Shown here piece by piece: positions 1 to 64,000 of a stretch of DNA of 64,000 bases. The translations under genes were made by a program, and so were the position numbers. Within the stretch, counting starts at the first letter, position 1. Every line of letters begins with the position of its first letter. The notes under the pieces are model-generated. The model was not told the origin of the DNA, ran no database searches, and saw nothing but the letters and a program-made list of their open reading frames with translations. The stretch lies in NCBI GenBank assembly GCA_903843285.1, contig CAIMPC010000016.1, positions 1,075 through 65,074 of the forward strand. The letters are read 5' to 3'. Source of the DNA: Candidatus Omnitrophota bacterium. GTDB lineage: Bacteria; Omnitrophota; Gorgyraeia; 2-01-FULL-45-10.

Positions 1-219
1 CACGCGGGTTTTTTTTGAGGGCATATAGACTGTCAGTCCGCGAATATATCTTATGTTAAGTAGCCAATCTTAAAGTATATAATGTAATATATTGATATGC
101 AATGAGTTACATATTTATACAATTCACCTGTTAGTAAGTCAAATTCTCCTCTGAGCACAAGCGTACTTACCCACAGGATAAAGTTTATCGCCTATAAATG
201 ACAGGCTTTTGACTGGAAA

Positions 220-561
220 TTACATTACGATGGAATCTACGGTAAATTCTTTGCTATATAGGATATCAAGGTCGGAAGTATTGCACTTATTGCACTTTGT
301 GGTGGGTTTATCTACTTTAAACCGGTGATCACAGGCTCTGCATTTTATCTCCAACGGAAGGACTTTTACATTAAGAATGACACCATCAAATTCTGTGTCT
401 TTAATCATGGCGCCGAAGGTCTCTACCAGGGTCTCTGGTTTAACGTGGCTTAATGGGCTTAAGGACGCGTTTACGGAGGTAATCTTCGTGCCTTTAGGTA
501 CAGCGCTAAGCTTATTCTTTAACGCTGAAATTATCTCTTTTGTGAACATCAGATCGTGCAT
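220..561 (-). CDS. hypA: [NiFe] hydrogenase nickel-insertion maturation factor HypA
   Basis: 113 aa, typical HypA length. Two CxxC pairs (CRAC...x13...CNKC) form the C-terminal zinc finger. N-terminus MHDL resembles the MHE start of HypA. Confidence 0.75.
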   Translation of the reverse strand: MHDLMFTKEIISALKNKLSAVPKGTKITSVNASLSPLSHVKPETLVETFGAMIKDTEFDGVILNVKVLPLEIKCRACDHRFKVDKPTTKCNKCNTSDLDILYSKEFTVDSIVM

Positions 562-570
562 GGAGAGTCC

Positions 571-963
571 TTAAACGATTATTTTTGAACGGATATCTTC
601 AGGAATCCCGATCGGTTTTAGATCCCCATTTACACAGGCCCAGACTACCCTGACTGTAACCAATGTCGCCTCTCCCCTCTTAATTTCCTGTGTAAACGTC
701 AGGGAGGCGCTGCCCACTTTTTCGGGCCTGGTAAATATTTGGACCACATCGCCGTATCTGGCAGGTTTTTTGTAATCGAGTTCCAGATGAACCACTGGAA
801 ATAGTATGCCATTTTTTGTGTATTCGATCAGATCTACGCCCAGATGATTAAAATATTCCGTACGGGCTTCCTCGAGGTGTTTTAAATAGGAACCATAATA
901 TACGACACCCCCGGCGTCTGTGTCATGGTAGTAAATTTTCTTTTCGTAGTGGTATTCGCTCAT
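571..963 (-). CDS. Acyl-CoA thioesterase, hotdog fold (YbgC/4HBT family)
   Basis: 130 aa. N-terminal YHDTDAGGVVYYGSYL matches the 4HBT/YbgC signature (YxDTDxxGxVYH). Confidence 0.7.
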   Translation of the reverse strand: MSEYHYEKKIYYHDTDAGGVVYYGSYLKHLEEARTEYFNHLGVDLIEYTKNGILFPVVHLELDYKKPARYGDVVQIFTRPEKVGSASLTFTQEIKRGEATLVTVRVVWACVNGDLKPIGIPEDIRSKIIV

Positions 964-967
964 ATCC

Positions 968-1594
968 TCATATCCTTAGTATAAATTTTATGAATAACAG
1001 TATAACATTTTGTATCGCTATTATAGCCGGATTAAGTATTCCTGTAAATAGTAATGCGAATATTAATAACAGACCATATGGCTCGATCCTTAATAACGCG
1101 ATTTGAGCCCGCTGGGGCAATATTCCTAATAATATTCTGGAGCCATCGAGTGGCGGGATCGGTATAAGGTTGAAAGCCCCCAATATAATGTTGATCTTTA
1201 CCATTACCACGAGTACGATGGCCACCATCTGATTTGCAGATATTACATCGAATTGCAGAAGTAAAGTGGCTATGGTAGCGATCAGGATATTCGTAACGCA
1301 GCCGGCTAGCGATACGCATACCAAGCCAAGCCTAAAGTTTTTCAGATTTGAATAAACTACCGGAACGGGTTTTGCCCAGCCGAAACCCACGAGGAATAGC
1401 GCGAGCGTTCCGATGGGATCGAGGTGAACCAGGGGGTTTAGCGTGAGTCTTCCATTACGTTTAGCGGTATCATCGCCAAACAGATATGCTACAAATCCGT
1501 GAGATATTTCGTGAAGTATTATTGAATACAGAAGCGGTATCGCAAGAAGTAAAAAAGCGACCGGATCCTTAAATAGAAGCGATGCTAGCCCCAT
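968..1594 (-). CDS. Site-2 protease family (M50) membrane zinc metalloprotease
   Basis: 208 aa polytopic membrane protein. HEISHG (HExxH) plus NLIPIPPLDG (the LDG motif) are the two S2P active-site motifs. Confidence 0.7.
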   Translation of the reverse strand: MGLASLLFKDPVAFLLLAIPLLYSIILHEISHGFVAYLFGDDTAKRNGRLTLNPLVHLDPIGTLALFLVGFGWAKPVPVVYSNLKNFRLGLVCVSLAGCVTNILIATIATLLLQFDVISANQMVAIVLVVMVKINIILGAFNLIPIPPLDGSRILLGILPQRAQIALLRIEPYGLLLIFALLFTGILNPAIIAIQNVILLFIKFILRI

Positions 1595-1609
1595 CTATAA
1601 TCGACTCCG

Positions 1610-2311
1610 CTATTTCTTATGATACTTATCTAAGATCTTTAGCAAAGAATCCGCGCATTCAGGCATCCTCACCATATCTTCAAGAAGTATCTGTCTGGCG
1701 GAAAAGTTTTTACCATATAATGCGAAATTACCATCCCATTCCTGGGTAATTACTGCGCCTTCCAATTTTACACCCGCGAACAGTCCGCGAGTTCTGGAGT
1801 ACGAGAGTATGCCGCCCTTCAGTTGAATATCTGTGGAGGCTTCAGCGGCTCTACCTACAGGGCCTGCCGCGACCGAAGCATCAGCGCCGAGCTTGAATTT
1901 ACCATCGAGTATGCCATCCACGCTTCTTCTATTCATTACAAGCAGTACAAAGTCCGTTGCCTGTCCGCCTATTTGCCACCCAAAACTTCCGCCGGCGATA
2001 GTGAATGCAGCCGGAGGAGACCAATTGCCGGTCTTTTCATCCCTGACCATAATTATTCCCTGCCCGTATTTTCCTCCGAAAACAAAACCGGCAGAAATGG
2101 TATTTGGGAATATACATATCGCGTTGCAGCTCTTCATTAAATCCTCGGGTATCGACTGATCCGGCATCTGCTGGAGCTCGCCTAAAACCTGTCCGGCCTC
2201 ATCAACCAGCCTTGACCACCTGCTCACAGCACACGCATTGGAACACGCAGAAGATGTTAAGAATGCTAGAATAAACGTCGCCATAACAAGTCTTTTCATC
2301 AAATCCTCCAT
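1610..2311 (-). CDS. SYLF (Ysc84-like) lipid-binding domain protein, probable lipoprotein
   Basis: 233 aa. N-terminal signal with lipobox-like LTSSAC. Glycine-rich SYLF/DUF500-like core (GGSFGWQIGGQ). Confidence 0.5.
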   Translation of the reverse strand: MEDLMKRLVMATFILAFLTSSACSNACAVSRWSRLVDEAGQVLGELQQMPDQSIPEDLMKSCNAICIFPNTISAGFVFGGKYGQGIIMVRDEKTGNWSPPAAFTIAGGSFGWQIGGQATDFVLLVMNRRSVDGILDGKFKLGADASVAAGPVGRAAEASTDIQLKGGILSYSRTRGLFAGVKLEGAVITQEWDGNFALYGKNFSARQILLEDMVRMPECADSLLKILDKYHKK

Positions 2312-2318
2312 TTATTTA

Positions 2319-3308
2319 TCACCGTTTTAAATTAGAAGCTGAATACGCCAGAGCCGAAATAATTGCAGAGCATGGTATGGTTAATATCCATGCCCATACG
2401 ATCTGTCCGGCCACACCCCATTTTACAGCGCTAATTCGTTTTAATGAGCCTACACCTACGATGGCGCCGGTTATAGTATGCGTGGTGCTTACGGGGATTC
2501 CGAATGCGGATGAGATGAAGAGGGTAATAGCCGCGCCGAATTCCGCGCAAAATCCGTCAACCGGTTTTAGCTTAGATATTTTCTGGCCCATAGTCTTAAC
2601 TATCCGCCAACCGCCGAACATCGTGCCTACGGAGATAGCGCCGTAACACGCTATTACAACCCATGAAGGTATATGATACGCCCCACCCAATAATCCGGCA
2701 CTGAATAGAAGGCTCGCTATTATACCCATAGTCTTTTGAGCATCATTCCCGCCATGACCCATGCTATAGAACGCGGCTGACACAAGCTGACCTTTTCTGA
2801 ATATATGGTCAACCTTCATAGGCGAACTATTTCGAAATATCCGATATACCATGATGCCTATGCCAAGGCCGAGGATAAGTCCTATGGCAGGAGAAATAAA
2901 TATGAAAGATACCGTCTTCAGTATTCCTGACCAGACCAGGGCTTTTGGCCCGGTCTTAACCAGAGCTGAGCCTATCATCCCCCCTATTAGCGCATGAGAA
3001 GAGCTGGTAGGAAGGCCAAAATACCAGGTTATTATATTCCAACCGCACGCTCCGACCAATGTGCCGAAAATTATATGTTTATCTATAATGGCTATATCGA
3101 TTATGCCCCTTCCGATAGTATTTGCGACATGAAGGCCAAAAAACGCGAAAGCGGCGAAATTAAAAAATGCCGCCCATATTATGGCGACACGCGGCGAAAG
3201 CACTCTGGTAGAGACTACGGTGGCGATGGAATTGGCGGAGTCATGAAAGCCGTTTAAGAAATCGAAAACTAAGGCTAGTAATATCAATAGTACGATACTG
3301 ATAGTCAT
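2319..3308 (-). CDS. pit: Inorganic phosphate transporter, PiT family
   Basis: 329 aa, polytopic. Duplicated PiT signatures GFHDSANSIATVV and GNDAQKTMG. Confidence 0.8.
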   Translation of the reverse strand: MTISIVLLILLALVFDFLNGFHDSANSIATVVSTRVLSPRVAIIWAAFFNFAAFAFFGLHVANTIGRGIIDIAIIDKHIIFGTLVGACGWNIITWYFGLPTSSSHALIGGMIGSALVKTGPKALVWSGILKTVSFIFISPAIGLILGLGIGIMVYRIFRNSSPMKVDHIFRKGQLVSAAFYSMGHGGNDAQKTMGIIASLLFSAGLLGGAYHIPSWVVIACYGAISVGTMFGGWRIVKTMGQKISKLKPVDGFCAEFGAAITLFISSAFGIPVSTTHTITGAIVGVGSLKRISAVKWGVAGQIVWAWILTIPCSAIISALAYSASNLKR

Positions 3309-3309
3309 T

Positions 3310-3978
3310 TTAAGCCTGTTTAACTAGAATGGACTGGACGACGTGCGCTACATCTTCACAGATGTCGAGAACCGTTTCAGCTGCCTGATAGATCTCTTTT
3401 CTTTTAATAACGTCGATCGGATCCTTTGATGTTTCGAATAGGTCGGCCAGCACATTATCTCTCAGAGTGTCACCCACATTCTCGAGTCGATTTATTTCAA
3501 TACAGGATTCGATGACTGATTTTAAGTTCTTTCCATCGCGCAGTCCCTTTACAGCGCACTCCACAGCGTGCGTAGATTCCGATATGATCAAAGCGAATTC
3601 GATCAGATTCTTATCGTTAGCGTTAACCTTATAGGTTTTCATACGGTTCACGATGGCATAGAGCATGTCGATTATATCGTCGAGCTCTTTGGCTAATGAG
3701 TGGATATCTTCTCTGTCAAAAGGTGTGATAAAGGTCTTATTAAGGCGGTCGAGTATGTCATGGGTTATTCCATCGCCTTGATGCTCAATCTCATGCATCC
3801 TATGGAGCGCGTCCGAATCGATTATCGCCGATTTGGTAACCAGTTCTTTAAATAGACTGGCCGCCTCGACCGCGCAAGCGGCCTGCTTTTCGAAGAGGTC
3901 ATAAAATTTAAATTCTTTAGGAAGAAAGCTGAAACCCATAAGGCTCCTTTTATTATCTGTGATATTTGATTTATCCAA
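3310..3978 (-). CDS. PhoU-like DUF47 (TIGR00153) protein, PiT-associated
   Basis: 222 aa helical protein immediately upstream of pit with a 1-nt gap. This is the typical pit-DUF47 pair. Confidence 0.65.
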   Translation of the reverse strand: MDKSNITDNKRSLMGFSFLPKEFKFYDLFEKQAACAVEAASLFKELVTKSAIIDSDALHRMHEIEHQGDGITHDILDRLNKTFITPFDREDIHSLAKELDDIIDMLYAIVNRMKTYKVNANDKNLIEFALIISESTHAVECAVKGLRDGKNLKSVIESCIEINRLENVGDTLRDNVLADLFETSKDPIDVIKRKEIYQAAETVLDICEDVAHVVQSILVKQA

Positions 3979-4056
3979 TACATTATAAATGGAACGCTTA
4001 GCTATATCAAGACTTTTATAAAAGCTTGAGTAGTAAATATATTTTTTAGCGCTCCC

Positions 4057-4084
4057 TTGTTTACGGTGAATGATGTGATATAAT
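4057..4084 (+). promoter_or_regulatory. Sigma70-like promoter for glgC (TTGTTT-16nt-TATAAT)
   Basis: TTGTTT at 4057-4062, a 16-nt spacer, then TATAAT at 4079-4084. An AAAGGA RBS lies 7 nt before the ATG at 4111. Confidence 0.5.
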
Positions 4085-4110
4085 TGGTTAAATAAAAAAA
4101 GGATTAATAT

Positions 4111-5364
4111 ATGAAACGAGTTGTAGCGCTAATTTTGGGTGGTGGCCAGGGGAAGAGGCTCTTCCCATTAACGGAATATAGGTCTAAGCCGGCAGTGCCC
4201 ATTGCCGCTAAATACAGACTTATCGATATCCCTATTTCCAATTGCCTCCATTCGAATATAAAAGACATATATGTGCTTACGCAATTTAACTCCGAGAGCC
4301 TCAATAATCATATCAATAATACCTATAGGTTCGACTATTTTTCTAGAGCATTTGTCAGGATCCTCGCCGCTGAGCAAACCGTCGATAACACAAACTGGTT
4401 TCAGGGAACTGCGGATGCGGTAAGAAGAAATCTTTTTCATCTGAATCTTAAAAACGATGATATAGTACTGATACTCTCCGGCGACCATCTCTATAACATG
4501 GACTATCGAAGGCTAGTAAGCTTTCATAGTAAGCATAATGCAGATTTTACTGTATCTGTAATACCCGTGAAGCCGAGTGAAGCCGATGAATTTGGAGTAA
4601 TAAGGATAAACCGGGAAGATAGGATCGTCAGCTTTAAGGAGAAGCCTAAGTCAAGGGATGAACTTAAGGGATTCGTCTTTAAGGGTGACATGTATGGTGT
4701 GAAAACTCTACCCGGCTCATATTGTCTTGCATCTATGGGAGTATACGTTTTCAATGCGGAGGTTTTGAAGAAGGTACTGGAAGGCAGTGACGCAGATTTT
4801 GGCAAAGAGGTTATCCCTAACTCAATCAAAAATTATAACGGAGTAGGTTATATATTTGACGACTACTGGAGGGATGTCGGCACGATAAAGTCGTTCTATG
4901 AAGTGAATATGGACCTGGCCAGCGGCAAGTCGTATATGTCATTTTTCTATGACGGCTCTGTGTTCACCAGGCCTCGGTTTCTTCCTGTGGCGAGGATATT
5001 AAAGTGTGGGATAGAAAAATCTATTATCTCCGAAGGATCCGTGATAACACTCGCGAAGATCTCCAACTCTATTATCGGCCTGCGTTCGATAGTGGGTAAA
5101 AACTGTAAGATATCAAGAACTGTCCTGATGGGTGCTGATTACTATGAAGATTTGAGCAGCAGTGATGAGCCGGTAAGGATAGGCATTGGGGATGGTACGG
5201 TTATAGACAAAGCGATAGTAGATAAGAATGCCAGGATCGGCAGAAATGTTGTGATAAGAAACTCTGATAAACTAAAGAATTTCGACGGGGATAACTATTT
5301 TATCAGGGACAGCATTGTAATAATTCCGAAGAATGCCGTGATTAAGGATGGGACGAGGATTTAG
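4111..5364 (+). CDS. glgC: Glucose-1-phosphate adenylyltransferase
   Basis: 417 aa. N-terminal ILGGGQGKRLFPLT...KPAVP nucleotide-binding motif, then a C-terminal left-handed beta-helix region. This is the GlgC family pattern. Confidence 0.85.
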   Translation: MKRVVALILGGGQGKRLFPLTEYRSKPAVPIAAKYRLIDIPISNCLHSNIKDIYVLTQFNSESLNNHINNTYRFDYFSRAFVRILAAEQTVDNTNWFQGTADAVRRNLFHLNLKNDDIVLILSGDHLYNMDYRRLVSFHSKHNADFTVSVIPVKPSEADEFGVIRINREDRIVSFKEKPKSRDELKGFVFKGDMYGVKTLPGSYCLASMGVYVFNAEVLKKVLEGSDADFGKEVIPNSIKNYNGVGYIFDDYWRDVGTIKSFYEVNMDLASGKSYMSFFYDGSVFTRPRFLPVARILKCGIEKSIISEGSVITLAKISNSIIGLRSIVGKNCKISRTVLMGADYYEDLSSSDEPVRIGIGDGTVIDKAIVDKNARIGRNVVIRNSDKLKNFDGDNYFIRDSIVIIPKNAVIKDGTRI

Positions 5365-6265
5365 TTTTAATATTACTGCTTAGGGGCAAGTCCCTTCCTT
5401 GATAAGATCCCCTTCTTTTTAGGGTCTCCACTATCATCTGTAAAGTCCCCAACTTATCCAGCGCCCAAGCGGGCGCTATGTGGTCCCCCTTACTTCCCTG
5501 GGCGGTCATGCGTTGTATTATTATCCCCGGCGAAAGCCTTTCCAGGAAATCACACACTATCTCTACATATTCTTCCTGCCCCAGGGGGTGGATAGCACCA
5601 TCCCTATATTGCTTCTCGAGTACGCTACCTTTAAGAATATGCAGAAGGTGTATCTTTACGCCATCGACCTGAAGCTCAGTTAATTTCTCGGCAGTCTCAA
5701 GGATATCTTTTCTGTTTTCACCGGGTAAGCCTATGATCACGTGGGCACATACAGGTATCGACAGTCTCTTTGTCAGGTTGTAGGCATTCAGAAAATCTTT
5801 AAATTCATGGCCGCGGTTTATGTTTTTAAGCGTTCTGTCATGAATGGTCTGAAGGCCGTATTCCAGCCACACCTCATACGTATCTTTGTACGAAGCGATA
5901 AGATTTAGTTTTTCGCCGTCAATGCAATCGGGGCGTGTTCCGATCGATAAACCTACTATATCCTTAAACGGTAATATTTGGTCGTAGACATACTTTAGCT
6001 TATCCGGTGAAGCGTTCGTATTGGTGAATGCCTGAAAGTATGCAATAAACCTAGATGCGCTCCTGCTCTTTTTTAAATATTCAATGCGTTCGGATATTTG
6101 CTTTTCTACAGATTCCCCCGCCGTGGAATACGTAGAGCGCGAACCGTTTTCGTTGCAATATGTACAGCGAAACGGGCATGAGAAAGCTGCATCGATACCT
6201 ATGCGATATACCTTAGAGCCGTACTTTTCGCGTAGATGGGTAGAGTAGTCGTTATATGGTTTCAT
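5342..6265 (-). CDS. Radical SAM protein, TIGR01212 (YhcC) family
   Basis: 307 aa with an N-terminal CPFRCTYCN cysteine cluster in a TIM-barrel-like radical SAM fold. Its 3' end overlaps glgC convergently by 23 nt. Confidence 0.6.
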   Translation of the reverse strand: MKPYNDYSTHLREKYGSKVYRIGIDAAFSCPFRCTYCNENGSRSTYSTAGESVEKQISERIEYLKKSRSASRFIAYFQAFTNTNASPDKLKYVYDQILPFKDIVGLSIGTRPDCIDGEKLNLIASYKDTYEVWLEYGLQTIHDRTLKNINRGHEFKDFLNAYNLTKRLSIPVCAHVIIGLPGENRKDILETAEKLTELQVDGVKIHLLHILKGSVLEKQYRDGAIHPLGQEEYVEIVCDFLERLSPGIIIQRMTAQGSKGDHIAPAWALDKLGTLQMIVETLKRRGSYQGRDLPLSSNIKTKSSSHP

Positions 6266-6343
6266 ACTTAGATTCTTCGGTCGGCCGATGGCCTACCCCA
6301 GAATGACGGAAGTTGTATTTCGCAACAGTCCCATAATACATGT

Positions 6344-6763
6344 TTACTGAATCGGGGCGGTGGCTAAATATTCTGCGGGAGATACGGCAGGAATAGGAGA
6401 ATTTTTGTAATGCGATGCATCTCTGGTAATTATATAATCGGATTGGCATGCTTGAGCGCAAACTATCTGAATACCATCTTCGAAATCTTTCGACTCTAAT
6501 TCAAGTCCTTTTTCAAGCGTTTTTCTGTCAACTTCCACAACATGCAATAATTTCAATAAATTTCGAATATAAGCAATGGCCGTCTTTCGATCGCTTCCTT
6601 TTTGTATAAGATAGTATATCGTTGCGCAAGAAATCGCGCTGATGTATCCGCCGGCTTTTCTTCTTTCTATCAGGCTTAGAACTCTCTGCGAAGACCTCAG
6701 ATGGGGTTCCCTCGCCAGGGCTACATCTAAAAGCACATTAATATCAACGAATAATTTATCCAT
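6344..6763 (-). CDS. vapC: PIN-domain ribonuclease toxin (VapC-like)
   Basis: 139 aa. Conserved acidic residues in PIN positions (N-terminal D in FVDINVL, E in LIERR, D in FEDG and ITRD). Confidence 0.65.
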   Translation of the reverse strand: MDKLFVDINVLLDVALAREPHLRSSQRVLSLIERRKAGGYISAISCATIYYLIQKGSDRKTAIAYIRNLLKLLHVVEVDRKTLEKGLELESKDFEDGIQIVCAQACQSDYIITRDASHYKNSPIPAVSPAEYLATAPIQ

Positions 6764-7031
6764 TCAAATGCTTAGACTCTATATGCTTTTTATAGTCTTC
6801 CCGATCCACTCTGGTGTGTGAGATAATCCCACTCAATCGATGCACGATAGGAGTGACTTCGTCGCGAGATTTCAGCTCCTTCTTTAGGCGAAGTATAAAA
6901 TCCGAAAATAATTTGGACAAAGATTCATTATGTTCTTTCGCCCATTGCTTGCCAAATTTTTTAGTGTCATTACTGACCCACAATGTTAATTTGGATTTTG
7001 AGACCGTGGTTTGCATTTTTATTTCCTCCAT
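6756..7031 (-). CDS. Putative antitoxin partnered with VapC
   Basis: 91 aa ORF immediately upstream of the PIN gene, with an 8-nt overlap, which is the typical VapB-VapC arrangement. The fold is not recognisable. Confidence 0.4.
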   Translation of the reverse strand: MEEIKMQTTVSKSKLTLWVSNDTKKFGKQWAKEHNESLSKLFSDFILRLKKELKSRDEVTPIVHRLSGIISHTRVDREDYKKHIESKHLNG

Positions 7032-7064
7032 ACGTATATAGTGTATATTACAATACGTATAATG

Positions 7065-8864
7065 TCAAGGGTTTCCGGATCTCCTCTTTGCGTCCAGATA
7101 TATCATAAGTATGGATATTGCTACCGGTGTAACGCCCGAAATACGCGATGCCTGGCCCAAATTTACAGGCCTTGCCTTCGATAATTTTTCCCTGATCTCC
7201 ATTGATAGAGAATTAATACTTTTATAGTCCATATCTTGAGGGATCTTTATCCTCTCTACCTTAGATAGCCGCTGAATCTCTTTCAGTTGTCTGGTAATGA
7301 ACCCCTCATACTTAATTTCGATCTCGACGACCTTGCTCTCCTTCGATATAATAGGCGTACGTTCACTATCCGGCACTGCCTCTTCGTACGATACGCCGGG
7401 CCGCTTCAGAATCTTATCAATATGACGGGCTTTTAGCCTTTCGATTTCATTTTGTATTCTAGTTTGCTTGTCGAACGTCTTCTTATATATTTCATCATTC
7501 ACAAGACCGATCTTATGCCCTACGGGGACAAGTCGCGTGTCGGCATTATCTTCTCTTAATATCAACCTATATTCGACGCGGGATGTGAACATCCTATATG
7601 GCTCGGCCGTTCCCTTTGTCACAAGATCATCTATGAGAACGCCGATATAAGCCTGCGACCTGTCGAGCGTAAGAGGCTCTTTGCCCTTAATCTTTAGCGA
7701 TGCATTTATCCCCGCCATAAGCCCCAGAGATGCGGCTTCTTCGTATCCGGTGGTCCCATTTATCTGGCCTGCCATATAAAGCCCGGACACAGCTTTTGTC
7801 TCAAGCGTGGGATATAGCTCGGTAGGGTCGACATAGTCATATTCGATTCCATATCCAGGTTTTACAATCTTCGCCTTCTCGAGACCATTTATAGAGGCCA
7901 CTATCTTCTCCTGGACGTCTAATGGCAGGCTGGTGGATATACCGTTGGGGTAATACTGTGTGGTGTTCAGACCCTCAGGTTCGATGAATATATGATGGCG
8001 GTCGCGCAAAGGAAACCGGTGCAATTTATCCTCAATAGATGGGCAATATCGAACTCCAGTGCCTTTTATCACTCCGGTAAATAGTGGTGACCTGTCGAGA
8101 TTTGAAAGAATTATATCGTGAGTTTTCTTGTTCGTATATGTTATGTAGCAAGGCAGTTGTTTTCTATGTATCTGTTCGGTTTCAAAAGAGAATGGATTTA
8201 TTGGCTCATCGCCCTGTTGAATTATAAGTTTATCGAAATTAATCGTAGTACCATCCAACCTTGCACAGGTGCCGGTCTTCAGTCGGCCCATAGTAAGGCC
8301 GAGGCTCTTTATCGAATTCGACAGCCCTTCGGAATTGGTCTCTCCTATCCTTCCCCCAGCCCAATGTTCCATACCTAAATGTATCAGGCCATTTAGGAAT
8401 GTGCCAGGGGTAATTACTATGCATTTCGCATGGAGTATTTCACCGGATAATGTTTTAATACCCGCTACTCGGCCGCTTTTAATCAAAATTTCTTCTACTA
8501 CGCCCTCCATGACGATTAATCCAGACTGGCCCAATATAACATCTTTCATATACAGTCGATAAGCTTCTATATCTACCTGCGCCCGGGTCGACCATACTGC
8601 GGGGCCTTTTTTAGTGTTCAATGTGCGGAATTGTACGGCGGTGGCATCGGTGGCTTTAGCCATTTGGCCTCCAAGGGCGTCAATCTCTTTTACTATCTGG
8701 CCTTTTGCAAGTCCGCCAATGGCAGGATTACACGACATCAGTCCTATGGTATTGATACTCATTGTAATAAGGAGTATTTTAAGGCCAAGCCTTGCGCCGG
8801 CAAGACTGGCTTCACAGCCAGCGTGCCCCGAGCCTACCACTATTATATCGAATTCATTATTCAT
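7065..8864 (-). CDS. mnmG: tRNA uridine 5-carboxymethylaminomethyl modification enzyme MnmG (GidA)
   Basis: 599 aa. N-terminal FAD motif [14 protein letters not shown], and [13 protein letters not shown] signature. Confidence 0.9.
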
Positions 8865-8904
8865 AGTACATAATCCAGATCCTTCTAAATATTTTCATGC
8901 ACTC

Positions 8905-8932
8905 TTGTTTTTTGTGTAACATTAGGTATACT
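8905..8932 (+). promoter_or_regulatory. Sigma70-like promoter (TTGTTT-16nt-TATACT) in the mnmG / response-regulator intergenic region, pointing at the downstream terminator
   Basis: TTGTTT at 8905-8910 and TATACT at 8927-8932. Confidence 0.3.
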
Positions 8933-8938
8933 TACTAC

Positions 8939-9049
8939 TGGATGACAACGGCTCACTGATCCGTTCTCGGATCCATGGTACAACGTACCGCAAGATGCTG
9001 TTGCCATCCGGCAATACTTCCCGCCATTAGTGATAATGGCGGTTTTTTT
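8939..9049 (+). ncRNA. Candidate small RNA of about 110 nt (promoter to terminator), antisense-oriented between two minus-strand genes
   Basis: Three short hairpins: GATCCGttctCGGATC, GGTACaacGTACC and TTGCCatccGGCAA. These are followed by a canonical terminator. Confidence 0.3.
9021..9049 (+). terminator. Rho-independent terminator, plus-strand only
   Basis: CCGCCATTA-gtga-TAATGGCGG forms a 9-bp stem with a 4-nt loop, followed by TTTTTTT. The reverse complement has no trailing U tract. Confidence 0.55.
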
Positions 9050-9054
9050 ATGCT

Positions 9055-9441
9055 TTATTTGGATACTTGTTTTCGCAGCGGCGCCAGAGAAAGCATTATC
9101 TGCAATGCCTTCAGCACCTCTTCCAGGTTGATAGGCTTTGTTATGTAGTAATCTGCTTCGAAGTCATATCCCTTCATTACATTGGCAGGCTCTGACAAGG
9201 CGCTTATTATTATAACCGGCACCCATCTTTTTGATGATCTTAATTTTTCGATAAAATCCCAGCCATCTTTTTTTGGCATCTTTATATCGCACATGATGAT
9301 ATCGGGATTATCGGAATCGAATTTTTGCAGACCATCCTCACCGTCATATGCTTTGGAAATGGCATAGCCGCGAGCGGTTAAAAAATCCGATAGCATCTCA
9401 ACTATATCTGTTTCATCATCTATAATCAACACCTTCTGCAT
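9055..9441 (-). CDS. Single-domain response regulator (CheY-like receiver)
   Basis: 128 aa. IIDDE acidic pocket, phospho-acceptor D in DIIMCDIKMP, and a conserved K. Confidence 0.8.
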   Translation of the reverse strand: MQKVLIIDDETDIVEMLSDFLTARGYAISKAYDGEDGLQKFDSDNPDIIMCDIKMPKKDGWDFIEKLRSSKRWVPVIIISALSEPANVMKGYDFEADYYITKPINLEEVLKALQIMLSLAPLRKQVSK

Positions 9442-9456
9442 AGTGGCGTGTAAATC

Positions 9457-10101
9457 CTATATTTTATAAAATTTGTTTATGGTTGATACCACTTCCTGAG
9501 GCGTGTCTACCAGGTAGAATAACCCCATCTCTTCCGGATCTATCATGCCGTGCGGTATGAGTGACGTTTTCATCCAATGCATCAGTCCCTTCCAGAAATC
9601 CCTTCCCACGAGGATTATAGGTAGAGGTTCCATGCGCTTAGTCTGAACTAATGTTATTATCTCAAAGAATTCATCCAGAGTCCCGAACCCCCCCGGAAAT
9701 GCCACCATGGCCTTCGAATACTTAGCAAACATTACCTTACGGCAGAAGAAGTACTTAAATTCGAGAGACCTGGTTACATATTTGTTAGGCTTTTGCAGTG
9801 TAGGTATTAAAATATTAAGCCCTATGGAGTCTCCGTGAGCCTTCTTAGCCCCCTTATTTGCAGCCTCCATTACTCCGGGTCCCGCCCCGGTTATTATAGC
9901 ATAACCGTTTTTCACAAGTGTGAATGTCGTCTCTTCGGCCAATTTATAATATTTATTCGTTTTAGCCGATCGCGCGGATCCGAATATCGTTACAGCGTTA
10001 TGGACGTTCGAAAGCTCCTCGAATCCGTCTACGAACTCGCTCATTATGCGGAATATCCGCCATGGATCTTCTTTTGTGAAATCACCTCTTAGCTCTGCCA
10101 T
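9457..10101 (-). CDS. LOG family (TIGR00730) nucleotide 5'-monophosphate nucleosidase-like protein
   Basis: 214 aa. PGGFGTLDEF (the PGGxGTxxE motif) and GAGPGVMEA. Confidence 0.75.
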   Translation of the reverse strand: MAELRGDFTKEDPWRIFRIMSEFVDGFEELSNVHNAVTIFGSARSAKTNKYYKLAEETTFTLVKNGYAIITGAGPGVMEAANKGAKKAHGDSIGLNILIPTLQKPNKYVTRSLEFKYFFCRKVMFAKYSKAMVAFPGGFGTLDEFFEIITLVQTKRMEPLPIILVGRDFWKGLMHWMKTSLIPHGMIDPEEMGLFYLVDTPQEVVSTINKFYKI

Positions 10102-10540
10102 AAAACTCCTTATTTATTATGTGCTCCCTTTTAAATCCGTTGATAATTCTGTAGGTAAGGAAATATCCGGGCTTCTTTATAGGATTAGTAACTTGGTCTA
10201 TGATCAGATGCTGGGTTAGACCGATCGCAAAAGCCTTCCATATGTTCGACAATGAAAACAGGCATATCAGCACCCATAGCAATGCGATCAATTCATACGA
10301 GTGCAAAATAATATATACCTTTTTAAGCTTAATATCTACGCAAGCGTAATACATGGTTTTAATTTTAAAGGTGAAACCATGGTTTGCATAATAATCTATT
10401 ATGTGGTCAGAGTCGATCAGGATGCCTGAGAGAAACGAAACAACAGCACATCCGAAAGATTTAAAAAATACCCAAACTAGCGCACTTATAAAACCGGAGG
10501 CTATCACATGGCCGAGTGGTAGCATATATTTAAGAAACAA
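10082..10540 (-). CDS. Small membrane protein, possibly DUF457-like membrane-bound metal-dependent hydrolase
   Basis: 152 aa with 3-4 TM helices and conserved His/Asp positions. Confidence 0.35.
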   Translation of the reverse strand: MFLKYMLPLGHVIASGFISALVWVFFKSFGCAVVSFLSGILIDSDHIIDYYANHGFTFKIKTMYYACVDIKLKKVYIILHSYELIALLWVLICLFSLSNIWKAFAIGLTQHLIIDQVTNPIKKPGYFLTYRIINGFKREHIINKEFYGRAKR

Positions 10541-10545
10541 CCTTT

Positions 10546-11787
10546 CTACAAGCTCAGTATTGAATCGAAGGTGCCATGCTGGTTCTGTTCACGCTCTTTA
10601 TTTATCGAATCAACTACCCACTCACCATCGACTATAAATTTATATTTATATCTTCCATGATCCAGTCCCAAAACCTTCTCCCATCTTCCGTTCTCAAGCC
10701 TCGATAGGCGGCACTCCTTACTAGGCTTCCAACTGTTAAAATCACCTACTATATATACATCTCTTGCCTCTGGAGCTTCTATGTTAAATATAAATTCTAT
10801 ACCAAATGGTTTTTTAATAGGTTCTTCTGTCATTATACTAACGGATTCCGATTGTGATCCGGAGATTTCGGGGATTCCTATTGAAAAATCGGAAGCTGTA
10901 AGGGTTGTCTCTATAGCCTCAAAAGCATTTGGGCGGAAACCTGATGCCGGAAGGATGGTTTCCGCGGGAACCGCGGGGGCTGTCTCGGAATTAAATACCT
11001 TCTCAAATTCTGAGGTATCATCAGCCTTTAGCAGCTCCTGAGACAGGGCTATATAATCTTTCGCACCTATAGAATCCTTATTATAGTGGGTGACGCATAC
11101 ACCCTTAGCCGCAGCTTTTTTAAGGTCGACATTCATTCTTATAGTCGTTGTCAATAGCTGATCCTTAAAAAATGCATGTATTTCATCATACATATATTGG
11201 GAATATTTAGTTCTTTTGTCATACAAAGTGGCGAGAGCATTTACCTGTGGTGCGTGAAAAATCTTTATCTTTATGAGTTCGAGCATTCCTAATAATTTTC
11301 CTACTCCCATGAGAGAGAATGCGCTCATGTCGATCGGAACTATGACCTGGTCTGATGCGCGTAAGGCGTTGAATGTCAGGAATCCGAGGTTTGGCGGACA
11401 ATCTATGATTACGTAGTCATAGACGATTCGACTCATGTCCAAGGCAAGGTGTAGCTTCGAAATAGCATCCTCCTTGTCCTTAAGCTCCTGTTCTATAGTG
11501 CTGAGCAATATATTTGAAGGGATGATATCGAGGTTTACCATGACGCTTACTATGCATTGATTAATGGGTCGGTTTTTATCCGGGTCATCAGTTAAAACAT
11601 TATATATTGACCCGTCCATACTGATATTCGATCTGTTCAGCCCGAAGCTGGCATGTGCCTGCGGATCGAGGTCAATCACCAGTGTCTTTTTACCCGCCTC
11701 AGCCAGAGCTCCGGCAAGATTTATGGCAGTGGTGGTTTTACCGCATCCACCCTTCTGATTTGTTATAGCTATCTTTTTCATTAGCAA
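10546..11787 (-). CDS. ParA/MinD-type P-loop ATPase fused to a C-terminal AMPK-beta/CBM48 glycogen-binding domain
   Basis: The N-terminus has the deviant Walker A KGGCGKTT of ParA. A roughly 60-aa low-complexity linker follows. The C-terminal 85 aa (VYIVGDFNSW...GRYKYKFIVDGEWVVD...QHGTFDSIL) closely matches the AMPK beta glycogen-binding module. Confidence 0.75.
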   Translation of the reverse strand: MLMKKIAITNQKGGCGKTTTAINLAGALAEAGKKTLVIDLDPQAHASFGLNRSNISMDGSIYNVLTDDPDKNRPINQCIVSVMVNLDIIPSNILLSTIEQELKDKEDAISKLHLALDMSRIVYDYVIIDCPPNLGFLTFNALRASDQVIVPIDMSAFSLMGVGKLLGMLELIKIKIFHAPQVNALATLYDKRTKYSQYMYDEIHAFFKDQLLTTTIRMNVDLKKAAAKGVCVTHYNKDSIGAKDYIALSQELLKADDTSEFEKVFNSETAPAVPAETILPASGFRPNAFEAIETTLTASDFSIGIPEISGSQSESVSIMTEEPIKKPFGIEFIFNIEAPEARDVYIVGDFNSWKPSKECRLSRLENGRWEKVLGLDHGRYKYKFIVDGEWVVDSINKEREQNQHGTFDSILSL

Positions 11788-11827
11788 CCACTCCTTATTT
11801 ATGAGACGGTTTGAATAAAAAGACGCT

Positions 11828-12622
11828 CTACAAGTGCCTTCTGGCGTAACTTACACCATTTTCGAATATAGCGAATCCGTCGCCGGTAGACTCCTTTTTA
11901 TACCTTCGGGTCCAGTTTGGGTGTTGATAATAGCTGATATGTCTTTCCGGGTGAGGCATAAGACCGAAGATACGGCCTGTAAGATCGCAGATTCCGGCTA
12001 TATTTTCTATGGATCCGCTGGGACAATGCGGATAGCCGGCCTTGTTCCCTTTTTGGTCCACATACTCAAAGACCACCAGTTTTTTTTCTTTCATTATATT
12101 TAAAATATTCTTATCTTTCGGAATAAACTTACCTTCGCCATGTGCGACAGGCAATTCTATTATCTTTTTAATATCTTTAGTCCATATACATCCGGATTCG
12201 ACATTCTTTAGATACACCCAGCGATCCTCAAACTTATCAGAATCGTTAAGAGTTAAGGTCGATTCTACAGTCTGGCCATCGCCTTTAAGATTAGGCAATA
12301 GACCCGCTTTTACCAGAACCTGAAAACCGTTACATATTCCTATGATGAGTTTACCATCTTTTATGAATTTGTGAATAGCTCCCGCAATTTTATACTTCAA
12401 TTCATTGGCCAGTATCTTGCCGCTGGCAATATCATCGCCGTAAGTAAAACCACCCGGAATCGCCATTATATGGTAATTATCCAGGTTCTTCTCTTTTCGA
12501 GTCAGCTCATTAATATGGACAAATTCGGGCTTTGCCCCTGCCTTCTCGAAAGCAAATGCCGTCTCCCTATCGCAGTTTGTCCCCGCCGTTCTTATGACTA
12601 TTACCTTGACGTTAGCCATCAC
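11828..12622 (-). CDS. purQ: Phosphoribosylformylglycinamidine synthase subunit PurQ (glutaminase)
   Basis: 264 aa class-I glutamine amidotransferase. Catalytic GICNGFQ, with H and E near the C-terminus. Confidence 0.85.
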   Translation of the reverse strand: MMANVKVIVIRTAGTNCDRETAFAFEKAGAKPEFVHINELTRKEKNLDNYHIMAIPGGFTYGDDIASGKILANELKYKIAGAIHKFIKDGKLIIGICNGFQVLVKAGLLPNLKGDGQTVESTLTLNDSDKFEDRWVYLKNVESGCIWTKDIKKIIELPVAHGEGKFIPKDKNILNIMKEKKLVVFEYVDQKGNKAGYPHCPSGSIENIAGICDLTGRIFGLMPHPERHISYYQHPNWTRRYKKESTGDGFAIFENGVSYARRHL

Positions 12623-15477
12623 ATATCCTTAAACGGCTGCTGCCATGCGGCCTTGAGTTCGTCCGTATCCGATTTAATAATAGCCTTACCTGTGAAGTCA
12701 TATATAATAAAAGTATTATCCTTTCGTACTTCGCCCAGCTTCCATACACTATGACCCTTCATTGCCTTAGTAAATTTATCGTCATCCGAGACCTCTACGA
12801 TAAATCTGGTATTGGACTCTGAAAATAATTGAACATCATTTAGAAGCAGTTCCTGTCCTACCGGCATGGCATATGGATCGAGGCGTATATTCATACCGAG
12901 TCCGCCCGCAAAGGACATCTCAGCCAGCGCCACCGCCATACCGCCGTCAGAACAATCATGGCATGAGACCACAAGCCTTCTATTTATTGCCGCGAATAGA
13001 GAGTTCATTAGCTTCCTGCCGTTTACAGGATCAACCCTGGGAACATCGTTACCGATACCTCCGAGGATCTTGTAATATTGAGAACCACCCAGCTCATTAA
13101 ATGTAAGGCCGACTATGTAGACAGAATTGCCGGGGACCTTAGCATCCATGGTTATGGCCTTCGATGTGTCATCCATAATGGATATGGCCGATATTAGAAG
13201 CGTTGGAGGTATCGAGATGGTATCTTTACCGGTAGAGTATTCATTGTTCAGGCTGTCCTTGCCTGAAATAAAAGGAACGCCATAGGCCTTCGCAATATCG
13301 TAACAAGCGTAAGATGCCCTCACCAGTCCGCCTAATCTGTCAGGCTTATTGGTATTGCCCCAGCAGAAATTATCCAATATAGCGGTCTTATTAATGTCTC
13401 CTCCGACTGAGACTATCTGTCTTAGCGCTTCATCTATGGCGCTGGCCGCCATCCAATAAGGATCTATTTTTCCAAAGTCGGGATTTATACCACAGCCTAA
13501 TATTATACCCTTCTTAGAGCCGAAGACAGGCCTGGTCACGCATGCGTCGCCGGGTCCCTGATTAGGACCCTGGAGAGGCTTCAGGACGCTTCCGCCCTGA
13601 ACTTCGTGGTCATACTGTCGAATTATCCATTCTTTACTGGCTATATTCAGGCTCGAGAGCAGGTTACACAGATCCGGGGACAGATCATTTTTTATATTAC
13701 GCGGAGGATCTTTAAAATCAGGTTTATTCCATACGGCTTTACGCTTGACGGGAGGCAGGCCGTCGTGCAGAAACTTCATATCTATATCCGCCACCTGAGT
13801 TCCATCGTAGAATAGCTTAAGTTTTTTTGTGTTGGTAAACGTGCCGATAACGGTGGCTTCGACATCCTCACGCTCAAATACGGCTTTGAGTTTATCGATC
13901 TTCTTAGGATCTACCGATAATACCATTCTCTCCTGAGCCTCCGATATCCATACCTCGGTGTAGCTAAGCCCCTTATACTTAACAGGAATTGTCTCCAGAT
14001 AGACTTCAGCGCCCATATTTTCGGCCATCTCACCTACAGCGCTTGAGAGTCCTCCTGCGCCGCAGTCGGTTATGGATGTGTAGAGAGCCAGGTCTCTCGC
14101 CTGAATAACGGTGTCGGAGACTTTCTTTTCCTGAATGGGATTGCCTATCTGGACCGCAGAGCCGGATACGTTCTCCGATTCATACGTAAGCTCACCGGAT
14201 GAGAAAGTAGCGCCATGAATTCCATCACGCCCTGTTCGGCCGCCTACTACAACTATAAGGTCTCCCGGTCGAACAGCTTTGGCGCACTTATTTTTAGGCA
14301 TTATTCCGACGTTACCGCAGAATACCAGAGGATTACCTACGAAATTTTCATCAAACAGGACTGCGCCGTTAGAAGTGGGTATACCCATCCTATTACCATA
14401 ATCTCTCACTCCCGATACGACGCCTTTCATTATCCTCTTAGGATGCAATGTTCCCTTAGGTAATTTATTGTACGGATAGTCAGGGTACCCGAAACAGAAG
14501 ACATTAGTATTGATTATAGGTTTGGCTCCCAGTCCGGTGCCGAGGGGATCGCGTATGACACCACCCATGCCGGTGCCGGCTCCTCCGTAAGGCTCGAGGG
14601 CGGATGGATGGTTATGCGTTTCGACTTTAAAGCATATATTATTCTTCTCATCAAACCTGATCACGCCTGAATTGTCCTTAAAAACAGAAACGCACCATGA
14701 CTTATTAAGTTCATCGGTAACCTTCATTACAGTATTTTTTAGCAAATTATCTATTATTTTGCCTTCATATTCGATCAGGCCCCTGAATGTCTTATGCTTA
14801 CAGTGTTCGCTCCACGTCTGGGCTATCGTCTCGAGCTCGCAATCGGTAGGGTTCCTGCGGAGCCTTTTAAAGTAGTTTTTTATCGTTCGCATTTCGTCGA
14901 GGCTTAAAAATAGCTGGCCTTCTTTCGACAGTTTCTTAAGTTTAACGTCGCTGGCTTTTAATATATCGATGTGCTTTAATGTGAAATGATATGGTGAGCC
15001 TTCAGGCTGGATGGTGGATTTACCCTTAACCGCGTGCTGGATAACTTTATTATAAAGGATCTTCTCGGCTATCTGATGGATTTGGCTGTAGGATATATTG
15101 CCCTTTATCAGATATTTTTTCGCGGTCTTCAATGCACGTGCGCCGCAGACGCCAAGATCTTTTATAGCTTTCTTAGCGCTCTCCTCTACGGGATCCATTA
15201 CGCCGGCATTATATGCGACCTCAACGCACTTATATAGTTTTTCATTCAGGACGCTGCCGCGATAATTATACTTTTGAGTGATCGGATCGACCAGAAGATT
15301 CTCGCAAATTTTCTTTATGTTATATTCGTCTATATCGCCGTCGAGCAAATAGACCTGGACGGTTCTGACTTCCTTAATCTTCCCACCGAACCCTAGGCTA
15401 TCGATATCGTGCTTTACGTTTGCGCCAAGGGCATCATAAAAACCATCTTTTTCAACTACTTCAACTCGCCAGATCAT
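12619..15477 (-). CDS. purL: Fused PurS-PurL FGAM synthase
   Basis: 952 aa. Residues 1-80 form a PurS-like domain, followed by a roughly 110-aa linker and a full small-type PurL with the SEHCKHKTF motif and AIR-synthase-related folds. It overlaps purQ by 4 nt. Confidence 0.85.
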   Translation of the reverse strand: MIWRVEVVEKDGFYDALGANVKHDIDSLGFGGKIKEVRTVQVYLLDGDIDEYNIKKICENLLVDPITQKYNYRGSVLNEKLYKCVEVAYNAGVMDPVEESAKKAIKDLGVCGARALKTAKKYLIKGNISYSQIHQIAEKILYNKVIQHAVKGKSTIQPEGSPYHFTLKHIDILKASDVKLKKLSKEGQLFLSLDEMRTIKNYFKRLRRNPTDCELETIAQTWSEHCKHKTFRGLIEYEGKIIDNLLKNTVMKVTDELNKSWCVSVFKDNSGVIRFDEKNNICFKVETHNHPSALEPYGGAGTGMGGVIRDPLGTGLGAKPIINTNVFCFGYPDYPYNKLPKGTLHPKRIMKGVVSGVRDYGNRMGIPTSNGAVLFDENFVGNPLVFCGNVGIMPKNKCAKAVRPGDLIVVVGGRTGRDGIHGATFSSGELTYESENVSGSAVQIGNPIQEKKVSDTVIQARDLALYTSITDCGAGGLSSAVGEMAENMGAEVYLETIPVKYKGLSYTEVWISEAQERMVLSVDPKKIDKLKAVFEREDVEATVIGTFTNTKKLKLFYDGTQVADIDMKFLHDGLPPVKRKAVWNKPDFKDPPRNIKNDLSPDLCNLLSSLNIASKEWIIRQYDHEVQGGSVLKPLQGPNQGPGDACVTRPVFGSKKGIILGCGINPDFGKIDPYWMAASAIDEALRQIVSVGGDINKTAILDNFCWGNTNKPDRLGGLVRASYACYDIAKAYGVPFISGKDSLNNEYSTGKDTISIPPTLLISAISIMDDTSKAITMDAKVPGNSVYIVGLTFNELGGSQYYKILGGIGNDVPRVDPVNGRKLMNSLFAAINRRLVVSCHDCSDGGMAVALAEMSFAGGLGMNIRLDPYAMPVGQELLLNDVQLFSESNTRFIVEVSDDDKFTKAMKGHSVWKLGEVRKDNTFIIYDFTGKAIIKSDTDELKAAWQQPFKDM

Positions 15478-17019
15478 TTACTCCCACTCTATGGTTGATG
15501 GCGGCTTAGAGCTTATGTCGTAAGCCACCCTGTTAACACCTTTAACCTCGTTAATAATTCTATTTGAAATTTTAGCGAGCACATCATAGGGTATCCATGC
15601 CCAGTCGGCGGTCATACCGTCCACAGATGTCACGGCTCTTATCGCAGCGACGTTTTCGTAAGTACGTTCATCACCCATAACACCTACGGATTTTATCGGA
15701 AGTAGTACGGCGAATGCCTGCCAAATCTTATCGTAAAGGTTTTCGCGTTTCAGCGTATTTATAAATCTATCGTCTACCTCACGCAGTATATCGCAGCGTT
15801 CTTTGGTTACGTCGCCAAGAATTCTTACTGCAAGGCCCGGGCCCGGAAACGGATGGCGGCCAAGGACCTCCTGGGGCATCTTCAGCTCCCTACCCACCTT
15901 CCTTACCTCATCTTTAAATAGATATTTTAAAGGCTCAATCAGTTTAAGCTTCATCTTTTTAGGCAGGCCGCCGACGTTATGATGTGTCTTAATAGTAGCG
16001 CTTGGACCGCCAAATGCCGACTTGGACTCTATTAAATCCGGATATAGTGTTCCCTGGGCGAGATATTTTACATTGCCGATAGACTTTGCCTCTCGGTCAA
16101 ATACTTTAATGAACGTTCTTCCTATTATCTTTCTCTTTTTCTCAGGCTCTGTCACTCCGCGCAGATTTGTCAGGAATTCTTCGGAAGCGTCAACACAGCG
16201 CAGGTTCAATTTAAAATGCTTCCGGAATATCTCTTTTACGAGGACAGCCTCATCTTTACGTAATAAGCCGTTATCTACAAATATGCAAACGAGCTTATGG
16301 CCGATCGCTTTATTTATCAGTATTGCGGCTACCGAGGAATCCACTCCTCCCGATAGCCCGAGAATGACTTTGTCGTGTCCGACCGTACTGCGTATATCCG
16401 AAACAGTCTCTGTGATGAAGGATTTCATCGACCAGTCGGCGCGGCAACGGCATATCAATTTTACAAAGTTTTTTATTAGCGTCTTACCTGCCTGCGTATG
16501 CTCGACCTCGGGATGGAATTGGACGCCGAAGAAGTTGCGATTGAAATCTGCGAAGGCCGCAATAGAAGTATTGGCACTCTTTGCGATACGAATAAAACCT
16601 TTGGGCATCCGTCTCACTTTATCACCATGACTCATCCACGATATGCTGGTCTTAGGGACATCTTTAAAGAGAAGCTTATGGTTGGTTACGTTAAGACTCG
16701 CGCGGCCGTATTCTCTGCGATGTGATTTGGCGACGTCGCCGCCCAGCATTTTAGATATTAACTGCATTCCATAGCATATGCCAAGGATCGGGATGCCAAG
16801 GGAAAAGAGCCTTCTGTCGCATTGAGGAGCGCCTTTTGAATATACGCTTGCGGGGCCTCCCGAGAATATTATTCCCTTAACCTCTTTAGGATCTATCGAT
16901 TCGATAGAAAAATCGGGGGGCAGTATTTCGCAGAACACATTCAGCTCTCTCACTTTTCGGGCGATGAGCTGATTATATTGCGATCCGAAATCTATTATGA
17001 GTATCTTTTCTCTCGACAT
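15478..17019 (-). CDS. guaA: GMP synthase (glutamine-hydrolysing)
   Basis: GATase domain plus an ATP-PPase domain with SGGVDSSV, and a C-terminal dimerisation domain. The start is moved to the Met of [15 protein letters not shown], which removes the overlap with purF. Confidence 0.85.
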
Positions 17020-17020
17020 T

Positions 17021-18427
17021 TTATGCTTTCTTAATCCCCATACAGCGGGTTTTCTCAAGTGCTTTCTTCGAAGGAGGCTTGCATATAGATGTCGGATATT
17101 TTCCGGTAAAGCAGGCCGTGCAAAATTCCTCCTTAGGAAGCAGCATAGAGTTTAGCATACCGTCTAAACTCAGAAACTTTAAACTATCTACGCCGATGAA
17201 TTCCCTCATCTCTTCGACAGAATGGCTCGAGGCTATCAGCTCTTTCTTAGTCGGGAAATCTATGCCGTAAAAGCAGGGTGAGATGAGCGGTGGACAACTA
17301 ACTCTCATGTGGATCTCTTTCGCGCCTGCTGCGCGAAGCGCCCTGACCCTTCCCCGCGACGTAGTGCCCCGGACTATTGAATCCTCCACAATGATTATTC
17401 TCTTACCTTTCAGCGCATCTCTGACAGGGTTTAATTTAACCTTTACTTTAAAGTCTCTTATGAATTGACTTGGCTGAATGAATGTCCGACCGATATAGTG
17501 ATTTCTGACGAAAGCTATTTCCAGCGGTAGCTTTGACTCCTCTGCGAATCCGAGAGCCGCGCATGTGCCTGAATCAGGAATCGGCATTACCATGTCAGCG
17601 TCCGCCGGATGCTCTTTAGCGAGGGTATGTCCCAGGTTCTTCCTGGCCAGATATACACTCTGGGTGAATATATTGGAGTCAGGGCGGGAAAAATATATAT
17701 ACTCAAAGATGCAGAACGCGTGAGGCTTAGGCTCTGCGAGCTTCTGCGACCTCAGGCCATTTTTATCGATTATTACGATCTCCCCCGGCTCAACATCTCT
17801 GATATAGGTTGCTTCCAGCATATCCAGAGCGCACGTCTCGCTCGCCACTATATATGCGTCTCCAAGCTTTCCTATGCAGAGCGGCCTGAATCCATGGGGA
17901 TCGCGCATCGCATATATAGCATCGTTTATCATTATGACGAATGAGAATGCGCCTTCGAGACGGCTCATTATCGGTAAAAGTTTACCGGAATAATTATTTT
18001 GATGGTCTTTGACCAGGAAATGCAAAATCAATTCAGAGTCCATGGTCGTCTGCAGGATCGAGCCCGAATCTTCCAGCTCGTTTCTTAATTGAACTGAATT
18101 TGTAAGATTGCCGTTATGGGCTACGGCTATAAAGCCCTTTTTATGATTAATGAGGAGCGGCTGGACATTCTTTGCCGTCGAGGATCCGGTAGTGGAATAC
18201 CTGACATGGCCTATCGCAAGAGATCCTTTCAGCTTCTTCAAATTCTCCTCCTTAAATACGTTTCCGACCAGTCCCTGTCCTTTATGCTGAAATATCTTCT
18301 TTCCGTCGAAACTTACTATGCCGGTAGATTCTTCACCTCTATGCTGCAATGCATATAACGCCAGATATACCAGACCTGCCGCATTCTTATGACCGTAAAT
18401 CCCTACTACACCGCAATATTCTTTCAT
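17021..18427 (-). CDS. purF: Amidophosphoribosyltransferase
   Basis: 468 aa. The N-terminal [12 protein letters not shown] has the Ntn Cys after Met, followed by a PRTase domain and a C-terminal Cys cluster. Confidence 0.9.
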
Positions 18428-20007
18428 TATGATTTAAGCTCTCTATGGTATTCCTGCAGACTTTTAACGGAAATAACCGGTTTTTTAATCATATGCTCTA
18501 TTCCATTTACCGAAGCCTGCGCTCCGGAAATGGTCGTGATCAGTGGAATATTATACAAAGTAGCATGTGAGCGGATCTTTACTTCATCCCCTTTTGTTGC
18601 TTTACCCGAAGGCGTATTTATGATCAAATGCACCTTACGGTCTTTTATCAGATCGAGGATGTTAGGACGGGCTTCATTCAGTTTCGGCAGAACCTGTACG
18701 TCGATATCATTACTTTTAAGCGCATCCGCAGTTCCTGATGTCGCCATTATGTTGAAGCCTAAATCAGCCAATTTCTTCGCTACGAATATGGTATTGCGCT
18801 TATCTTGATTCTTAACACTGATAAAGACGTTACCTTTCGTCGGAAGCTTTTGCCCTGCCGCTATTTGACTTTTGGCGTACGCGGCACCGAACGTTGTGTC
18901 GATACCCATGACCTCACCCGTGGATTTCATTTCGGGTCCAAGTATAGCATCGACTCCCGGAAATTTTGCAAATGGAAACACGGACTCCTTCACCGCGACA
19001 CATCCAACCTTCTTCTCTTTGGTGAAACCGAGGTCTTTAAGGCTTTTACCTAACATGATCTTCGTCGCAAGCTTGGCCAGAGGTAAACCTATGGCTTTAC
19101 TTACGAACGGTATCGTCCTTGAGGCCCTGGGGTTTACTTCGAGCACGTAGACTATATTATTTTTAACCGCGTATTGTACGTTCATCAGGCCTTTGACTTT
19201 CAGTTCTATAGCCATTGCGTACGTATTTTTCCTTATAACCTCGAGGGTGTCTTTGCCGAGAGTATGAGGCGGGATGACCATCGCGCTGTCACCCGAATGT
19301 ATTCCCGCCTCTTCTATGTGCTCAAGTATGCCGCCGATTACACAAATTTCCCCATCGGCGATCGCGTCGACATCGACTTCGATAGCATCCTCGAGAAATT
19401 TATCGACCAGTATAGGGCGCTCCGGAGATGCCTCGACGGCTTTGGCCATGTAGTCGGAAAGGCTCTTCTCGTCATATACTATCTCCATAGCGCGGCCGCC
19501 CAAAACGAACGAAGGACGCACGACGACCGGATAGCCTATCCTGGTCGCAATTTCACGCGCATCATCGAAGGATGTAGCGGTGCCATTATCAGGCTGAACG
19601 AGCTTCAGTTTCTTCAGCATCTGTTGGAATAACTTCCGGTCCTCCGCGATATTTATGGATTCGGGACTGGTCCCGAGTATCTTTAGCCCGCATTCGGATA
19701 GTGAGCTTGAAATATTAAGAGGCGTCTGTCCACCGAACTGCACTATCGCACCGATAGGATTTTCGACATCAACTATATTCATCACATCCTCTACGGTCAA
19801 AGGCTCAAAATAGAGCCTGTCGGAAGTGTCATAATCTGTCGATACAGTTTCGGGATTACAGTTGACCATTATGCTCTCATAGCCCTCATCGCGAATCGCA
19901 TAAGACGCATGGCAACAACAGTAATCAAACTCGATTCCCTGCCCTATACGATTAGGGCCGCCGCCTAGTATCATTACTTTTTTGGAATCTTTTTGCAGTT
20001 GTTTCAT
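18427..20007 (-). CDS. carB: Carbamoyl-phosphate synthase large subunit, C-terminal half (second ATP-grasp plus MGS-like domain)
   Basis: 526 aa. Begins at VMILGGGPNRIGQGIEFDYCCCHAS, exactly the start of the second CarB repeat. Ends with an MGS-like allosteric domain. Confidence 0.85.
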   Translation of the reverse strand: MKQLQKDSKKVMILGGGPNRIGQGIEFDYCCCHASYAIRDEGYESIMVNCNPETVSTDYDTSDRLYFEPLTVEDVMNIVDVENPIGAIVQFGGQTPLNISSSLSECGLKILGTSPESINIAEDRKLFQQMLKKLKLVQPDNGTATSFDDAREIATRIGYPVVVRPSFVLGGRAMEIVYDEKSLSDYMAKAVEASPERPILVDKFLEDAIEVDVDAIADGEICVIGGILEHIEEAGIHSGDSAMVIPPHTLGKDTLEVIRKNTYAMAIELKVKGLMNVQYAVKNNIVYVLEVNPRASRTIPFVSKAIGLPLAKLATKIMLGKSLKDLGFTKEKKVGCVAVKESVFPFAKFPGVDAILGPEMKSTGEVMGIDTTFGAAYAKSQIAAGQKLPTKGNVFISVKNQDKRNTIFVAKKLADLGFNIMATSGTADALKSNDIDVQVLPKLNEARPNILDLIKDRKVHLIINTPSGKATKGDEVKIRSHATLYNIPLITTISGAQASVNGIEHMIKKPVISVKSLQEYHRELKS

Positions 20008-20282
20008 TTTATGACTTCGACGTTAGTTTTTAAGCTTTTCCTAAAGTCTTCATTAGCCATTTTAAAAATTTTCGGGTCTGATTCCCAATCTTTATACTGT
20101 GGATGGCCCTTGACCCATTCCTCGAAAAGCGCCCAACGAAAATTAGCCGCTGTCACATCGTTCCTGTCAAATCCGCTCACGCGTGTCTTTTTAACCGTCG
20201 AGTGAGTTAGAAGGATAAGGATAACACATGCTGCGACCATGGTTACAGCTATTACAACGACTATTTTCGAGTTCCTATTCAC
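20004..20282 (-). CDS. Small hypothetical protein with an N-terminal membrane anchor
   Basis: 92 aa with one TM helix. Its boundaries overlap carB-C (4 nt) and the upstream gene (8 nt), consistent with a real co-transcribed ORF. Confidence 0.3.
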   Translation of the reverse strand: MNRNSKIVVVIAVTMVAACVILILLTHSTVKKTRVSGFDRNDVTAANFRWALFEEWVKGHPQYKDWESDPKIFKMANEDFRKSLKTNVEVIK

Positions 20283-20868
20283 GGGGATCCTCCTTATTCG
20301 ATTTATCTACAACCTTACCCTCAACATCGATTACATTATCATAATTTTTAGATAACGGTGCTTCAGTAAAAGATGTATTTACCTTAAAGCTGACTTTTGG
20401 CGCGAATATCATATTTAGTATGAAGCTTAGAAAGCTGAATAATAGGGCTGCGCAGAATGCACTCCAGAAACTTGCCACAGAAAAACCCGCCACAAACTTT
20501 GATGCGAGATAAAACATGAACGCATTTATTATTAGGGTGAGTAATCCAAGCGAAAGGATATTCAACGGTAATGTAAGTAGCATAAGGACAGGCTTAAGGA
20601 ATGCGTTCAGAAGCCCGATGATGAGAGCTGCTATGATTACGACATTCGAATTGGCTGCGCTGACGCCTGCAATTGTATGTATAACTACGAAGAGGGCTAT
20701 GATATTCACTAGCCATCTTACGAAAAATGATAACAATTTACTACTCCCCTTCACGACTTTACATTTACCTAAATCGAATCGATTAATTCTATCATCTTTT
20801 CGTACTCTTTTACAAGAGATATCTGTCCGCGAACAGCCTTTGCATTCGGAAACGACCTCATATACCAT
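20275..20868 (-). CDS. Phage-holin-4_2-like (PF04020-type) 4-TM membrane protein
   Basis: The LKPVLMLLTLPLNILSLGLLTLIINAF pattern. The annotated start overlaps the dusB 3' end by 100 nt, so the true start is probably an internal GTG/TTG. Confidence 0.4.
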   Translation of the reverse strand: MVYEVVSECKGCSRTDISCKRVRKDDRINRFDLGKCKVVKGSSKLLSFFVRWLVNIIALFVVIHTIAGVSAANSNVVIIAALIIGLLNAFLKPVLMLLTLPLNILSLGLLTLIINAFMFYLASKFVAGFSVASFWSAFCAALLFSFLSFILNMIFAPKVSFKVNTSFTEAPLSKNYDNVIDVEGKVVDKSNKEDPRE

Positions 20869-21734
20869 ATTAAGACCTTGCGCATTATTCCGACCTTACT
20901 AGGTTCGCCGCATTCCATATACTTTTGCATATAGGCCATATGCCGTTTTACGACCCTCTTCACCATAGAAAGATCCCTCGGCACCGATAAACTACCGTCT
21001 TTCAGGAAACTATCGATCGCCTCAAATATCCACGGATTACCTAGTGCGCCTCTGGCTACCAAGATTCCGTCACAGTCTGTTTTATCCAGCATATTTTTGG
21101 CCAGCTCGGGCGACATAACATCGCCGCTTCCAATAACCGGGATCTTAACAGAATCTTTTACCGCCTTTATGGCATCATAGTTAACAACGCCGGAATAGTG
21201 CTGCGGACGCGTCCTGCCGTGGATAAATATCGCAGATGCGCCGCTTAACTCGCACTTCTTTGCAAGGCGCATAATATCCGCTATCGGTTCGTCTTCGTAC
21301 CCTATCCTCATCTTGACGGTTATCGGGATCGGTAAGGATGAAGCCAATATTTTTATCATTTCACATAGCATGTCGCCATTTTTTAGTAGGTATGCGCCGG
21401 CCTTCTTTTTGATCACTTTTTTTACCGGGCAGGCGGCATTGATATCTAGGAACTTCGCATCGGCCATGGGAAGAATTATCTTCGCGGCCTGCAAAATAGT
21501 CTGGGTGTCATTGGCTAGCAGTTGAAATGCGATAGGCCTGTCGGATTCGACCGTTTTAACCATTTTTAGCATCTTCCGGTGATGACGAATTACAGAGTGA
21601 GCATCGATCATCTCAAAGAAGCAAAACTTCGCGCCGTGCTCGCGCGCTATTAATCTGAACGGAAGGTCTGTACAGCCGGACATCGGGGCAAGTAAAACCT
21701 TTGTCCCGAGATCACAGGAACCTATCTTTAGCAT
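20769..21734 (-). CDS. tRNA-dihydrouridine synthase (DusB-like)
   Basis: 321 aa TIM barrel. LAPMSGCTDLPFR, with catalytic Cys in ACPVKK. Confidence 0.8.
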   Translation of the reverse strand: MLKIGSCDLGTKVLLAPMSGCTDLPFRLIAREHGAKFCFFEMIDAHSVIRHHRKMLKMVKTVESDRPIAFQLLANDTQTILQAAKIILPMADAKFLDINAACPVKKVIKKKAGAYLLKNGDMLCEMIKILASSLPIPITVKMRIGYEDEPIADIMRLAKKCELSGASAIFIHGRTRPQHYSGVVNYDAIKAVKDSVKIPVIGSGDVMSPELAKNMLDKTDCDGILVARGALGNPWIFEAIDSFLKDGSLSVPRDLSMVKRVVKRHMAYMQKYMECGEPSKVGIMRKVLIWYMRSFPNAKAVRGQISLVKEYEKMIELIDSI

Positions 21735-23404
21735 TATTTTTTACCCGGCAGGTATATAATCCGTTCTATCTCGAAATTCGTTTCAAAATTGGCGTCCGAG
21801 GTTAACTCGGCGAATTTGAACTGCCCCTCCTGTCGGCCGCTGGCTATCTTTCTGGCTCGGTAGGCTTCGAAGGAACCGCTCTTCAGGATCTTCAGCGATG
21901 GCGGGGCCAGGAGCTGAGCTTTTCTCACAAAGACATATTCCCTATCTTGCCTGCCGAGCTCTTCCTCTATTGAGGCCAGAAACTTCAAAGCGATTTCATC
22001 TGACGGTGCCGGCTCTGAAAATTCCACCAGAAACGCGTATCGCGGCCCTTCAGCAGGTTTCGTTACTGCGCAGAAGAATTCGAGCCGGAAATTCTCGCTC
22101 TCCAAAACCTTGGCTAATGCATCATTCACATGAGAAGCGTATAATTTTTCGCCTGCGAGCGATGTGGCGCCAAGACCCTTTTGAACGAACTCTATCGTAG
22201 GAGTCTTATTAAAAAAACCAGTAACTTTTATGATATCATCGATGTTATAACGGTATAATCCACCGGCTGTAGTTACGACTATAAAATATTCTTTTCCCAC
22301 CTCGAGCTCTGTGCATATCAGGGCCCTCCTATTTGCGCATAGCGCATCTTCCTTGGGAATAAATTCGTAGAAATTAGTAAGGATGGCAAGAACACCATCC
22401 GACCTGTTATTCTTTATAGGTATGGAAGCTCTGGCTTCCGTGGAAACACATCCGATATCACGCTTTGGAATTGGCCCAAAGTAATCATCGAGCTCCTTCA
22501 GGTATAGCTTCATCATACCGCCCTGCCAGCATTCTATAATCTTCATGTTGGGCCAGAAATATTTTGGCAACAGCTTCCCTCTTGTCTTAAGTATGTTCTT
22601 TAGTTCATTTGCTCTTTTAGGGTTTTGCCTTAGCCTTTTTGTGAGTGTGGCACGGATCTCAGGAGCGATCGCAAATCGTTCGGACAAGCCTCCGGAGGAT
22701 ATATCATCTATTATCATGTCCTGCCATTTCTCTATCTTATGGAGAAGCAGGATTATCATGTTAGGATTGAGTGTAGCGATATCTGTAATATTCTGCTCAA
22801 GGCTTATTCTTAATATAGCGTAATGGCGAGCCTCATAATCTTCAATATCGAACACCTCATAAGGCAGCGCATATAAATTAGCCACGGGTTTCGGCAACGC
22901 CTTATAACTGTAACCGCTCTCGGCTCCGAACGGAATACCAGCTTCTGTCTTTCCCTCAATCTCAGGACTTACTATAGCTAATATTTTACCGTCGAGCACA
23001 TCCGGATGATCTCTGACTATATAGTAGCTCCATAAGCTCATTAGATGGTCTTTAATTCTTTCTGAGTAGTTTGTCGTGGGAATTAATTTGGGCAAATTTG
23101 TTGTTCCGCTGGTGGCCCCGAAAAATACCACTTTATCCTTAGTCAGGACACCCTGATCCCCCCGCGCAATTTTATCGATGTAAGGACGAATCTCTTCATA
23201 GTTACTTATGGGCACCATCGCCCTATAGTCTTCGATAGATCGGATCTTGGAGAAATTAAACTTACTACCAAATTCGGTATTTTTATTGCGGCGGATATAT
23301 CTAAGCAGAACCTTTTTCTGTGTCCTGAGAGGGTTATTGGTGCAGAATTCGAATAGCCTGCGTTCGGGCTCGATGTATTTCAGTAGAAAGTTTATAAAAT
23401 TCAT
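21734..23404 (-). CDS. GH3 family protein (acyl-adenylate forming amido synthetase-like)
   Basis: 556 aa. The GATSGTT adenylation motif and the overall length match the GH3 family. Confidence 0.6.
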   Translation of the reverse strand: MNFINFLLKYIEPERRLFEFCTNNPLRTQKKVLLRYIRRNKNTEFGSKFNFSKIRSIEDYRAMVPISNYEEIRPYIDKIARGDQGVLTKDKVVFFGATSGTTNLPKLIPTTNYSERIKDHLMSLWSYYIVRDHPDVLDGKILAIVSPEIEGKTEAGIPFGAESGYSYKALPKPVANLYALPYEVFDIEDYEARHYAILRISLEQNITDIATLNPNMIILLLHKIEKWQDMIIDDISSGGLSERFAIAPEIRATLTKRLRQNPKRANELKNILKTRGKLLPKYFWPNMKIIECWQGGMMKLYLKELDDYFGPIPKRDIGCVSTEARASIPIKNNRSDGVLAILTNFYEFIPKEDALCANRRALICTELEVGKEYFIVVTTAGGLYRYNIDDIIKVTGFFNKTPTIEFVQKGLGATSLAGEKLYASHVNDALAKVLESENFRLEFFCAVTKPAEGPRYAFLVEFSEPAPSDEIALKFLASIEEELGRQDREYVFVRKAQLLAPPSLKILKSGSFEAYRARKIASGRQEGQFKFAELTSDANFETNFEIERIIYLPGKK

Positions 23405-23432
23405 AGGGACTTAAAGTCCTGTAGCCGCGCGT

Positions 23433-25100
23433 TTACCGGTTATCGTAGGTTGAATAGTAGTATGGTGTGTATGCCTGGAATTCAGCGGCGCAGGTGTCTA
23501 CTAATTTATAGCCAGGCTTAATATTATGAACCTTTCGCAGTTTATATATTGCGCCCGGGGTGGACCCGGTAATCGTCGCTATCTGACGATCGCTAAAACC
23601 GTATTCCTTTGCAGTCCTTAGTAGTGTCGGAGTCATATTATTAGCCTGGCAGATAATTTCCTTTTCGACATCGATTATCTCCTTAATATTATGCAGGAAC
23701 CATCTGTCTATAGCTGTAAGCTCGAAAATCTTTTCTACACCGATGCCGGCTCTTAATGCATCACCTATATAGAATATTCTATCCGAATTCGGTCTTCTAA
23801 GTTTCTCATAAATGATATTTAAGGTATCGTCATCGGCCTTTATGCCACGCATGTTACCTTTGAAGAGCAGGCTTTCGAGTCCGCTCTTTTTTATCTCGAG
23901 AGATCTCAGTCCTTTCTGGAGGGATTCTTTAAAAGTCCTGCCTATGGACATAGCCTCTCCGACCGATTTCATGGAAATTGTAAGCGTCGGGTCGGCTGCC
24001 GGGAATTTTTCGAATGTGAACCGGGGTATCTTAACAACGCAGTAATCAATAGAGGGCTCGAAACATGCAGGTGTCTCTTTAGTGATATCGTTAGGTATTT
24101 CATCGAGTGTGTATCCGACTGCGAGCTTTGCCGCAATCTTGGCTATCGGAAATCCGGTAGCCTTAGAAGCAAGGGCCGAGCTTCTCGAGACGCGCGGGTT
24201 CATCTCGATTACCACCATGCGCCCATTGACCGGATTTACGGCAAATTGTATATTCGATCCGCCCGTTTCTACGCCTATCTCTCTTATGCACGCAATGGCG
24301 GCATTCCTCATTATCTGGTATTCTTTATCGGTCAGCGTCTGCGCCGGAGCTACGGTAATGGAGTCTCCTGTGTGGACACCCATCGGATCGAAGTTCTCGA
24401 TGGAGCAGATTATTACAACGTTATCCCTCAGATCCCTCATCACCTCGAGCTCGAACTCTTTCCATCCAATGACGGATTCCTCGATGAGGATCTCGCTTAT
24501 CATGCTGGAGTCAAGGCCGATCTTAGCAAGATTCCTGAATTCCTCCATATTGTAGGCAACCGCGCCTCCCGTGCCTCCCAAAGTAAAACTGGGTCTGATG
24601 ATTGCCGGAAAACCTATTTTCTCGGCGACTTTTATGGCCTCATTCAGATTGTATGCCCTGCCGCTCTTAGGAAGATCGAGCCCTATCTTCTGCATCGCTT
24701 CCTTAAACAACTGCCTATCCTCCGCCTTCCTAATGGCTTTAATATTGGCGCCTATCATTTTGACTTTATATTTTTTCAATACGCCGGCCTCATCGAGCCC
24801 CACAGCGGTATTTAATGCTGTCTGTCCGCCCAGTGTAGGAAGAAGCGCATCCGGCCTCTCCCTCTCGATTATCTTAGCTATGGCCTCGACCGTTATAGGT
24901 TCAATATAAGTCCTGTCTGCCAGGTCCGGATCGGTCATGATGGTAGCGGGATTAGAATTAACGAGAATTATTTTATAACCCTCCTGGCGTAATACCTTAC
25001 ATGCCTGGGAACCGGAATAGTCAAATTCGCAAGCCTGCCCGATAACTATCGGACCTGAGCCTATTATAAGTATCTTCTTTATGTCGGTACGTTTTGGCAT
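23433..25100 (-). CDS. carB: Carbamoyl-phosphate synthase large subunit, N-terminal half (first ATP-grasp plus oligomerisation domain)
   Basis: 555 aa. Starts [23 protein letters not shown] and ends ...[18 protein letters not shown], the exact junction where full-length CarB enters its second repeat. Confidence 0.85.
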
Positions 25101-25101
25101 A

Positions 25102-26178
25102 TTAATTATTCTTAATTAGCTCGATGAATCTTTTAAATAGGTATTCCGCATCCTTCGGCCCCGGACAAGCTTCCGGATGGAACTGCACCGAAAATATCGG
25201 TAATTTTTTATGCTTCATGCCTTCCAGCGTATTGTCGTTAAGATTTATATGCGTTATCTCGATCTCTTTTTTATTTAATGTATCAATATCGACACAAAAT
25301 CCGTGATTCTGAACACTGATAAAAACCTTGCCTGTTTTTAGGTCCTTAACCGGTTGGTTTCCGCCATGGTGGCCAAACTTTAATTTATAGGTCTTTCCGC
25401 CGAATGCTTGCCCTAACACCTGGTGTCCGAGGCATATACCGAAGATAGGTAGTTTACCGATCAGATCACGGACGGTATTTACAACGTAGCCCAATACAGC
25501 AGGGTCGCCGGGTCCATTGGAAAGCATTAAGCCGTGAGGTTTCAGGTCTAATATTTCTTTTGCGCTTGCAGTGGCAGGCATGACCATAATTTTACAGTCA
25601 TGTTTGGCGAGCTCACGCATGATATTGAATTTCGCTCCGCAGTCAAGCACTACAACCTTAAATCGTCCCTTATTATTCCATTCGTAAGATTTTGATGGTA
25701 TGACTTCTTTTACGAGGTCAATGCCGACGAGTCCCTGCGATCTCTTGGCCTTATTTATAAGGCTCGCCTCGCTTAGGTCTTCCGTAGAAAGCACCGCTTT
25801 CATGGCGCCGGCTTGTCTGATGTGGAGGGTAAGCTCCCGGGTATCGACACCTTCTATTCCTACGATTTTATTTTCTCTCAGATATTGGTCCAGCGTTTTT
25901 TTAGAACGCCAGTTAGAAGAGATTTTCGAAGACTCTTTTACTATTAAGCCCTCAAGGAAAGGCTTGCATGACTCCACATCTTCGTCATTAACGCCGTAGT
26001 TGCCTATGAGCGGATATGTCATGGTAACCATCTGACCTTTATAGGAAGGATCGGTAATTATTTCCTGATAACCGGTCATGCTGGTATTAAAGACGACTTC
26101 GCCGTAGCTTTCGCCTCTGGAGCCGAAAGACAGGCCCTTAAATATACGTCCGTCTTCTAGTGCTAATATAGCTTCCAT
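25102..26178 (-). CDS. carA: Carbamoyl-phosphate synthase small subunit
   Basis: 358 aa GATase with catalytic GICLGHQ. Adjacent to the carB N-terminal half. Confidence 0.9.
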
Positions 26179-26252
26179 TCAAAGCCCCGTTAATTGTTCG
26201 GAAAATTATATATTACCCGCTTACAAAAGTCAAAATACAAATATTGAAAACT

Positions 26253-27851
26253 CTATTTTTTAAGTGCGGCTTTGATAAAGTCGCGGAAGAGCGGATGCGG
26301 CTTATCCGGCTTCGACTTAAATTCCGGATGGTACTGAACCGCTATGAAGTAAGGATGGTCTTTTACTTCTACCATTTCTACGAGATTCTTATTAGGGTAT
26401 ATTCCGGAGAATATCAGGCCATTTTTAGACATCAGCGCGCGGTATTTATTATTAAATTCATACCTGTGGCGATGGCGTTCCATCACTATCTCTTTTCCGT
26501 AAGCTTTATATGCCGTAGAACCCTTTTTTATCTCGCATGGATAGATACCGAGGCGCATGGTGCCGCCCATATCCTTTATTCCCCTCTGTTCATCCAATAA
26601 GCTTATGACAGGGTTCTTTGTGTCAGGGGAAAATTCGGTGGAATTGGCATCCTTAAGCGCGCATCTGTTTCTGGCGAACTCTATTACAGCGCATTGCATT
26701 CCAAGGCAAAGCCCAAAGAATGGAATCTTATGCTCTCTGGCGTATTTGATCGCTTTTATCTTACCCTCTATGCCGCGGTAACCGAAGCCCCCGGGAACCA
26801 GAATGCCGGATAAACCGCCCAACAATTTATCGGCGCCGTGCTTTTCCACGTCCTCGGAATCAACCCTTTTTATTATCACTTTTGTATCATTGAATATTCC
26901 GGCATGTGTGAGTGATTCATAGATCGATTTATATGCATCCTGCAGGCCTATATACTTTCCTACTACTGCGATCGTAACTTCATGCTTAGGATTCAATATC
27001 TTCTGCACAACATCCGTTTTCCAGCTCTTAAGATCCGTTGCTTTATATTTTATGCCGAAGTGTTTCAGCAGTATTTTATCAAGCCCCTGAGCGTTATATA
27101 TCAAAGGAACTTCATATATGGTCTCTGCATCCGGCGCTTCTATAACGGCCTCTCTACGGACGTTACAGAATAAAGAGATCTTATCTTTAATATCATCAGA
27201 AAGCTCTTTTTCGGTGCGGCACAATAATACGTCGGGCTGTATTCCTATCTCGCGTAATTTTCCGACCGAATGCTGCGTCGGCTTAGTCTTTATCTCTCCC
27301 GCTGAACGCACGTACGGGATCAGCGTAAGGTGTATATAAAGAGTATTATTATATCCGACGTCTAAACGAAATTGCCTTGCCGCCTCCAAAAATGGCAGGC
27401 TTTCAATGTCGCCCACAGTGCCGCCTATTTCTACAATAAGCACGTCTGCGTCCGAAGTCTGAGCAGCCTTCTTTATCCTGTCCTTAATCTCATCCGTAAT
27501 ATGCGGAATTACCTGGATCGTCTGCCCCAGATAATCGCCCCGCCTCTCCCTTAACAATACAGCGTTGTAGACCTGGCCGGTAGTGGCGTTATTGAACTTA
27601 GTCATGCGGGCATTGGTAAATCGCTCATAGTGACCCAGGTCAAGATCGGTCTCAGCGCCATCTTCCGTGACGTAGACCTCGCCATGCTGATAAGGGTTCA
27701 TTGTGCCCGGATCCATATTAATGTAAGGATCGAGCTTCATTAAGGAGACTTTAATCTTGTGCGACTCCAATATCTTTGCTATAGATGCTGATGCTATTCC
27801 CTTGCCCAGGCTTGAAATAACACCACCGGTGGTAAATATGTATTTTGTCAT
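26253..27851 (-). CDS. pyrG: CTP synthase
   Basis: 532 aa. N-terminal [15 protein letters not shown] and a C-terminal GATase with GLCLGMQ. Confidence 0.9.
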
Positions 27852-28058
27852 CTTCTCCCCTTATGCGCTTAATAGACCAAAGTTAAAATGAAAAAGGCGC
27901 CCTGAGCACCGATAGTATGGCCTCAAAACGCCTTTGTTTTTTATAATGTAATCCTCTCTGAAACACTCGTCGATTATACCACGCGCCGGATGTGTGTCAA
28001 GGTTTTATAGAGCTCTCTTCATAGATTCACTTTACAGAAGAGCTTTGGGCAATTTCAT

Positions 28059-29651
28059 TTATTTCCCATCCAGAACAGCCTCAGCCTCTTTCCTGTATGC
28101 ATCCATAACATATGCTATGCCGGAAATTCTGGCCGCTTCTTCCGTCAGCGCCATGATATCTCTTCTCGAAATCGTATCGAGTGTAAAGTTCCTGGAACCT
28201 GCCATCAACTGTTGAAGCCCGACCTTTATTCGCTGTGTGAAAGTGTATATTCCGACAGCTCCGAGCGGTATATCTTTTATGCCATTGCCATATTTCTCTT
28301 TTAATTCATCGTAGCATACAAAGATCTCTTCGGGTTTCATTCCGAACTCTGCTATATTAGGCGGGAGCTTACCCTCCTTGATCCATGCACCGATATTTTT
28401 ACCTACAAATCCGGGGATCATCAGGGCCCTGCCCATACATACGGCCTTCACGTATGGCGCGCCCATCGAGATAACTTTAAATACGTGATCCTCCAGCGCG
28501 AACCCGCCGGCGATAGCTATGTCAGGTACCCGCATCTTCTTCCTTGCGAGTTTCTCACAGAACTCATATGCAAGAGACTGTAGAAAAAACGTCGGAATCC
28601 CCCACTCCTGCATCATCCTCCACGGACTCATACCTGTCCCGCCCGGGGCACCGTCGATCGTCAGTAAGTCGATCTTCGCCTCCGACGAGAACCTGATGGC
28701 CTGCGCCAGCTCCACCATAGAATAAGCACCGGTCTTTAACGTGATGCGCTTAAATCCGATTTTTCTGAGACGCTTAATTTCATCCATGAAACCATCGTAT
28801 GAGACAAATCCGAGCCTGGAATGTCTCTCGAATTCTTTTATTGCGCCACTTTTAAATGCCGCCTGACTTGTTTGGGTGCAAGGATCAGGCGTTACTATAT
28901 AACCGCGCTTTTTAAGCTCCTTCGCTCTGTCGAGAGAGTTGACCTTTATCTCTCCGCCTATACATTTGGCTCCCTGTCCCCATTTCAATTCTATAGTATC
29001 GAGTTTATGTTTTTTTATCACATATTCTGCCACCCCAAGCCTTGTATCCTCCACGTTCATCTGGACAAGGATCTCGCCATAACCTTCATGAAAGCGCTTA
29101 TACATATCTATGCGCCTATCCATGTCGGGGGCACTCGTAACCTTGCCTTTTGAATCGAGTTCAAGCTTGGGATCTATGCCGCACACGTTCTCACCACATA
29201 CAAGCGTTACACCTGAGATGGCGGCGCCTACGGCGAAGTGCTCCCAATTCTTTCTGGCTATTTCTGTAGAGCCAAGTGCTCCTGTGAATATAGGAATACG
29301 CATCTTTACCTTTTTATCCCAGCCATAAGAAGTCTCTGTATTTACGGACGGGAATGTGGCTGTGTCCGGGCCTGCCTCCACACCTCCGGGTAATCCTTTT
29401 GCGCCTTCGGCATATCCCTGAATATTAAGATGAGAGTAATCTACCGGATAATCTTTATCGGCTCCCGCGGTAATCTCGCCGAACGGGCCGGGATAAATTA
29501 CTTCCCTACCCCTAAATGAAGACTTAAAAACTTCGCAATTTCCACGGCATGATTCCAGACAACGTGAACACAGCCCTGAACTTGGCACGACATTCTTGGA
29601 GCGGTTAAATGTGCGACTCGCATCATTTCCTCCGGGGCAACGTAGATTCAT
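28059..29651 (-). CDS. Glutamate synthase-related FMN-binding protein (stand-alone GltB central domain) with an N-terminal Cys cluster
   Basis: 530 aa. GAPGGTGMSP and the surrounding barrel match the FMN domain of glutamate synthase large subunit. N-terminal Cys residues are CPGG...CSRCLESCRGNC. Confidence 0.65.
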   Translation of the reverse strand: MNLRCPGGNDASRTFNRSKNVVPSSGLCSRCLESCRGNCEVFKSSFRGREVIYPGPFGEITAGADKDYPVDYSHLNIQGYAEGAKGLPGGVEAGPDTATFPSVNTETSYGWDKKVKMRIPIFTGALGSTEIARKNWEHFAVGAAISGVTLVCGENVCGIDPKLELDSKGKVTSAPDMDRRIDMYKRFHEGYGEILVQMNVEDTRLGVAEYVIKKHKLDTIELKWGQGAKCIGGEIKVNSLDRAKELKKRGYIVTPDPCTQTSQAAFKSGAIKEFERHSRLGFVSYDGFMDEIKRLRKIGFKRITLKTGAYSMVELAQAIRFSSEAKIDLLTIDGAPGGTGMSPWRMMQEWGIPTFFLQSLAYEFCEKLARKKMRVPDIAIAGGFALEDHVFKVISMGAPYVKAVCMGRALMIPGFVGKNIGAWIKEGKLPPNIAEFGMKPEEIFVCYDELKEKYGNGIKDIPLGAVGIYTFTQRIKVGLQQLMAGSRNFTLDTISRRDIMALTEEAARISGIAYVMDAYRKEAEAVLDGK

Positions 29652-29685
29652 AACGCCTCCTGTTTATTTAGTCCAAACATTCTCT

Positions 29686-31113
29686 CTATAACTGCTTCAA
29701 ATAATTAATTATGGCCTCTGAAGCTTTTTTAGCCATTCCCATCGCTTCTATTACCGTACCCTCTCCCCCGACGATGTCACCGCCGGCATAAACTTTTTTT
29801 ATAGAAGTCTCCATAGTTTTGGTATTCACAATTACATCGGAGCGCTCATCCGTCTTAAGACCGGGAGTGGCGCGTGTTAATACCTGATTGGCCGCCAATC
29901 CGACCGCGATGATGCTCATATCGCACTCGAGCTCAAAATCACTGCCCGATATGGCGATCGGCTTCCTTCGCCCTGAGTCGTCAGGCTCGCCGAGCTTGCA
30001 TTTAAGGCAGCGCATTTTTTTCACGAAACCCTTGTCGTCACCCGCGAACTCCTCGGGTTGAACAAGGAACCTGAAATTTATGCCCTCCTCCTTAGCGTGT
30101 TCGATCTCGATCCTTCTGGCCGGCATTTCGACTTCCGTGCGCCTGTATAAAATAGTGGCATTTGGCTTAAGGCCCTGCATCCTCTGCAGTCTCAACGATG
30201 CGCGAGCGGCGTCGGTGGCAGTATTACCGCCGCCTATTACGATGACCGATTTCCCGATATTTACCGGGGTATGAAATTCCGGAAATTTGTAAGCCGACAT
30301 CAGGTTTATCCTGGTAAGGAATTCATTGGCAGAGTAAATATTACAGAAGTTCTCACCTTTAATCCCCAGAAACATAGGCATGCCTGCGCCGAGCCCTAAG
30401 AATATGGCGTCAAATCCTTCGGAGAACAGATCGTCGATCGTCTTTATCTTTCCAATTATGTGATTAGGGGCCAGCTTCACGCCCATTTTCTTCAACGAAT
30501 CTATTTCAAAATCTAATATATCACGCGGAAGCCTGAATGGCGGTATTCCATACCTCAATACTCCTCCCGATAGATGCAGAGCCTCATATATGGTCACGTT
30601 AATGCCGCGCCTCGCCAGATCGCCCGCACAGGCTATTCCCGCGGGACCCGAACCGATTATTGCCACCCTGCGCCGGGTGAGTTCATCATCCTTTTTGACC
30701 TGGACCCCAATATTGCGCTCCTTACCGTAGTCGCCTGCGAACCTCTCTAAAAGATGTATATTTATCGCCTTTTCGGATGCGTAAGGAGATCCCTTTTTGG
30801 TAAAGACACACGCCTTCTCGCACTGGTATTCCGCAGGGCATACCCTGCCGCATATGGATGGAAAATCATTCTTACTACGTATGGTAAGGTAGGCGCCCTC
30901 GTAGTCTTTTTGCGTAATCTGGTTAATAAATGTTTTAATATCAATGTTTACGGGACAGCCGGATATACACGTTGGGTCTTTACACTGCAGGCACCTGAGC
31001 GCCTCCTGCAGGGCTTCTGCCTCGGAATAACCATGGATAACTTCATCGAATGAGCAAGATCTCTTCGACGCTTCTTCTTCGCGGGGCTTAATGGATTCTT
31101 TCTTTATGTCCAT
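29686..31113 (-). CDS. GltD/NfnB/SudA-like NADPH-dependent FAD oxidoreductase beta subunit
   Basis: 475 aa. Two N-terminal Cys clusters (CxxCxxxC...CPV), then VAIIGSGPAGIACAG and a second Rossmann fold. Confidence 0.7.
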   Translation of the reverse strand: MDIKKESIKPREEEASKRSCSFDEVIHGYSEAEALQEALRCLQCKDPTCISGCPVNIDIKTFINQITQKDYEGAYLTIRSKNDFPSICGRVCPAEYQCEKACVFTKKGSPYASEKAINIHLLERFAGDYGKERNIGVQVKKDDELTRRRVAIIGSGPAGIACAGDLARRGINVTIYEALHLSGGVLRYGIPPFRLPRDILDFEIDSLKKMGVKLAPNHIIGKIKTIDDLFSEGFDAIFLGLGAGMPMFLGIKGENFCNIYSANEFLTRINLMSAYKFPEFHTPVNIGKSVIVIGGGNTATDAARASLRLQRMQGLKPNATILYRRTEVEMPARRIEIEHAKEEGINFRFLVQPEEFAGDDKGFVKKMRCLKCKLGEPDDSGRRKPIAISGSDFELECDMSIIAVGLAANQVLTRATPGLKTDERSDVIVNTKTMETSIKKVYAGGDIVGGEGTVIEAMGMAKKASEAIINYLKQL

Positions 31114-31940
31114 AAAATTTTATTCAGCTCGCATATATGCTTCTCTTTGTCTTCGTATATGCGGTTACGCTTGATCAGCTCATCCCAATCTATCTGATGA
31201 GCATCGAATTCCGGTCCATCGACACAGCTAAACATCGTTTTCCCTGCTATGCTCACTCTGCAGCAACCGCACATCCCTGTGGCGTCGAGCATAATGGTAT
31301 TTAGTGATACGATTGTTTTGATTTGATATTTTGCTGTTACGGATGAGGATGATCTCATCATAGGTATCGGCCCCACAGAATAGACGAGATCGTATTTTTG
31401 TTTTTTTAGCAGATCATCGAGAACGTCTGTGGTGAAACCTTTCAGCCCGGCTGAGCCATCATCGGTTGTGGTGTAAAAATCATCCGATATCGCTCTAAGT
31501 TCATCGCTAAGGATGAGAAACTTGGTCGTTCGGCCGCCCAATATCGTGGTTATATGGTTTCCAGCCTCTCTAAGCGCTTTAGCTACCGGATATATCTCAG
31601 CAATACCTACGCCGCCGCCTACCAGGATAACTTTTCCGTAATTTTTAATTTCGGTAGCATGGCCGAGCGGGCCTACGATTGCATAAAGAGAATCACCTGC
31701 GCTCATCTTGCCGAGCAATTTGGAGGTGAATCCCAGTTCCTGAAATATTAATGTAATGGAGCCATTTTTTTTGTCGGCATCGACTATGGTTAGCGGCACT
31801 CTCTCCCCCTTAGCGCTTATCATAATTACTACGAACTGCCCGGCCTGAGCTTTTTTGGCAATATCAGGCGAATAGACATCGATCTTCGAGATCTTAGTTC
31901 CTGCAACATCGGCAAGTGTATATCTGCTCAGTATCTTCAT
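31104..31940 (-). CDS. PyrK/NfnA/SudB-like FAD/NAD(P)-binding ferredoxin-reductase subunit
   Basis: 278 aa. C-terminal CGCCR...C [2Fe-2S] cluster motif of the PyrK family. Overlaps the upstream gene by 10 nt. Confidence 0.65.
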   Translation of the reverse strand: MKILSRYTLADVAGTKISKIDVYSPDIAKKAQAGQFVVIMISAKGERVPLTIVDADKKNGSITLIFQELGFTSKLLGKMSAGDSLYAIVGPLGHATEIKNYGKVILVGGGVGIAEIYPVAKALREAGNHITTILGGRTTKFLILSDELRAISDDFYTTTDDGSAGLKGFTTDVLDDLLKKQKYDLVYSVGPIPMMRSSSSVTAKYQIKTIVSLNTIMLDATGMCGCCRVSIAGKTMFSCVDGPEFDAHQIDWDELIKRNRIYEDKEKHICELNKILWT

Positions 31941-31949
31941 TTTAAACGA

Positions 31950-32168
31950 TCAGTTTATGTCGACTAATTTATTTTTAGATCCCAGTCCGCTCGCTATCGA
32001 TATTCTGCTTTTAGGCACATCAAAATAATCGCTTAAGACCTTTATTAGCGCCTCATTTGCTTTACCCTCTTTAGCCGGGGCCTTGACCCGCACCAAATAT
32101 ACGCCGCCGGCTATTTTTTCGACCAGATCAGCCTTAGCATTTGGCTTAATCTTTACCGTTATGCGCAT
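31950..32168 (-). CDS. DUF167 (YggU-like) small protein
   Basis: 72 aa with a VKPNAK...KANEALIKVL-type pattern. Confidence 0.5.
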   Translation of the reverse strand: MRITVKIKPNAKADLVEKIAGGVYLVRVKAPAKEGKANEALIKVLSDYFDVPKSRISIASGLGSKNKLVDIN

Positions 32169-32178
32169 CTACCCATTT

Positions 32179-32658
32179 CTATTCGTAGTCGGCTTTCAAC
32201 GCAGCCAGGTATATTAAGTGCTTCTTCTCTTCAACGATCAGCTCTAATATCTTCTCCTGATGAGATGGCGTCATGTGCCTTATGAGTTCACCAAAAAACA
32301 GTATCGCATCCCTTTCAAAGCCCATGCCATATTTGATAGCCGATAGGGGATTTCTAACATATTTAGCAAAATTGGCGGACGATATCTGTTTATATTGCAA
32401 ATCATCTACTAAGGCTTTCATGTATGCCTCGAACTCACCCTGGTACGATTCGACAACCTCAGATTCCTCTACAGAGTTGCGGATATTGGTGAACTTTTTA
32501 ACGTGCTCGTCCTCCCAATCTCTTAGTTGTGTAAAGAGATCCTGCATCTTCTTATCTTTGAACTTTTTGGCGACCATCCCATAGAAATCCCTGCGCTTCC
32601 TCTCTTTAGCAATTCCCATATCTATGATCTCTGCTACATTAAATATATTGTCTGGCAT
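32179..32658 (-). CDS. Ferritin-like / rubrerythrin-like helical protein
   Basis: 159 aa, all-helical, with paired ExxH-like positions (EDEH, EEKKH). Confidence 0.4.
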   Translation of the reverse strand: MPDNIFNVAEIIDMGIAKERKRRDFYGMVAKKFKDKKMQDLFTQLRDWEDEHVKKFTNIRNSVEESEVVESYQGEFEAYMKALVDDLQYKQISSANFAKYVRNPLSAIKYGMGFERDAILFFGELIRHMTPSHQEKILELIVEEKKHLIYLAALKADYE

Positions 32659-32719
32659 ATAATCCGCTCCTTTCGACTCTTCTTAACCCTAACCTGGCAT
32701 ATCTAACCAGGTTAGATAG

Positions 32720-33826
32720 CTATGATACCCCAAAGCATGTTCCGAGCGATATCGCCGTTTTGATTAACGGGTGATCGACCGGCACGCTTCTGTGGCCTTT
32801 AGCGACATCCTGCAGTTTGATCGTTATGAGCTTGCTGTTATTCATCGCTACCATACTACCGTAATCCTTATTTGCCGCCATATCCACGGCCTTTGATCCG
32901 AGTTGCGTGGCAAGGATTCTGTCAAATGCCGTTGGTGTGCCGCCCCTCTGGAGGTGGCCCATTACAACCGAACGGGTTTCGAATCCGGTAAGTTTCTCTA
33001 TCTGGTCACCCAGGACAAAACCGATTCCGCCTAACCTGATGGGATCGGAGCTCTCTTTTACCATCCTTTGAATAACCACAGCGCCGCCCTTAGGTTTTGC
33101 ACCTTCAGCAACTACTACTATTGAAAATCGTTTTCCCGTCCTATGGCGTTCTTTAACTTTATCGATTATCTTTTCCATGCTATAAGGTATCTCCGGTATC
33201 AATATAATGTCACCGCCTCCGGCGATACCCGAACAAAGCGCCAGCCATCCGGCGTTATGTCCCATGACTTCGACTACCATGACTCTGTGGTGAGACTGAG
33301 CGGTGGAATGAAGACGATCAATGCCTTCGGTAGCGATCGATACTGCGGTATCAAAGCCGAACGTAAGATCTGTGCCGAGGATATCATTATCGATGGTCTT
33401 TGGCACTCCTACGACAGGGATACCGTCGTTAAACAACTTATAGGCTATCCCGAGCGTACCGTCTCCGCCGATTACTACGAGACAATCGAGCCCCATTTTT
33501 CTGATATTTTTTACGGTGACCTTCGACATGTCCTTATATTCAAAGTCCTCACCCTTCTTTATTGCATATCTGTAAGGATTGACCTTTTTAGTCGTGCCCA
33601 GGATCGTACCGCCAAGAGTCAGTATGCCGGAGACGTCTCTATTACTTAATTTTCTAAACCTGTTGTGAACGGCCCCTTCGTACCCATCCTCAATACCGAC
33701 AATCTCCATGTCGTAATCATGGATAGCCTTCTTTGCTACAGCCCTGATGACAGCGTTAATTCCGGCGCAGTCACCGCCGCCGGTCAGAATCCCTATTCTG
33801 TTTTTGCGATTTGAGTGTTTAGCCAT
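32720..33826 (-). CDS. pfkA: 6-phosphofructokinase
   Basis: 368 aa. IGILTGGGDCAGINA, GGDGT and TIDNDI motifs. Confidence 0.85.
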   Translation of the reverse strand: MAKHSNRKNRIGILTGGGDCAGINAVIRAVAKKAIHDYDMEIVGIEDGYEGAVHNRFRKLSNRDVSGILTLGGTILGTTKKVNPYRYAIKKGEDFEYKDMSKVTVKNIRKMGLDCLVVIGGDGTLGIAYKLFNDGIPVVGVPKTIDNDILGTDLTFGFDTAVSIATEGIDRLHSTAQSHHRVMVVEVMGHNAGWLALCSGIAGGGDIILIPEIPYSMEKIIDKVKERHRTGKRFSIVVVAEGAKPKGGAVVIQRMVKESSDPIRLGGIGFVLGDQIEKLTGFETRSVVMGHLQRGGTPTAFDRILATQLGSKAVDMAANKDYGSMVAMNNSKLITIKLQDVAKGHRSVPVDHPLIKTAISLGTCFGVS

Positions 33827-33958
33827 GTGGTTTCCTTATGGTTGACGGTTAAAATTTTAGACGCTAACTGCACTCACGATTGCGATTTTACCATAAAGCT
33901 CGCGCAATTACATATAATTTTTATTGGACAAAGATAGGTATTAGCTTATAATAACATC

Positions 33959-35839
33959 ATGTTCGTATACGATCGGTTCCAGCAAGAGGCCATCGATTAC
34001 ATTAATGAAGGCCATTCAGTAATAGTCTCCGCCCCTACCGGCGCAGGTAAGACGGCCATCGCAGAGCATGTGATAGAAAAATGCATATCGGAACGTAAGG
34101 GTGTCATCTATACCGCTCCCATTAAAGCCTTATCTAATCAGAAGTACCGCGATTTTCAGAAGAAGTATCAGGATACGATAGGTATTCTGACCGGGGACGT
34201 CTCGATCAATGCCGATGCGCCTGTACTTATCATGACTACCGAGATATTCCGGAATAAAGTCCTCGATAAGCCCGAGGAGCTTGGGCGCTACTCCTGGATA
34301 ATTTTCGACGAAGTCCACTACATCGACAATCCTGAGCGCGGCACCGTATGGGAGGAGTCTCTCATATTTTTGCCGAGCCATATGAATGTGCTGGCCCTTT
34401 CCGCCACCATACCGAATATAGAGCAATTTGCCAAATGGATAGAGTCTATTCATAAGAAGAGCGTCAAGGTAGTTATCGAAAACCACAGGCCTGTGCCGCT
34501 TCACTTCTTTTATCAATGCCATAACCAGATATTTGACAATCTTAATAATATTCGCCGCGCCAGAAGTTATAAGGCAAATACTACCAATGCCATCATTAAA
34601 CATGTTCGGGACCAGGACGAACTGCCCTGCATATATTTTGTGTTCGGAAGAAAGCGCGCTGAGTATCTGGCGGATGAGCTTTATAATTATAATTTTCTTA
34701 CCGCGCATGAGACCGCAGAGATAACGAATATGTACGACGATCTGCTTGAGCGCTTCGACCTGAAGAACGAAAAGAGCGCTGTCAGGATGCAAGCGCTCGT
34801 AGAGCGAGGTATCGCATTTCATCATGCCGGCATGCTGCCCACTCTCAAAGAGGTCGTCGAGCGTCTATTTACGAGTCGGCTTTTGAAGGTTATTTTTACT
34901 ACGGAAACATTTGCCCTGGGCATAAATATGCCCAGCCGCTCAGTTATATTTGATGAGCTCAGGAAATTCTATGGCACTTACATTAGAAATCTCAAGACGC
35001 GCGATTTCTATCAGATGGCAGGTCGGGCCGGCAGGCGTGGAATTGACGCCGAGGGATTTGTCTATACCAGGGTCAATCTGGGGCGCACGCGAATAGATGA
35101 AGTCCGCACCGTTATTTTCGGCAAACCAGAGGACGTAAGGAGCCAGTTCAACGCTTCTTATGCTACGATCCTTAATCTGTATGAAAAATATCAGGAAGAG
35201 CTTTTTAAGATATACCCCCTATCTCTGCATTTCTACCAGACGAAGGCGCATCAACAGCGTGAAGCCACCCGGCTTATGGGCGCTAAACTGAAGCTATTAA
35301 AAGAATTTGGGTGTATCGAAGAAGGCGCTCTTACAATGAAGGGCAAGTTTGCGAAAGCTGTTTATGGTTATGAGCTTCTACTGGCTGAGTTATATGGCCA
35401 AGGCGTATTCGAGACTCTTGACGAAATCACGCTAGCTGTCATTGCCGTCTCCGTTGTGTTTGAGCCCAGAAAAAACCAGCAATTCCCATCAGGATTGTCC
35501 AAAAACACCCAGGAAATTAAGCGGATAAGCGAAGAGATATACTTTGAGACGCGCCGCAAAGAGACGAAGGCAAAGGTCTACCCTTTCAGTAAGATGCCGT
35601 ACTTCCATCTGGCTAAAGCTATGGAATGCTGGATGAACGGCATGAAGTTTCAAAAGATCCTGCAGTTTACAGACACCGACGAGGGTGAGCTTATCCGCTA
35701 CTTCCGCATGGCTGTTCAGGTCCTAAGAGAGATAAAGGACGCCCCCATATCCCCCGAGCTTAAGAATCGCATCACACAGGCCCTCCACTACATCAGTCGC
35801 GACGTCATCGACGCCGAGAAGCAGTTACGCGAAGGATAA
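33959..35839 (+). CDS. Ski2-like DEVH-box superfamily-2 helicase with a DSHCT-like C-terminal domain
   Basis: 626 aa. Q-motif and APTGAGKT (motif I), DEVH (motif II), SAT (motif III), QMAGRAGRRG (motif VI), then a Mtr4/Ski2-type C-terminal helical domain. No arch/insertion domain. Confidence 0.7.
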   Translation: MFVYDRFQQEAIDYINEGHSVIVSAPTGAGKTAIAEHVIEKCISERKGVIYTAPIKALSNQKYRDFQKKYQDTIGILTGDVSINADAPVLIMTTEIFRNKVLDKPEELGRYSWIIFDEVHYIDNPERGTVWEESLIFLPSHMNVLALSATIPNIEQFAKWIESIHKKSVKVVIENHRPVPLHFFYQCHNQIFDNLNNIRRARSYKANTTNAIIKHVRDQDELPCIYFVFGRKRAEYLADELYNYNFLTAHETAEITNMYDDLLERFDLKNEKSAVRMQALVERGIAFHHAGMLPTLKEVVERLFTSRLLKVIFTTETFALGINMPSRSVIFDELRKFYGTYIRNLKTRDFYQMAGRAGRRGIDAEGFVYTRVNLGRTRIDEVRTVIFGKPEDVRSQFNASYATILNLYEKYQEELFKIYPLSLHFYQTKAHQQREATRLMGAKLKLLKEFGCIEEGALTMKGKFAKAVYGYELLLAELYGQGVFETLDEITLAVIAVSVVFEPRKNQQFPSGLSKNTQEIKRISEEIYFETRRKETKAKVYPFSKMPYFHLAKAMECWMNGMKFQKILQFTDTDEGELIRYFRMAVQVLREIKDAPISPELKNRITQALHYISRDVIDAEKQLREG

Positions 35840-35863
35840 TTTTTTCGGTAGCGGGTGAAAATT

Positions 35864-37105
35864 CTAGAGCGACGGGTTGAAGTAGCCGTGCCTGACTTTC
35901 GGCAGGTCTTTTCTGAGTGAGCTGATGACGGCCTTAATTCCTATAAGGCCCTCAGGGCGGGTAAACGCATTAAGCTCTTCGAAGTATCGCAGTGGATCAT
36001 AGTTGAGGTTGCGCCATTGAACCATGTCGATACCGTATTTTGACGCAAGGGCTTTGAGGGATTTAGCTTCATCTTGCGAATCCGTAAATCCAGGCATCGT
36101 CAAATAGTTGATCGATACAAATGCTCCTTTTGACTTGGCGATCCTGATCGATCTCATTACATCTTCAAATTTGTATCCCCTTGGCCTATAATATTTTAAG
36201 TAATAGCCCTTCCTTGCGCTGTTCAGGCTTATGCGCACGCTATCGAGTCCGGCATCTATTAGTCGCTCAAGTTTATCCGGCTTTGAACCATTCGTATTCA
36301 TGTGGATCGTGCCCCGGGACGTACTCTTTCTTATTAGCGAGATAGCATTCTCGATAACCGAATATTGCAGTAGCGGCTCCCCCTCGCACCCCTGACCGAA
36401 ACTCACAATAGGTCTCTGAGTATTTTCGATATGAAATAACGCGACTTGGCTTAGCTCCTCAGGCTTCGGGATAAACTTTATCCTTGGCTGTGACACCGGG
36501 CATCTCTTTCGCGGCTGAAATGATATGCAACCACAGCAAGAAGCGTTGCATGATGGTGATGACGGAAGCGGAGCTTCAAATCTGCTTAAGAATAGGTTCT
36601 GCGCGTTGGGACAACCATGCACGAGCGCGCAAGTCGTCAGGTGCGGTATCAGCCTATTTTTGGGAAATAATTTAATGAATTTCGCCGCATTTTTTTTCAC
36701 CAGACCCATGTCTATATACTGGCAATTATGTCTTATATCTTTATCGACTTGTATAGCCGCGGTGAAGAGGCTTCCCTTGTATGAGGCAACGGCGGCATAC
36801 GAGAATAGTGGTAATTGAGCAGGGGTGCCTATCGGTAAATATGAAGCAGAGTAGGTAGCGGTATATCCCGGGGACAGGAAAGCGGCTACTGCGTATGCGC
36901 CCATCGTATGCACGAAATTGCCGCTATCCGGCTCGACCCCAACGGCAGTTCTTGACGGTAGCATAAATAATTTCGATGACTTTGGAAGCTTAATAAGATC
37001 TTTAGCGTCCAACTCATATATGTTTCTGCCCTTCATTCCGGTGGCATTAAGACCGGTATTTACCGAGATATTTCCGATTATGTCGGATATTAGTAATTTT
37101 GGCAT
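35864..37105 (-). CDS. Radical SAM protein with an uncharacterised N-terminal domain of about 170 aa
   Basis: 413 aa. CNASCCGC contains Cx3Cx2C, followed by a partial TIM barrel. Confidence 0.5.
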   Translation of the reverse strand: MPKLLISDIIGNISVNTGLNATGMKGRNIYELDAKDLIKLPKSSKLFMLPSRTAVGVEPDSGNFVHTMGAYAVAAFLSPGYTATYSASYLPIGTPAQLPLFSYAAVASYKGSLFTAAIQVDKDIRHNCQYIDMGLVKKNAAKFIKLFPKNRLIPHLTTCALVHGCPNAQNLFLSRFEAPLPSSPSCNASCCGCISFQPRKRCPVSQPRIKFIPKPEELSQVALFHIENTQRPIVSFGQGCEGEPLLQYSVIENAISLIRKSTSRGTIHMNTNGSKPDKLERLIDAGLDSVRISLNSARKGYYLKYYRPRGYKFEDVMRSIRIAKSKGAFVSINYLTMPGFTDSQDEAKSLKALASKYGIDMVQWRNLNYDPLRYFEELNAFTRPEGLIGIKAVISSLRKDLPKVRHGYFNPSL

Positions 37106-37108
37106 AAG

Positions 37109-38881
37109 TTAATGGTAAAACTCTTTCATAAGGTTCATCTTATTAAGGCGCCTAAGCGCCTCAATCACATATCTCTTATTGTCCGGATTCTTGAACTGTA
37201 TCAGCGCTCGATGGAGCTTTCTATCTCTGAGGTTCTTTGCGACGTACACCTTATTCCCGGAGAATGGGTCATTTTCAGTATAATACATAGCGCCCGACAC
37301 TGTCATCGGTAGAGGTATAAAATCCTGGATCTGCTCCGGGTACACATGCATCATCTTCAGTTTTAGCGCAAGGGTTAATGAATCTCCCAGGGTTGCTCCC
37401 GGATGGCCTATAATGAAGTAGTTTACAATGAATTGTTTTTTGGATAATTGACGGTTAACCTTATCAAATTTCTCTACAAAACTTTCATAGACGTTAAATT
37501 GGGGCTTGCGCATAAGGCTAAGCACATGAGCCTGGCAATGTTCAGGGGCGACCTTAAGCTGGCCGCTCACATGATGCTCGCATAGCTCCCTCAGGTATTC
37601 GTCAGACTCTTTATCGTTCAATAGGTCATAGCGGAGTCCGCTTCCGACGAATATGTGTTTAACACGCGGTATCTTCATCGCGCATCTCCAGAGGTCCACC
37701 GTCTCTGGATATCCCAGCTTAAGGCTCTTGCATTTTTCGGGAACAAGACAGTGTCGATCTTTGCAAGTGCCCTTATCCCCCCATAGGGCGCAATGCGCTT
37801 CATAGAGATTTGCCGTTGGTCCGCCGATATCGGTTATGGTGCCGCTGAAATCTAACTGCGATGCTATCTGTTCAATCTCTTTTAGTATGGAGTGCGCGCT
37901 GCGGCTCTGTATTATTCTGCCTTGATGCGCATATAACGAGCAGAAACTGCATTCGCCCGGACATCCGCGGTGAGATACGACAGAGAACTTGATCGCCTCA
38001 AAGCCGGGTATACCGCCTTCTTTAGCGTAAGAAGGATGGGGCCTTCTGGTAAAGGGTAGCGCATAGACAGCGTCCATCTCCTTGGTCGATAGTGGCTTTG
38101 CCGGAGGAAGCTGAATCACAAAGCGTTCGGCATGGCGCTGAATAACCGCGCGTCCACGCACGGGGTCATTCTCAAAATATGACAACCTCAGCGCTTCATT
38201 GAATTTTGTCTTGACGCTCTTTGCTATCTCAAAGTCCGGTATAATTACAGCGCCGCTAAATGATTCTACGGAGTTTCTCACTATCACAGTGCCCCGGATA
38301 TCGTTAAGGCCTTTTATGCCATCTCCGGAGTTAAGCCGTTTTGCGATCTCTACTACCTGCCTCTCGCCCATCCCATAGATGAGCATATCAGCCTTAGAAT
38401 CGAGGAGTATAGATCTGCGCACCGTATCCGACCAGTAGTCGTAATGCGCCAGTCTTCTCATGCTTGCTTCTACGCCGCCAAGCACTATAGGGACTTTGCC
38501 AAATGCCTGTCTGATCCGATTAGTGTATATGAGCGTGGCACGATCGGGACGTAGCCCTGGTTTGCCTCCGGGCGAGTACTCATCATCACTGCGAATCTTT
38601 TTATTGGCGGTGTAGTTTGCCACCATCGAATCAAGATTTCCGGCAGTTACTCCGAAGAATAGCCGGGGTTCGCCCAGCTTGCGAAATGCCTGCAGGTCAT
38701 CAGGATCAGGTTGTGCTATTATCCCGACTTTAAATCCTTCGGATTCCAGGACCCTTCCTATTAGCGCCGTACCATAGGACGGATGGTCGACATAGGCATC
38801 GCCCGTTATGAGTATAACGTCAAGCGATCCCCAACCTCTTTCGATCATATCTTCTTTAGTGGTGGGCAGTAGGTTATTCAT
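37109..38881 (-). CDS. YgiQ family (UPF0313) radical SAM protein
   Basis: 590 aa. The N-terminal TKEDMIERGWGSLDVILITGDAYVDHPS is diagnostic of YgiQ. CPGECSFC cluster. Confidence 0.85.
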   Translation of the reverse strand: MNNLLPTTKEDMIERGWGSLDVILITGDAYVDHPSYGTALIGRVLESEGFKVGIIAQPDPDDLQAFRKLGEPRLFFGVTAGNLDSMVANYTANKKIRSDDEYSPGGKPGLRPDRATLIYTNRIRQAFGKVPIVLGGVEASMRRLAHYDYWSDTVRRSILLDSKADMLIYGMGERQVVEIAKRLNSGDGIKGLNDIRGTVIVRNSVESFSGAVIIPDFEIAKSVKTKFNEALRLSYFENDPVRGRAVIQRHAERFVIQLPPAKPLSTKEMDAVYALPFTRRPHPSYAKEGGIPGFEAIKFSVVSHRGCPGECSFCSLYAHQGRIIQSRSAHSILKEIEQIASQLDFSGTITDIGGPTANLYEAHCALWGDKGTCKDRHCLVPEKCKSLKLGYPETVDLWRCAMKIPRVKHIFVGSGLRYDLLNDKESDEYLRELCEHHVSGQLKVAPEHCQAHVLSLMRKPQFNVYESFVEKFDKVNRQLSKKQFIVNYFIIGHPGATLGDSLTLALKLKMMHVYPEQIQDFIPLPMTVSGAMYYTENDPFSGNKVYVAKNLRDRKLHRALIQFKNPDNKRYVIEALRRLNKMNLMKEFYH

Positions 38882-39539
38882 TTGATATGTAGACGATATT
38901 TTTATAGACCTCGTCGAAGTCTTTAGATTTGCAATTATAGTCTACGATCTTAGATAAATCGGGGCTGGATGAATTAAATGCTATAGAATACCCGGAGTTT
39001 TTTGCCAGAGGTATGTCTCCTTCGCTGTCGCCCACACTGATAACTTCGCGCGGCTTAACTCCAAACTTTCTATATATTCCAGCGAGGACGGTATGTTTTG
39101 CGCCATGCTCCAGATTGATCTTCACACTACCCGTCAGCTTGCCGCTTCTGGATGATAAGCGATTAGAGATTGCATAGTCAAATTTCAATTCTTTTCTGAC
39201 CCGATCCGCCATAAACTGTAGTCCCGTAGAAACCGCAACTAATTTAAAACCGCTCTTCTTTAGCCTCGCGATTGACCGAACCGCGTTATGAGAATAGCGC
39301 ACGTCCTTAAATATGGAGCGTAATCTGGATATCTTCATTCCCTTCCAGTGTGCCGCATCGAGTTCGCAGAACTTTCTGTAAGAAATCTTGCCGGCGAAGA
39401 AGTCTTCCTGGTAACGGAATGCGCGGTTGGTCCAGAGCTGGAGTTTTTCATGGATATAGCGCCATGAACTTATGTGGCGGGTTATTGTGCCGTCAATATC
39501 GAATACTATTAGCTTATATTTCATAGTTAGAGATTTCAA
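38874..39539 (-). CDS. HAD-superfamily hydrolase (HAD-IB / phosphoserine-phosphatase-like)
   Basis: 221 aa. LIVFDIDGTIT (motif I), a motif II S/T, and K...GDSEGD (motifs III and IV). Confidence 0.6.
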   Translation of the reverse strand: MKSLTMKYKLIVFDIDGTITRHISSWRYIHEKLQLWTNRAFRYQEDFFAGKISYRKFCELDAAHWKGMKISRLRSIFKDVRYSHNAVRSIARLKKSGFKLVAVSTGLQFMADRVRKELKFDYAISNRLSSRSGKLTGSVKINLEHGAKHTVLAGIYRKFGVKPREVISVGDSEGDIPLAKNSGYSIAFNSSSPDLSKIVDYNCKSKDFDEVYKNIVYISNE

Positions 39540-39548
39540 AATCTCACC

Positions 39549-39986
39549 CTACAATATCTTCAGCAGATTCAAGCCGGTTTCGGGGTCGATATCTTTCGTT
39601 GCCTTCACGCCCTTTAATTCGAATACAACAGCTTCTATTACAAGGAAGACCTTCGATTTCTTGCGGACGCATCCGGTCAGGGTCTTAAGCTTTTTCCCCA
39701 TTGATGCGTGAATATGTATCTGAGGACCTTTTGAGTTGGTGTATATAGTGCCAATGCCCATAACCTCCCAGCCGTCATTAAACCCTACCCAGTTCGGCTC
39801 CGGTGGTATAACGCATTTTTTAGGGCCTGTTACCAGGTCGCCCTTCTTTAGCGCGCCTATAAAAACGAGCGTCGCGGTTTTGATCCGCTCTTTACGCGAT
39901 AGCTTATCGAGCTCATCGAGCAATACATCATCATCGGTGAATTTCACCAGGAATATTCTTCCCACATTACCTTTAGTGTACTTCAC
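39549..39986 (-). CDS. PPC-domain (DUF296) protein
   Basis: 145 aa beta-rich protein with a PPC-like pattern (G.GTI...P.IH.H). Confidence 0.5.
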   Translation of the reverse strand: MKYTKGNVGRIFLVKFTDDDVLLDELDKLSRKERIKTATLVFIGALKKGDLVTGPKKCVIPPEPNWVGFNDGWEVMGIGTIYTNSKGPQIHIHASMGKKLKTLTGCVRKKSKVFLVIEAVVFELKGVKATKDIDPETGLNLLKIL

Positions 39987-40245
39987 CGGATATATCCTTA
40001 TCTAATAGCATTATCGCTTTATTCCTAAAGACTTCAAAAAATCCGTTTGATTTTGAATCGAAGGTCTTGATATTCCCGGATGGATCATGTAGTGATATCA
40101 TCCCGGGTATAAGGCCGGATATGAACGGAGCATGGTTTGCGAGTACTCCAAAATATCCGATCTCCCCCGGTGCGACCAGGGACTGAATATCTCCTTCAAA
40201 TATCTTCCGCTGGCTTGATAATATTGTCAGGTGAAATAGAGCCAT
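39973..40245 (-). CDS. atpC: F-type ATP synthase epsilon subunit (beta-sandwich domain only)
   Basis: 90 aa immediately after atpD, matching the epsilon N-terminal domain (IVAPGEIGYFGVLANHAP). The usual C-terminal helical hairpin is absent. Confidence 0.7.
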   Translation of the reverse strand: MALFHLTILSSQRKIFEGDIQSLVAPGEIGYFGVLANHAPFISGLIPGMISLHDPSGNIKTFDSKSNGFFEVFRNKAIMLLDKDISGEVH

Positions 40246-40248
40246 AGT

Positions 40249-42514
<2,266 letters not shown>

Positions 42515-42518
<4 letters not shown>

Positions 42519-44032
42519 TTAGAGATATATCCGAATTGGGCCTTAAAAAATTCTATAGCTTTATTCAGCCTCTCTTTAAGCGCATCGTCAAGGACTCTCT
42601 TCGATTCAATTTCGCTTTCAATATCGGGATGGGCCGAATCGATATATTTGTAGAATTCCATTTCGAATTTTCTGACAGAATCTACCTTAATATCGTCCAG
42701 GAACCCGTTGGTAGCGGCATATATTATCATTACCTGTTTACCCAGGCACAGGGGCTCATATTGGCCTTGCTTCAAAATTTCCACCATGCGTTCGCCGCGA
42801 TGCAACTGTGCCTGCGTGGCTTTGTCAAGTTCAGATCCGAACTGAGTAAACGCTATAAGCTCTCTGTATTGGGCAAGGTCCAGCCTCAGCCTGCCTGCCA
42901 CCTGTTTCATAGCTTTCTCCTGGGCATTGCCACCGACCCTTGAGACCGATAATCCGACGTTGATCGCCGGGCGCGTACCGGCGTAGAACAAGTCATTCTC
43001 AAGATAAATTTGACCATCCGTTATAGAGATGACGTTCGTCGGTATATAGCTGGTTATATCTCCAGCCTGAGTCTCAACAATAGGAAGCGCTGTGATGGAG
43101 CCGCCTCCCAGCTTATCGCTGAGCTTTGCCGCTCTCTCTAGTAACCGCGAATGAAGATAAAATATATCGCCCGGATAAGCCTCCCGCCCCGGCGGCCTTC
43201 TCAATAGAAGTGAAAGCTGTCTGTAGGCCTGAGCATGCTTTGAAAGGTCATCGTAAACTATCAGTACATCTTTCCCCATATACATGAACTCTTCGGCAAT
43301 AGCTGAACCTGCGTATGGGGCTATATACTGGAGTGAGGCCGAAGCGCGTGATGAAGCGCTTACTATTATCGTATGGTCCATGGCGCCATATTGTTTTAGC
43401 GTTTCGGCTACAGAGACTATGCTCGACATTTTCTGACCGATGGCCACATAAATACAGTATATGCCTTTACCCTTTTGATTAATTATCGTATCGATTGCTA
43501 TGGCGCTTTTACCGGTTTGTCGATCCGCAATAATAAGCTCGCGTTGTCCTCTGCCTATCGGTATCATCGAGTCAATAGCTTTTATGCCGGTGTATAACGG
43601 CTGAGTTACCGGCTGTCTGTCCGTCACCCCGGGGGATCTCGTCTCCAGCGCCCTGTGCTTATTGGTTCCTATCGGTCCCTTACCGTCAATGGGAACTCCC
43701 AGAGGATTTATAACTCTTCCGAGAAGCGCCTCACCGACAGGTACCTGCGCAATATTGCCTGTGCGCTTGACGATATCACCTTCACGTATATCTTTTTCAG
43801 ACCCCAATATTACAATTCCTACGTTGTCCTCTTCCAGGTTAAATACGATACCCTTGGTCGTATCCTTAAAGGTGACTATCTCACCTACCATAACATCATC
43901 CAGGCCGTAGACTAGCGCGATTCCATCCCCCACCTGCAATACCGTCCCGACCGACTCTACCCTTAGCCGGGTCTTATACTTTTCTAATTCCCTTTTAATA
44001 ATCGATGTTACTTCATCTGGTTTTAACGGCAT
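42515..44032 (-). CDS. atpA: F-type ATP synthase alpha subunit
   Basis: 505 aa. GDRQTGKS Walker A. Overlaps atpG by 4 nt. Confidence 0.95.
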
Positions 44033-44033
44033 A

Positions 44034-44582
44034 TCATTCCACCTCTAGTATGGCAAGCTTCTCTTTCACGTCCAATAGGCGCCGCTTGACGGAGCCATCT
44101 ATGATAATATTTCCGATCTGGGCGCATACTCCACCGACAAGATCCGCATCGAGCTGAATATACAGATGGATCTTTTTGTTTATGCGCGCTTCCAGTGTAT
44201 CTTTTATTCTCTGAATCGTCCCTGTCTCAAGAGGATAACTGGTCTTAAGGAGAGTGTCAACCTCTACGCCATGCGCATAATGTATTCGCGCGTATTCGGC
44301 TATATCTACAAACAGATTTATGCGCTTTTTTTTAATAAGTAGCTGCAGAAAATGTCTCGTCTCGTCTAAAAAATCGTCCTTAAATACCGTATCTGCCATT
44401 TCGATCTTCTCGGAGTTTGTTATCTCGAGGTGCTCGAAGAACTCCTTAATATCGGGATTATCGCGTATTATGCGCTTAGCTCTCTGCAGCTCATCCAAAG
44501 CCTTATCGAACCCGATAGTCTCCCTGGCGCAAGCCAGAAATGCATCGGCATATCTTTTCGATACTATCTCTTCGTTTATCAC
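44034..44582 (-). CDS. atpH: F-type ATP synthase delta (OSCP) subunit
   Basis: 182 aa, helical. Position and length fit the operon. Confidence 0.7.
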
Positions 44583-45073
44583 TTTTTACCGATTTCCTCA
44601 ATGAAGTCCTCAACTATACGCTTGTCACTCTCTTCCGAAAGCCTCTCCTCTATAACCTTTTCGGCAGCCCGTATCGCAATATCTACTACATCGTTTTTTA
44701 ACACTTCTCTTGCCCGGGCAATTTCGTCCTTGAGGCTGAATCTGGCCTTTTCGAGAAGCTTTTCGCCGTCGGCCTCAGCTTTTGCTATAATTCCATCGGC
44801 AACTTTACGGGCCTCATCGGCGGCCTGGCGGATCTTCACCTGTCTCTCCGCCTCTATCTCGGAGAGCCTTATCTCGTAATCGTGCTTTAACTTCATGGCA
44901 GTATCTTTAGCGTCCTCGGCAACCTTCAATTCTGAAGATATTGTCTCTTTACGCTTATCGAGTATACCAAGGAATCTTTTCCACAAAAATTTTCGCATTA
45001 TCGCCAGCAGGATCAAAAAACATATGATCTGAGCAACTAGCTCATTTGTGTTAAGAAGACTAAGAAGTCCCAT
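44579..45073 (-). CDS. atpF: F-type ATP synthase b subunit
   Basis: 164 aa with a single N-terminal TM helix, then a long charged coiled coil (AEAERQ...). Confidence 0.75.
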   Translation of the reverse strand: MGLLSLLNTNELVAQIICFLILLAIMRKFLWKRFLGILDKRKETISSELKVAEDAKDTAMKLKHDYEIRLSEIEAERQVKIRQAADEARKVADGIIAKAEADGEKLLEKARFSLKDEIARAREVLKNDVVDIAIRAAEKVIEERLSEESDKRIVEDFIEEIGKK

Positions 45074-45090
45074 TGGGTATTACAGCTCCT

Positions 45091-45321
45091 TTAGATCTTA
45101 CCTGACAGACTGAACGCGAAGACGAGCGCGTATATTGTTATAGCCTCGATAAATGCGCAGCCTGTAGCCATGTTAATAAGTATCTTCATGGATGCTTCAG
45201 GCTGTCTGCCGGTAGCCTCCATTGCCGATGCGACCGCTTTACCGAGCCCTATAGCCGATCCGAAAGCCGCTATTCCCAACCCTATGGGAAGCCCGAATGC
45301 CAACATTGCTTTATACTCCAT
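45091..45321 (-). CDS. atpE: F-type ATP synthase c subunit
   Basis: 76 aa, two-helix hairpin. RQPEA loop. Ion-binding carboxylate in FIEAITIY. Confidence 0.85.
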   Translation of the reverse strand: MEYKAMLAFGLPIGLGIAAFGSAIGLGKAVASAMEATGRQPEASMKILINMATGCAFIEAITIYALVFAFSLSGKI

Positions 45322-46084
45322 GACCTACCTCCTTTTTTTCGTTTTCATGGGTTAACACCAACGCAAAATATATCGTAGTTAAAAGACAGAAGACGCACGC
45401 CTGTACCACCGCGGCCAACAGAGCCAATAAAGTATTGAAGAGCAGGAGCGGAATGCCTTTAAGCCCGAACCCTGCCAGGATGGTTAATAACATATCATCC
45501 CCCCATATGTTGGAACGCAGACGCAGTGATAAGCTTATAGGCCTGATCAACTCCGCTATCGTATGAAGGAAAAACATTAGTATGGGTATCACGACCGAAG
45601 CCGCGAGAACCCCCCTGGGATTGCCAAGGAGATGATCTATGAATCCGAAAAAACCCAGCTCCTTAAATCCGGTGTATTGAAGATATATAAATACGCATAT
45701 GGCGAGAGCGAGGGTTACTGACCAACTGGACGTCGGGGCTTTCATAAAAGGAACCAGGCTTATGAGGTTCATAAATAATATATAGACGAAGAGCGTGCCA
45801 ATGAACGGCGTGAAACGCCTTCCCTTAGGACCCAGTATGCCGCAGACAAATGCGTCGAGGCCTCCGGCTATCATTTCGAATGCGGATTGCAGCCTCCCGG
45901 GTATCATCTTAAGTTGACGTGATGCGAAGATGGTTAAAAGTGATATTGCGCATATTGAGATAATAGAAAATATTACGGAATCATAATGCGCCAGGCTCCG
46001 GAAGATAGGAATATCTTTAAAATGGTCGCAAATGATGCTTACTAAATTAGGAAGCTCACTATGCGCTACGCCCGCTTCGGCCAT
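45311..46084 (-). CDS. atpB: F-type ATP synthase a subunit
   Basis: 257 aa. Conserved stator Arg in LSLRLRSNIWGD. Confidence 0.85.
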   Translation of the reverse strand: MAEAGVAHSELPNLVSIICDHFKDIPIFRSLAHYDSVIFSIISICAISLLTIFASRQLKMIPGRLQSAFEMIAGGLDAFVCGILGPKGRRFTPFIGTLFVYILFMNLISLVPFMKAPTSSWSVTLALAICVFIYLQYTGFKELGFFGFIDHLLGNPRGVLAASVVIPILMFFLHTIAELIRPISLSLRLRSNIWGDDMLLTILAGFGLKGIPLLLFNTLLALLAAVVQACVFCLLTTIYFALVLTHENEKKEVGHGV

Positions 46085-46416
46085 ATATTTACCACCCCTA
46101 TTACTAACAAGGCCACACCTACTCCGGATAAAATACTCATGATCGGAAATAATTTTGAAATCAGTATAAAGAAACCTATTAAATATAGCACAGGAAATTT
46201 AATTATGAGAGAAAATTTTACTCCCTTTGGATCTTTCCGCAGCATAGCAATTTCGAACAATCCCACCGTTAAAGCGAAATTTATAACACACCATATGACG
46301 CCTATCATAAAACCTGATGCCCAGGCGAGGTCTTTCTGCAGAAGGACTATTCCGGCAATGACAGATCCGATCAAATATGAGAATTTCATCACCTTCCTCA
46401 CCACATTGTTCATCAC
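46066..46416 (-). CDS. atpI: ATP synthase protein I-like (AtpI)
   Basis: 116 aa, 4-TM small protein immediately upstream of atpB. Confidence 0.5.
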   Translation of the reverse strand: MMNNVVRKVMKFSYLIGSVIAGIVLLQKDLAWASGFMIGVIWCVINFALTVGLFEIAMLRKDPKGVKFSLIIKFPVLYLIGFFILISKLFPIMSILSGVGVALLVIGVVNIWPKRA

Positions 46417-46643
46417 TATTCCTCGGACTTCAATGTAATTTTAATTATCTTCACGATCTCCTGGATGCTGGCAACGAAACCCAGCACAACCAATATTATA
46501 GCTGTATATCCGGGAAAGTGCATCTTTTTTATAAGAATCTCCGCGACCAAATACCCACCAAGAGGCCCCCCCGCTAAGACCAGAGGAATTATACCGAGAA
46601 GACCGGCCGTCCGGATCCATTTAAACATGTCTTTGTCGCTCAT
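46416..46643 (-). CDS. AtpZ/AtpI-family small membrane protein
   Basis: 75 aa with two TM helices. The ATG immediately follows the hycI stop codon, a 0-nt gap. Confidence 0.45.
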   Translation of the reverse strand: MSDKDMFKWIRTAGLLGIIPLVLAGGPLGGYLVAEILIKKMHFPGYTAIILVVLGFVASIQEIVKIIKITLKSEE

Positions 46644-47141
46644 TTAGCGTATTGCCTTAGCAACCGTAGCGGCTACTTTCTTCGCTGATACCTCCACACT
46701 CTTAGAGATCTTTTTACCGAAGTCTATGTTTTTAGGCTGGATACCTATTATAGTTGAACCGCAGCCGCATGACACCGTTAAATAGTCTATAAGTATCTTG
46801 GCCGGTATTTTATGTGTGGAGAATGATGCCCCTTCCGCTACCTCCTCGGGCTTAAACAGGTATACGGATCCGGCTTTTTTGCCGCCGTCAAGGGTATCGA
46901 TGAGGATTATATGTGAGGGTTTGAACTTCTTTATTTCACCGGTGAGATTTTCAGGAGCTGTCTCTCCAAAAAATATCTTTACGGAACTGCGCTTCTTTTG
47001 CTTTTTCAGGATCTTCTTAAGATCTTCTGCCGCCAGCATTCCTGCAATATCATCGGCTCTAAGCGTGGAGCCGATAGCAAGCACTGCTATCCTATCCGAA
47101 CCCGACAGCCTATTTGTCAGTATCTTTTTTAACGTCCGCAC
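46644..47141 (-). CDS. hycI: [NiFe] hydrogenase maturation endopeptidase (HycI/HyaD family)
   Basis: 165 aa. IAVLAIGSTLRADDIAG resembles the GNxxxxDDGxG protease motif. Located directly after the hydrogenase genes. Confidence 0.7.
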   Translation of the reverse strand: MRTLKKILTNRLSGSDRIAVLAIGSTLRADDIAGMLAAEDLKKILKKQKKRSSVKIFFGETAPENLTGEIKKFKPSHIILIDTLDGGKKAGSVYLFKPEEVAEGASFSTHKIPAKILIDYLTVSCGCGSTIIGIQPKNIDFGKKISKSVEVSAKKVAATVAKAIR

Positions 47142-47517
47142 AGAATGTCACCTTAAGTTTATTCTTATCGAGAACTGCGAGTTCGAATTCCTTAGTGGAT
47201 TCCAGCGCTTTCTTTATGCAAGAGTCTACGCACTGGGCGCAGTATATACATTTGGCCAGGTCAAACTGCGCCTCAAATTTCTTATCACCCACTTTCACTA
47301 TCTTAATGGCATTGGACGGGCAATCCCTTTCGCACATCTTACATCCTATACATAGCTCCGGGTGAAAATTTATTTTTCCCCTGTAATGAGCCGGCATCTC
47401 GCTCTTTTTAAACGGGTATTGCGACGTGGCGGACTTCTTAAAGAGAGATTGCAATACTTGTACCAACATCTTGCCTGGCCTTATCATATCGCAAGCACCC
47501 CTTTTAAGATCAGACAT
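47110..47517 (-). CDS. NuoI/HycF-like 2x[4Fe-4S] ferredoxin subunit of the group-4 hydrogenase
   Basis: 135 aa with CIGCKMCERDCP and CIYCAQCVDSC. Confidence 0.8.
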   Translation of the reverse strand: MSDLKRGACDMIRPGKMLVQVLQSLFKKSATSQYPFKKSEMPAHYRGKINFHPELCIGCKMCERDCPSNAIKIVKVGDKKFEAQFDLAKCIYCAQCVDSCIKKALESTKEFELAVLDKNKLKVTFCADVKKDTDK

Positions 47518-48425
47518 ATGAGCATCTGAAGAAACGCAAGCGGTGAAACTATTTTCCAGCAGAACTCAACCATTTGATCCATTCTGAATCTGGCGAATAT
47601 AGTGCGTGATAAGGATAGTATAGAGATGATAAATAGAAGCTTTCCCACATATAATAAAATTCCGAGCGCGGGTGTCAGTTGTAACCCAAACGGCAGATAG
47701 ACAGCGGATACCAGCGAGGCTCCGACGATAGTTTCGATATTGATTGAAAGCTTAAACATTGCCAATAATCTTCCGCTGTATTCGGTGAATGTGCCTCCGA
47801 CTATTTCTGTCTCGGCTTCGGGTATATCGAATGGCACCTTCTCTAATTTCCCCAGGAGGGCTATAAGGGATATCGCGAATCCTAAAAGATTGAACATCCA
47901 ATACCAGTGATGGTGGCTGTAAAATTTGGCCATTTCGCTAAGCGACCACGTGTTGGCCAGTAGCGCCGGAGCCAATATGCACATTAAAAGAGGTACCTCG
48001 TAAGCAAATAGCTGAGTAAGCGATCTGATGGCTCCGATCTTAGAGTAGAGAGACGTCGAGTACCATCCGCCCAAAAAATATGTGAGAGTCGGTATCGTCA
48101 GTAAATATATAGTTACGATGAGATCTCCATTGAATGAATATAGCGCATGTGTGCTCCATAATGGTATATAGAACGAAGCTGTTATGGTCGAAGTCAGCGC
48201 GAATATAGGCATCGCCCTAAACATTCTGGGATTAGCTTCCGTAGGTACCACGTCTTCCTTTGAAACGAGTTTAATAAAATCAGCCCATGGCTGAAACCAT
48301 GGCGGCCCTGTGCGGTTTTGCATCCTCGCATACAGCTTCCTATCTATAAACTCCGCTGACATGCCGGCTACGCCAAGAAAAATAATTCCGGGAAAAACCA
48401 GAAGATTAAATATACTGATTAACAT
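47484..48425 (-). CDS. NuoH/HycD/EchB-like membrane subunit
   Basis: 313 aa, 8-TM NuoH-family pattern. Confidence 0.75.
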   Translation of the reverse strand: MLISIFNLLVFPGIIFLGVAGMSAEFIDRKLYARMQNRTGPPWFQPWADFIKLVSKEDVVPTEANPRMFRAMPIFALTSTITASFYIPLWSTHALYSFNGDLIVTIYLLTIPTLTYFLGGWYSTSLYSKIGAIRSLTQLFAYEVPLLMCILAPALLANTWSLSEMAKFYSHHHWYWMFNLLGFAISLIALLGKLEKVPFDIPEAETEIVGGTFTEYSGRLLAMFKLSINIETIVGASLVSAVYLPFGLQLTPALGILLYVGKLLFIISILSLSRTIFARFRMDQMVEFCWKIVSPLAFLQMLICLILKGVLAI

Positions 48426-49646
48426 TTATAACCTTTCAGCAAGTTTTTTATTAATGGCGGAGAAGTCCATTCCTTTGGATCTGTGCCATTCGATACCATA
48501 CAAGCGGAGGTCTTCCCACTTCATACTGCCAAGAGTTTCGCTCTTAGAACTATTAACACTTATAAGCCTGTCTGTACAAGAGAAACACGGATCAATGGCG
48601 GCGATCACTATCGGAAGATCCGCAAGCTGGCCGTCTTCAAGCATCTTAGCGACAGTCTGTACGTTTGCTAAAGTCGGAGCCCTGACTTTTACTCTCTCGG
48701 GCTTGTCGGTACCGTTCGATTTCACATAATGGACATCTTCACCCCTGGGAGCTTCATAACGGCTGAAGGCCTCACCTACGGGTATCTTTCGGGGGGCTTT
48801 AACAGAAATGAGCCCTTCCGGCAGGTTCTTTATAGCCGTGCGTATCAGGCGGTATGACTCCATCAGCTCGCCCAATCTCACGAGCGTCCTGCCATAGACA
48901 TCGTTATGGTCGTCCGTCACTATCTTAAAATCAAGTTCGTCGTAAGCAGCATACGGATCATCGGCTCTGGTGTCCCTTGCGACATCAGAAGCGCGAGCGG
49001 TCGGACCCACGGCGCCCAGCGATAGCGCATCATTATGAGAGAGAACTCCCACGCCTGATAATCTCTGTATTAAAGTGGACTCTTCTTTACAGACCTGGAT
49101 GTAATATTTAGTCCTCTCTTCGAGTATATCTACAGATTTTAATATATCTGTTATGTGCTGTTTTTCAAGATCTCTCTTAACTCCTCCGATGAGGTTTATG
49201 CCATAGTTAACACGATTTCCGGTAAGCTCCGCGAGTATATCCATGACGACTTCGCGATCGCGCCATGTGTACATAAGCAGTGTGTCGAATCCTACTTCAT
49301 GTCCTGCAACACCCAGCCATAATAAATGGCTGTGTATTCTTTCGAGTTCGCCTATGATGGAGCGGATATAAAGAGCCCTCTTCGGAACCTGCAACCCGGC
49401 TATCTCCTCAACAGCCTGAACAAAGCATGTAGAATGGGTATGTGAACATATGCCGCATATGCGCTCAATAAGATAGACATCCTGCAGGTATGTTCTCTCC
49501 TCGCAGGCCTTTTCTATACCGCGATGATTGTACCCGAGCCGTGCGCTGAATGCCATTATTCTTTCACCGCTCAATGTAACGCTAAAGCTTTCCGGCTCTT
49601 TTAATGCAGGGTGCTGTGGGCCTATAGGTATTACTACTTTACGCAT
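48426..49646 (-). CDS. Group-4 [NiFe] hydrogenase large (catalytic) subunit, NuoD-like
   Basis: L1 motif ERICGICSHTH (RxCGxCxxxH) and C-terminal L2 motif DPCFSCTDR. The start is moved to the Met of MRKVVIPIGPQHP, which has an AAGGAGG RBS 8 nt upstream and a 1-nt gap to the nuoC-like stop. Confidence 0.85.
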   Translation of the reverse strand: MRKVVIPIGPQHPALKEPESFSVTLSGERIMAFSARLGYNHRGIEKACEERTYLQDVYLIERICGICSHTHSTCFVQAVEEIAGLQVPKRALYIRSIIGELERIHSHLLWLGVAGHEVGFDTLLMYTWRDREVVMDILAELTGNRVNYGINLIGGVKRDLEKQHITDILKSVDILEERTKYYIQVCKEESTLIQRLSGVGVLSHNDALSLGAVGPTARASDVARDTRADDPYAAYDELDFKIVTDDHNDVYGRTLVRLGELMESYRLIRTAIKNLPEGLISVKAPRKIPVGEAFSRYEAPRGEDVHYVKSNGTDKPERVKVRAPTLANVQTVAKMLEDGQLADLPIVIAAIDPCFSCTDRLISVNSSKSETLGSMKWEDLRLYGIEWHRSKGMDFSAINKKLAERL

Positions 49647-49647
49647 A

Positions 49648-50139
49648 TTATTTCGCCTCCTTAACCTGAGTTTCTGCAGTATCGATTTTCGCGCCCTTAG
49701 GCTTCCAATCCTTCCTGAGAGGATGTTCGCCTTTCGGCCAATCGTCGGGAAGCGGGTAACGGTTACCTTCCGGAAGCCCTTCAACCTTCACCCCCAGTAA
49801 ATCTTCCAGTTCCCGCTCATAAATATCTGCATTTGTAAAATATTGCAATATGGAATTAATTACGGGCTTGTCTTTGGGTACGGAGTACTTAAGGCTGAAA
49901 GTAATTCCGTCGGTGCGAGACATATGATATATGAAGCCGAGAGTAGAACCCTCGTCTAAGCCTGTTATCGTGCAGAGTACAGAAAATCCCAGATTATCCT
50001 TAGCATAAGCAAAGACTTGTTCGAATTTATCGGGTGTAACGTCGGCCACGACCCTTCTGATGCGCTGAACTTTAGCCTTATCCTGTAAAAGCGGAAACTC
50101 GCTCGTGAGGCTTTGGACTATTTCATCTTCTTTACTCAT
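49648..50139 (-). CDS. NuoC/EchD-like subunit
   Basis: NuoC-fold of about 160 aa. The start is moved to MSKEDEIV to avoid a 62-nt overlap with the nuoB-like gene. Confidence 0.65.
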   Translation of the reverse strand: MSKEDEIVQSLTSEFPLLQDKAKVQRIRRVVADVTPDKFEQVFAYAKDNLGFSVLCTITGLDEGSTLGFIYHMSRTDGITFSLKYSVPKDKPVINSILQYFTNADIYERELEDLLGVKVEGLPEGNRYPLPDDWPKGEHPLRKDWKPKGAKIDTAETQVKEAK

Positions 50140-50584
50140 CGGATTTCTTCTCGCTCTCTTCCAAACTTGCCAATAATTTAACGACACCATCAATTATAGC
50201 TTTAGGACTGGCCGGACATCCGGGTATATAGGCAGAGACAGGGATGACTGCATCTATCCCTGACTCAACACTGTAACATCCGTCAAATACTCCACCTGAG
50301 CATGAACAGCTCCCTACGGCTATTACAAACTTTGGCTCAGCCATCTGGTCGTATACTCTCTTTAACCGATCTCTCGTCTGTCTGGTAACGGGGCCGGAGC
50401 AGACCAGGACGTCGGCATGTTTAGGCGCGCCTTTAATCTGGATCCCGAAGCGCTCCACATCATACGTCGGCGTCAATGCGGCCACTATTTCAATATCACA
50501 TGCGTTACAGGCGCCGGTATTGAAATGGATTATCCATGGTGACTTTATCCTGGACCAGTTAACTATCTTATCAACGATATTCAT
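50132..50584 (-). CDS. Group-4 hydrogenase small subunit (NuoB-like, hydrogenase-type CxxC)
   Basis: 150 aa. GACNAC, the CxxC form used by hydrogenase small subunits rather than the CC of complex I, plus GSCSCSGG and PGCP cysteines. Confidence 0.8.
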   Translation of the reverse strand: MNIVDKIVNWSRIKSPWIIHFNTGACNACDIEIVAALTPTYDVERFGIQIKGAPKHADVLVCSGPVTRQTRDRLKRVYDQMAEPKFVIAVGSCSCSGGVFDGCYSVESGIDAVIPVSAYIPGCPASPKAIIDGVVKLLASLEESEKKSDE

Positions 50585-50585
50585 A

Positions 50586-50918
50586 TCATCTCCTGAAAAG
50601 AATGGTAAGCCCTGCGAGCGCGCCTGCGAGATATATTAATGCGATAGCAAAAGAGTTCATCGTTTCGACCGGAATCGTAGCTATGGTCAGCGCTACGACG
50701 TGCAGTACTGTAAATAGAAACGCAAACGGAAAGAATTGGCTATAGTCGGGTTGCATGAGATGCGTCTTTACGTCCTCACCGCAGGCGTAAGATGTCCCTA
50801 TATCGGCCGCGCGGTTCTTAGATCTGAACGAAATATTAGATAAGATTCCGGAAAAGAGCGAAACTATCGCCAATACTATTATGAAACATACCGGAGGTGT
50901 GAATATTATATTATTCAT
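50586..50918 (-). CDS. NuoA-like small membrane subunit
   Basis: 110 aa, 3 TM helices. YACGED resembles the YECG motif of NuoA/ND3. Confidence 0.5.
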   Translation of the reverse strand: MNNIIFTPPVCFIIVLAIVSLFSGILSNISFRSKNRAADIGTSYACGEDVKTHLMQPDYSQFFPFAFLFTVLHVVALTIATIPVETMNSFAIALIYLAGALAGLTILFRR

Positions 50919-50921
50919 CTG

Positions 50922-51260
50922 CTACCCCTTCAGCCTTTTAAGTCCTCGTATATCGAGATTATCGTTATATCTAAATGATCTTAATGCAATACCTCCGGCA
51001 ACAACGGCAACCACGACCTCTATGACTATTATAGTTATGACCATAGCCTGCGTCACCGAAGTACGGCCCGAGACATAACCTACCAGTATCATCAGAAGCG
51101 TAACTGCTTTTATCAGTAGCTCAAGGCCTATTATGGCGCGTATAATATTGCGAGAGACCAGCATGCAGTAAAGTCCGCAGACGAACGTCAAAATTATAAA
51201 GAAGCCGAATGTTAGAAATATTTGCCAGTAATCACCACTCATCTCTTCTTCTCTCCTCAA
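50922..51260 (-). CDS. NuoK/MrpC-like small membrane subunit
   Basis: About 105 aa, 3 TM helices. GLELLIKAV resembles the NuoK/MrpC signature. The first 6 codons are probably an artefact, with the start at MSGDYW. Confidence 0.6.
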   Translation of the reverse strand: MRREEEMSGDYWQIFLTFGFFIILTFVCGLYCMLVSRNIIRAIIGLELLIKAVTLLMILVGYVSGRTSVTQAMVITIIVIEVVVAVVAGGIALRSFRYNDNLDIRGLKRLKG

Positions 51261-51741
51261 ATAGTATTACGACCCCCAGGGCTCCTATGATGACTACTAT
51301 TATCTGCCCCAACATATCGAGTTGGCGCATATCCCACATTACGCGCCTCACATCAAGCTCGGGTGTCGTTACCGGTGGGATTATTATATTATTTCGAATC
51401 CTTATAAACGTGAGCGCAATACTAATTACGATCAATAATATGGGAAGATAGCCAAATCTCTTATTTCTCTCTTTTGATAACTCCACAATCTCTTTATTCG
51501 TAAGAGGTTTAGTAAGGCTTATCGTGCTGACAAATACGACGGTTATCAGGCCGGTACAGACGGAGAGCTCGAATACCGCTGCCAGAGGCGAGTTTAATCT
51601 AAACATAAGAATGGTTACGACGGCGCTGGTAAGTGCGAGGCCTATCGTCGCCTTAAGCAGACTTCTGCCCATTACCGTCCAAAGAACCGCGATAAGCATA
51701 ACCAGTAGAAGTAGCGTATTTATAGAGATATGAGAGATCAC
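51232..51741 (-). CDS. NuoJ/MrpB-like membrane subunit
   Basis: 169 aa, 5 TM helices. The AAVFELSVCTGLITVVFVS pattern resembles NuoJ. Confidence 0.45.
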   Translation of the reverse strand: MISHISINTLLLLVMLIAVLWTVMGRSLLKATIGLALTSAVVTILMFRLNSPLAAVFELSVCTGLITVVFVSTISLTKPLTNKEIVELSKERNKRFGYLPILLIVISIALTFIRIRNNIIIPPVTTPELDVRRVMWDMRQLDMLGQIIVVIIGALGVVILFEERRRDEW

Positions 51742-53168
51742 CTAATTATAAGCTCCTGTATTGGCGCTATGAATTTATTGAATACTAACGGGAAAAATAC
51801 GCCTGAGCCGATTATTATTACCGCGAGCATGATCGATGCAGTCGAGATACCTATTCTGGCCTCGTCGATATTCTCGTTCTCAATGGATAGCTTTCCGAAG
51901 AATACTTTTCTTTGCATAATTAGCAGATAAGCCAAAGTGATTACACTGGCCATTATCGCTATAAAAGAATATGTTTTACTGCCGGATTGCCATAACGCTA
52001 CTATTATCATTAGCTTTGACCAGAATCCCGCTAAAGGCGGCACTCCTGCGGCCGAAAGCATACCTATTACCGACGTTGTGCCGGTTATGGGCATTTTGGA
52101 TGATAGCCCACCCATCTTATTCATATCCGTGGTGCCGAGCCTCGTCTCAACCGCGGCCGAATTCACAAATAGAAGCGACTTAAATATGGAGTGATTAAAG
52201 ATGTGGAATATAGCGCCTGCGATACCCAGGAAGGTTCCACAGCCGAAACCTAAAATAATATAGCCGACCTGGCTTATGCTTGAATACGCGAGCATCCTCT
52301 TCATATCATTTTGTCCGATGGCGGCCAATGCTCCAAATACTATCGATAATGCTCCCAGGGCCAAAAGAATGGTTTTCAGGGACGGATCGAAGCCAAATAC
52401 TGCGATTAGCAGACGTATAAGAGTGTATATGCCCACCGTCTTTGTCACTATTCCACCCAGTAGCACAGAAACAGCGGCCGGCGCTGAGCTATAAGCATCC
52501 GGCACCCATGCATGAAACGGCACCAACCCTCCTTTTATGGCAAGTCCGCATACGAATAGACCGATCGCAAATAGTATAATGTTATTGTTCGCTAAATTCA
52601 GGGCTTGCCTTATGGCTTCGAACGATGTACTGCCTGAAACCATAAATAGAAGCGCGATCGATGTGAGCAGCATTATAGTGGCTATTGCGGAGAGTATCAA
52701 ATATTTAAAGGATCCCTCGATTGCATTCCTATCTTTTTCTAACGCTATCAGAACAAATGACGCCAGTGCGGTTATTTCGAGGAATATATAAAGAGTGAAA
52801 ATGTCTTTCACTAATACTATTCCATTCATCCCTATTGACGTTATGATAAGCAGATTCACGAACTTGAAGAGCTCTTTCTCGTCATAAATAGTATGGCGGG
52901 CCACGAGCAAGCTCGCTATTGAGACTATTCCGATACAGAGAAGCATGATGAAGCTAATTTGATCCATAGAGAGGCTGACTTTAAAGAATGTATCGATTTG
53001 CTTCATTTCGACATTCCATAACACGGGATGGCGGCAGGCGGCCAACAGTATCTGGCTAATGAAAATAAGGAGAGCGAACCAGAATGCAAGCCTTCTCGCC
53101 GGGGCTCTGGCGGACAGGTTCAGGATCACTATTCCTATGAGCGGAACCAATATAAGTAATGATAACAT
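51738..53168 (-). CDS. Antiporter-like subunit (NuoN/MrpD family)
   Basis: 476 aa, about 14 TM helices, proton-antiporter family pattern. Confidence 0.75.
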   Translation of the reverse strand: MLSLLILVPLIGIVILNLSARAPARRLAFWFALLIFISQILLAACRHPVLWNVEMKQIDTFFKVSLSMDQISFIMLLCIGIVSIASLLVARHTIYDEKELFKFVNLLIITSIGMNGIVLVKDIFTLYIFLEITALASFVLIALEKDRNAIEGSFKYLILSAIATIMLLTSIALLFMVSGSTSFEAIRQALNLANNNIILFAIGLFVCGLAIKGGLVPFHAWVPDAYSSAPAAVSVLLGGIVTKTVGIYTLIRLLIAVFGFDPSLKTILLALGALSIVFGALAAIGQNDMKRMLAYSSISQVGYIILGFGCGTFLGIAGAIFHIFNHSIFKSLLFVNSAAVETRLGTTDMNKMGGLSSKMPITGTTSVIGMLSAAGVPPLAGFWSKLMIIVALWQSGSKTYSFIAIMASVITLAYLLIMQRKVFFGKLSIENENIDEARIGISTASIMLAVIIIGSGVFFPLVFNKFIAPIQELIIR

Positions 53169-53183
53169 ATGTTCGACCAGCCT

Positions 53184-55004
53184 TTATTTTAATAATAGCG
53201 ATATTACTACCGCGGTTGCTACTAATGACCAAATAATATACGTCTTAACGCTTCCATCGTGCAAGCCTCGTATTATGGCTGATGCGTAATCAGTTATCGT
53301 TGGGATGAAAGAATCATATATCCAATTTGTAGCCTTATCGCACGTACTCAGGCAGTAAGCAAAAATGGTCGTTGCCCCCATCCCTATATTATAAGGATCG
53401 AGCACTCCTCTTTCAGCCTTATCGTAAACTGTGCTCAGTATTGGGGCATGGTGAATATGATCTACAGCCTTAAGTCCACTGCCCGTGCGTTTTACGCCAT
53501 ACATATGATTAAGCACAGCGGCAATAAGAACTGCTATTGTTACCCATACTATCGTGGTATTTGTGGGCCAGCCGGCGAAGTTATAATCCTCAAGCCTTGA
53601 TCCTAAGATCGGCTGGATCAAATATTTTAATGGAATCGAGTTCCATAATCCGAATATAACGCACAGGGATGCGATCGTTATCATAGGCGCTAACATTGAT
53701 ATGGGCGCCTCTTTAACATCTTCCCTATTTGCCCTACCCATAAACGCCGCATGGCCAAGCTTTAAGAACGAAGCCGCCGTTAGGAACGACCCGAGCACAG
53801 CCGCAATATAGAATATCATACCTCTTTCCAGGGCGCCATCATATATAAGCTCTTTAGAGAAAAACCCGTTGAATGGCGGTACTCCTGATATCGAAGCAGC
53901 CGTTATGATAAAACATATAAATGTAATCGGCATCATTCTGCCCAGTCCACCCAGCTTCTCCAGGTCTGTAGTTCCGGCCTGTTTTTCAACGGAGCCCCCG
54001 GTCAAGAATAAACAACTCTTATACATGGCATGGTTGATCATATGGAATAATCCGCCAACTATTCCGATAGGCACGAGCGTTCCGATGCCAAGTATCATAT
54101 ACCCTACCTGACTTATGGCGTGATAAGACAATAATCTCTTATAATCCTTCTGTATTAATGCCATCAGAACCGCGCCCAATATCGTGATGGCTCCGACCGT
54201 CATAAGCGTATAACTAGCCCATGAATTATGAGAAAGTTTAAACATGTCCAGAGATATTCTAGCCAGTAAATATATGCCCAACAACTTTTCAAGAGCGGCC
54301 GGCAATATGGCCATAAAAGGTAAATGGGCGTCAAGCGCGGCGTCCGGTATCCACGTGTGGAATGGCATTGATCCGGCCTTAGCAATCGCGCCAATAACCA
54401 TTAATATGAATGCCAGACCGCCTATACCACCAACTCCAATACATATATTTGACATCGTAAATGTTCCTGCAATATGGCCGCAGATCGCAATGCCTGCCAT
54501 CAAACATAGATCGCTGATGCCGACGATGATAAAGGCCTTAGTAGCTGTCTTATAAGCGGCCTTATTTCCTATTGCTATCATTCCCCACAGCGTAACAAGT
54601 AAGGCCTCCCAAAAGAATAGCATAAGGACGAGATTGTTCGACAATACTGCGCCATTGACCAGAGATAGTGAAATCAGGAGGAGGCCGAAAAAGATGCCGG
54701 AATTAGATTTCTCGCGCATGAACGCCACGGAATACAGAGTGATCAGAAATCCAAATCCCGCAGATGCCAGGATTATAAAGGCGCTGAATTGGTATAGCCT
54801 GAGCGAAAACTCAAAACCGAAGCTTGCCCAAGGCACCGTGAAAGAAAAATTACTCTTAAATATCATGGCTGTGGCCACCAGATTGGCAAACGTGACTAGT
54901 AATGCTGTTATATCCTTAGGCCATTTGGAATTGCGGAGGAAAATTAATACCACAGATCCGGCGAGAAGCGGGACAAATATCAGTGAAAGTAGAATATTTT
55001 CCAT
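53184..55004 (-). CDS. Antiporter-like subunit (NuoL/MrpA family)
   Basis: 606 aa, the longest of the three, as is typical for NuoL/MrpA. Confidence 0.75.
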   Translation of the reverse strand: MENILLSLIFVPLLAGSVVLIFLRNSKWPKDITALLVTFANLVATAMIFKSNFSFTVPWASFGFEFSLRLYQFSAFIILASAGFGFLITLYSVAFMREKSNSGIFFGLLLISLSLVNGAVLSNNLVLMLFFWEALLVTLWGMIAIGNKAAYKTATKAFIIVGISDLCLMAGIAICGHIAGTFTMSNICIGVGGIGGLAFILMVIGAIAKAGSMPFHTWIPDAALDAHLPFMAILPAALEKLLGIYLLARISLDMFKLSHNSWASYTLMTVGAITILGAVLMALIQKDYKRLLSYHAISQVGYMILGIGTLVPIGIVGGLFHMINHAMYKSCLFLTGGSVEKQAGTTDLEKLGGLGRMMPITFICFIITAASISGVPPFNGFFSKELIYDGALERGMIFYIAAVLGSFLTAASFLKLGHAAFMGRANREDVKEAPISMLAPMITIASLCVIFGLWNSIPLKYLIQPILGSRLEDYNFAGWPTNTTIVWVTIAVLIAAVLNHMYGVKRTGSGLKAVDHIHHAPILSTVYDKAERGVLDPYNIGMGATTIFAYCLSTCDKATNWIYDSFIPTITDYASAIIRGLHDGSVKTYIIWSLVATAVVISLLLK

Positions 55005-55008
55005 AACT

Positions 55009-56445
55009 TTATATACCCAACATCTGCTTAAGCGTTATCTGAACGTATGCGGCCGGATAGCTTATCCAGATGCCTCCAGCCAGCGAAAGGATCCCTAATA
55101 TTGCTACACTGGCCACCATTACGCGCGAGCCTTCGGCCTCTGAATGCGCCTTCTCTTCACCCATGAAGATCATGTTGAATAGTCTGAATAGATATATGAT
55201 CGTAAGGAATGCGCCAACGAGAAAGACCATAGCTATCCATACGTTTTGATTAAATGCGCCTGACATTACCATATATTTAGAGAAGAACCCTCCGAACGGG
55301 GGTACACCCATTACCGACAATGCACAGAACAGGAACGAGATGGCGGTTATTGGCATAGAGGCTAATAGCCCCCCCATTTTAGTAATGTCTTTAGTGCGTG
55401 TTCCGTGCTCTATTATTCCGGCACACAGAAAAAGTCCGCCTTTTGCTATGCCATGCATTAATATATATAGGAGGGCGCCCGCTATACCTATGTTACCTCC
55501 AACAGCAAGACCGAGGAATATAAAAGCTATCTGACTGATGGTCGAATACGCTATTATTCTCTTCATGTCGGTTTCGATTAATGCGGCGCCTGCAGAGATT
55601 AGCGCGCTGGCGGAGGCAATGATCGGTACGACCGTGTGCCATATAGCGGCTATTGGAAGCGTCATGACGAAAAGCCTGGCAAATACATAAACTCCTATTT
55701 TTACCAGGACGGCGGCGTGAAGCAGTGCTGTCACGGGCGATGGCGCAACGCCGGCATCGGGTAGCCACGTATGAAACGGAAGAGTTGCCGACTTCGAAAG
55801 TATCCCCAGCAGTATAAGGAGGACTATCCAGTTGGATATCGGGTTTACTCCGAAATATCCCTTTATGACGGCCAGATCGAATGATCCGGTCTCGGCATAT
55901 AGCAATATGAAGCCAAATAACATTGCCAGGGCGCCAAAGATAGTAACCATAAACGCTTTATCAGCCTTAATAACATGCTGTTTCTCCCTGAAAAAGCCTA
56001 TAAGGCGCCAGCTTGCTATAGCGGTTATCTCCCAGAATATATATAGAAGGATTAGATTTGAGGAGAAGACGAGTCCCATCATCGCGCCTATGAATAAGAC
56101 TACCATCGTATAGTATTCATTTCGATTGGGATAATGACTTATATATCCGAAAGAATACATCGTGATGATGACGCTAATAAACGATGAGACTATTGCCATG
56201 AAGACGGATAAAGGATCTGCAGTTAATACGAAGTTAAATCCGAGCGGACCGGCTAAGGCTACGGTTATCGTCTGTCCGGACAATACCGTAGGCACAAGCA
56301 TAGCCGAGGCCACAAGCGATGCTAATACGAATATTAGCGCCAGCGCGTTTCTTAAGTGCTCGGAAATCCTCCCTATAGCGGGCAGTGTGAATGCGCCCAT
56401 TACGGGCACAAAGACTGCAGCTAATAGCAGTCCACTATTATTCAT
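55009..56445 (-). CDS. Antiporter-like subunit (NuoM/MrpD family)
   Basis: 478 aa. Its ATG overlaps the hppA stop by 8 nt (CATGAATAA). Confidence 0.75.
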   Translation of the reverse strand: MNNSGLLLAAVFVPVMGAFTLPAIGRISEHLRNALALIFVLASLVASAMLVPTVLSGQTITVALAGPLGFNFVLTADPLSVFMAIVSSFISVIITMYSFGYISHYPNRNEYYTMVVLFIGAMMGLVFSSNLILLYIFWEITAIASWRLIGFFREKQHVIKADKAFMVTIFGALAMLFGFILLYAETGSFDLAVIKGYFGVNPISNWIVLLILLGILSKSATLPFHTWLPDAGVAPSPVTALLHAAVLVKIGVYVFARLFVMTLPIAAIWHTVVPIIASASALISAGAALIETDMKRIIAYSTISQIAFIFLGLAVGGNIGIAGALLYILMHGIAKGGLFLCAGIIEHGTRTKDITKMGGLLASMPITAISFLFCALSVMGVPPFGGFFSKYMVMSGAFNQNVWIAMVFLVGAFLTIIYLFRLFNMIFMGEEKAHSEAEGSRVMVASVAILGILSLAGGIWISYPAAYVQITLKQMLGI

Positions 56446-58786
56446 GACAAGCTGTGTCTGTAGTTGATGGTGCTGCCTCGGGTACTGGTCTCTTACTCTG
56501 CCATATAGCCCATATAAGCACCAGGCAGATTAAAGAGATTACAACCCACGCCTTAAAACCAAGATGATTGTATTGAACTACTATAGGCGCAATAATAACC
56601 GATACCAGATTAACTACCTTAATCATCGGATTAAGCGCAGGACCCGCAGTATCTTTAAGAGGGTCTCCGACCGTGTCACCTACGACGCCTGCCTTATGCC
56701 TCTCGGAACCCTTGCCGGTGTTAAGACAAACATCCTTAACCTCATCCTCGATTGTTTTCTTACAGTTATCCCAGGCGCCGCCTGCGTTCGACATGAATAC
56801 GGCTAAAAGCTGCCCTGAAAGTATTATTCCGGCCAGGAATCCGCCGAGGGCTTCTACCTGCAATACTGTACCTACCAATATCGGTGTTACTATGCAAATT
56901 ATAGCCAGACTTATCAGCTCTTTCTGAGCCGCTACAGTCGAAATGGCAACAGCCTGCCTATAGTCCGGCTTTACCTTACCTTCCAGCACACCCAATTTAA
57001 ACTGTCTTCTCACCTCTTCTACTATCAGCGCTGCAGCGCGGCTGACAGCCTGGATAGAGAACGCTGAGAATAACCATGGAAGCGCGCCCCCTATAAGCAT
57101 TCCTATAAATACCTGGGGCACTGAGACCCTTATACCTATCGATGATAATCTTTCCGCAAGAGGGACCCCCATTGCCATCTGAACTCTGCTCACATCGACC
57201 ATGTATGATCCAAATAGCGCTACGGCGGCTATGACAGCCGATCCTATCGCGACACCTTTAGTAATGGCTTTAGTCGTGTTCCCCACACCATCGAGATCGG
57301 CCATTATTCGTCTGGCATCGAGCGTCTCTTTGTCGGTCTGACCGTGCCATGCCATCTCGCCTATTCCATTTGCATTGTCGGCTATCGGTCCGAATGAATC
57401 CATGGCTACGTTATTGCCCGTAAGCGTTAGCATACCTATTCCCGTCATTGCTACTCCATAGAGTATATATGCTATTCTCTCAGTGCCTCCAACACCGGGC
57501 ATCGTCCCAAATATCATAATTGAACTGAATATCGTGGCCGATATCAATAATATGGACCATACCGATGATTCATAACCGACCGCTATTCCGGATAATATAG
57601 TGGTTGCGGCGCCGGTTTTTGTAGATTTTCGTATTTCTCTGACAGGCGCGCCTTCAGTTCCGGTAAAATATTCAGTGAGCCTGTCGATCATGATAGCTAA
57701 CAATACTCCGACTGCGGTAGCCAAAAATGGCCTCCACCAGCCGCCCGGCACCTTATTCATATACAGGAAGGCAAGAATACCGAATAAGACGACAGAGATC
57801 GCGGCCGACGTCAGGAACCCCTTGAATATGGCCTTCATTGCGTTTCCCTTTTTCTCGTTAGGGTCGCTTTTAACGGCATACGTACCTACGATTGAACAGA
57901 GCACGCCTATTCCGCGAACGAGTAGCGGATAGACTATCCACTCAAGCCTATGGGTTATATGGTATAACGCAAGACCTAGTATTAGCCCCGCAACGATAGT
58001 GACCTCGTATGATTCAAATATGTCAGCTGCCATTCCGGCGCAATCACCAACATTGTCACCGACCAGATCTGCTACGACTGCGGGGTTGCGCGGATCATCT
58101 TCAGGTATGTTATGCTCTACTTTTCCTACCAGATCCGCTCCTACGTCTGCGGCCTTTGTATAGATGCCTCCACCGACTCTCATAAAGAGCGCCAAAAGAG
58201 TTCCACCGAAGCCAAATCCTAACAGCGCATCCGGAGCGGCAATCCCGAATATAATAAATATTATCGTGCCGCCGAATAGGCCCAAGCCATCGGTCAGCAT
58301 ACCCGTTACGGTGCCGGCCCTATAAGCGATCCTGAGAGCATCCGCAAAAGACTTTTTTGCAGCCTGAGCCACGCGTACGTTGGCCTGAACTGCCATGCGC
58401 ATGCCAAGCTGTCCTACTAATAGGGAGAATATAGCGCCCATGATGAAGGCAAGCGCTCTGCCTATACCGATTATGAAACGGACTTGCGATTCGGACTGTC
58501 CGGCAAACCTCTGCATGGCTTCCACAGACGGAGGTACCACATAGACTGAGAGGAAGAGCGCAAACGTAAGTACACCTATAAGGGGCAGGATAGTGACTAA
58601 CTGTTTTTTTAAATATGTGTCGGCGCCCTCGCGGATCGCATTCCATACCTCTATCATCTTTGGAGAACCTTTATCCTCGGCAAGTATCTCTTTACGTAAG
58701 AAAAGCGCGTAGAGTAACCCAATGACTGATATCCCGAGAACGCCCCAAATTGCAAACTGTTCAAATACCGTAAGTCCGTAAACCAC
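56438..58786 (-). CDS. hppA: Membrane-bound H+-translocating pyrophosphatase, K+-independent type
   Basis: 782 aa, 16 TM helices. DVGADLVGKVE, DNVGDCAGMAAD and VGNTTKAITKG motifs. The Lys in GNTTKA is the established determinant of K+ independence. GTG start with a GGGGGG SD. Confidence 0.9.
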   Translation of the reverse strand: MVYGLTVFEQFAIWGVLGISVIGLLYALFLRKEILAEDKGSPKMIEVWNAIREGADTYLKKQLVTILPLIGVLTFALFLSVYVVPPSVEAMQRFAGQSESQVRFIIGIGRALAFIMGAIFSLLVGQLGMRMAVQANVRVAQAAKKSFADALRIAYRAGTVTGMLTDGLGLFGGTIIFIIFGIAAPDALLGFGFGGTLLALFMRVGGGIYTKAADVGADLVGKVEHNIPEDDPRNPAVVADLVGDNVGDCAGMAADIFESYEVTIVAGLILGLALYHITHRLEWIVYPLLVRGIGVLCSIVGTYAVKSDPNEKKGNAMKAIFKGFLTSAAISVVLFGILAFLYMNKVPGGWWRPFLATAVGVLLAIMIDRLTEYFTGTEGAPVREIRKSTKTGAATTILSGIAVGYESSVWSILLISATIFSSIMIFGTMPGVGGTERIAYILYGVAMTGIGMLTLTGNNVAMDSFGPIADNANGIGEMAWHGQTDKETLDARRIMADLDGVGNTTKAITKGVAIGSAVIAAVALFGSYMVDVSRVQMAMGVPLAERLSSIGIRVSVPQVFIGMLIGGALPWLFSAFSIQAVSRAAALIVEEVRRQFKLGVLEGKVKPDYRQAVAISTVAAQKELISLAIICIVTPILVGTVLQVEALGGFLAGIILSGQLLAVFMSNAGGAWDNCKKTIEDEVKDVCLNTGKGSERHKAGVVGDTVGDPLKDTAGPALNPMIKVVNLVSVIIAPIVVQYNHLGFKAWVVISLICLVLIWAIWQSKRPVPEAAPSTTDTACHE

Positions 58787-58804
58787 TTTATCCCCCCATT
58801 TTTT

Positions 58805-58846
58805 ATAATAAAAAAACAGCCCTGCCTCATTGTTGCGAGGCGGGCT
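58805..58846 (-). terminator. Intrinsic terminator / attenuator hairpin about 20 nt upstream of the hppA start codon
   Basis: On the minus-strand RNA, GCCCGCCUC-gcaacaau-GAGGCAGGGC forms a 9-bp stem with one bulge, followed by UGUUUUUUUAUUAU. The complementary strand has the A tract before the stem, so the element is strand-specific. Confidence 0.5.
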
Positions 58847-59251
58847 TCATCGTCCTAATGCTTTACTTATAAACCTCATTCAACTTTAAAACAAAGACCC
58901 ATATATTTAAAGAACACTGTAAAATCATAGCAAACTATTAAGGCTATTTCAATAAAAATCTTACGCCAAGATGGGAATGGGAAGATACATCGTACCCCCA
59001 CCCTTCTTTGCGCTACCAGAGTCCAAGAGCGATCACCTCTTAAGGTCACCGGTGCGCAAAAAGCCGCTTTCTCCAGGGGCCCGTGAGACTCGGGTCGAGC
59101 CAATGTCCCGTACCTGAGCGATGATGGTGAGTGATTTATGTGTGTGGCGAAGTGTGGGCGGGTGAAGGTTATTGGCGAGGGGAGATTTGGATTACGTGTT
59201 ATGACTTACTGGGGTGGCTCCGAGAGAAACGTCTAAAATACTTCTATCTTG

Positions 59252-59284
59252 AAGGGTGGCACCTGTGAGCATGGCACTTATTTA
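59252..59284. repeat. 33-nt conserved motif, copy 1 (gaagggtggcaCCTGTGAGCATGGCACTtattt), in the hppA leader
   Basis: 28/33 identical to copy 2, in direct orientation, with a 17-nt perfect core. Confidence 0.7.
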
Positions 59285-59301
59285 TACAATCACGGTATTC
59301 T

Positions 59302-60159
59302 CTAATTGATCGCGACGATAATCCACGAGTGCGTATTATGCAATAAAGAGGTATTAATTTCCAAACCCAAAATATTAAAAGCACCCGGGAGTACCCCTTT
59401 TTTAGTCTCTGGGCTTACCCCTTTAGGGAGCACCATTTCATCAAAGCTTAGGTTCTGCGAAACTATTACACCGACATTGTTGGATGATAGTCGTTCATTC
59501 CATAACTTTTTATTATTCGAGTAAGGAACTAACGCATTCTCGAAAATGCAGAATTTATTAAAATTATTGGTTAAAAGAGACCTGATTTCATTATAGGAAA
59601 AACCGTGATTATCTAGCATTTCCGTATTGGGCGTTCCTATAATGATAATGCCACCTTCTTTTGTGACCCTCTTCAATTCTTTAATAGCGCAGTCTTCTTT
59701 TTGATACTCCTTGATGTGCTCTAACACTTCGCTGCATATAGTCACATCGAAATAATGACTTTCGTAGCTTTTCAAATCCGTTATGCCCTGGATGCTAAAT
59801 TCTGCATACTTACCATATCTGGCTTGCGCAAATTCTATGCTTGGCTTTGATATGTCTGCGCCATATACAAGTGCAGCATTTGATTCTTTGATAATCTGGC
59901 ATCCGTATCCTGAGCCGCATCCTATATCAGACACAACTTTGTTTTTTACAAACTGTGCAGCAAACTTATAGAATTTACAATGATTGGTAAAATTTATAAT
60001 ATCATCCTTAGTTGCTTTCTTATGTCTGCCATATTTATCAAAATTTATACCATCCGGATACACCCTGATGAAGTCCTCATAATAATAAGTGTGATTCTTC
60101 CGGCTTATGTAATGCAATATTGAATCCCGTAGCTTATTTATTACTTTCTTAATTTTCAT
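59302..60159 (-). CDS. Class I SAM-dependent methyltransferase
   Basis: 285 aa. Motif I DIGCGSGYG, motif post-I and acidic residues. Confidence 0.65.
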   Translation of the reverse strand: MKIKKVINKLRDSILHYISRKNHTYYYEDFIRVYPDGINFDKYGRHKKATKDDIINFTNHCKFYKFAAQFVKNKVVSDIGCGSGYGCQIIKESNAALVYGADISKPSIEFAQARYGKYAEFSIQGITDLKSYESHYFDVTICSEVLEHIKEYQKEDCAIKELKRVTKEGGIIIIGTPNTEMLDNHGFSYNEIRSLLTNNFNKFCIFENALVPYSNNKKLWNERLSSNNVGVIVSQNLSFDEMVLPKGVSPETKKGVLPGAFNILGLEINTSLLHNTHSWIIVAIN

Positions 60160-60175
60160 AACCCGCTATTCCTAC

Positions 60176-60865
60176 TTATGCTTTGTAGACTAGCAATGCC
60201 TTGCGGCGAGGACAATATCTGTTTTCGAGAAAATAGATATCCTGATATAGGCGTGAAATATTTGCTTTATCTCCGATCATTGCAAGTACCCAAAACATAA
60301 GATTGTCTAAATTGACCTCTTTGATCGTCTTGAGCGCGCTGACTTGACTACACTTTGTCAGCATAGTTCGTATATGATCGAAATCGACCAACCCGTGTTC
60401 GCAATGATCTTTTATGTAACCGCTTGTGGGCAGATACTGTAGTACCAGAGCCTCGGCACGTCTATTTTCTTCGGTATCAATAGGCGCAATGATAAATACT
60501 GCTGTCTTTGCAAGTCGTATCAACTCGTTAACGACATCGTCGCGCATAACTCGAGGAATATGTTCGAGGGTATCGATACAACAAACTATATCGAATGATC
60601 TATCGTCGAGAGGAATCTTGTGAGCACTCGCTGTAATATCGGCATCACCGGATACATTGAGCGTCGTAACGTTTTCGATACCAAACTGTTTAAGAATGTT
60701 ATTAGATTTAATCCCGCCGACATCAAGGACACTACATCCATGAATACCCAGTGCCTTTATCTCCTGCGCGATTAGATTAACGCGGTTATAGTACTCCCAG
60801 TAATGCCCCTCCGGCTTTTTCTCTTTACCGAATAATTTTCTTAACTTTTTCCTTAAGGATGCCAT
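60176..60865 (-). CDS. Class I SAM-dependent methyltransferase
   Basis: 229 aa. VLDVGG glycine-rich motif I. Confidence 0.55.
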   Translation of the reverse strand: MASLRKKLRKLFGKEKKPEGHYWEYYNRVNLIAQEIKALGIHGCSVLDVGGIKSNNILKQFGIENVTTLNVSGDADITASAHKIPLDDRSFDIVCCIDTLEHIPRVMRDDVVNELIRLAKTAVFIIAPIDTEENRRAEALVLQYLPTSGYIKDHCEHGLVDFDHIRTMLTKCSQVSALKTIKEVNLDNLMFWVLAMIGDKANISRLYQDIYFLENRYCPRRKALLVYKA

Positions 60866-60868
60866 ACG

Positions 60869-61825
60869 TTACCTCCAGCTCATAGGTGTTTTTATACAAG
60901 ACTCACATATTGGGGATTTTATTTTAAGGACGTCCCTGATCCTATGGTTAAGTATACTCCCCATAAAATAATTTGATCCATAGACGCCACAACAGCGCAC
61001 CAGATCTCCATTAAAACTAACCACAATAATGCTTCTTCGGTATTGACACTTATCTGCCCGTTTCGCAGTCTTCATCGCTGCCAATTCACGATTAATATCA
61101 ATGAACTGGCTGTAATGTTTTAACATTCGATCTTTTTGCTGATGAAATAGTATATTTTCTTCAACGCTTGAAATATACATTGGGAGTAGCGTAAAAGAGA
61201 GCCTATGGTTTGCGCAGAATTGCTTGACCTCGATCGCTTCATTTTTATTATAAATGAGGTCGTGAAATCCTATACCGATCTCGACATCTTTAAGATTTCG
61301 CTTACTCTTAATACGTGCAAGTTTTATAATATTTTCAAGCACGTCCTTAATGCTCCCGCCAATATGGTTTTTGGAATACGTTTCTTGTTTCATACCAGAA
61401 ATCGATACTCTGATGCGGCTAACGCCTGACTGTAGTAACTCATCCGGATTTATAAGACAGGTGAGATTGCTGCTTATACCGATTGAACCGGCTCTCCCCA
61501 TGTATTTTGGCGACCATTCCTTCTTTGCATATCTAATCATTTTTGGTAAGTCGGGGTTCAAAAGCGGCTCTCCCCAATTTCCAAATTCAAGCTCTCGGAT
61601 CCCCACCTGTTCTTTCTTAAATTTATCGATAATCTTTTTGAAAATATCGAATGACATTAAACCTTTTGCTTCATTCTTTAAACCACTCACCCCACCCCGA
61701 GGACAAAGAGCGCATCGCAAGTTACAATGCGAAACGTCCACGAGTAGTTTTAGCTCCTCACGGTGGCATAATCGTTTTAACCTATATATATGTTTCTGTA
61801 TCTTTAGCATAGATATTAAATCCAT
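60869..61825 (-). CDS. Radical SAM protein with a Cys-rich C-terminal (SPASM/twitch-like) region
   Basis: CNLRCALC (Cx3Cx2C). C-terminal CCGVYGS...CESC. The start is set at MDLISML (61825). The longer ORF to 61906 would translate through the repeated motif. Confidence 0.5.
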   Translation of the reverse strand: MDLISMLKIQKHIYRLKRLCHREELKLLVDVSHCNLRCALCPRGGVSGLKNEAKGLMSFDIFKKIIDKFKKEQVGIRELEFGNWGEPLLNPDLPKMIRYAKKEWSPKYMGRAGSIGISSNLTCLINPDELLQSGVSRIRVSISGMKQETYSKNHIGGSIKDVLENIIKLARIKSKRNLKDVEIGIGFHDLIYNKNEAIEVKQFCANHRLSFTLLPMYISSVEENILFHQQKDRMLKHYSQFIDINRELAAMKTAKRADKCQYRRSIIVVSFNGDLVRCCGVYGSNYFMGSILNHRIRDVLKIKSPICESCIKTPMSWR

Positions 61826-61834
61826 TAATATTCT

Positions 61835-61867
61835 GGAGTGTGGTGCCTGTGAGCATGGCACTGATTT
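61835..61867. repeat. 33-nt conserved motif, copy 2 (ggagtgtggtgCCTGTGAGCATGGCACTgattt)
   Basis: Same orientation as copy 1. Contains the inverted repeat GTGCC-N9-GGCAC. Confidence 0.7.
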
Positions 61868-61909
61868 CTGCTTACCTATAGACTTAAATAGGTAGGATTG
61901 TGTCATTAA

Positions 61910-62854
61910 TTAAATTAGGCGAACGGTAACTTTGCCATTTTTGATATTGTAAACTACACCGTCGACAGCAACTACCTGCCCCTTATCTATTTCTCTGAGT
62001 CTTGATTCTGCGGTATCGTAACCGGCAGTGCTTCCTGGATATTTGTATTTTTTAATTACTTCATTATAAATTGCTTTTGCTTTTTCAATATCACCTTTTG
62101 CAAGATAAGTATCGCCAATAAATATTTCTGCATAACATTCTGCGATAGAAAATGGAAACTCTTTAGCCATTTTCTGGTATGTCTCAACAGCTTTATCATA
62201 ATCTTTGAATATAATCTTATACATCTTACCTATAGATTGGAATGTCTCGTTAAAAAGACGATATTCGTCGTGGTCATCCAAAATCTTCAAATCAGGTAAA
62301 TAGTCTAATATTTTCAAATATTCATCTAATTGTTTTTTATATTCTTTCTTATCGCGATAGCATGCCGCGATTGCCCTCTGAACCCTGATGACATACGCAT
62401 ACTCTTCTATTTTTATTCTTTCTCTTGAGACGCCAGCCTTTTCGGGATATTCCTTATTAAAATACTTGCGCTTAAATCCCTCGAGTTCGTTTCTATAAGC
62501 ATTTAGCGCCTTATCATATTTTTGCAGATACCAATAAGAATCTCCCAGCCCTCGCCATACATCGGCTTCCTCTACTGCTCTTGCTCCATCCATTCTGAAC
62601 AAACGCTCGTAGCTTTTTGCCGCACGCGTCCATGCTGGTTTTTTAAATATGAGCCTTGAAAATTCTCCAACAATTATGTTCGGCGCATAAAAAAATATAG
62701 CCTCTCCGGCATTTGAGGCGGCATCATATTGCTCATTAGCATATTTCTTTTGCTCGTCATAGGTCGCAAACCTTGGTGTGTATATTAAACTAACCATGAA
62801 TACGCTTATGACGGTCGCCAGAAGTGCTACTATAGTTATAAGTATTTTCTTCAT
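61910..62854 (-). CDS. TPR-repeat protein with an N-terminal signal/anchor
   Basis: 314 aa. N-terminal hydrophobic segment, then multiple 34-aa repeats with W-LG-Y / A-F-A-P patterning. Confidence 0.55.
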   Translation of the reverse strand: MKKILITIVALLATVISVFMVSLIYTPRFATYDEQKKYANEQYDAASNAGEAIFFYAPNIIVGEFSRLIFKKPAWTRAAKSYERLFRMDGARAVEEADVWRGLGDSYWYLQKYDKALNAYRNELEGFKRKYFNKEYPEKAGVSRERIKIEEYAYVIRVQRAIAACYRDKKEYKKQLDEYLKILDYLPDLKILDDHDEYRLFNETFQSIGKMYKIIFKDYDKAVETYQKMAKEFPFSIAECYAEIFIGDTYLAKGDIEKAKAIYNEVIKKYKYPGSTAGYDTAESRLREIDKGQVVAVDGVVYNIKNGKVTVRLI

Positions 62855-62865
62855 ATGATTACATT

Positions 62866-63906
62866 CTAATTGAAAATCCCATTCTCTTCAACTATTTTCA
62901 GCATCCGAGGATCTTTCCACATCGCTCCATGCGGCACTAACGTAACAACATCTTTAATTTTAGGAAATATGCTCTTCAATTCGCCTGTTACCGGCCGCGG
63001 CCCGGCTAAGTCATTTAGAACGCCGCTAATGAGCGTGCCACCGAACACCTGCGAACTGCCGATAGTAACACTGCTGGCAATCGCGGCACCTCGTGCTAAG
63101 TTTAAGGCATCTACTGGATTATAAATATTTACGATATTCGTTACATTCGCAAATGCGTAATTATTCGGATTGACAATCCCTTTGTCAATAAAATATTTAA
63201 GCGGCGAGCCCATCATATATAGGTTGCGTACTTTAATTTCTGGTCTTTCAGCCGCTAATTCCTTTAGAGCTTCATACGTTACTACGGTACCTAAGCTGTG
63301 CGCTGCTAAATCTATCGGGATACCTGATCGCTGAGATTCTTCCCATCCAGCCTTAATATCATTTTTAACTTGTTCTATTATGATTCGCCTTTTTGCAGGA
63401 TCAAATATATACTCCTCTATCCCAGAACCTTTTATTGGACTATCAGGACCCGGCTTGTTATAACTATTGGCAATAAGTTTGAAATTTTCACCTTTTATTT
63501 GTATCTTCTCTACATAGCTTGCCCAGCCATCCGGATGTTTTGTGGCACCATGCACACCAACTAGTACAAATTTTGGTGCATGTATTTCGTCTACTAGCGC
63601 CTGATACTGCGCAAGTTCATCTAAAGTGGGAATATCACCATAATCCCAGGGATTAAGCATGGAGTCAAATTTCAATGTGGCATAGGTATAAAGATTGCTC
63701 TTCTCGATATCAGTCATCGACATGGTCAAATAATCGAGCTCACTGCCATATTTCATCTGGAATTTCATATCTGATAGTATAATCGACTTTAAATATACAT
63801 CATATGCTGATGAGCCAAATATGTCTGATCCAGAAAGCCTATAATCCATATCGCTGAATTTACTCTCTAAATAATCGACAGCATTATCAAAATTATTCTT
63901 ATTCAC
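62866..63906 (-). CDS. Alpha/beta-hydrolase (lipase/esterase-like) protein
   Basis: 346 aa. AAHSLGT nucleophile elbow (AxSxG variant). Downstream Asp/His candidates. Confidence 0.45.
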   Translation of the reverse strand: MNKNNFDNAVDYLESKFSDMDYRLSGSDIFGSSAYDVYLKSIILSDMKFQMKYGSELDYLTMSMTDIEKSNLYTYATLKFDSMLNPWDYGDIPTLDELAQYQALVDEIHAPKFVLVGVHGATKHPDGWASYVEKIQIKGENFKLIANSYNKPGPDSPIKGSGIEEYIFDPAKRRIIIEQVKNDIKAGWEESQRSGIPIDLAAHSLGTVVTYEALKELAAERPEIKVRNLYMMGSPLKYFIDKGIVNPNNYAFANVTNIVNIYNPVDALNLARGAAIASSVTIGSSQVFGGTLISGVLNDLAGPRPVTGELKSIFPKIKDVVTLVPHGAMWKDPRMLKIVEENGIFN

Positions 63907-64000
63907 ATCTCTTTGATACGTTGGTTCCGGCGCTGCATCACCGAAGTTATCAACCGACGTAATTAAAATATCCCCATCTTTATAATAATAGTTGATATCA

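Follow-up and report, generated by a model that had tools for sequence, protein, structure and literature searches.

The locus described here lies on the minus strand of the window, the whole 64-kb stretch of Omnitrophota DNA that was analysed, where 12 tightly packed genes run from position 56445 to 46644. They encode three antiporter-like subunits, NuoJ-, NuoK- and NuoA-like proteins, NuoB, NuoC, NuoD (the [NiFe] large subunit), NuoH, NuoI and a HycI protease. All ORFs were found in the order given by the initial annotation, and each is accounted for by a subunit assignment from Pfam and NCBIfam, but the labels 'M-like' for the 478-aa protein and 'MrpB-like' for the 169-aa protein proved imprecise. 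The genes and their neighbours, in the direction of transcription, are:

56438..58786, minus strand: membrane-bound pyrophosphatase (PPase), 782 aa, Pfam PF03030 4.5e-237; neighbour, not a subunit
55009..56445, minus strand: antiporter-like subunit 1, 478 aa; NuoL/HyfD/MrpA-type core with a Proton_antipo_N domain, no lateral-helix extension
53184..55004, minus strand: antiporter-like subunit 2, 606 aa; NuoL/MrpA-like, with C-terminal TM15, lateral helix and TM16
51738..53168, minus strand: antiporter-like subunit 3, 476 aa; NuoM/NuoN/MrpD type
51232..51741, minus strand: NuoJ-like, 169 aa, five predicted TM helices; equivalent to MbhD fused to the first two MbhE helices
50922..51242, minus strand: NuoK/MrpC/MbhG-like, 106 aa from the ATG at 51242; Pfam PF00420 (Oxidored_q2) 1.9e-17
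50586..50918, minus strand: NuoA/ND3-like, 110 aa; TM1, long loop with a SYACGED motif, TM2, TM3
50132..50584, minus strand: NuoB-like small subunit, 150 aa; Pfam PF01058 (Oxidored_q6) 4.9e-31; one [4Fe-4S] cluster, CxxC
49648..50139, minus strand: NuoC-like, 163 aa from the ATG, unfused to the large subunit; Pfam PF00329 (Complex1_30kDa) 3.9e-25
48426..49646, minus strand: [NiFe] large subunit, NuoD-like, 406 aa; both Ni-binding motifs, 45-aa C-terminal tail
47484..48425, minus strand: NuoH/MbhM-like membrane anchor, 313 aa; Pfam PF00146 (NADHdh) 2.8e-75, NCBIfam NuoH 4.6e-65
47110..47517, minus strand: NuoI/MbhN-like ferredoxin-type subunit, 125-135 aa depending on the start codon; Fer4 family matches
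46644..47141, minus strand: HycI-type maturation endopeptidase for the large subunit, 165 aa; Pfam PF01750 2.1e-16
39973..46643, minus strand: F-type ATP synthase genes (Pfam ATP-synt_A, ATP-synt_ab); neighbours, not subunits

The PPase gene is directly upstream, and its 3' end, with the stop codon, shares 8 nt with the 5' end of the gene for antiporter-like subunit 1; a PPase adjoins the operon in 14 of 80 related loci, belonging to several phyla. Directly downstream, the first two genes of the ATP synthase block encode small membrane proteins (75 and 116 aa), and those for subunits a, c, b, delta, alpha, gamma, beta and a short epsilon follow; the same hydrogenase-ATP synthase layout is present in two related loci (L002 and L004). 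In the window, the pyrophosphatase, hydrogenase and ATP synthase genes form one contiguous cluster. The PPase motif GNTTKAITKG is that of the K+-independent, H+-pumping type, and the ATP synthase c-subunit is without the Na+ ligands Gln32 and Ser66 known from Ilyobacter. No hyp maturation genes were found in the 64-kb window or among the recurrent neighbours of the 80 loci.

The large subunit matches both Complex1_49kDa (1.2e-69) and NiFeSe_Hases (4.8e-14) in Pfam, and the ATG at 49646, in place of the TTG at 49784, is its most likely start codon. Both Ni-binding motifs claimed for it, RICGICSHTH and DPCFSCTDR, are seen in the translation, the latter followed by a 45-residue tail of the cleavable type. 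Its Glu18 is the counterpart of MbhL Glu21 and, like the Ni-Fe cysteines, is invariant in the family alignment (19 sequences). The small subunit has the expected hydrogenase-type CxxC, which appears in the alignment as GACNACD and resembles HyfI (GGCNACE), unlike the CC of E. coli NuoB (SCCYVE). The NuoC-like subunit, with matches to FpoC and NuoC in NCBIfam, most likely starts at 50139, and the NuoI-like translation contains two CxxCxxCxxxC motifs, equivalent to two [4Fe-4S] clusters. The HycI gene, correctly placed by the initial annotation, is likewise the last gene of the operon in 65 of the 80 loci. The two CxxC pairs, Glu18, the cleavable tail and HycI bear out the view that this is a real [NiFe] hydrogenase and not an Ehr relic.

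The 169-aa family profile matches MbsD (3.6e-11), MbhD (4.2e-10) and, over residues 12-114, E. coli NuoJ (2.6e-5), while Pfam NuoJ (PF00499) is matched by 34 of 34 members (best 7.6e-12) and MbhD by 33; Glu58 is invariant in the family. An MrpB-like identity was rejected, the profiles giving NuoJ/MbhD. The NuoK-like protein, with a Glu in TM2 and another in TM3, most likely begins at the ATG at 51242 rather than at the listed TTG at 51260 (a 112-aa ORF), and its PDB matches are MbsG (4.1e-10), NdhE (2.5e-8), MbhG (5.7e-8) and E. coli NuoK (4.2e-7). The 110-aa protein is a complete three-helix NuoA/ND3 homologue. Its single sequence matches PF00507 weakly (E 0.0025), and 33 of 39 family members match this Pfam entry, the best at 2.4e-7. 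In the PDB, the family profile matches solely ND3/NuoA chains (best 3.2e-4), and 6cfw chain I (MbhI) was not matched in this search. With the profile, an Asgard NuoA-like protein that is itself PF00507-positive reaches 57.6 bits and E. coli NuoA 18.7 bits; the AF2 model places helices at residues 8-29, 63-81 and 87-107, and homologues are named NuoA in IMG. The family profiles thus give NuoA/J/K-like subunits for the small ORFs, not the MbhA-G-type Mrp subunits envisaged earlier as an alternative, and neither the operon nor any of the 80 loci yielded a homologue of the Mrp E/F/G/B sodium module (MbhA/B/C/F).

Among the antiporter-like subunits, the 478-aa protein (Pfam PF00361, Proton_antipo_M, 3.5e-75; PF00662, 8e-09) has its best NCBIfam matches in NuoL and HyfD and is nearer to the NuoL/HyfD core than to NuoM, with 36% identity to E. 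coli NuoL and 35% to HyfD; its TM5 Glu139, TM7 Lys218, His243, Lys335 and TM12 Lys390 are invariant in the family. The 606-aa protein (Proton_antipo_M, 2.3e-54) aligns end-to-end with the NuoL model NF005141, residues 2-605 falling on positions 2-610 of 615, and has counterparts of NuoL Asp178 (Asp165) and Asp400 (Glu385). In its AF2 model (pLDDT 80.6), helices span residues 483-507, 515-581 and 586-605, and Foldseek ranks full-length chains of NuoL/ND5/NdhF and MrpA highest. The lateral helix is predicted to be continuous over about 45 residues (537-581), with short helices preceding it; according to this model, it may be shorter than that of NuoL and might clamp fewer than three subunits. 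The 476-aa protein (PF00361, 1.5e-74) scores 264.0 bits against TIGR01972 (NuoM; cut-off 263.8) and 253 bits against NuoN, and in its family, Glu131, Lys212, Lys243, Lys330 and Lys385 show little or no variation. In all three subunits, compared over 56-67 family members each, conservation of the canonical TM5 Glu, TM7 Lys, TM8 Lys/His and TM12 Lys is 96% or higher, and most of these residues are invariant. The location of TM15, the lateral helix and TM16 on a subunit separate from the NuoA-like one is a likeness to complex I; a NuoA-type element and the lateral helix are fused in MbhI of Mbh and reside in MbsH' of MBS (PMC7684303, PMC8165549).

The Pfam matches of the operon proteins are much too strong to be due to chance, and 80 independent loci show the same arrangement as a whole. 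Gene order is identical in essentially all of these, which carry at least 15 phylum-level labels, and the Endomicrobia and Omnitrophota loci combine the same 12-gene order with large subunits 66-81% identical to that of the window. The architecture is therefore not an unusual one, and its close relatives are already filed as HydDB group 4g or 'Mbh-Mrp type', uncharacterised (PMC8542988, PMC11257099, bioRxiv 10.1101/765248). This is the window's own family, with no structural difference; group 4g enzymes occur, for example, in Endomicrobium proavitum and, among Ca. Omnitrophota, in Ca. Saelkia and Ca. Gorgyraea. The group as such is loosely defined, polyphyletic and without an assigned function (PMC5037454, PMC13582414), and the nine-gene Ech2 type, which is quite different from this family, also falls in it. 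In the accessible papers on such enzymes, the 11-subunit complex-I-like inventory of the window's sub-family is not spelled out. Variants of the same architecture without Ni-Fe ligands also exist (L083, L084 and P0320).

Among solved structures, P. furiosus Mbh (group 4d, PDB 6CFW) has the closest large subunit (MbhL, E 3.4e-100), followed by HycE (3.9e-80); identities in the trimmed alignment are about 51% to MbhL, 40% to HycE and HyfG (37% to HyfG by BLAST) and 30% to E. coli NuoCD. Mbh and the window have in common the B-C-D-H-I order (MbhJ-K-L-M-N), three [4Fe-4S] clusters and NuoK-like and MbhD-like subunits. However, the antiporter-like subunit of Mbh is a single one, against three in the window; Mbh has a Na+ module (MbhA, B, C, F), which the window's operon lacks; its NuoJ is split as MbhD/MbhE, where the NuoJ-like subunit of the window is fused; and MbhI (TM1, loop, TM2, lateral helix), a partial NuoA, takes the place of the full, three-helix NuoA-like protein. 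In the window, the lateral helix belongs to the NuoL-like subunit. With the NuoA-like and NuoJ-like subunits present, each of the 11 core subunits of complex I (NuoA, B, C, D, H, I, J, K, L, M, N) has one counterpart. The A-B-C-D-H-I genes are collinear with nuoA-B-C-D-(E-F-G)-H-I, and the NuoL-type lateral helix and canonical channel residues are likewise shared with complex I. The window differs in keeping Ni-Fe ligands at the quinone-site position, in its CxxC instead of CC, in its maturation protease, and in having the antiporter-like, J and K genes upstream instead of downstream. [quoted passage not shown] It was thus right to call the enzyme more complex-I-like than Hyf or Mbh. Complex-I-like [NiFe] hydrogenases have already been described in Heimdallarchaeia (Asgard) and Bathyarchaeota (Appler et al., bioRxiv 10.1101/2024.07.04.601786); they too keep the Ni-Fe ligands, are without NuoEFG and have ferredoxin as the proposed donor. 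Two archaeal large subunits (P0245, P0250) are 48-52% identical to that of the window, and both clusters include a NuoA-like gene. The archaeal clusters have a fused NuoCD, one (L090) being in the true nuo order A-B-CD-H-I-J-K-L-M-N, whereas the bacterial family has separate C and D, a permuted gene order and three antiporter-like subunits. An evolutionary intermediate, as initially proposed, was not demonstrated: the closest solved large subunit is that of Mbh, and the point where complex I NuoD joins the large-subunit trees has at most 6% bootstrap support.

From its genes, the operon most likely encodes an intact membrane-bound [NiFe] hydrogenase of a predicted H2-producing type. No formate dehydrogenase, CODH, NuoEFG or HycB-like genes were found in the operon or among the recurrent neighbours of the 80 loci. 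We propose, as the probable reading, that the 12 genes form a self-contained energy-converting group 4 [NiFe] hydrogenase with its maturation protease, which would act as a reversible, H2-evolving ferredoxin:H+ oxidoreductase and pump protons via a complex-I-type membrane arm. By analogy with Mbh, Ech and photosynthetic NDH-1, reduced ferredoxin would dock at the NuoI-like subunit, and electrons would pass through three [4Fe-4S] clusters, two in this subunit and one in the NuoB-like one, to the Ni-Fe site of the NuoD-like subunit, where protons would be converted to H2. The reaction could be sensed by loops of the NuoD-, NuoH- and NuoA-like subunits, with protons translocated along an arm of NuoH, then NuoA/J/K, then the three antiporter-like subunits, which the lateral helix of the 606-aa subunit would clamp. 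H+ is suggested as the coupling ion by the neighbouring PPase and c-subunit, not by the hydrogenase itself. Several points speak against this reading: hyp genes were not found in the window or among the recurrent neighbours; the lateral helix may be too short to clamp all three subunits; the large subunit is nearest in sequence to that of Mbh, whose membrane arm runs the other way round; and the step from ferredoxin to H2 has a small free energy, which fits poorly with four proton channels. The ferredoxin/H+ couple would yield about 20-40 kJ per H2, too little for four protons at a normal membrane potential, so that the enzyme probably works near equilibrium and reversibly.

This probable reversibility means that operation in reverse is a matter of physiology and not of identity. 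A gradient made by the PPase or by ATP hydrolysis could drive H2 oxidation to provide reduced ferredoxin for biosynthesis, in the manner of methanogen Eha/Ech. Three to four channels are more in keeping with gradient consumption than with a low-energy pump, translation of the operon is coupled here to that of the PPase, a PPase adjoins it in the 14 loci mentioned, ATP synthase genes follow directly, and some Omnitrophota with this hydrogenase type have the Wood-Ljungdahl pathway (PMC8542988). However, most carriers are described as fermenters needing reductant disposal (PMC8542988, PMC11257099), and direction cannot be read from gene adjacency; we regard this option as tenable but unlikely. 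An Mbh/MBS-type machine, with the hydrogenase module beside the lateral-helix antiporter-like subunit, the NuoJ/K-like subunits distal, and Na+ exchanged or exported, seems rather improbable. It is consistent with MbhL as best solved match, with the shared B-C-D-H-I order, with the N-terminal half of the 169-aa subunit, which fits MbhD/MbsD better than NuoJ, and with relatives being called Mbh-Mrp or Mrp-linked (bioRxiv 10.1101/765248; PMC8542988). The absence of MbhA/B/C/F homologues from the operon and all 80 loci, a 110-aa subunit that is a full NuoA homologue and not of the MbhI type, and an adjoining PPase and c-subunit that look H+-specific argue against it.

[quoted passage not shown] Hardly credible is an Ehr-like or complex-I-like oxidoreductase that makes no H2 and reduces quinone or another acceptor. 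Ehr complexes, as far as the cited work describes them (Marreiros et al. 2013, cited in PMC6349859), have the same subunit types, and L083, L084 and P0320, relatives without Ni-Fe ligands, share the gene order of the window's operon; yet Ehr large subunits in that description are without the Ni-Fe cysteines. The window keeps all four of these, together with Glu18, the cleavable tail, HycI and a small-subunit CxxC in place of the CC of complex I, and the cysteines and Glu18 are invariant in the family alignment.

For the ferredoxin-dependent, proton-pumping hydrogenase preferred here, H2 evolution would be expected when a partner keeps H2 low, or the proton gradient would drive the reduction of ferredoxin by H2. 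Close relatives have likewise been predicted to be ferredoxin-dependent and H2-evolving (PMC11257099, PMC8542988). The operon is not rare, being carried by hundreds of uncultured anaerobes, and since it has already been catalogued, this locus can be considered a typical member of a little-studied family.

The operon on the minus strand (56445-46644) comprises 12 open reading frames that are separated by 0-15 nt or overlap, and its inventory corresponds exactly to the 11 core subunits of complex I and one protease.

Genes of the operon in the direction of transcription (all within 56445-46644)
Minus strand: three antiporter-like subunits of 478, 606 and 476 aa (Pfam Proton_antipo_M, PF00361, E 3.5e-75, 2.3e-54 and 1.5e-74)
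Minus strand, fourth gene: membrane protein of 169 aa
Minus strand: NuoK/MrpC-like protein (PF00420, 1.9e-17; likely true start 51242)
Minus strand, sixth gene, between the NuoK/MrpC-like and NuoB-like genes: membrane protein of 110 aa
Minus strand: NuoB-like small subunit of 150 aa (PF01058, 4.9e-31; GACNACD, a CxxC motif)
Minus strand: NuoC-like subunit (Pfam, E 3.9e-25; likely true start 50139)
Minus strand: NuoD-like [NiFe] large subunit (PF00346, 1.2e-69; PF00374, 4.8e-14; likely true start 49646)
Minus strand: NuoH-like membrane anchor (PF00146, 2.8e-75)
Minus strand, between the NuoH-like and HycI genes: protein with two [4Fe-4S] motifs
Minus strand, last gene: HycI (PF01750, 2.1e-16)

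The large subunit carries both Ni-Fe motifs, RICGICSHTH and DPCFSCTDR, which are invariant in a 19-sequence family alignment, and the GACNACD motif of the small subunit resembles that of HyfI, with a CC at the same site in E. coli NuoB. [quoted passage not shown] The 45 residues that follow DPCFSCTDR align with the tail of E. coli HycE, which is cleaved after the equivalent Arg; group 4 enzymes have such an extension and a dedicated HycI-type endopeptidase to remove it, and with the HycI gene present, cleavage is predicted here as well. Since the 12 reading frames, the family matches, both Ni-binding motifs, the tail and the small-subunit CxxC were all found, the initial annotation of a real hydrogenase with a complex-I-like inventory is borne out. 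The tail of the large subunit (48426-48563) is unusually long, and its residues Trp378, Gly393 and Phe396 are invariant across the family, a degree of conservation that would not be expected if the peptide were merely cleaved off. No hyp maturation genes were found among the scanned reading frames of the window or the recurrent neighbours of the 80 best related loci in other genomes. At the level of family-wide profiles for NuoA and NuoJ, and of individual matches for the rest, one predicted homologue each of NuoA, B, C, D, H, I, J, K, L, M and N can be recognised.

The 110- and 169-aa subunits lie below the Pfam threshold as single sequences, and family alignments were therefore built from related loci. 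The single 110-aa sequence returned only chance matches from a phmmer search of the PDB, none from NCBIfam and only a sub-threshold one from Pfam. Its family profile, searched against the PDB, matched ND3/NuoA chains only (14 matches, best E 3.2e-4) and did not match MbhI; the match covers the loop and all three TM helices, with SYACGED opposite the motif of ND3/NuoA, which reads FECGFD in the top match. Individually, 33 of the 39 family members match Pfam NuoA (PF00507, best 2.4e-7), and the profile scores 57.6 bits on an Asgard member of PF00507 (TYACGED ... FVIFDI) and 18.7 bits on E. coli NuoA. The AF2 model of the subunit has helices at 8-29, 63-81 and 87-107, a long disordered loop and no lateral helix; its best Foldseek match, the NuoA homologue NdhC, is not significant (E 0.32) and would only be consistent with a NuoA-like fold. 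Homologues are named NuoA in IMG and hypothetical in NCBI. The profile of the 169-aa family matches MbsD and MbhD (~1e-10) over the first three helices and E. coli NuoJ (2.6e-5) with a match that extends through helix 4, and all 34 members match Pfam NuoJ. The subunit corresponds to MbhD fused to TM1-2 of MbhE and is thus NuoJ-like, not MrpB-like. The earlier label MrpB-like has to be abandoned, as there is no MnhB match and the profile matches are to DUF4040/MbhD and NuoJ; the HMM classification that the initial annotation had called for gives a NuoA-like and a NuoJ-like subunit. According to an older review, no hydrogenase has NuoA or NuoJ (PMC3144371), and a 2026 paper found no relatives of NuoA outside complex I (PMC13399641); in structural studies of Mbh, NuoJ is matched with MbhD/E, and the N-terminal part of NuoA with MbhI (PMC8679088, PMC7684303).

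The channel residues are retained in each of the three antiporter-like subunits: Glu in TM5, Lys in TM7, Lys or His in TM8, His/Lys in TM11 and Lys in TM12. The residues in TM5, TM7, TM8 and TM12 are at least 96% conserved, most of them invariant, among 56-67 family members per subunit, and the TM11 His of the 606-aa subunit is less conserved in the family alignment. The latter subunit aligns end to end with the NuoL model, TM15, TM16 and, between them, a lateral helix (about 515-581) are seen in its AF2 model (pLDDT 80.6), and Foldseek retrieved full-length NuoL/ND5/NdhF and MrpA chains. The 478-aa subunit has a NuoL/HyfD-type core without the extension, and the 476-aa subunit is of the NuoM/N/MrpD type. 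Variations on this arrangement occur among relatives. In Margulisiibacteriota and some other lineages, proteins of ~1000 aa (P0489, P0499 and P0526; locus L041) match the second antiporter-like subunit over ~90% of its length and, given their size and the lack of a separate first gene detected in L041, are taken as fusions of subunits 1 and 2. A neighbouring clade in Anaerolineales (L086:4557-13019) has only two antiporter-like subunits, in the order J-K-Ant-Ant-A-B-C-D-H-I-HycI; Mbh-like enzymes without the Na+ module may thus form a graded series with one, two or three such subunits.

The architecture can be compared with four known systems. Mbh (group 4d) contains a Na+ module of MrpE/F/G/B (MbhA, B, C and F) and a single antiporter-like subunit, MbhH, clamped by MbhI with its TM1, loop, TM2 and lateral helix. 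By contrast, the operon encodes three antiporter-like subunits, bears the lateral helix on the 606-aa subunit and has a 110-aa subunit of three TM helices; no homologues of the Na+ module were found in it, all 12 genes being assigned elsewhere, or in the 80 loci. In these features, and with a large subunit outside the MbhL clade, the operon does not fit the definition of Mbh/Mrp-Mbh. Hyc/Hyf enzymes (group 4a) have a fused NuoC-NuoD large subunit, a ferredoxin-like HycB/HyfA subunit and a formate dehydrogenase partner, whereas here C and D are separate genes, and neither the operon nor the recurrent neighbours of the 80 loci include HycB/HyfA-like, formate dehydrogenase (FdhF), CO dehydrogenase or NuoEFG genes. 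The unfused C and D and the lack of HyfA-like and FdhF-like genes in and around the operon led us to reject a formate hydrogenlyase. The quinone site of complex I is marked by a NuoD without Ni-Fe cysteines and a NuoB with a tandem CC for cluster N2, whereas the operon retains the Ni-Fe cysteines and a small-subunit CxxC; the gene run A-B-C-D-H-I is collinear with nuoA-D and nuoH-I, and the antiporter-like, J and K genes lie upstream. Retention of the cysteines also led us to reject an Ehr complex, whose large subunit lacks them. Among relatives in Firmicutes and other groups (L083:433-9562 and L084:102-3919, as well as P0320), three antiporter-like genes are followed by J-K-A-B-C-D-H in identical order; the large subunits of L083 and L084 have lost the Ni-Fe cysteines (RYGGLGPQAH / DFCFGGAGR), and the NuoB-like protein of L083 (SCCGCD) has both the CC of complex I and the CxxC of hydrogenases.

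The family to which the operon belongs is very widespread, already catalogued and uncharacterised; the operon is typical of it and not a new system. More than 120 database clusters are 73-91% identical to the large subunit, and most of the named ones are from Candidatus Omnitrophota. A distribution scan with one genome per species yielded 561 stretches encoding relatives, and in the best 80 of these (61-81% identity) the 12 genes keep this order on every contig of sufficient length. They carry the labels Omnitrophota, Planctomycetota, Elusimicrobiota/Endomicrobia, Verrucomicrobiota, Margulisiibacteriota, Spirochaetota, Fibrobacterota, Bacillota, Myxococcota, Acidobacteriota, NC10 and Actinomycetota, among others. 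Among the energy-converting hydrogenases of uncultured anaerobes such as Omnitrophota, Planctomycetota, Elusimicrobiota, Spirochaetota and Bacillota, few are probably as widespread as this 12-gene type. Enzymes of Endomicrobium and Omnitrophota have been called HydDB group 4g (PMC11257099, PMC8542988), a loosely clustered, polyphyletic bin (PMC5037454, PMC13582414), and loci from those lineages share the operon, with large subunits 66-81% identical. The type probably sits in a bin of "unknown function", and its annotation often reads, wrongly, NADH dehydrogenase or Mrp-linked Mbh. The idea of a complex-I-like hydrogenase is itself already published, [NiFe] hydrogenases "architecturally resembling Complex I" having been described in Heimdallarchaeia (Appler et al., bioRxiv 10.1101/2024.07.04.601786).

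At the evolutionary level, a search of 1.84 billion representatives with the large subunit gave 942 matches at E 1e-30 or better, and neighbour-joining trees with bootstrap were calculated. The family forms a tight, separate clade (92% bootstrap), apart from the archaeal MbhL clade with P0267, P0289, P0286 and P0316 (91%) and distinct from HycE/HyfG (100%). Its nearest neighbours include P0241 and three large subunits, P0276, P0258 and P0320, that have lost the Ni-Fe cysteines and whose loci (L083, L084) show the gene order unchanged; further neighbours are the Anaerolineales cluster L086 and clusters from Bathyarchaeota and Asgard archaea, the last two keeping the Ni-Fe ligands. The Bathyarchaeota locus (L090:7534-17010) combines these ligands with the true complex I order nuoA-B-CD-H-I-J-K-L-M-N, and the Asgard locus (L091:2108-6077) reads A-B-CD-H-I up to the contig end. 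The attachment of complex I NuoD relative to the family has a bootstrap of 6% or less, so no sister-group claim is made; the evolutionary intermediate proposed earlier is not demonstrated, and "intermediate" describes an architecture, not a phylogenetic position. We regard it as rather improbable that the bacterial family and its archaeal Ni-Fe neighbours in nuo order (L090) are the closest living hydrogenase relatives of the 11-subunit ancestor of complex I. If they were, the origin of NuoA would be preserved in them, the 110-aa subunit bridging by sequence to bona fide NuoA, and the cysteine-less derivatives L083 and L084, with their identical gene order, would be a live replay of the loss of the Ni-Fe site.

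The genomic neighbourhood links the operon to two further ion-translocating systems. From 39973 to 58786, ~19 kb of the minus strand are taken up by one uninterrupted same-strand block: the membrane pyrophosphatase gene hppA, the 12 genes of the hydrogenase and those of a complete F-type ATP synthase. The first hydrogenase gene and the stop codon of hppA overlap by 8 nt, and directly after hycI come two small membrane protein genes, followed by atpB-E-F-H-A-G-D and a short epsilon gene. Two other Omnitrophota loci have the same layout; the pyrophosphatase adjoins the operon in 14 of the 80 loci, from several phyla, and is the sole recurrent neighbour, no conserved electron-input partner being found in the flanks. 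Promoter and terminator scans rose barely above the shuffled expectation, with a hint of a promoter-like site upstream of hppA and no convincing intergenic terminator seen; no RNA families were found in the window (Rfam). It is a possibility, separate from the question of ancestry, that pyrophosphatase, hydrogenase and ATP synthase are transcribed as a single unit and act as a coupled proton circuit. The two small proteins between hycI and atpB (46066-46643; 75 and 116 aa) have no Pfam match, are conserved in the related locus L002 and are presumably AtpZ/AtpI-like by position. The epsilon subunit (39973-40245) is only 90 aa long; it would lack the C-terminal helical hairpin and retain just the beta-sandwich domain. 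Downstream of the ATP synthase (29686-33826) lie a GltD-like protein paired with a DHODB-type Fe-S protein, putatively an NfnAB/SudAB-like ferredoxin:NAD(P) oxidoreductase, as well as rubrerythrin and phosphofructokinase, genes consistent with an anaerobic, ferredoxin-based metabolism.

The catalytic and maturation set is intact, with motifs for three [4Fe-4S] clusters, conserved channel residues and no other electron-input or Na+ module. We propose that ferredoxin would be the redox partner and that protons would be the coupling ion, as suggested by the neighbouring pyrophosphatase, whose GNTTKAITKG is the K+-independent signature, and by the ATP synthase c-subunit, which lacks the Na+ ligands. 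The membrane arm may follow the subunit order of complex I (NuoH, then A/J/K, then N, M and L), since here, as there, the complete NuoA and the complete NuoL C-terminus belong to different proteins; in MbhI and MbsH', by contrast, these elements are fused. Electron transfer from ferredoxin to H+ is estimated to provide only about 20-40 kJ per H2, against ~60-70 kJ for four protons at 150-180 mV, which implies fewer ions per turnover or reversible operation near equilibrium.

The anatomy described here should lead to better annotation and metabolic models of the MAGs that carry the operon. It provides a bacterial counterpart, present in cultured Endomicrobium, to the complex-I-like hydrogenases lately described in Asgard archaea, and a tractable system for the number of ions moved by a low-energy ferredoxin:H+ reaction through three antiporter-like subunits, and for how complex I gained NuoA and lost nickel.

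Follow-up and report, generated by a model that had tools for sequence, protein, structure and literature searches.

In terminator/antiterminator attenuators, a promoter and a short leader are followed by an intrinsic terminator that lies immediately in front of the ribosome-binding site, and an upstream segment is able to pair with the 5' arm of the terminator. The antiterminator is weaker than the terminator, and therefore the default state is off. In some of these systems the antiterminator is stabilised by a factor; the substrates of ANTAR proteins are tandem mini-hairpins with hexaloops carrying an A at position 1 and a G at position 4, joined by a 5-12-nt linker, the second of which overlaps the 5' base of the terminator (PMC3369931). 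Among ligand-dependent systems, the Na+-I riboswitch (DUF1646 motif) acts as an ON switch for genes of sodium and ion energetics. Its aptamer stem and an intrinsic terminator exclude each other, and its terminated product is ~100 nt long; no pyrophosphatase association is listed for it (PMC9337991).

The DNA analysed here is a 64,000-nt stretch (hereafter the window) from an Omnitrophota bacterium. Omnitrophota are uncultured, and to our knowledge nothing is known about gene regulation in this group. The window carries hppA, whose family is annotated as Na+-translocating pyrophosphatase in the source names of its matches. The gene overlaps the next one and is the first in a run of complex-I/Mrp/Mbh-type genes; hppA and the Mrp/Mbh-like complex form an operon of ~11 kb. 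A gap of 515 nt (58787-59301) separates the hppA GTG from the stop codon of a methyltransferase gene, and the first-pass annotation had regarded this entire gap as one leader. We found it to be composite, with two parts on the minus strand: a distal part of ~345 nt (59301-58956) without conservation, and a conserved proximal part of ~170 nt (58952-58787) with promoter, leader, terminator, Shine-Dalgarno sequence and GTG (Table 1). Only the last ~170 bases of the gap are relevant to hppA, and the other ~340 are an unconserved spacer. The promoter, short leader and terminator of the attenuators described above have counterparts in the proximal part; a pairing segment and a weaker antiterminator are putative and come from the folding model.

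Table 1. Features of the hppA upstream region and its surroundings (positions in the window).
Feature	Position	Strand	Details
hppA	56438-58786	minus	PF03030, E = 4.5e-237; GTG start
hppA GTG start codon	58786-58784	minus	
Shine-Dalgarno sequence	58797-58791	minus	GGGGGGA
Leader RNA, predicted start to end of U-tract	58806-58917	minus	~108-112 nt
U7 tract	58810-58816	minus	followed by AUUAU-A6
Terminator hairpin	58818-58846	minus	11 bp, one bulged A, 6-nt loop
Window counterpart of the box	58851-58862	minus	AGCAUUAGGACG; conserved box of relatives, AGCAGGUUGGAGC
hppA promoter, sigma70-type	58924-58952	minus	TTGAAA-17-TGcTATGAT
Extended -10 element	58932-58924	minus	TGcTATGAT
-35 element	58952-58947	minus	TTGAAA; 17-nt spacer to -10
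Second hairpin with U-rich tail	58951-59013	minus	hairpin 58963-59013, -22 kcal/mol, then AAGAUUUUUAUU
First GC-rich hairpin upstream of the hppA promoter	59005-59062	minus	
C-rich, G-poor, unstructured stretch	59090-59230	minus	just downstream of methyltransferase gene
39-nt repeat, copy 1	59245-59283	minus	82% identity to 61829-61867
SAM-methyltransferase gene	59302-60159	minus	stop codon borders the gap on its upstream side
39-nt repeat, copy 2	61829-61867		just upstream of probable true radical-SAM start

The idea that a promoter near 59301 or farther upstream gives rise to a single long structured 5' leader or riboswitch spanning all 515 nt is scarcely tenable. Read-through from the methyltransferase operon is possible, and the region lacks a credible ORF, as the first-pass annotation had also concluded: no gene was called within the gap in the public contig identical to the window (L161), the four small ORFs of 26-75 aa had no Pfam match, and no pseudogene signal was obtained. 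Against a single leader, the 515 nt folded no better than shuffled sequences on either strand (z = 0.02 and -0.48), and the segment 59090-59301 was less structured than its shuffles. Sequence upstream of 58952 was conserved in none of the relatives compared. Where relatives share the leader, their intergenic gap is only ~175-240 nt long and is preceded by other genes. No Rfam family matched, and a conserved promoter lies inside the region, which would shorten the proposed 515-nt leader to ~130 nt.

The promoter scored 10 of 12 matches, plus the TG of an extended -10 element. TTGAA and TG.TAT..T were invariant in the six aligned loci and their flanks varied; the same element was present in L164, L081 and L172. 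From this conserved promoter, transcription is predicted to start near 58917, and the leader would extend for ~108 nt to the U-tract and ~130 nt to the GTG, so that the RNA 58806-58917 would be the terminated product. The leader folded at -28.4 kcal/mol (z = -2.14). The strong hairpin and U tract that had been noticed close before the hppA GTG were recovered: the hairpin reads AGCCCGCCUCG-CAACAA-UGAGGCAGGGCU, followed by G and U7, and its energy of -17.5 to -18.6 kcal/mol was equalled in 0 of 200 shuffles (z = -4.03). Among compact terminators of the minus strand, it ranked first in the 64-kb window. With its G+C-rich stem-loop and subsequent U-tract, the segment 58846-58810 has the structure of an intrinsic terminator, at which termination is predicted. 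The hairpin ends 31 nt, and the U-tract 23 nt, before the GTG. In the alignment, 88.5% of the terminator cells were paired, versus 35-70% with slid partners, and two stem pairs were changed on both sides in a compensatory manner. The hairpin was kept in six loci and the T7 run was invariant (6/6 leaders); the relatives continue with AAGGAGG and then GTG or ATG.

Five relatives (L163, L164, L165, L167/L081 and L172), with hppA 86-92% identical, share the promoter, the box and the terminator with the window. The 5' ~55 nt of the leader could not be aligned among the window, L163, L172 and L167, and the conserved part comprises ~60 nt, namely the box and the terminator. The conservation could partly reflect short divergence, this leader type being represented by six sequences from close relatives. 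Similarity to the closest relative, L164, extends from hppA up to 58932, in the -10 element, and no further. Conservation in relatives, which the first-pass annotation had set as the test of its proposal, was thus present in the 3' third of the gap and absent from the upstream ~345 nt, including the repeat and the skewed block. When a profile HMM and a covariance model were run on 175 loci, significant scores fell exactly at these leaders and at the window, all other covariance-model matches having E = 0.15-0.87. In the window and in those 175 loci, the box and terminator arm occurred at hppA leaders only, and no regulon was detected.

The proposal that a terminator stands between promoter and ribosome-binding site held by sequence in the window and its five relatives, and the arrangement recurred more widely. 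When 20 distinct upstream regions of Omnitrophota-type hppA were compared, 13 had a sense-strand hairpin with a T-run within 180 nt (antisense, 1/20), and in 11 of these 13 a promoter scoring 10-12 out of 12 lay upstream of the terminator. The leader terminator was missing in the other seven loci and is not obligatory for Omnitrophota-type hppA. A second leader type was observed in six loci (L001, L003, L082, L085, L166 and L170), with an upstream AAGAC/GUCUU hairpin that competes with a GUCUUCUAG...CUAGAAGAC terminator in five of them; L170 has this small hairpin only. In Elusimicrobia, the promoter-like site found in five loci was downstream of the terminator or overlapped it in all five, and the promoter/terminator order is reversed relative to the Omnitrophota-type loci.

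The order of elements expected of an attenuator is predicted at this locus, with the promoter upstream and the coding start downstream of the terminator and no promoter in between. Because the 23 nt between U-tract and GTG leave no room for a promoter, every transcript of hppA and its operon would have to read through the terminator, and this obligatory read-through makes the element most likely a transcription attenuator. We therefore hold, with moderate confidence, that the hppA control region would combine promoter, leader and terminator into an attenuator with a conditional antiterminator. The hairpin may instead be an ordinary, unregulated terminator that stops upstream read-through or acts as a fixed leaky valve, with neither antiterminator nor signal. 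In L163 and L164, where a permease gene precedes hppA, the two genes are separated by this terminator only, and no sensor element was found by Rfam in the leaders of the window and of nine relatives. This explanation is nevertheless unlikely: a conserved promoter precedes the hairpin both here and in 11 of the 13 related loci, no promoter would fit into the 23 nt behind it, and the window has another hairpin, ahead of the promoter and with a U-rich tail, at which transcription of the upstream operon could end. Furthermore, a terminator of -18 kcal/mol with a U7 tract that is never overcome would be a costly barrier to a central energy operon, and the box and the GC at the loop base are conserved while the remaining leader is not.

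The box is a G-rich segment of 12-13 nt in the relatives, and its counterpart in the window carries three substitutions and is diverged in the middle. We propose that it could serve as the 5' strand of an antiterminator by pairing with the 5' arm of the terminator. When the leaders were cut before the terminator 3' arm, all five relatives showed pairing between box and 5' arm, at -8.6 to -13 kcal/mol. The window reached only -5.3 kcal/mol in this pairing, versus -19 for its terminator. In the alignment, 89.5% of the antiterminator cells were paired, compared with 26-44% when slid, and the GC at the terminator loop base, invariant in six leaders, pairs in the model with the invariant GC that starts the box. 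No covariation was seen in the antiterminator, because the box hardly varies. After shuffling of the upstream 17-19 nt, equal or better pairing was obtained in 1-36% of trials, with the window at 36%. The statistical support for the antiterminator is thus weak, and weakest in the window, whose alternative long-range pairing lacks comparative support. The failed shuffle test, the missing covariation and the degenerate box of the window are the observations that an unregulated terminator would best accommodate.

For the favoured attenuator, the following sequence of events can be envisaged. Transcription would start from the sigma70-type promoter (58952-58924) and produce the leader of ~108 nt. 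By default, the terminator (58846-58810) would form and the short leader RNA would be released. Under some condition, the upstream G-rich segment may pair with the C-rich 5' arm and loop base of the terminator, forming the antiterminator and allowing RNA polymerase to continue into hppA. Since the antiterminator was weaker than the terminator in every leader folded, a stabilising factor would be required. Candidates are the kinetics of the polymerase, a protein that binds the RNA, and a small ligand or ion.

The promoter, leader and terminator could also be read as the gene of an independent, trans-acting small RNA of ~108 nt, read-through into hppA being incidental. Such a gene would explain why a block complete with promoter and strong terminator is conserved in relatives. 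The block always immediately precedes hppA and shares its strand, it holds the only promoter of hppA, and the 5' ~55 nt, where a seed site would be expected, are unconserved even in close relatives. Searches of the window and the 175 loci gave neither a second copy nor a target-like match, and we judge a small-RNA gene very unlikely.

Comparison with known RNA classes agreed with the first-pass annotation, which had recognised no riboswitch or housekeeping RNA. An Rfam 15 scan of 58500-59600 at E <= 10 returned two chance-level matches only, no family reached its gathering score in the whole window, and none matched the leaders of nine relatives; ARAGORN detected no tRNA or tmRNA gene in the window. 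We found no publication in which a riboswitch or leader attenuator is connected with hppA or with Omnitrophota. The hppA leader resembles the Na+-I riboswitch in preceding a sodium-energetics gene and in its predicted terminated product of ~108 nt. It differs in lacking the P1 and P2 hairpins with their conserved P1-base and P2-loop nucleotides, and no Rfam score for this class was obtained in the leaders of the window or the nine relatives. A conserved aptamer adjoining an expression platform, the general mark of a riboswitch, was absent from the leader, and the lack of conservation of its 5' half even in close relatives argues against a sizeable ligand-binding aptamer; a very small one may reside inside the antiterminator hairpin. 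Of the riboswitch or attenuator architecture suggested earlier, the attenuator is retained as probable on predicted structure, and the riboswitch is not supported, given the missing family match and the unconserved 5' half.

Other regulatory elements were considered and rejected. In contrast to the tandem mini-hairpins bound by ANTAR proteins (PMC3369931), the hppA leader has one hairpin, and it has no known cognate protein. Manual inspection of the leaders revealed no upstream first hairpin of an ANTAR target, and the A1/G4 hexaloop was present in three of six leaders (L163, L165 and L172), the window not being one of them. For a leader-peptide attenuator, an AUG or UUG follows the box in four of six leaders, 2-3 nt past a GGA; the reading frames differ and the start codon is missing in two leaders. 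CsrA-type GGA sites in the leader gave no consistent fit.

The distal ~345 nt probably represent the 3' end of the upstream methyltransferase/radical-SAM operon. Similarity among methyltransferase homologues ends exactly at the stop codon. A conserved 3' UTR or non-coding RNA of this gene was rejected, as the homologues in L173-L175 (75-78% at the protein level) were 78% identical in DNA in the coding sequence only; their contexts are unrelated to the window. The purine skew ascribed earlier to the whole region was not upheld: the gap is balanced on the minus strand (A 27, C 23, G 22 and T 28%), and the skew is confined to ~59090-59230. The RNA of this stretch contains 39% C and 14% G, the highest C>G skew among 6386 segments of 140 nt and ~4.8 sd above the mean of the 64-kb window, and it was less structured than shuffles (z = +0.86 to +1.0). 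With these properties, and with ~140 nt that follow a stop codon immediately and are untranslated, the stretch is similar to a Rho-loading (rut) site and may function as one. Rho-dependent terminators call for an untranslated, unstructured segment of at least ~80 nt that is rich in C and poor in G. It differs in that it is not conserved in relatives; for rut sites, we know of no consensus to test against.

Two hairpins follow this stretch. The segment 58950-59090 gave z = -2.04 and was equalled by 8 of 200 shuffles; the second hairpin gave z = -2.39 and was equalled by 2 of 200. Together with its tail, which overlaps the -35 element of the hppA promoter, the second hairpin is a candidate non-canonical terminator of the methyltransferase/radical-SAM operon; neither terminator scan reported it, since its U-run begins only after a gap of 4 nt behind the stem. 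The upstream transcript probably ends in the distal part by means of the C-rich unstructured stretch and the two hairpins.

The distal part also contains the repeat copy that had been noticed near the 5' end of the gap, now extended to 39 nt. The repeat pair was significant within the window (blastn E = 3e-5), its 22-nt core was absent from 100 shuffles, and copy 1 includes a small hairpin, GUGCC-N9-GGUGC. Copy 1 is outside the hppA leader. As a peptide gene the repeat was rejected, the two small ORFs that begin with MLTG(A/T)TLQ sharing only their first 9 codons and 11 upstream bases, with no ribosome-binding site and with copy 2 overlapping the radical-SAM start. A sigma-54 promoter was rejected as well: on the plus strand, TGGCAC-N-GC lacks one base of the spacing that the sigma-54 consensus has, and there is nothing downstream of it in this orientation. 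A decayed gene received no support from tblastn, which gave nothing in the gap with the hppA-flanking permease and GltD-like proteins of relatives and noise only when the five proteins encoded by the upstream cluster served as queries, or from the six-frame translations, which were full of stops.

It is highly improbable that the 345 nt (58956-59301) form a separate functional element, be it a small protein, a small RNA specific to the strain, the scar of a mobile element or something similar. The repeat shared with the radical-SAM upstream region, the two hairpins with z about -2, an upstream gene order that differs from the relatives, and the break at ~59001 of a public contig from the same genome (L162) would be in keeping with such an element. 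The region is mostly unstructured, however, with no conservation and no Rfam or Pfam match, and the window contains neither further copies of the repeat nor matching inverted repeats flanking the distal part. We thus retain the 3' end of the upstream operon as the probable role.

The hppA operon combines a membrane pyrophosphatase with a complex-I/Mrp/Mbh-type module and is likely central to energy conservation, and the leader terminator would provide a concrete control point for it. The annotation of a long 'leader' is here corrected to a promoter, a putative attenuator and an unrelated spacer. The seed alignment and covariance model can be used for finding the element in other genomes, and the leader may help to identify the physiological signal by which the operon is turned on. 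Decidedly speculative is the further idea that the ~60-nt box and terminator serve both as expression platform and as minimal sensor in an undescribed class of riboswitches or factor-dependent antiterminators, with the AAGAC/GUCUUCUAG leader as its second form, that couples a bioenergetic signal to transcription. If such a class were real, a signal such as Na+, pyrophosphate, nucleotide level or redox state would govern the transcription of the Na+-pyrophosphatase and the Mbh/Mbx-like operon.

The 515-nt gap between the methyltransferase stop codon and the hppA GTG (58787-59301) is real and, as the first-pass annotation had it, lacks a credible ORF and carries a strong hairpin and U tract before the GTG and one copy of a repeat (59245-59283). 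The described purine skew of the whole gap was not reproduced by its composition (minus strand A 27, C 23, G 22 and T 28%). The actual skew is local and of a G-versus-C type: the RNA of 59090-59230 would be 39% C and 14% G, the most extreme of 6386 windows of 140 nt in the 64-kb window. Folded whole, the gap showed no more structure than its shuffles on either strand. The Rfam scan of the gap returned zero family matches, in agreement with the earlier failure to recognise a riboswitch or housekeeping RNA, and no tRNA or tmRNA genes were found across the window.

Features of the hppA upstream region and its neighbourhood
Feature	Position	Strand	Details
Predicted sigma70-type promoter	58952-58924	minus	TTGAAA-17-TATGAT with preceding TG
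Predicted leader RNA	~58917 to U-tract	minus	~108 nt, z = -2.14
Terminator hairpin	58846-58818	minus	-17.5 to -18.6 kcal/mol, z = -4.03
hppA	56438-58786	minus	PF03030, E = 4.5e-237
hppA run members	47484-58786	minus	hppA, three Mrp/NuoL-type antiporter subunits, MbhD-, NuoK-, NuoA-, NuoB-, NuoC-, NuoD/NiFe-type subunits, NuoH
SAM-methyltransferase	59302-60159	minus	directly upstream of gap
39-nt repeat copy 1	59283-59245	minus	starts 18 nt past methyltransferase stop
39-nt repeat copy 2	61829-61867	minus	4 nt upstream of probable true radical-SAM start
C-rich, G-poor, unstructured block	59090-59230	minus	z = +0.9
GC-rich hairpin 1	59062-59005	minus	z = -2.0
GC-rich hairpin 2	59013-58963	minus	z = -2.4; then AAGAUUUUUAUU, abutting -35 element

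Protein search and look-up of contigs were used to gather the closest relatives. The window belongs to a Candidatus Omnitrophota genome; at species level, hppA was best matched by Omnitrophota MAGs (82-85% amino-acid identity), and public contigs L161 and L162 carry a protein and intergenic region identical to those of the window. A homologous upstream region was recognisable in five loci, namely L164 and L165 (hppA identity to the window 92%), L163 (91%), L167 = L081 (87%) and L172 (86%). In the alignment of these regions with the window, the -35 TTGAA and the extended -10 TG.TAT..T are invariant, while neighbouring bases vary. The blastn similarity to L164 runs from within hppA to 58932 with none beyond, and reaches its limit at 58868 for L165 and 58848 for L163. 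The intergenic gaps of the relatives are shorter (only about 175-240 nt), and their upstream genes, unlike those of the window, encode an amino-acid permease, a 652-aa protein without a recorded domain hit, or a GltD-like oxidoreductase. Therefore, the unit tied to hppA is ~170 nt long (58952-58787), with a start predicted near 58917. Conservation in relatives holds for the promoter-to-GTG segment and not for the distal 345 nt. The attenuator architecture first proposed, a terminator between promoter and RBS, was found in the predicted order, within a control region of ~170 nt instead of 515. A single 515-nt leader or riboswitch is scarcely probable at all, as the conserved promoter is internal to the gap and the sequence upstream of it is neither conserved nor structured.

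The U7 tract starts one base after the terminator hairpin, and none of 200 shuffles folded as well. In a scan of the entire window, no compact minus-strand terminator ranked above this hairpin; a simple consensus scan missed it because of its bulge. Strong terminators are very few in the window, and another of them, a hairpin at 27893-27935, carries a T-run on each strand (-13.4 and -19.3 kcal/mol) and resembles an intrinsic terminator acting in both directions. Among the six leaders, the 5' ~55 nt is poorly conserved or unalignable. The conserved part is the last ~60 nt, comprising a G-rich box (AGCAGGUUGGAGC in relatives, AGCAUUAGGACG in the window), 5-6 nt, the hairpin AGCCCGCCUCGCAA...GAGGCAGGGCU and T7. 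When this block was modelled as a profile HMM and as a covariance model, significant scores came only from the five relatives' loci and the window; three other covariance-model matches had E = 0.15-0.87. In the model-fitted alignment 88.5% of terminator cells were paired, versus 35-70% with partners slid, and two stem pairs are changed on both sides. An independent small RNA of ~108 nt, formed by promoter, leader and terminator, is unlikely because the 5' half is unconserved and the unit invariably sits directly ahead of hppA.

Every hppA locus with enough sequence was scanned over the upstream 180 nt for a hairpin followed by a T-run (-8 kcal/mol or lower) on the sense strand, with the antisense strand for comparison. 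The Omnitrophota-type group (at least 76% identity; 20 distinct upstream regions, a few records labelled Chloroflexota or Patescibacteria) had it in 13/20 sense versus 1/20 antisense cases, the 60-76% identity group in 20/69 versus 4/69, and the group below 60% in 1/31. Of the 13 Omnitrophota-type cases, 11 have a promoter scoring 10-12 of 12 upstream of the terminator. A second leader type, UAAGAC-N3-7-GUCUU, was observed in six loci of other Omnitrophota (L001, L003, L082, L085, L166, L170), and its 5' arm extends into GUCUUCUAG-loop-CUAGAAGAC-U-run in all except L170. The AAGAC upstream duplicates the final bases of the terminator 3' arm, truncated folds gave a small AAGAC/GUCUU hairpin in 6/6 loci, and a compensatory A-U to G-C change is present in the first stem of L166. 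In most of the six there is an additional long hairpin, mostly with a U-run; its 5' arm is anti-Shine-Dalgarno-like (GCCUCCUU) and its 3' arm is GGGAGGC. This type shares its logic with that of the window but differs in sequence. In Elusimicrobia, a promoter-like site was downstream of or overlapping the terminator in 5/5 loci where one was found, and a few Anaerolineales presented the order promoter, small hairpin, ribosome-binding site. In one Omnitrophota lineage (L002 and L123, about 5610-6000 and 3610-4000), hppA is without any leader and lies ~15 nt behind a stand-alone response-regulator receiver gene, which suggests another control strategy.

Upstream of the promoter, zero matches were obtained among 160 hppA loci, and no gene remnant was found in the distal 345 nt. 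Methyltransferase homologues with 75-78% protein identity are ~78% identical in DNA only as far as the stop codon and sit in unrelated neighbourhoods. Rho-loading sites look like long, untranslated stretches with little structure and more C than G; such a block together with the hairpins suggests that the upstream operon transcript may end within the distal stretch. The two repeat copies share 82% identity and the core GUGCC-AUGCUCACA-GGYRC, and their CA/UG difference keeps the hairpin via G-U pairs only on minus-strand RNA. Possible roles of the repeat are an RNA element inside the operon or a site bound by a protein.

The same-strand upstream genes encode the SAM-methyltransferase, a second methyltransferase, a radical-SAM protein, a TPR protein and an unknown protein, with 3-16-nt gaps. 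This cluster (59302-63906) occupies the site where close relatives (L163, L164, L171, L172) have the permease and/or the oxidoreductase, and looks like a variable island with its boundary at the hppA promoter. Methyltransferase homologues in other Omnitrophota adjoin RHS-toxin and toxin-antitoxin genes, and the same-genome contig L162 stops at ~59001. The radical-SAM protein has a Cys-rich C-terminus; the longest ORF of its gene (60869-61906, minus; 345 aa, CxxxCxxC at residues 60-67) probably begins too early. A start at M28 (ATG at 61825) would give the usual CxxxCxxC spacing and place repeat copy 2 within an ~85-nt gap behind the TPR gene; in one public gene call the product is already shorter, at 262 aa.

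The U-tract lies just 23 nt from the GTG, and the AT-rich TATTAT between them has no -35 partner; therefore, all hppA transcription must pass the terminator, which looks efficient. A transcription attenuator is the simplest interpretation; it would be off by default and relieved when the upstream G-rich segment captures the terminator 5' arm. Each leader was cut right before the terminator 3' arm and folded. In 5/5 relatives the box paired with the 5' arm and first two loop bases, giving a predicted 10-bp bulged antiterminator of -8.6 to -13.0 kcal/mol. Since this is weaker than the terminators (-13.5 to -20.7 kcal/mol), a stabilising factor or kinetic effect would be needed. Loop bases are normally free to vary, yet a loop-base GC is invariant in 6/6 leaders and, in the antiterminator model, pairs with the invariant GC opening the box. 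No antiterminator covariation was found in the leader alignment because the box hardly varies, and when the G-rich upstream 17-19 nt were shuffled, 1-36% of trials paired at least as well. In the window, the box has three substitutions and its pairing falls to -5.3 kcal/mol (p = 0.36); a long-range alternative in the truncated fold lacks comparative support. For these reasons, the antiterminator is a reasonable hypothesis and not a finding. A fixed, unregulated terminator at this hairpin keeps an appreciable minority chance.

The search for a sensor gave no Rfam family matches, no conserved aptamer-like 5' half in the six leaders and no consistent leader ORF. The ANTAR target RNA, a dual-hexaloop substrate (PMC3369931), was rejected because the hppA leaders are without the first hairpin and only 3/6 show the A1/G4 loop pattern. 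The closest functional analogue is the Na+-I riboswitch, an ON switch with a terminator-type platform and sodium-energetics genes (PMC9337991), with zero sequence or structure link to the hppA leader. Neither Rfam nor the literature searched contains the element, and we consider it unlikely to be the visible part of a new sensor class.

The gene hppA overlaps the next gene by 8 nt and is first in a same-strand run, the rest of which spans 47484-56445; the run combines a pyrophosphatase with an energy-converting module of Mbh/Mbx type. In L163, L164, L167 and L169-L172, hppA is likewise linked to the antiporter genes. The results present a real, lineage-specific leader terminator before the hppA-Mbh/Mrp-type operon of some Omnitrophota, which is smaller and more ordinary than proposed and is probably an attenuator.

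Follow-up and report, generated by a model that had tools for sequence, protein, structure and literature searches.

Several kinds of short sequence are known to recur between bacterial genes. REPs are present in tens to hundreds of copies and form stable palindromes, often arranged as inverted doublets, with a RAYT transposase alongside. IS200/IS605-type elements end in similar hairpin-forming subterminal sequences that lie in direct rather than inverted orientation, a possible resemblance to the motif described here. Putative mobile promoters (PMPs) are stretches of highly similar DNA located upstream of unrelated genes (PMC3575422; Matus-Garcia, Nijveen & van Passel 2012). Here, a pair of intergenic repeats was analysed in 64 kb of Omnitrophota DNA (this whole stretch is referred to as the window) and compared with such systems.

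A repeat search over the window identified a direct repeat of 39 nt, at 59245-59283 and 61829-61867, with 32 of 39 positions identical (82%) and the copies 2584 nt apart. Both contain the same 17-nt core, which occurs exactly twice in the window; allowing up to 3 mismatches produced no third match there. Two core matches were obtained in 0 of 100 shuffles, and a binomial estimate predicts about 4e-4 direct pairs of such quality by chance per 64 kb. The two repeats are true copies of a rare intergenic sequence of about 40 bases. The sequence-only reading that preceded this work had described a direct repeat with a shared identical core, about 2.6 kb apart; this is borne out, and the repeat extends to 39 nt. 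Over the 33 nt delimited in that reading the repeat holds, but we count 27 identical positions instead of 28. The dyad GTGCC-N9-GGCAC, claimed for copy 2, is found in that copy only, copy 1 reading GGCACC in place of copy 2's GGTGCC. The features of the locus are:

61910..62854, minus strand: TPR protein gene, upstream of copy 2 and preceded by a giant gene (>3300 aa) that runs off the window
61829..61874, minus strand: copy 2 of the module, in gene sense ..GCAGAAATCAGTGCCATGCTCACAGGCACCACACTCCAGAATA, flanked by the TPR stop codon (61910) and the radical-SAM ATG (61825)
59262-59278 (copy 1) and 61846-61862 (copy 2), plus strand: exact 17-nt core, CCTGTGAGCATGGCACT
61846..61862 (copy 2) and 59262..59278 (copy 1), minus strand: the same core in gene sense, AGTGCCATGCTCACAGG
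60869..61825, minus strand: radical-SAM gene, 318 aa, Pfam PF04055
60176..60865, minus strand: methyltransferase (MTase), 229 aa, conserved partner of the radical-SAM gene
59302..60159, minus strand: class I SAM-dependent methyltransferase, 285 aa
59245..59290, minus strand: copy 1 of the module, in gene sense ..GTATAAATAAGTGCCATGCTCACAGGTGCCACCCTTCAAGATA, beginning 19 nt past the MTase stop codon and ahead of a 290-nt spacer without recognisable gene
58955..59244, minus strand: GC-rich spacer from copy 1 to the hppA promoter
58924..58952, minus strand: sigma-70 promoter of hppA itself, TTGAAA-17-(TGc)TATGAT, conserved among relatives
58810..58848, minus strand: terminator-like hairpin and T-run in the hppA leader, conserved, immediately ahead of the hppA ribosome-binding site

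Every gene at the locus is read from the minus strand. The succession runs from the giant protein gene through TPR, copy 2, radical-SAM, the two MTases and copy 1 to the spacer, the hppA promoter with its leader, and hppA. Copy 1 follows the MTase stop codon (59302-59304) at 17-19 nt, and about 466 nt separate it from the hppA GTG start at 58786, further downstream. If the radical-SAM protein starts at M28 of the 345-aa open reading frame, with its ATG at 61825, copy 2 ends about 10 nt ahead of that codon. The distances given in the sequence-only reading are correct. The 345-aa frame, which begins at 61906 and runs through copy 2, is probably an over-call and 61825 the start: radical-SAM homologues are 310-318 aa long and cover at most 92% of it. 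Copy 2 was also considered as coding sequence and rejected, the N-terminal extension being missing from homologues. The 285-aa methyltransferase was not seen beside radical-SAM orthologues elsewhere.

The hppA promoter is situated about 290 nt downstream of copy 1, and relatives devoid of the motif still have the same promoter and terminator-containing leader. As judged from these conserved elements, the comparison shows hppA to be under the predicted control of its own promoter and attenuator, and not of the motif. Co-control of the hppA energy supercluster, as had been proposed, is thus unsupported, hppA having a promoter and leader in common with motif-less relatives. For the 290-nt spacer, both a structured RNA and a small gene were rejected (z of +0.33 and +2.27, short implausible open reading frames only, no Rfam match).

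We next turn to copies outside the window. An exact-core scan of JGI metagenomes returned 83 matches, only 3 of which are homologous (contigs L123, L121 and L124). These are three further full copies, and the likeness of their flanks reaches well past the 17-mer used as query. On these contigs all copies are intergenic and in one orientation towards the downstream gene; counting the window, constant orientation and intergenic position are seen in 7/7 copies. The downstream genes are unrelated: a secreted protein without Pfam match in L123, a 505-aa MTase in L121 and L124 (only 25-28% identical to the window MTases), and the radical-SAM protein in the window. The module occurs singly in L123, while in L121 and L124 the 505-aa methyltransferase gene is bracketed by one full and one partial copy. 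In L121, the partial copy 3' of the MTase seems to face the terminator of a convergent gene and not a downstream gene.

Rightwards, in the direction of the downstream gene, homology continues past the motif; leftwards it covers only about 10 nt. Copy 1 and L123 are 90% identical over 50 nt, and L121 and L123 74% identical over 105 nt comprising motif and leader. The genes upstream differ between L121 (TPR protein) and L124 (epimerase), yet the 1710-nt block that these two contigs have in common starts exactly at the motif: it extends from the left edge of the 5' copy to the inside of the 3' copy, after GCCAT(G). Within it, the leader has about 6 differences in about 157 positions (about 96% identity, by alignment count) versus 88% for the whole block. 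Differences between the two 5' copies cluster in the 7 nt just past the core, and in both contigs 5 nt (or 15 nt) are inserted between the core and a -10-like box. In gene sense, the module consensus is GnnwAAAAT[C/A]AGTGCCATGCTCACAGG[Y][R][Y][Y]AC[N]CT, followed by this A/T-rich -10-like box (CA(A)GAAT / TA[T/G]NA[G/A]). Other repeats are present on these contigs. A 70-nt element, R2, is duplicated in L123 (94% identity), and its first 20 nt come after the partial motif of L121. Separately, window positions 6269-6331 are 90% identical to L124 5070-5132, another interspersed repeat.

Elsewhere the motif is rare. Scanning 185,579 representative genomes with the exact core, in a set apparently without this organism's species, gave 47 single matches in unrelated taxa with unlike flanks, i.e. 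chance level; the same scan of viral contigs gave 0 matches. Related Omnitrophota loci totalling about 160 kb, searched with a profile, had no motif apart from L121, L123 and L124. At orthologous sites it was not found in the closest hppA relatives (L053-L055), radical-SAM orthologues (L139-L143, L152-L153) or TPR homologues (L144-L145). A REP present in hundreds of copies, the outcome named in the sequence-only reading as fatal to it, is not what we see in the DNA covered: there are 2 copies in the 64 kb and 0 in the 160 kb of relatives. We read the motif as specific to a narrow Omnitrophota clade, where it lies at the 5' boundary of several unrelated units. Known RNA families were also searched. 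The window has no Rfam 15 gathering-score match, and at relaxed thresholds nothing relevant appeared at E<=5 in 58700-62000 nor at E<=1 in L121, L123 and L124; a tRNA or tmRNA attachment site was rejected on the same absence of gathering-score matches in the window.

The repeat itself, its recurrence, orientation and position, and the boundaries of homology are observed directly; promoter or operator activity and the role of recombination are inferred. We tentatively regard the copies as a reused 5' regulatory module, a putative promoter/operator at which units are shuffled, with a probability of about 0.4. The module would comprise a promoter region and an operator for some DNA-binding factor. 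On this view the radical-SAM/MTase/MTase operon would have copy 2 as its promoter region, in place of the canonical sigma-70 promoter of the orthologues, and its transcript would carry hardly any leader, or none. Two radical-SAM orthologues (L139, 83% identity; L140, 78%) have TTGAC(G/C)-17-TATTAT 6 nt ahead of the ATG, and copy 2 offers CTCACA-17-TATTAA at this position. Copy 1 would belong in the same way to the following unit, which is now an orphan; alternatively, it may serve as an additional, weak promoter from which transcription enters the hppA leader, with hppA presumably using its own promoter and attenuator. The bracketing would reflect adjacent units that each begin with the same module, and recombination at the common 17-25 nt may join or swap such units. 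The putative hexamers are:

61853-61848, minus strand: candidate -35-like CTCACA of copy 2, in the core
61830-61825, minus strand: candidate TATTAA of copy 2, its last A being the A of the ATG
59269-59264, minus strand: candidate CTCACA of copy 1
59246-59241, minus strand: candidate TAGAAG of copy 1, 17 nt from the preceding hexamer

The pattern CTCACA-17-TA[T/G]NA[G/A] is present in 3 of the 5 full copies, the insertion breaking the 17-nt spacing in L121 and L124. Against a promoter, these candidate hexamers are weak, with a -10 box devoid of the usual final T, and the conserved contiguous non-palindromic block, at about 25 nt, exceeds a -35 element in length; against a module, the 290 nt after copy 1 contain no gene that it could drive. 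A consensus sigma-70 scan called neither window copy. Two other classes of site were tried and rejected. A sigma-54 promoter of the form GG-N10-GC (TGGCAC-N5-TTGC) would have TGGCAC only antisense to the genes and the GC one base too close, and the GG, lost in L124, is not conserved. A CRP/FNR-type or LexA-type palindrome was dismissed, as only a GTG-N7-CAC dyad is present. The earlier proposal of a shared operator is therefore plausible for the modification cassette, where it agrees with same-orientation recurrence before unrelated genes and with copy 2 at the promoter position of the orthologues, and for the cassette only.

Direct copies bracket two unrelated cassettes, radical-SAM/MTase/MTase in the window and the 505-aa MTase in L121/L124, and the motif could instead be the crossover site at which these were inserted, either by a site-specific recombinase encoded elsewhere or by Campbell-type homologous recombination of a one-copy circle, a direct repeat being left on both sides. 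This is close to the second proposal of the sequence-only reading, terminal repeats of an inserted three-gene cassette, which stands in part: bracketing recurs in L121/L124, and in the closest hppA relatives the place of the cassette upstream of hppA is taken by an amino-acid permease. Consistent with a crossover are also the L121/L124 block bounded by the left edge of the 5' copy and the interior of the 3' copy, the clustering of 5'-copy differences just after the core, and the radical-SAM/MTase pair in at least four other genomic contexts. In addition, copy 1 has a right flank that most resembles the "complete" L123 module, as expected of a resident chromosomal half. Yet the gene tables list no integrase, transposase or HUH gene within 10 kb on each side, where the neighbours are the giant protein, the TPR protein, hppA and Mrp/complex-I-like subunits, and target-site duplication is absent. 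Nor was an empty site seen: the five distinct contexts listed per look-up (14-17 contigs of this organism) all have the cassette with both copies. L123 also has the module singly, ahead of an unrelated gene, integron R'/R'' core sites are missing from the motif, and the cassette GC (37-43%) equals that of the upstream TPR and giant-gene side; a foreign-DNA signal from composition was rejected on this count. We consider insertion at a crossover site doubtful, though a serious possibility. Its more specific form, an undescribed integron-like shuffling system of the Omnitrophota without intI/attC signatures and with a recombinase encoded elsewhere, is distinctly unlikely; such a system would exchange SAM-dependent modification and envelope genes between positions at the ~40-nt junction.

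Every copy is also downstream of a co-directional gene (by 2-180 nt), so a role at the 3' end is compatible with position. The motif might then be a REP/BIME-like mosaic intergenic repeat forming a small hairpin, as RNA or single-stranded DNA, between co-directional genes, which would act in mRNA 3'-end or intercistronic stability, or have no role, and would spread independently of its neighbours. A bulged hairpin of 7 bp, GUGCC-A-UG[CUCA]CA-GGYRY, can form in 6/6 aligned copies, with 41 of 42 cells paired, and the 3' arm varies at three positions, where the only changes are between Watson-Crick and wobble pairs; the mosaic with R2 in L123 and L121 and the other interspersed repeats of these genomes, such as that at window 6269-6331, are in keeping with this. 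However, the hairpin is no more stable than shuffled sequence (z -1.3 to +0.75), and the invariant 5' arm leaves no true covariation. The low copy number given above, the lack of a U-tract, inverted doublets or RAYT gene in view, and a conservation that is asymmetric and extends towards the downstream gene all make a REP-like element unlikely. Least probable to us is a neutral remnant of an old local duplication or rearrangement, without present function. It would accommodate the presence of only two copies in the window and the 290 nt of apparently non-functional DNA after copy 1, within which several assemblies break, but not the same 17-25 nt being exact on contigs from another sample where adjacent coding DNA is down to 88%, nor the constant orientation and intergenic position of every copy.

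If the promoter/operator reading is true, the module would define a small regulon of radical-SAM and methyltransferase modification enzymes and of secreted/envelope proteins near giant-protein genes, and would be a clean example of promoter reuse before unrelated genes. If the motif is a recombination junction, it would offer these reduced genomes a way to swap accessory cassettes. Under either reading the radical-SAM gene model is corrected. To our knowledge, the Omnitrophota are an uncultured, possibly predatory nanobacterial phylum, and we know of no regulatory element described in them.

Among known systems, integron cassettes share with this locus co-directional accessory genes separated by a recurring junction sequence, one cassette behind different neighbours, and junction homology that ends within the repeat. 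Unlike integrons, there is no intI within 10 kb on each side, and the three-gene cassette apparently has its own promoter region. The motif is about 40 nt long without extended imperfect palindrome, whereas attC sites measure 57-141 nt; an attC site was rejected, with no RYYYAAC/GTTRRRY core sites and GTT in neither window copy on either strand. IS200/IS605 elements and their non-autonomous derivatives differ in that no tnpA/tnpB and no conserved cleavage tetranucleotide were identified here, and the passenger consists of three metabolic genes. The proteobacterial REP/BIME/REPIN elements are similar in being short intergenic repeats with hairpin potential between co-directional genes and in mosaics with other repeats, but the present motif has a low copy number, a weak hairpin and direct copies 2584 nt apart, and the gene tables, 10 kb on each side, hold no RAYT (HUH) transposase gene. 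The ops sequence GGCGGTAG of JUMPstart/ops elements, which recruit RfaH-type NusG paralogues, is absent from the motif; like them, it is an element of about 39 nt just upstream of envelope/modification clusters, and its non-template strand could form a small hairpin. The function of PMPs is usually unproven. By their threshold of >=80% over >=50 nt before non-paralogous genes, the window pair (82% over 39 nt) falls below; only copy 1 versus L123, on different contigs, reaches it, L121 versus L123 having the 74% over 105 nt given above, and copy 1 differs from PMPs in having no gene directly downstream. Like PMPs, the motif is similar non-coding DNA ahead of unrelated coding sequences, within and between genomes, with no mobile-element genes attached.

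The window contains two exact matches to the 17-nt core CCTGTGAGCATGGCACT, at 59262-59278 and 61846-61862, and no third match at three or fewer mismatches anywhere in the 64 kb; two core matches were obtained in 0 of 100 shuffled sequences. The repeat pair extends to 39 nt (59245-59283, the hppA-side copy 1, versus 61829-61867, the radical-SAM-side copy 2), with 32 of 39 positions identical and the copies starting 2584 nt apart, and by a binomial estimate about 4e-4 direct pairs of this quality would arise by chance in a sequence of 64 kb. The repeat pair claimed in the sequence-only reading is thus confirmed, and the distances given there to the methyltransferase stop codon, hppA and the radical-SAM start are correct; the identity of its 33-nt motif, put at 28/33, is 27/33 when counted over the same positions. 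Every gene of the repeat region lies on the minus strand, and the features are, in gene sense:

runs off the window, minus: giant protein of more than 3300 aa, first in order
61910-62854, minus: TPR protein, after the giant protein and before copy 2
61829-61867: copy 2, between the TPR and radical-SAM genes
60869-61825, minus: radical-SAM gene, directly after copy 2
60176-60865, minus: methyltransferase, 229 aa
59302-60159, minus: methyltransferase, 285 aa, preceding copy 1
59245-59283: copy 1, after the 285-aa methyltransferase, then a 290-nt GC-rich spacer
58787-58952, minus: hppA sigma-70 promoter and leader
56438-58786, minus: hppA, after its own promoter and leader; Mrp/complex-I-like genes next

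Gene callers place the radical-SAM start at 61906 (345 aa), 3 nt past the TPR stop codon, which would make copy 2 coding. Homologues are 310-318 aa long, start at M28 (61825) and never cover the first 27 residues; we therefore take 61825 as the start and copy 2 as non-coding. An inverted repeat of 7-9 bp (TACCTAT-N8-ATAGGTA, 61871-61897) separates the TPR stop codon from copy 2; it has no T-run and could represent a weak hairpin at the 3' end of the TPR transcript. After a TPR homologue on another Omnitrophota contig, L145 (3360-3694), a stretch of 300 nt begins and ends with AATAGGGGACGGAGTTAACTTG, and tandem repeats of the AGCTATCAGC type accompany it; here another intergenic repeat takes the same genomic position as the motif region after the TPR gene.

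When the exact core was searched in 185,579 species, one genome each, 47 single matches were found in unrelated taxa, about the chance number and none with matching flanks; viral contigs gave 0 matches. JGI metagenome contigs gave 83 matches, of which three continue far into the flanks and are true homologues: L123, whose sample also yielded one contig of the window organism, and L121 and L124, which share a different sample. Apart from one partial copy each in L121 and L124, a search with a profile made from the copies revealed nothing further, either in the window or across related Omnitrophota loci totalling about 160 kb. This low count argues that the motif is not a high-copy REP, the alternative of hundreds of copies raised by the sequence-only reading. 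The repeat is real and non-random, a member of a small family confined to a narrow lineage.

In L123, the motif lies after a terminator-like hairpin, 127 nt upstream of a gene for a secreted protein with no Pfam match. In L121 and L124, the gene that follows the motif after about 130 nt encodes a class I methyltransferase of 505 aa that carries a Trm112-like zinc ribbon and is only 25-28% identical to the window methyltransferases. The upstream genes differ between these two contigs (TPR protein versus epimerase), and the left edge of the motif is exactly where their common 1710-nt block (88% identity) starts. Their leaders differ at about 6 of about 157 positions (about 96% identity, counted from alignment A2), 4 of these differences falling within the 7 nt that directly follow the core. 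Starting at the motif, L123 and L121 remain similar over 105 nt in the direction of the gene, copy 1 matches L123 at 90% identity over 50 nt, and on the left of the motif the resemblance ends after about 10 nt. A partial second copy is located downstream of the 505-aa methyltransferase (AAAATCAGTGCCATGaTCACAGGT in L121; AAAATCAGTGCCAT in L124, with the next gene about 90 nt further on), so the motif also brackets a methyltransferase unit outside the window, as an independent case.

Other repeats were observed in these contigs. R2 (GGGAAAAGGGGTCAGAGTCAATTTRTTGTGCCATGTYCGATTAAG...), 70 nt long, occurs twice in L123 (2306-2375 and 4110-4179, 94% identity), each time after a gene and in one case immediately preceding the motif; in L121 (4268-4287) the partial motif is followed by the first 20 nt of R2, and GTGCCATG inside R2 is the same 8-mer as in the motif core. 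A 63-nt sequence (GATTCTTCGGTCGGCCGATGGCCT..CAGAATGACGGAAG..) is 90% identical between window 6269-6331 and 5070-5132 of L124, which comes from another sample and where it adjoins a tRNA gene; these organisms probably have it in common as a further interspersed repeat family.

Radical-SAM orthologues on contigs L139 (83% identity) and L140 (78%) stand in different contexts, without the motif. In both, TTGAC(G/C)-17-TATTAT is found only 6 nt before the ATG, a distance that suggests leaderless transcripts. Copy 2 occupies the position of this promoter in the window, where CTCACA-17-TATTAA abuts the radical-SAM ATG; the equivalents are CTCACA-17-TAGAAG in copy 1 and CTCACA-17-TATAAG in L123. These hexamers are weak, the -10 is without its final T, a sigma-70 consensus scan made no call on them, and in L121 and L124 an insertion of 5 nt (15 nt in another alignment) breaks their spacing. 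We therefore regard promoter activity of the motif as putative. A 7-bp bulged hairpin, GUGCC-A-UG[CUCA]CA-GGYRY, is possible in 6/6 aligned copies (41/42 cells paired). Three positions of its 3' arm vary, changing only between wobble and Watson-Crick pairs, which explains why GTGCC-N9-GGCAC, noted earlier for copy 2, is formed in DNA there only. The 5' arm is invariant and two-sided covariation is absent, stability does not exceed that of shuffled sequence, and no Rfam family matches the motif.

The sequence-only reading had also proposed, as one of two alternatives, that the motif co-controls the hppA energy cluster. The window organism itself is placed in Candidatus Omnitrophota by the names that its hppA homologues bear. 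On the contigs with the closest hppA relatives (L053, L054 and L055; 87-92% protein identity), an amino-acid permease, not the TPR/radical-SAM region, lies upstream, and no motif copy was found. Like the window, these contigs have TTGAAA-17-TATGAT, a canonical sigma-70 promoter (window 58952-58924), followed by a leader of about 100 nt whose end, immediately 5' of the ribosome-binding site, is a conserved hairpin, rich in GC, with a T-run (promoter and leader: L053 9826-10000, L054 3289-3508, L055 1962-2202). Compensatory changes are seen at two pairs of the hairpin, and the leaders of the four Omnitrophota have a GCAGGTWGGAGC box in common; the leader matches no Rfam family and is a candidate attenuator or riboswitch for the Na+/H+ pyrophosphatase and Mrp-like operon. 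Because hppA has its own promoter and leader, kept in motif-free relatives, the motif is not an hppA operator in any simple sense, and co-control is not supported. Copy 1 precedes the hppA promoter by about 290 nt, and the spacer between the two is not enriched in RNA structure (z = +0.33 and +2.27), contains no ORF that convinces and matches no Rfam family. Several independent assemblies break inside it: same-organism contigs from two samples (ERR4195937 and ERZ18625568) and contig L003 (SRR5754711) break off at 59155 or 59130, or resume at 59001 or 58945, indicating that the spacer is repeated elsewhere or polymorphic in the population.

We tentatively favour, at a probability of about 0.4, a reused 5' regulatory module, i.e. 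a promoter region plus putative operator placed before unrelated units, because homology extends asymmetrically towards the downstream gene, motif orientation is constant and the radical-SAM start has the motif in place of a canonical promoter. If recombination at the motif had linked or swapped units, the recurring bracket and the homology-block boundaries at or inside motif copies would be equally expected; this explanation is compatible with a regulatory module, and we consider it less likely. A dedicated recombination system is opposed by the absence of any recombinase within 10 kb on either side, of an empty-site allele among the contexts shown for 14-17 same-organism contigs, and of a target duplication. 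Both earlier hypotheses thus survive in part: the regulatory site without hppA, and the cassette with terminal repeats in its recurring bracket but with neither recombinase nor empty site.

Less probable still is a REP/BIME-like hairpin element, which would suit the mosaic association with R2 and the location of each copy downstream of a co-directional gene; against it, the copies are few and their hairpin is weak. The repeat is of a kind already known, that of reused intergenic regulatory or junction sequences, and the reused regulatory module corresponds to what has been described in the literature as putative mobile promoters (PMC3575422).
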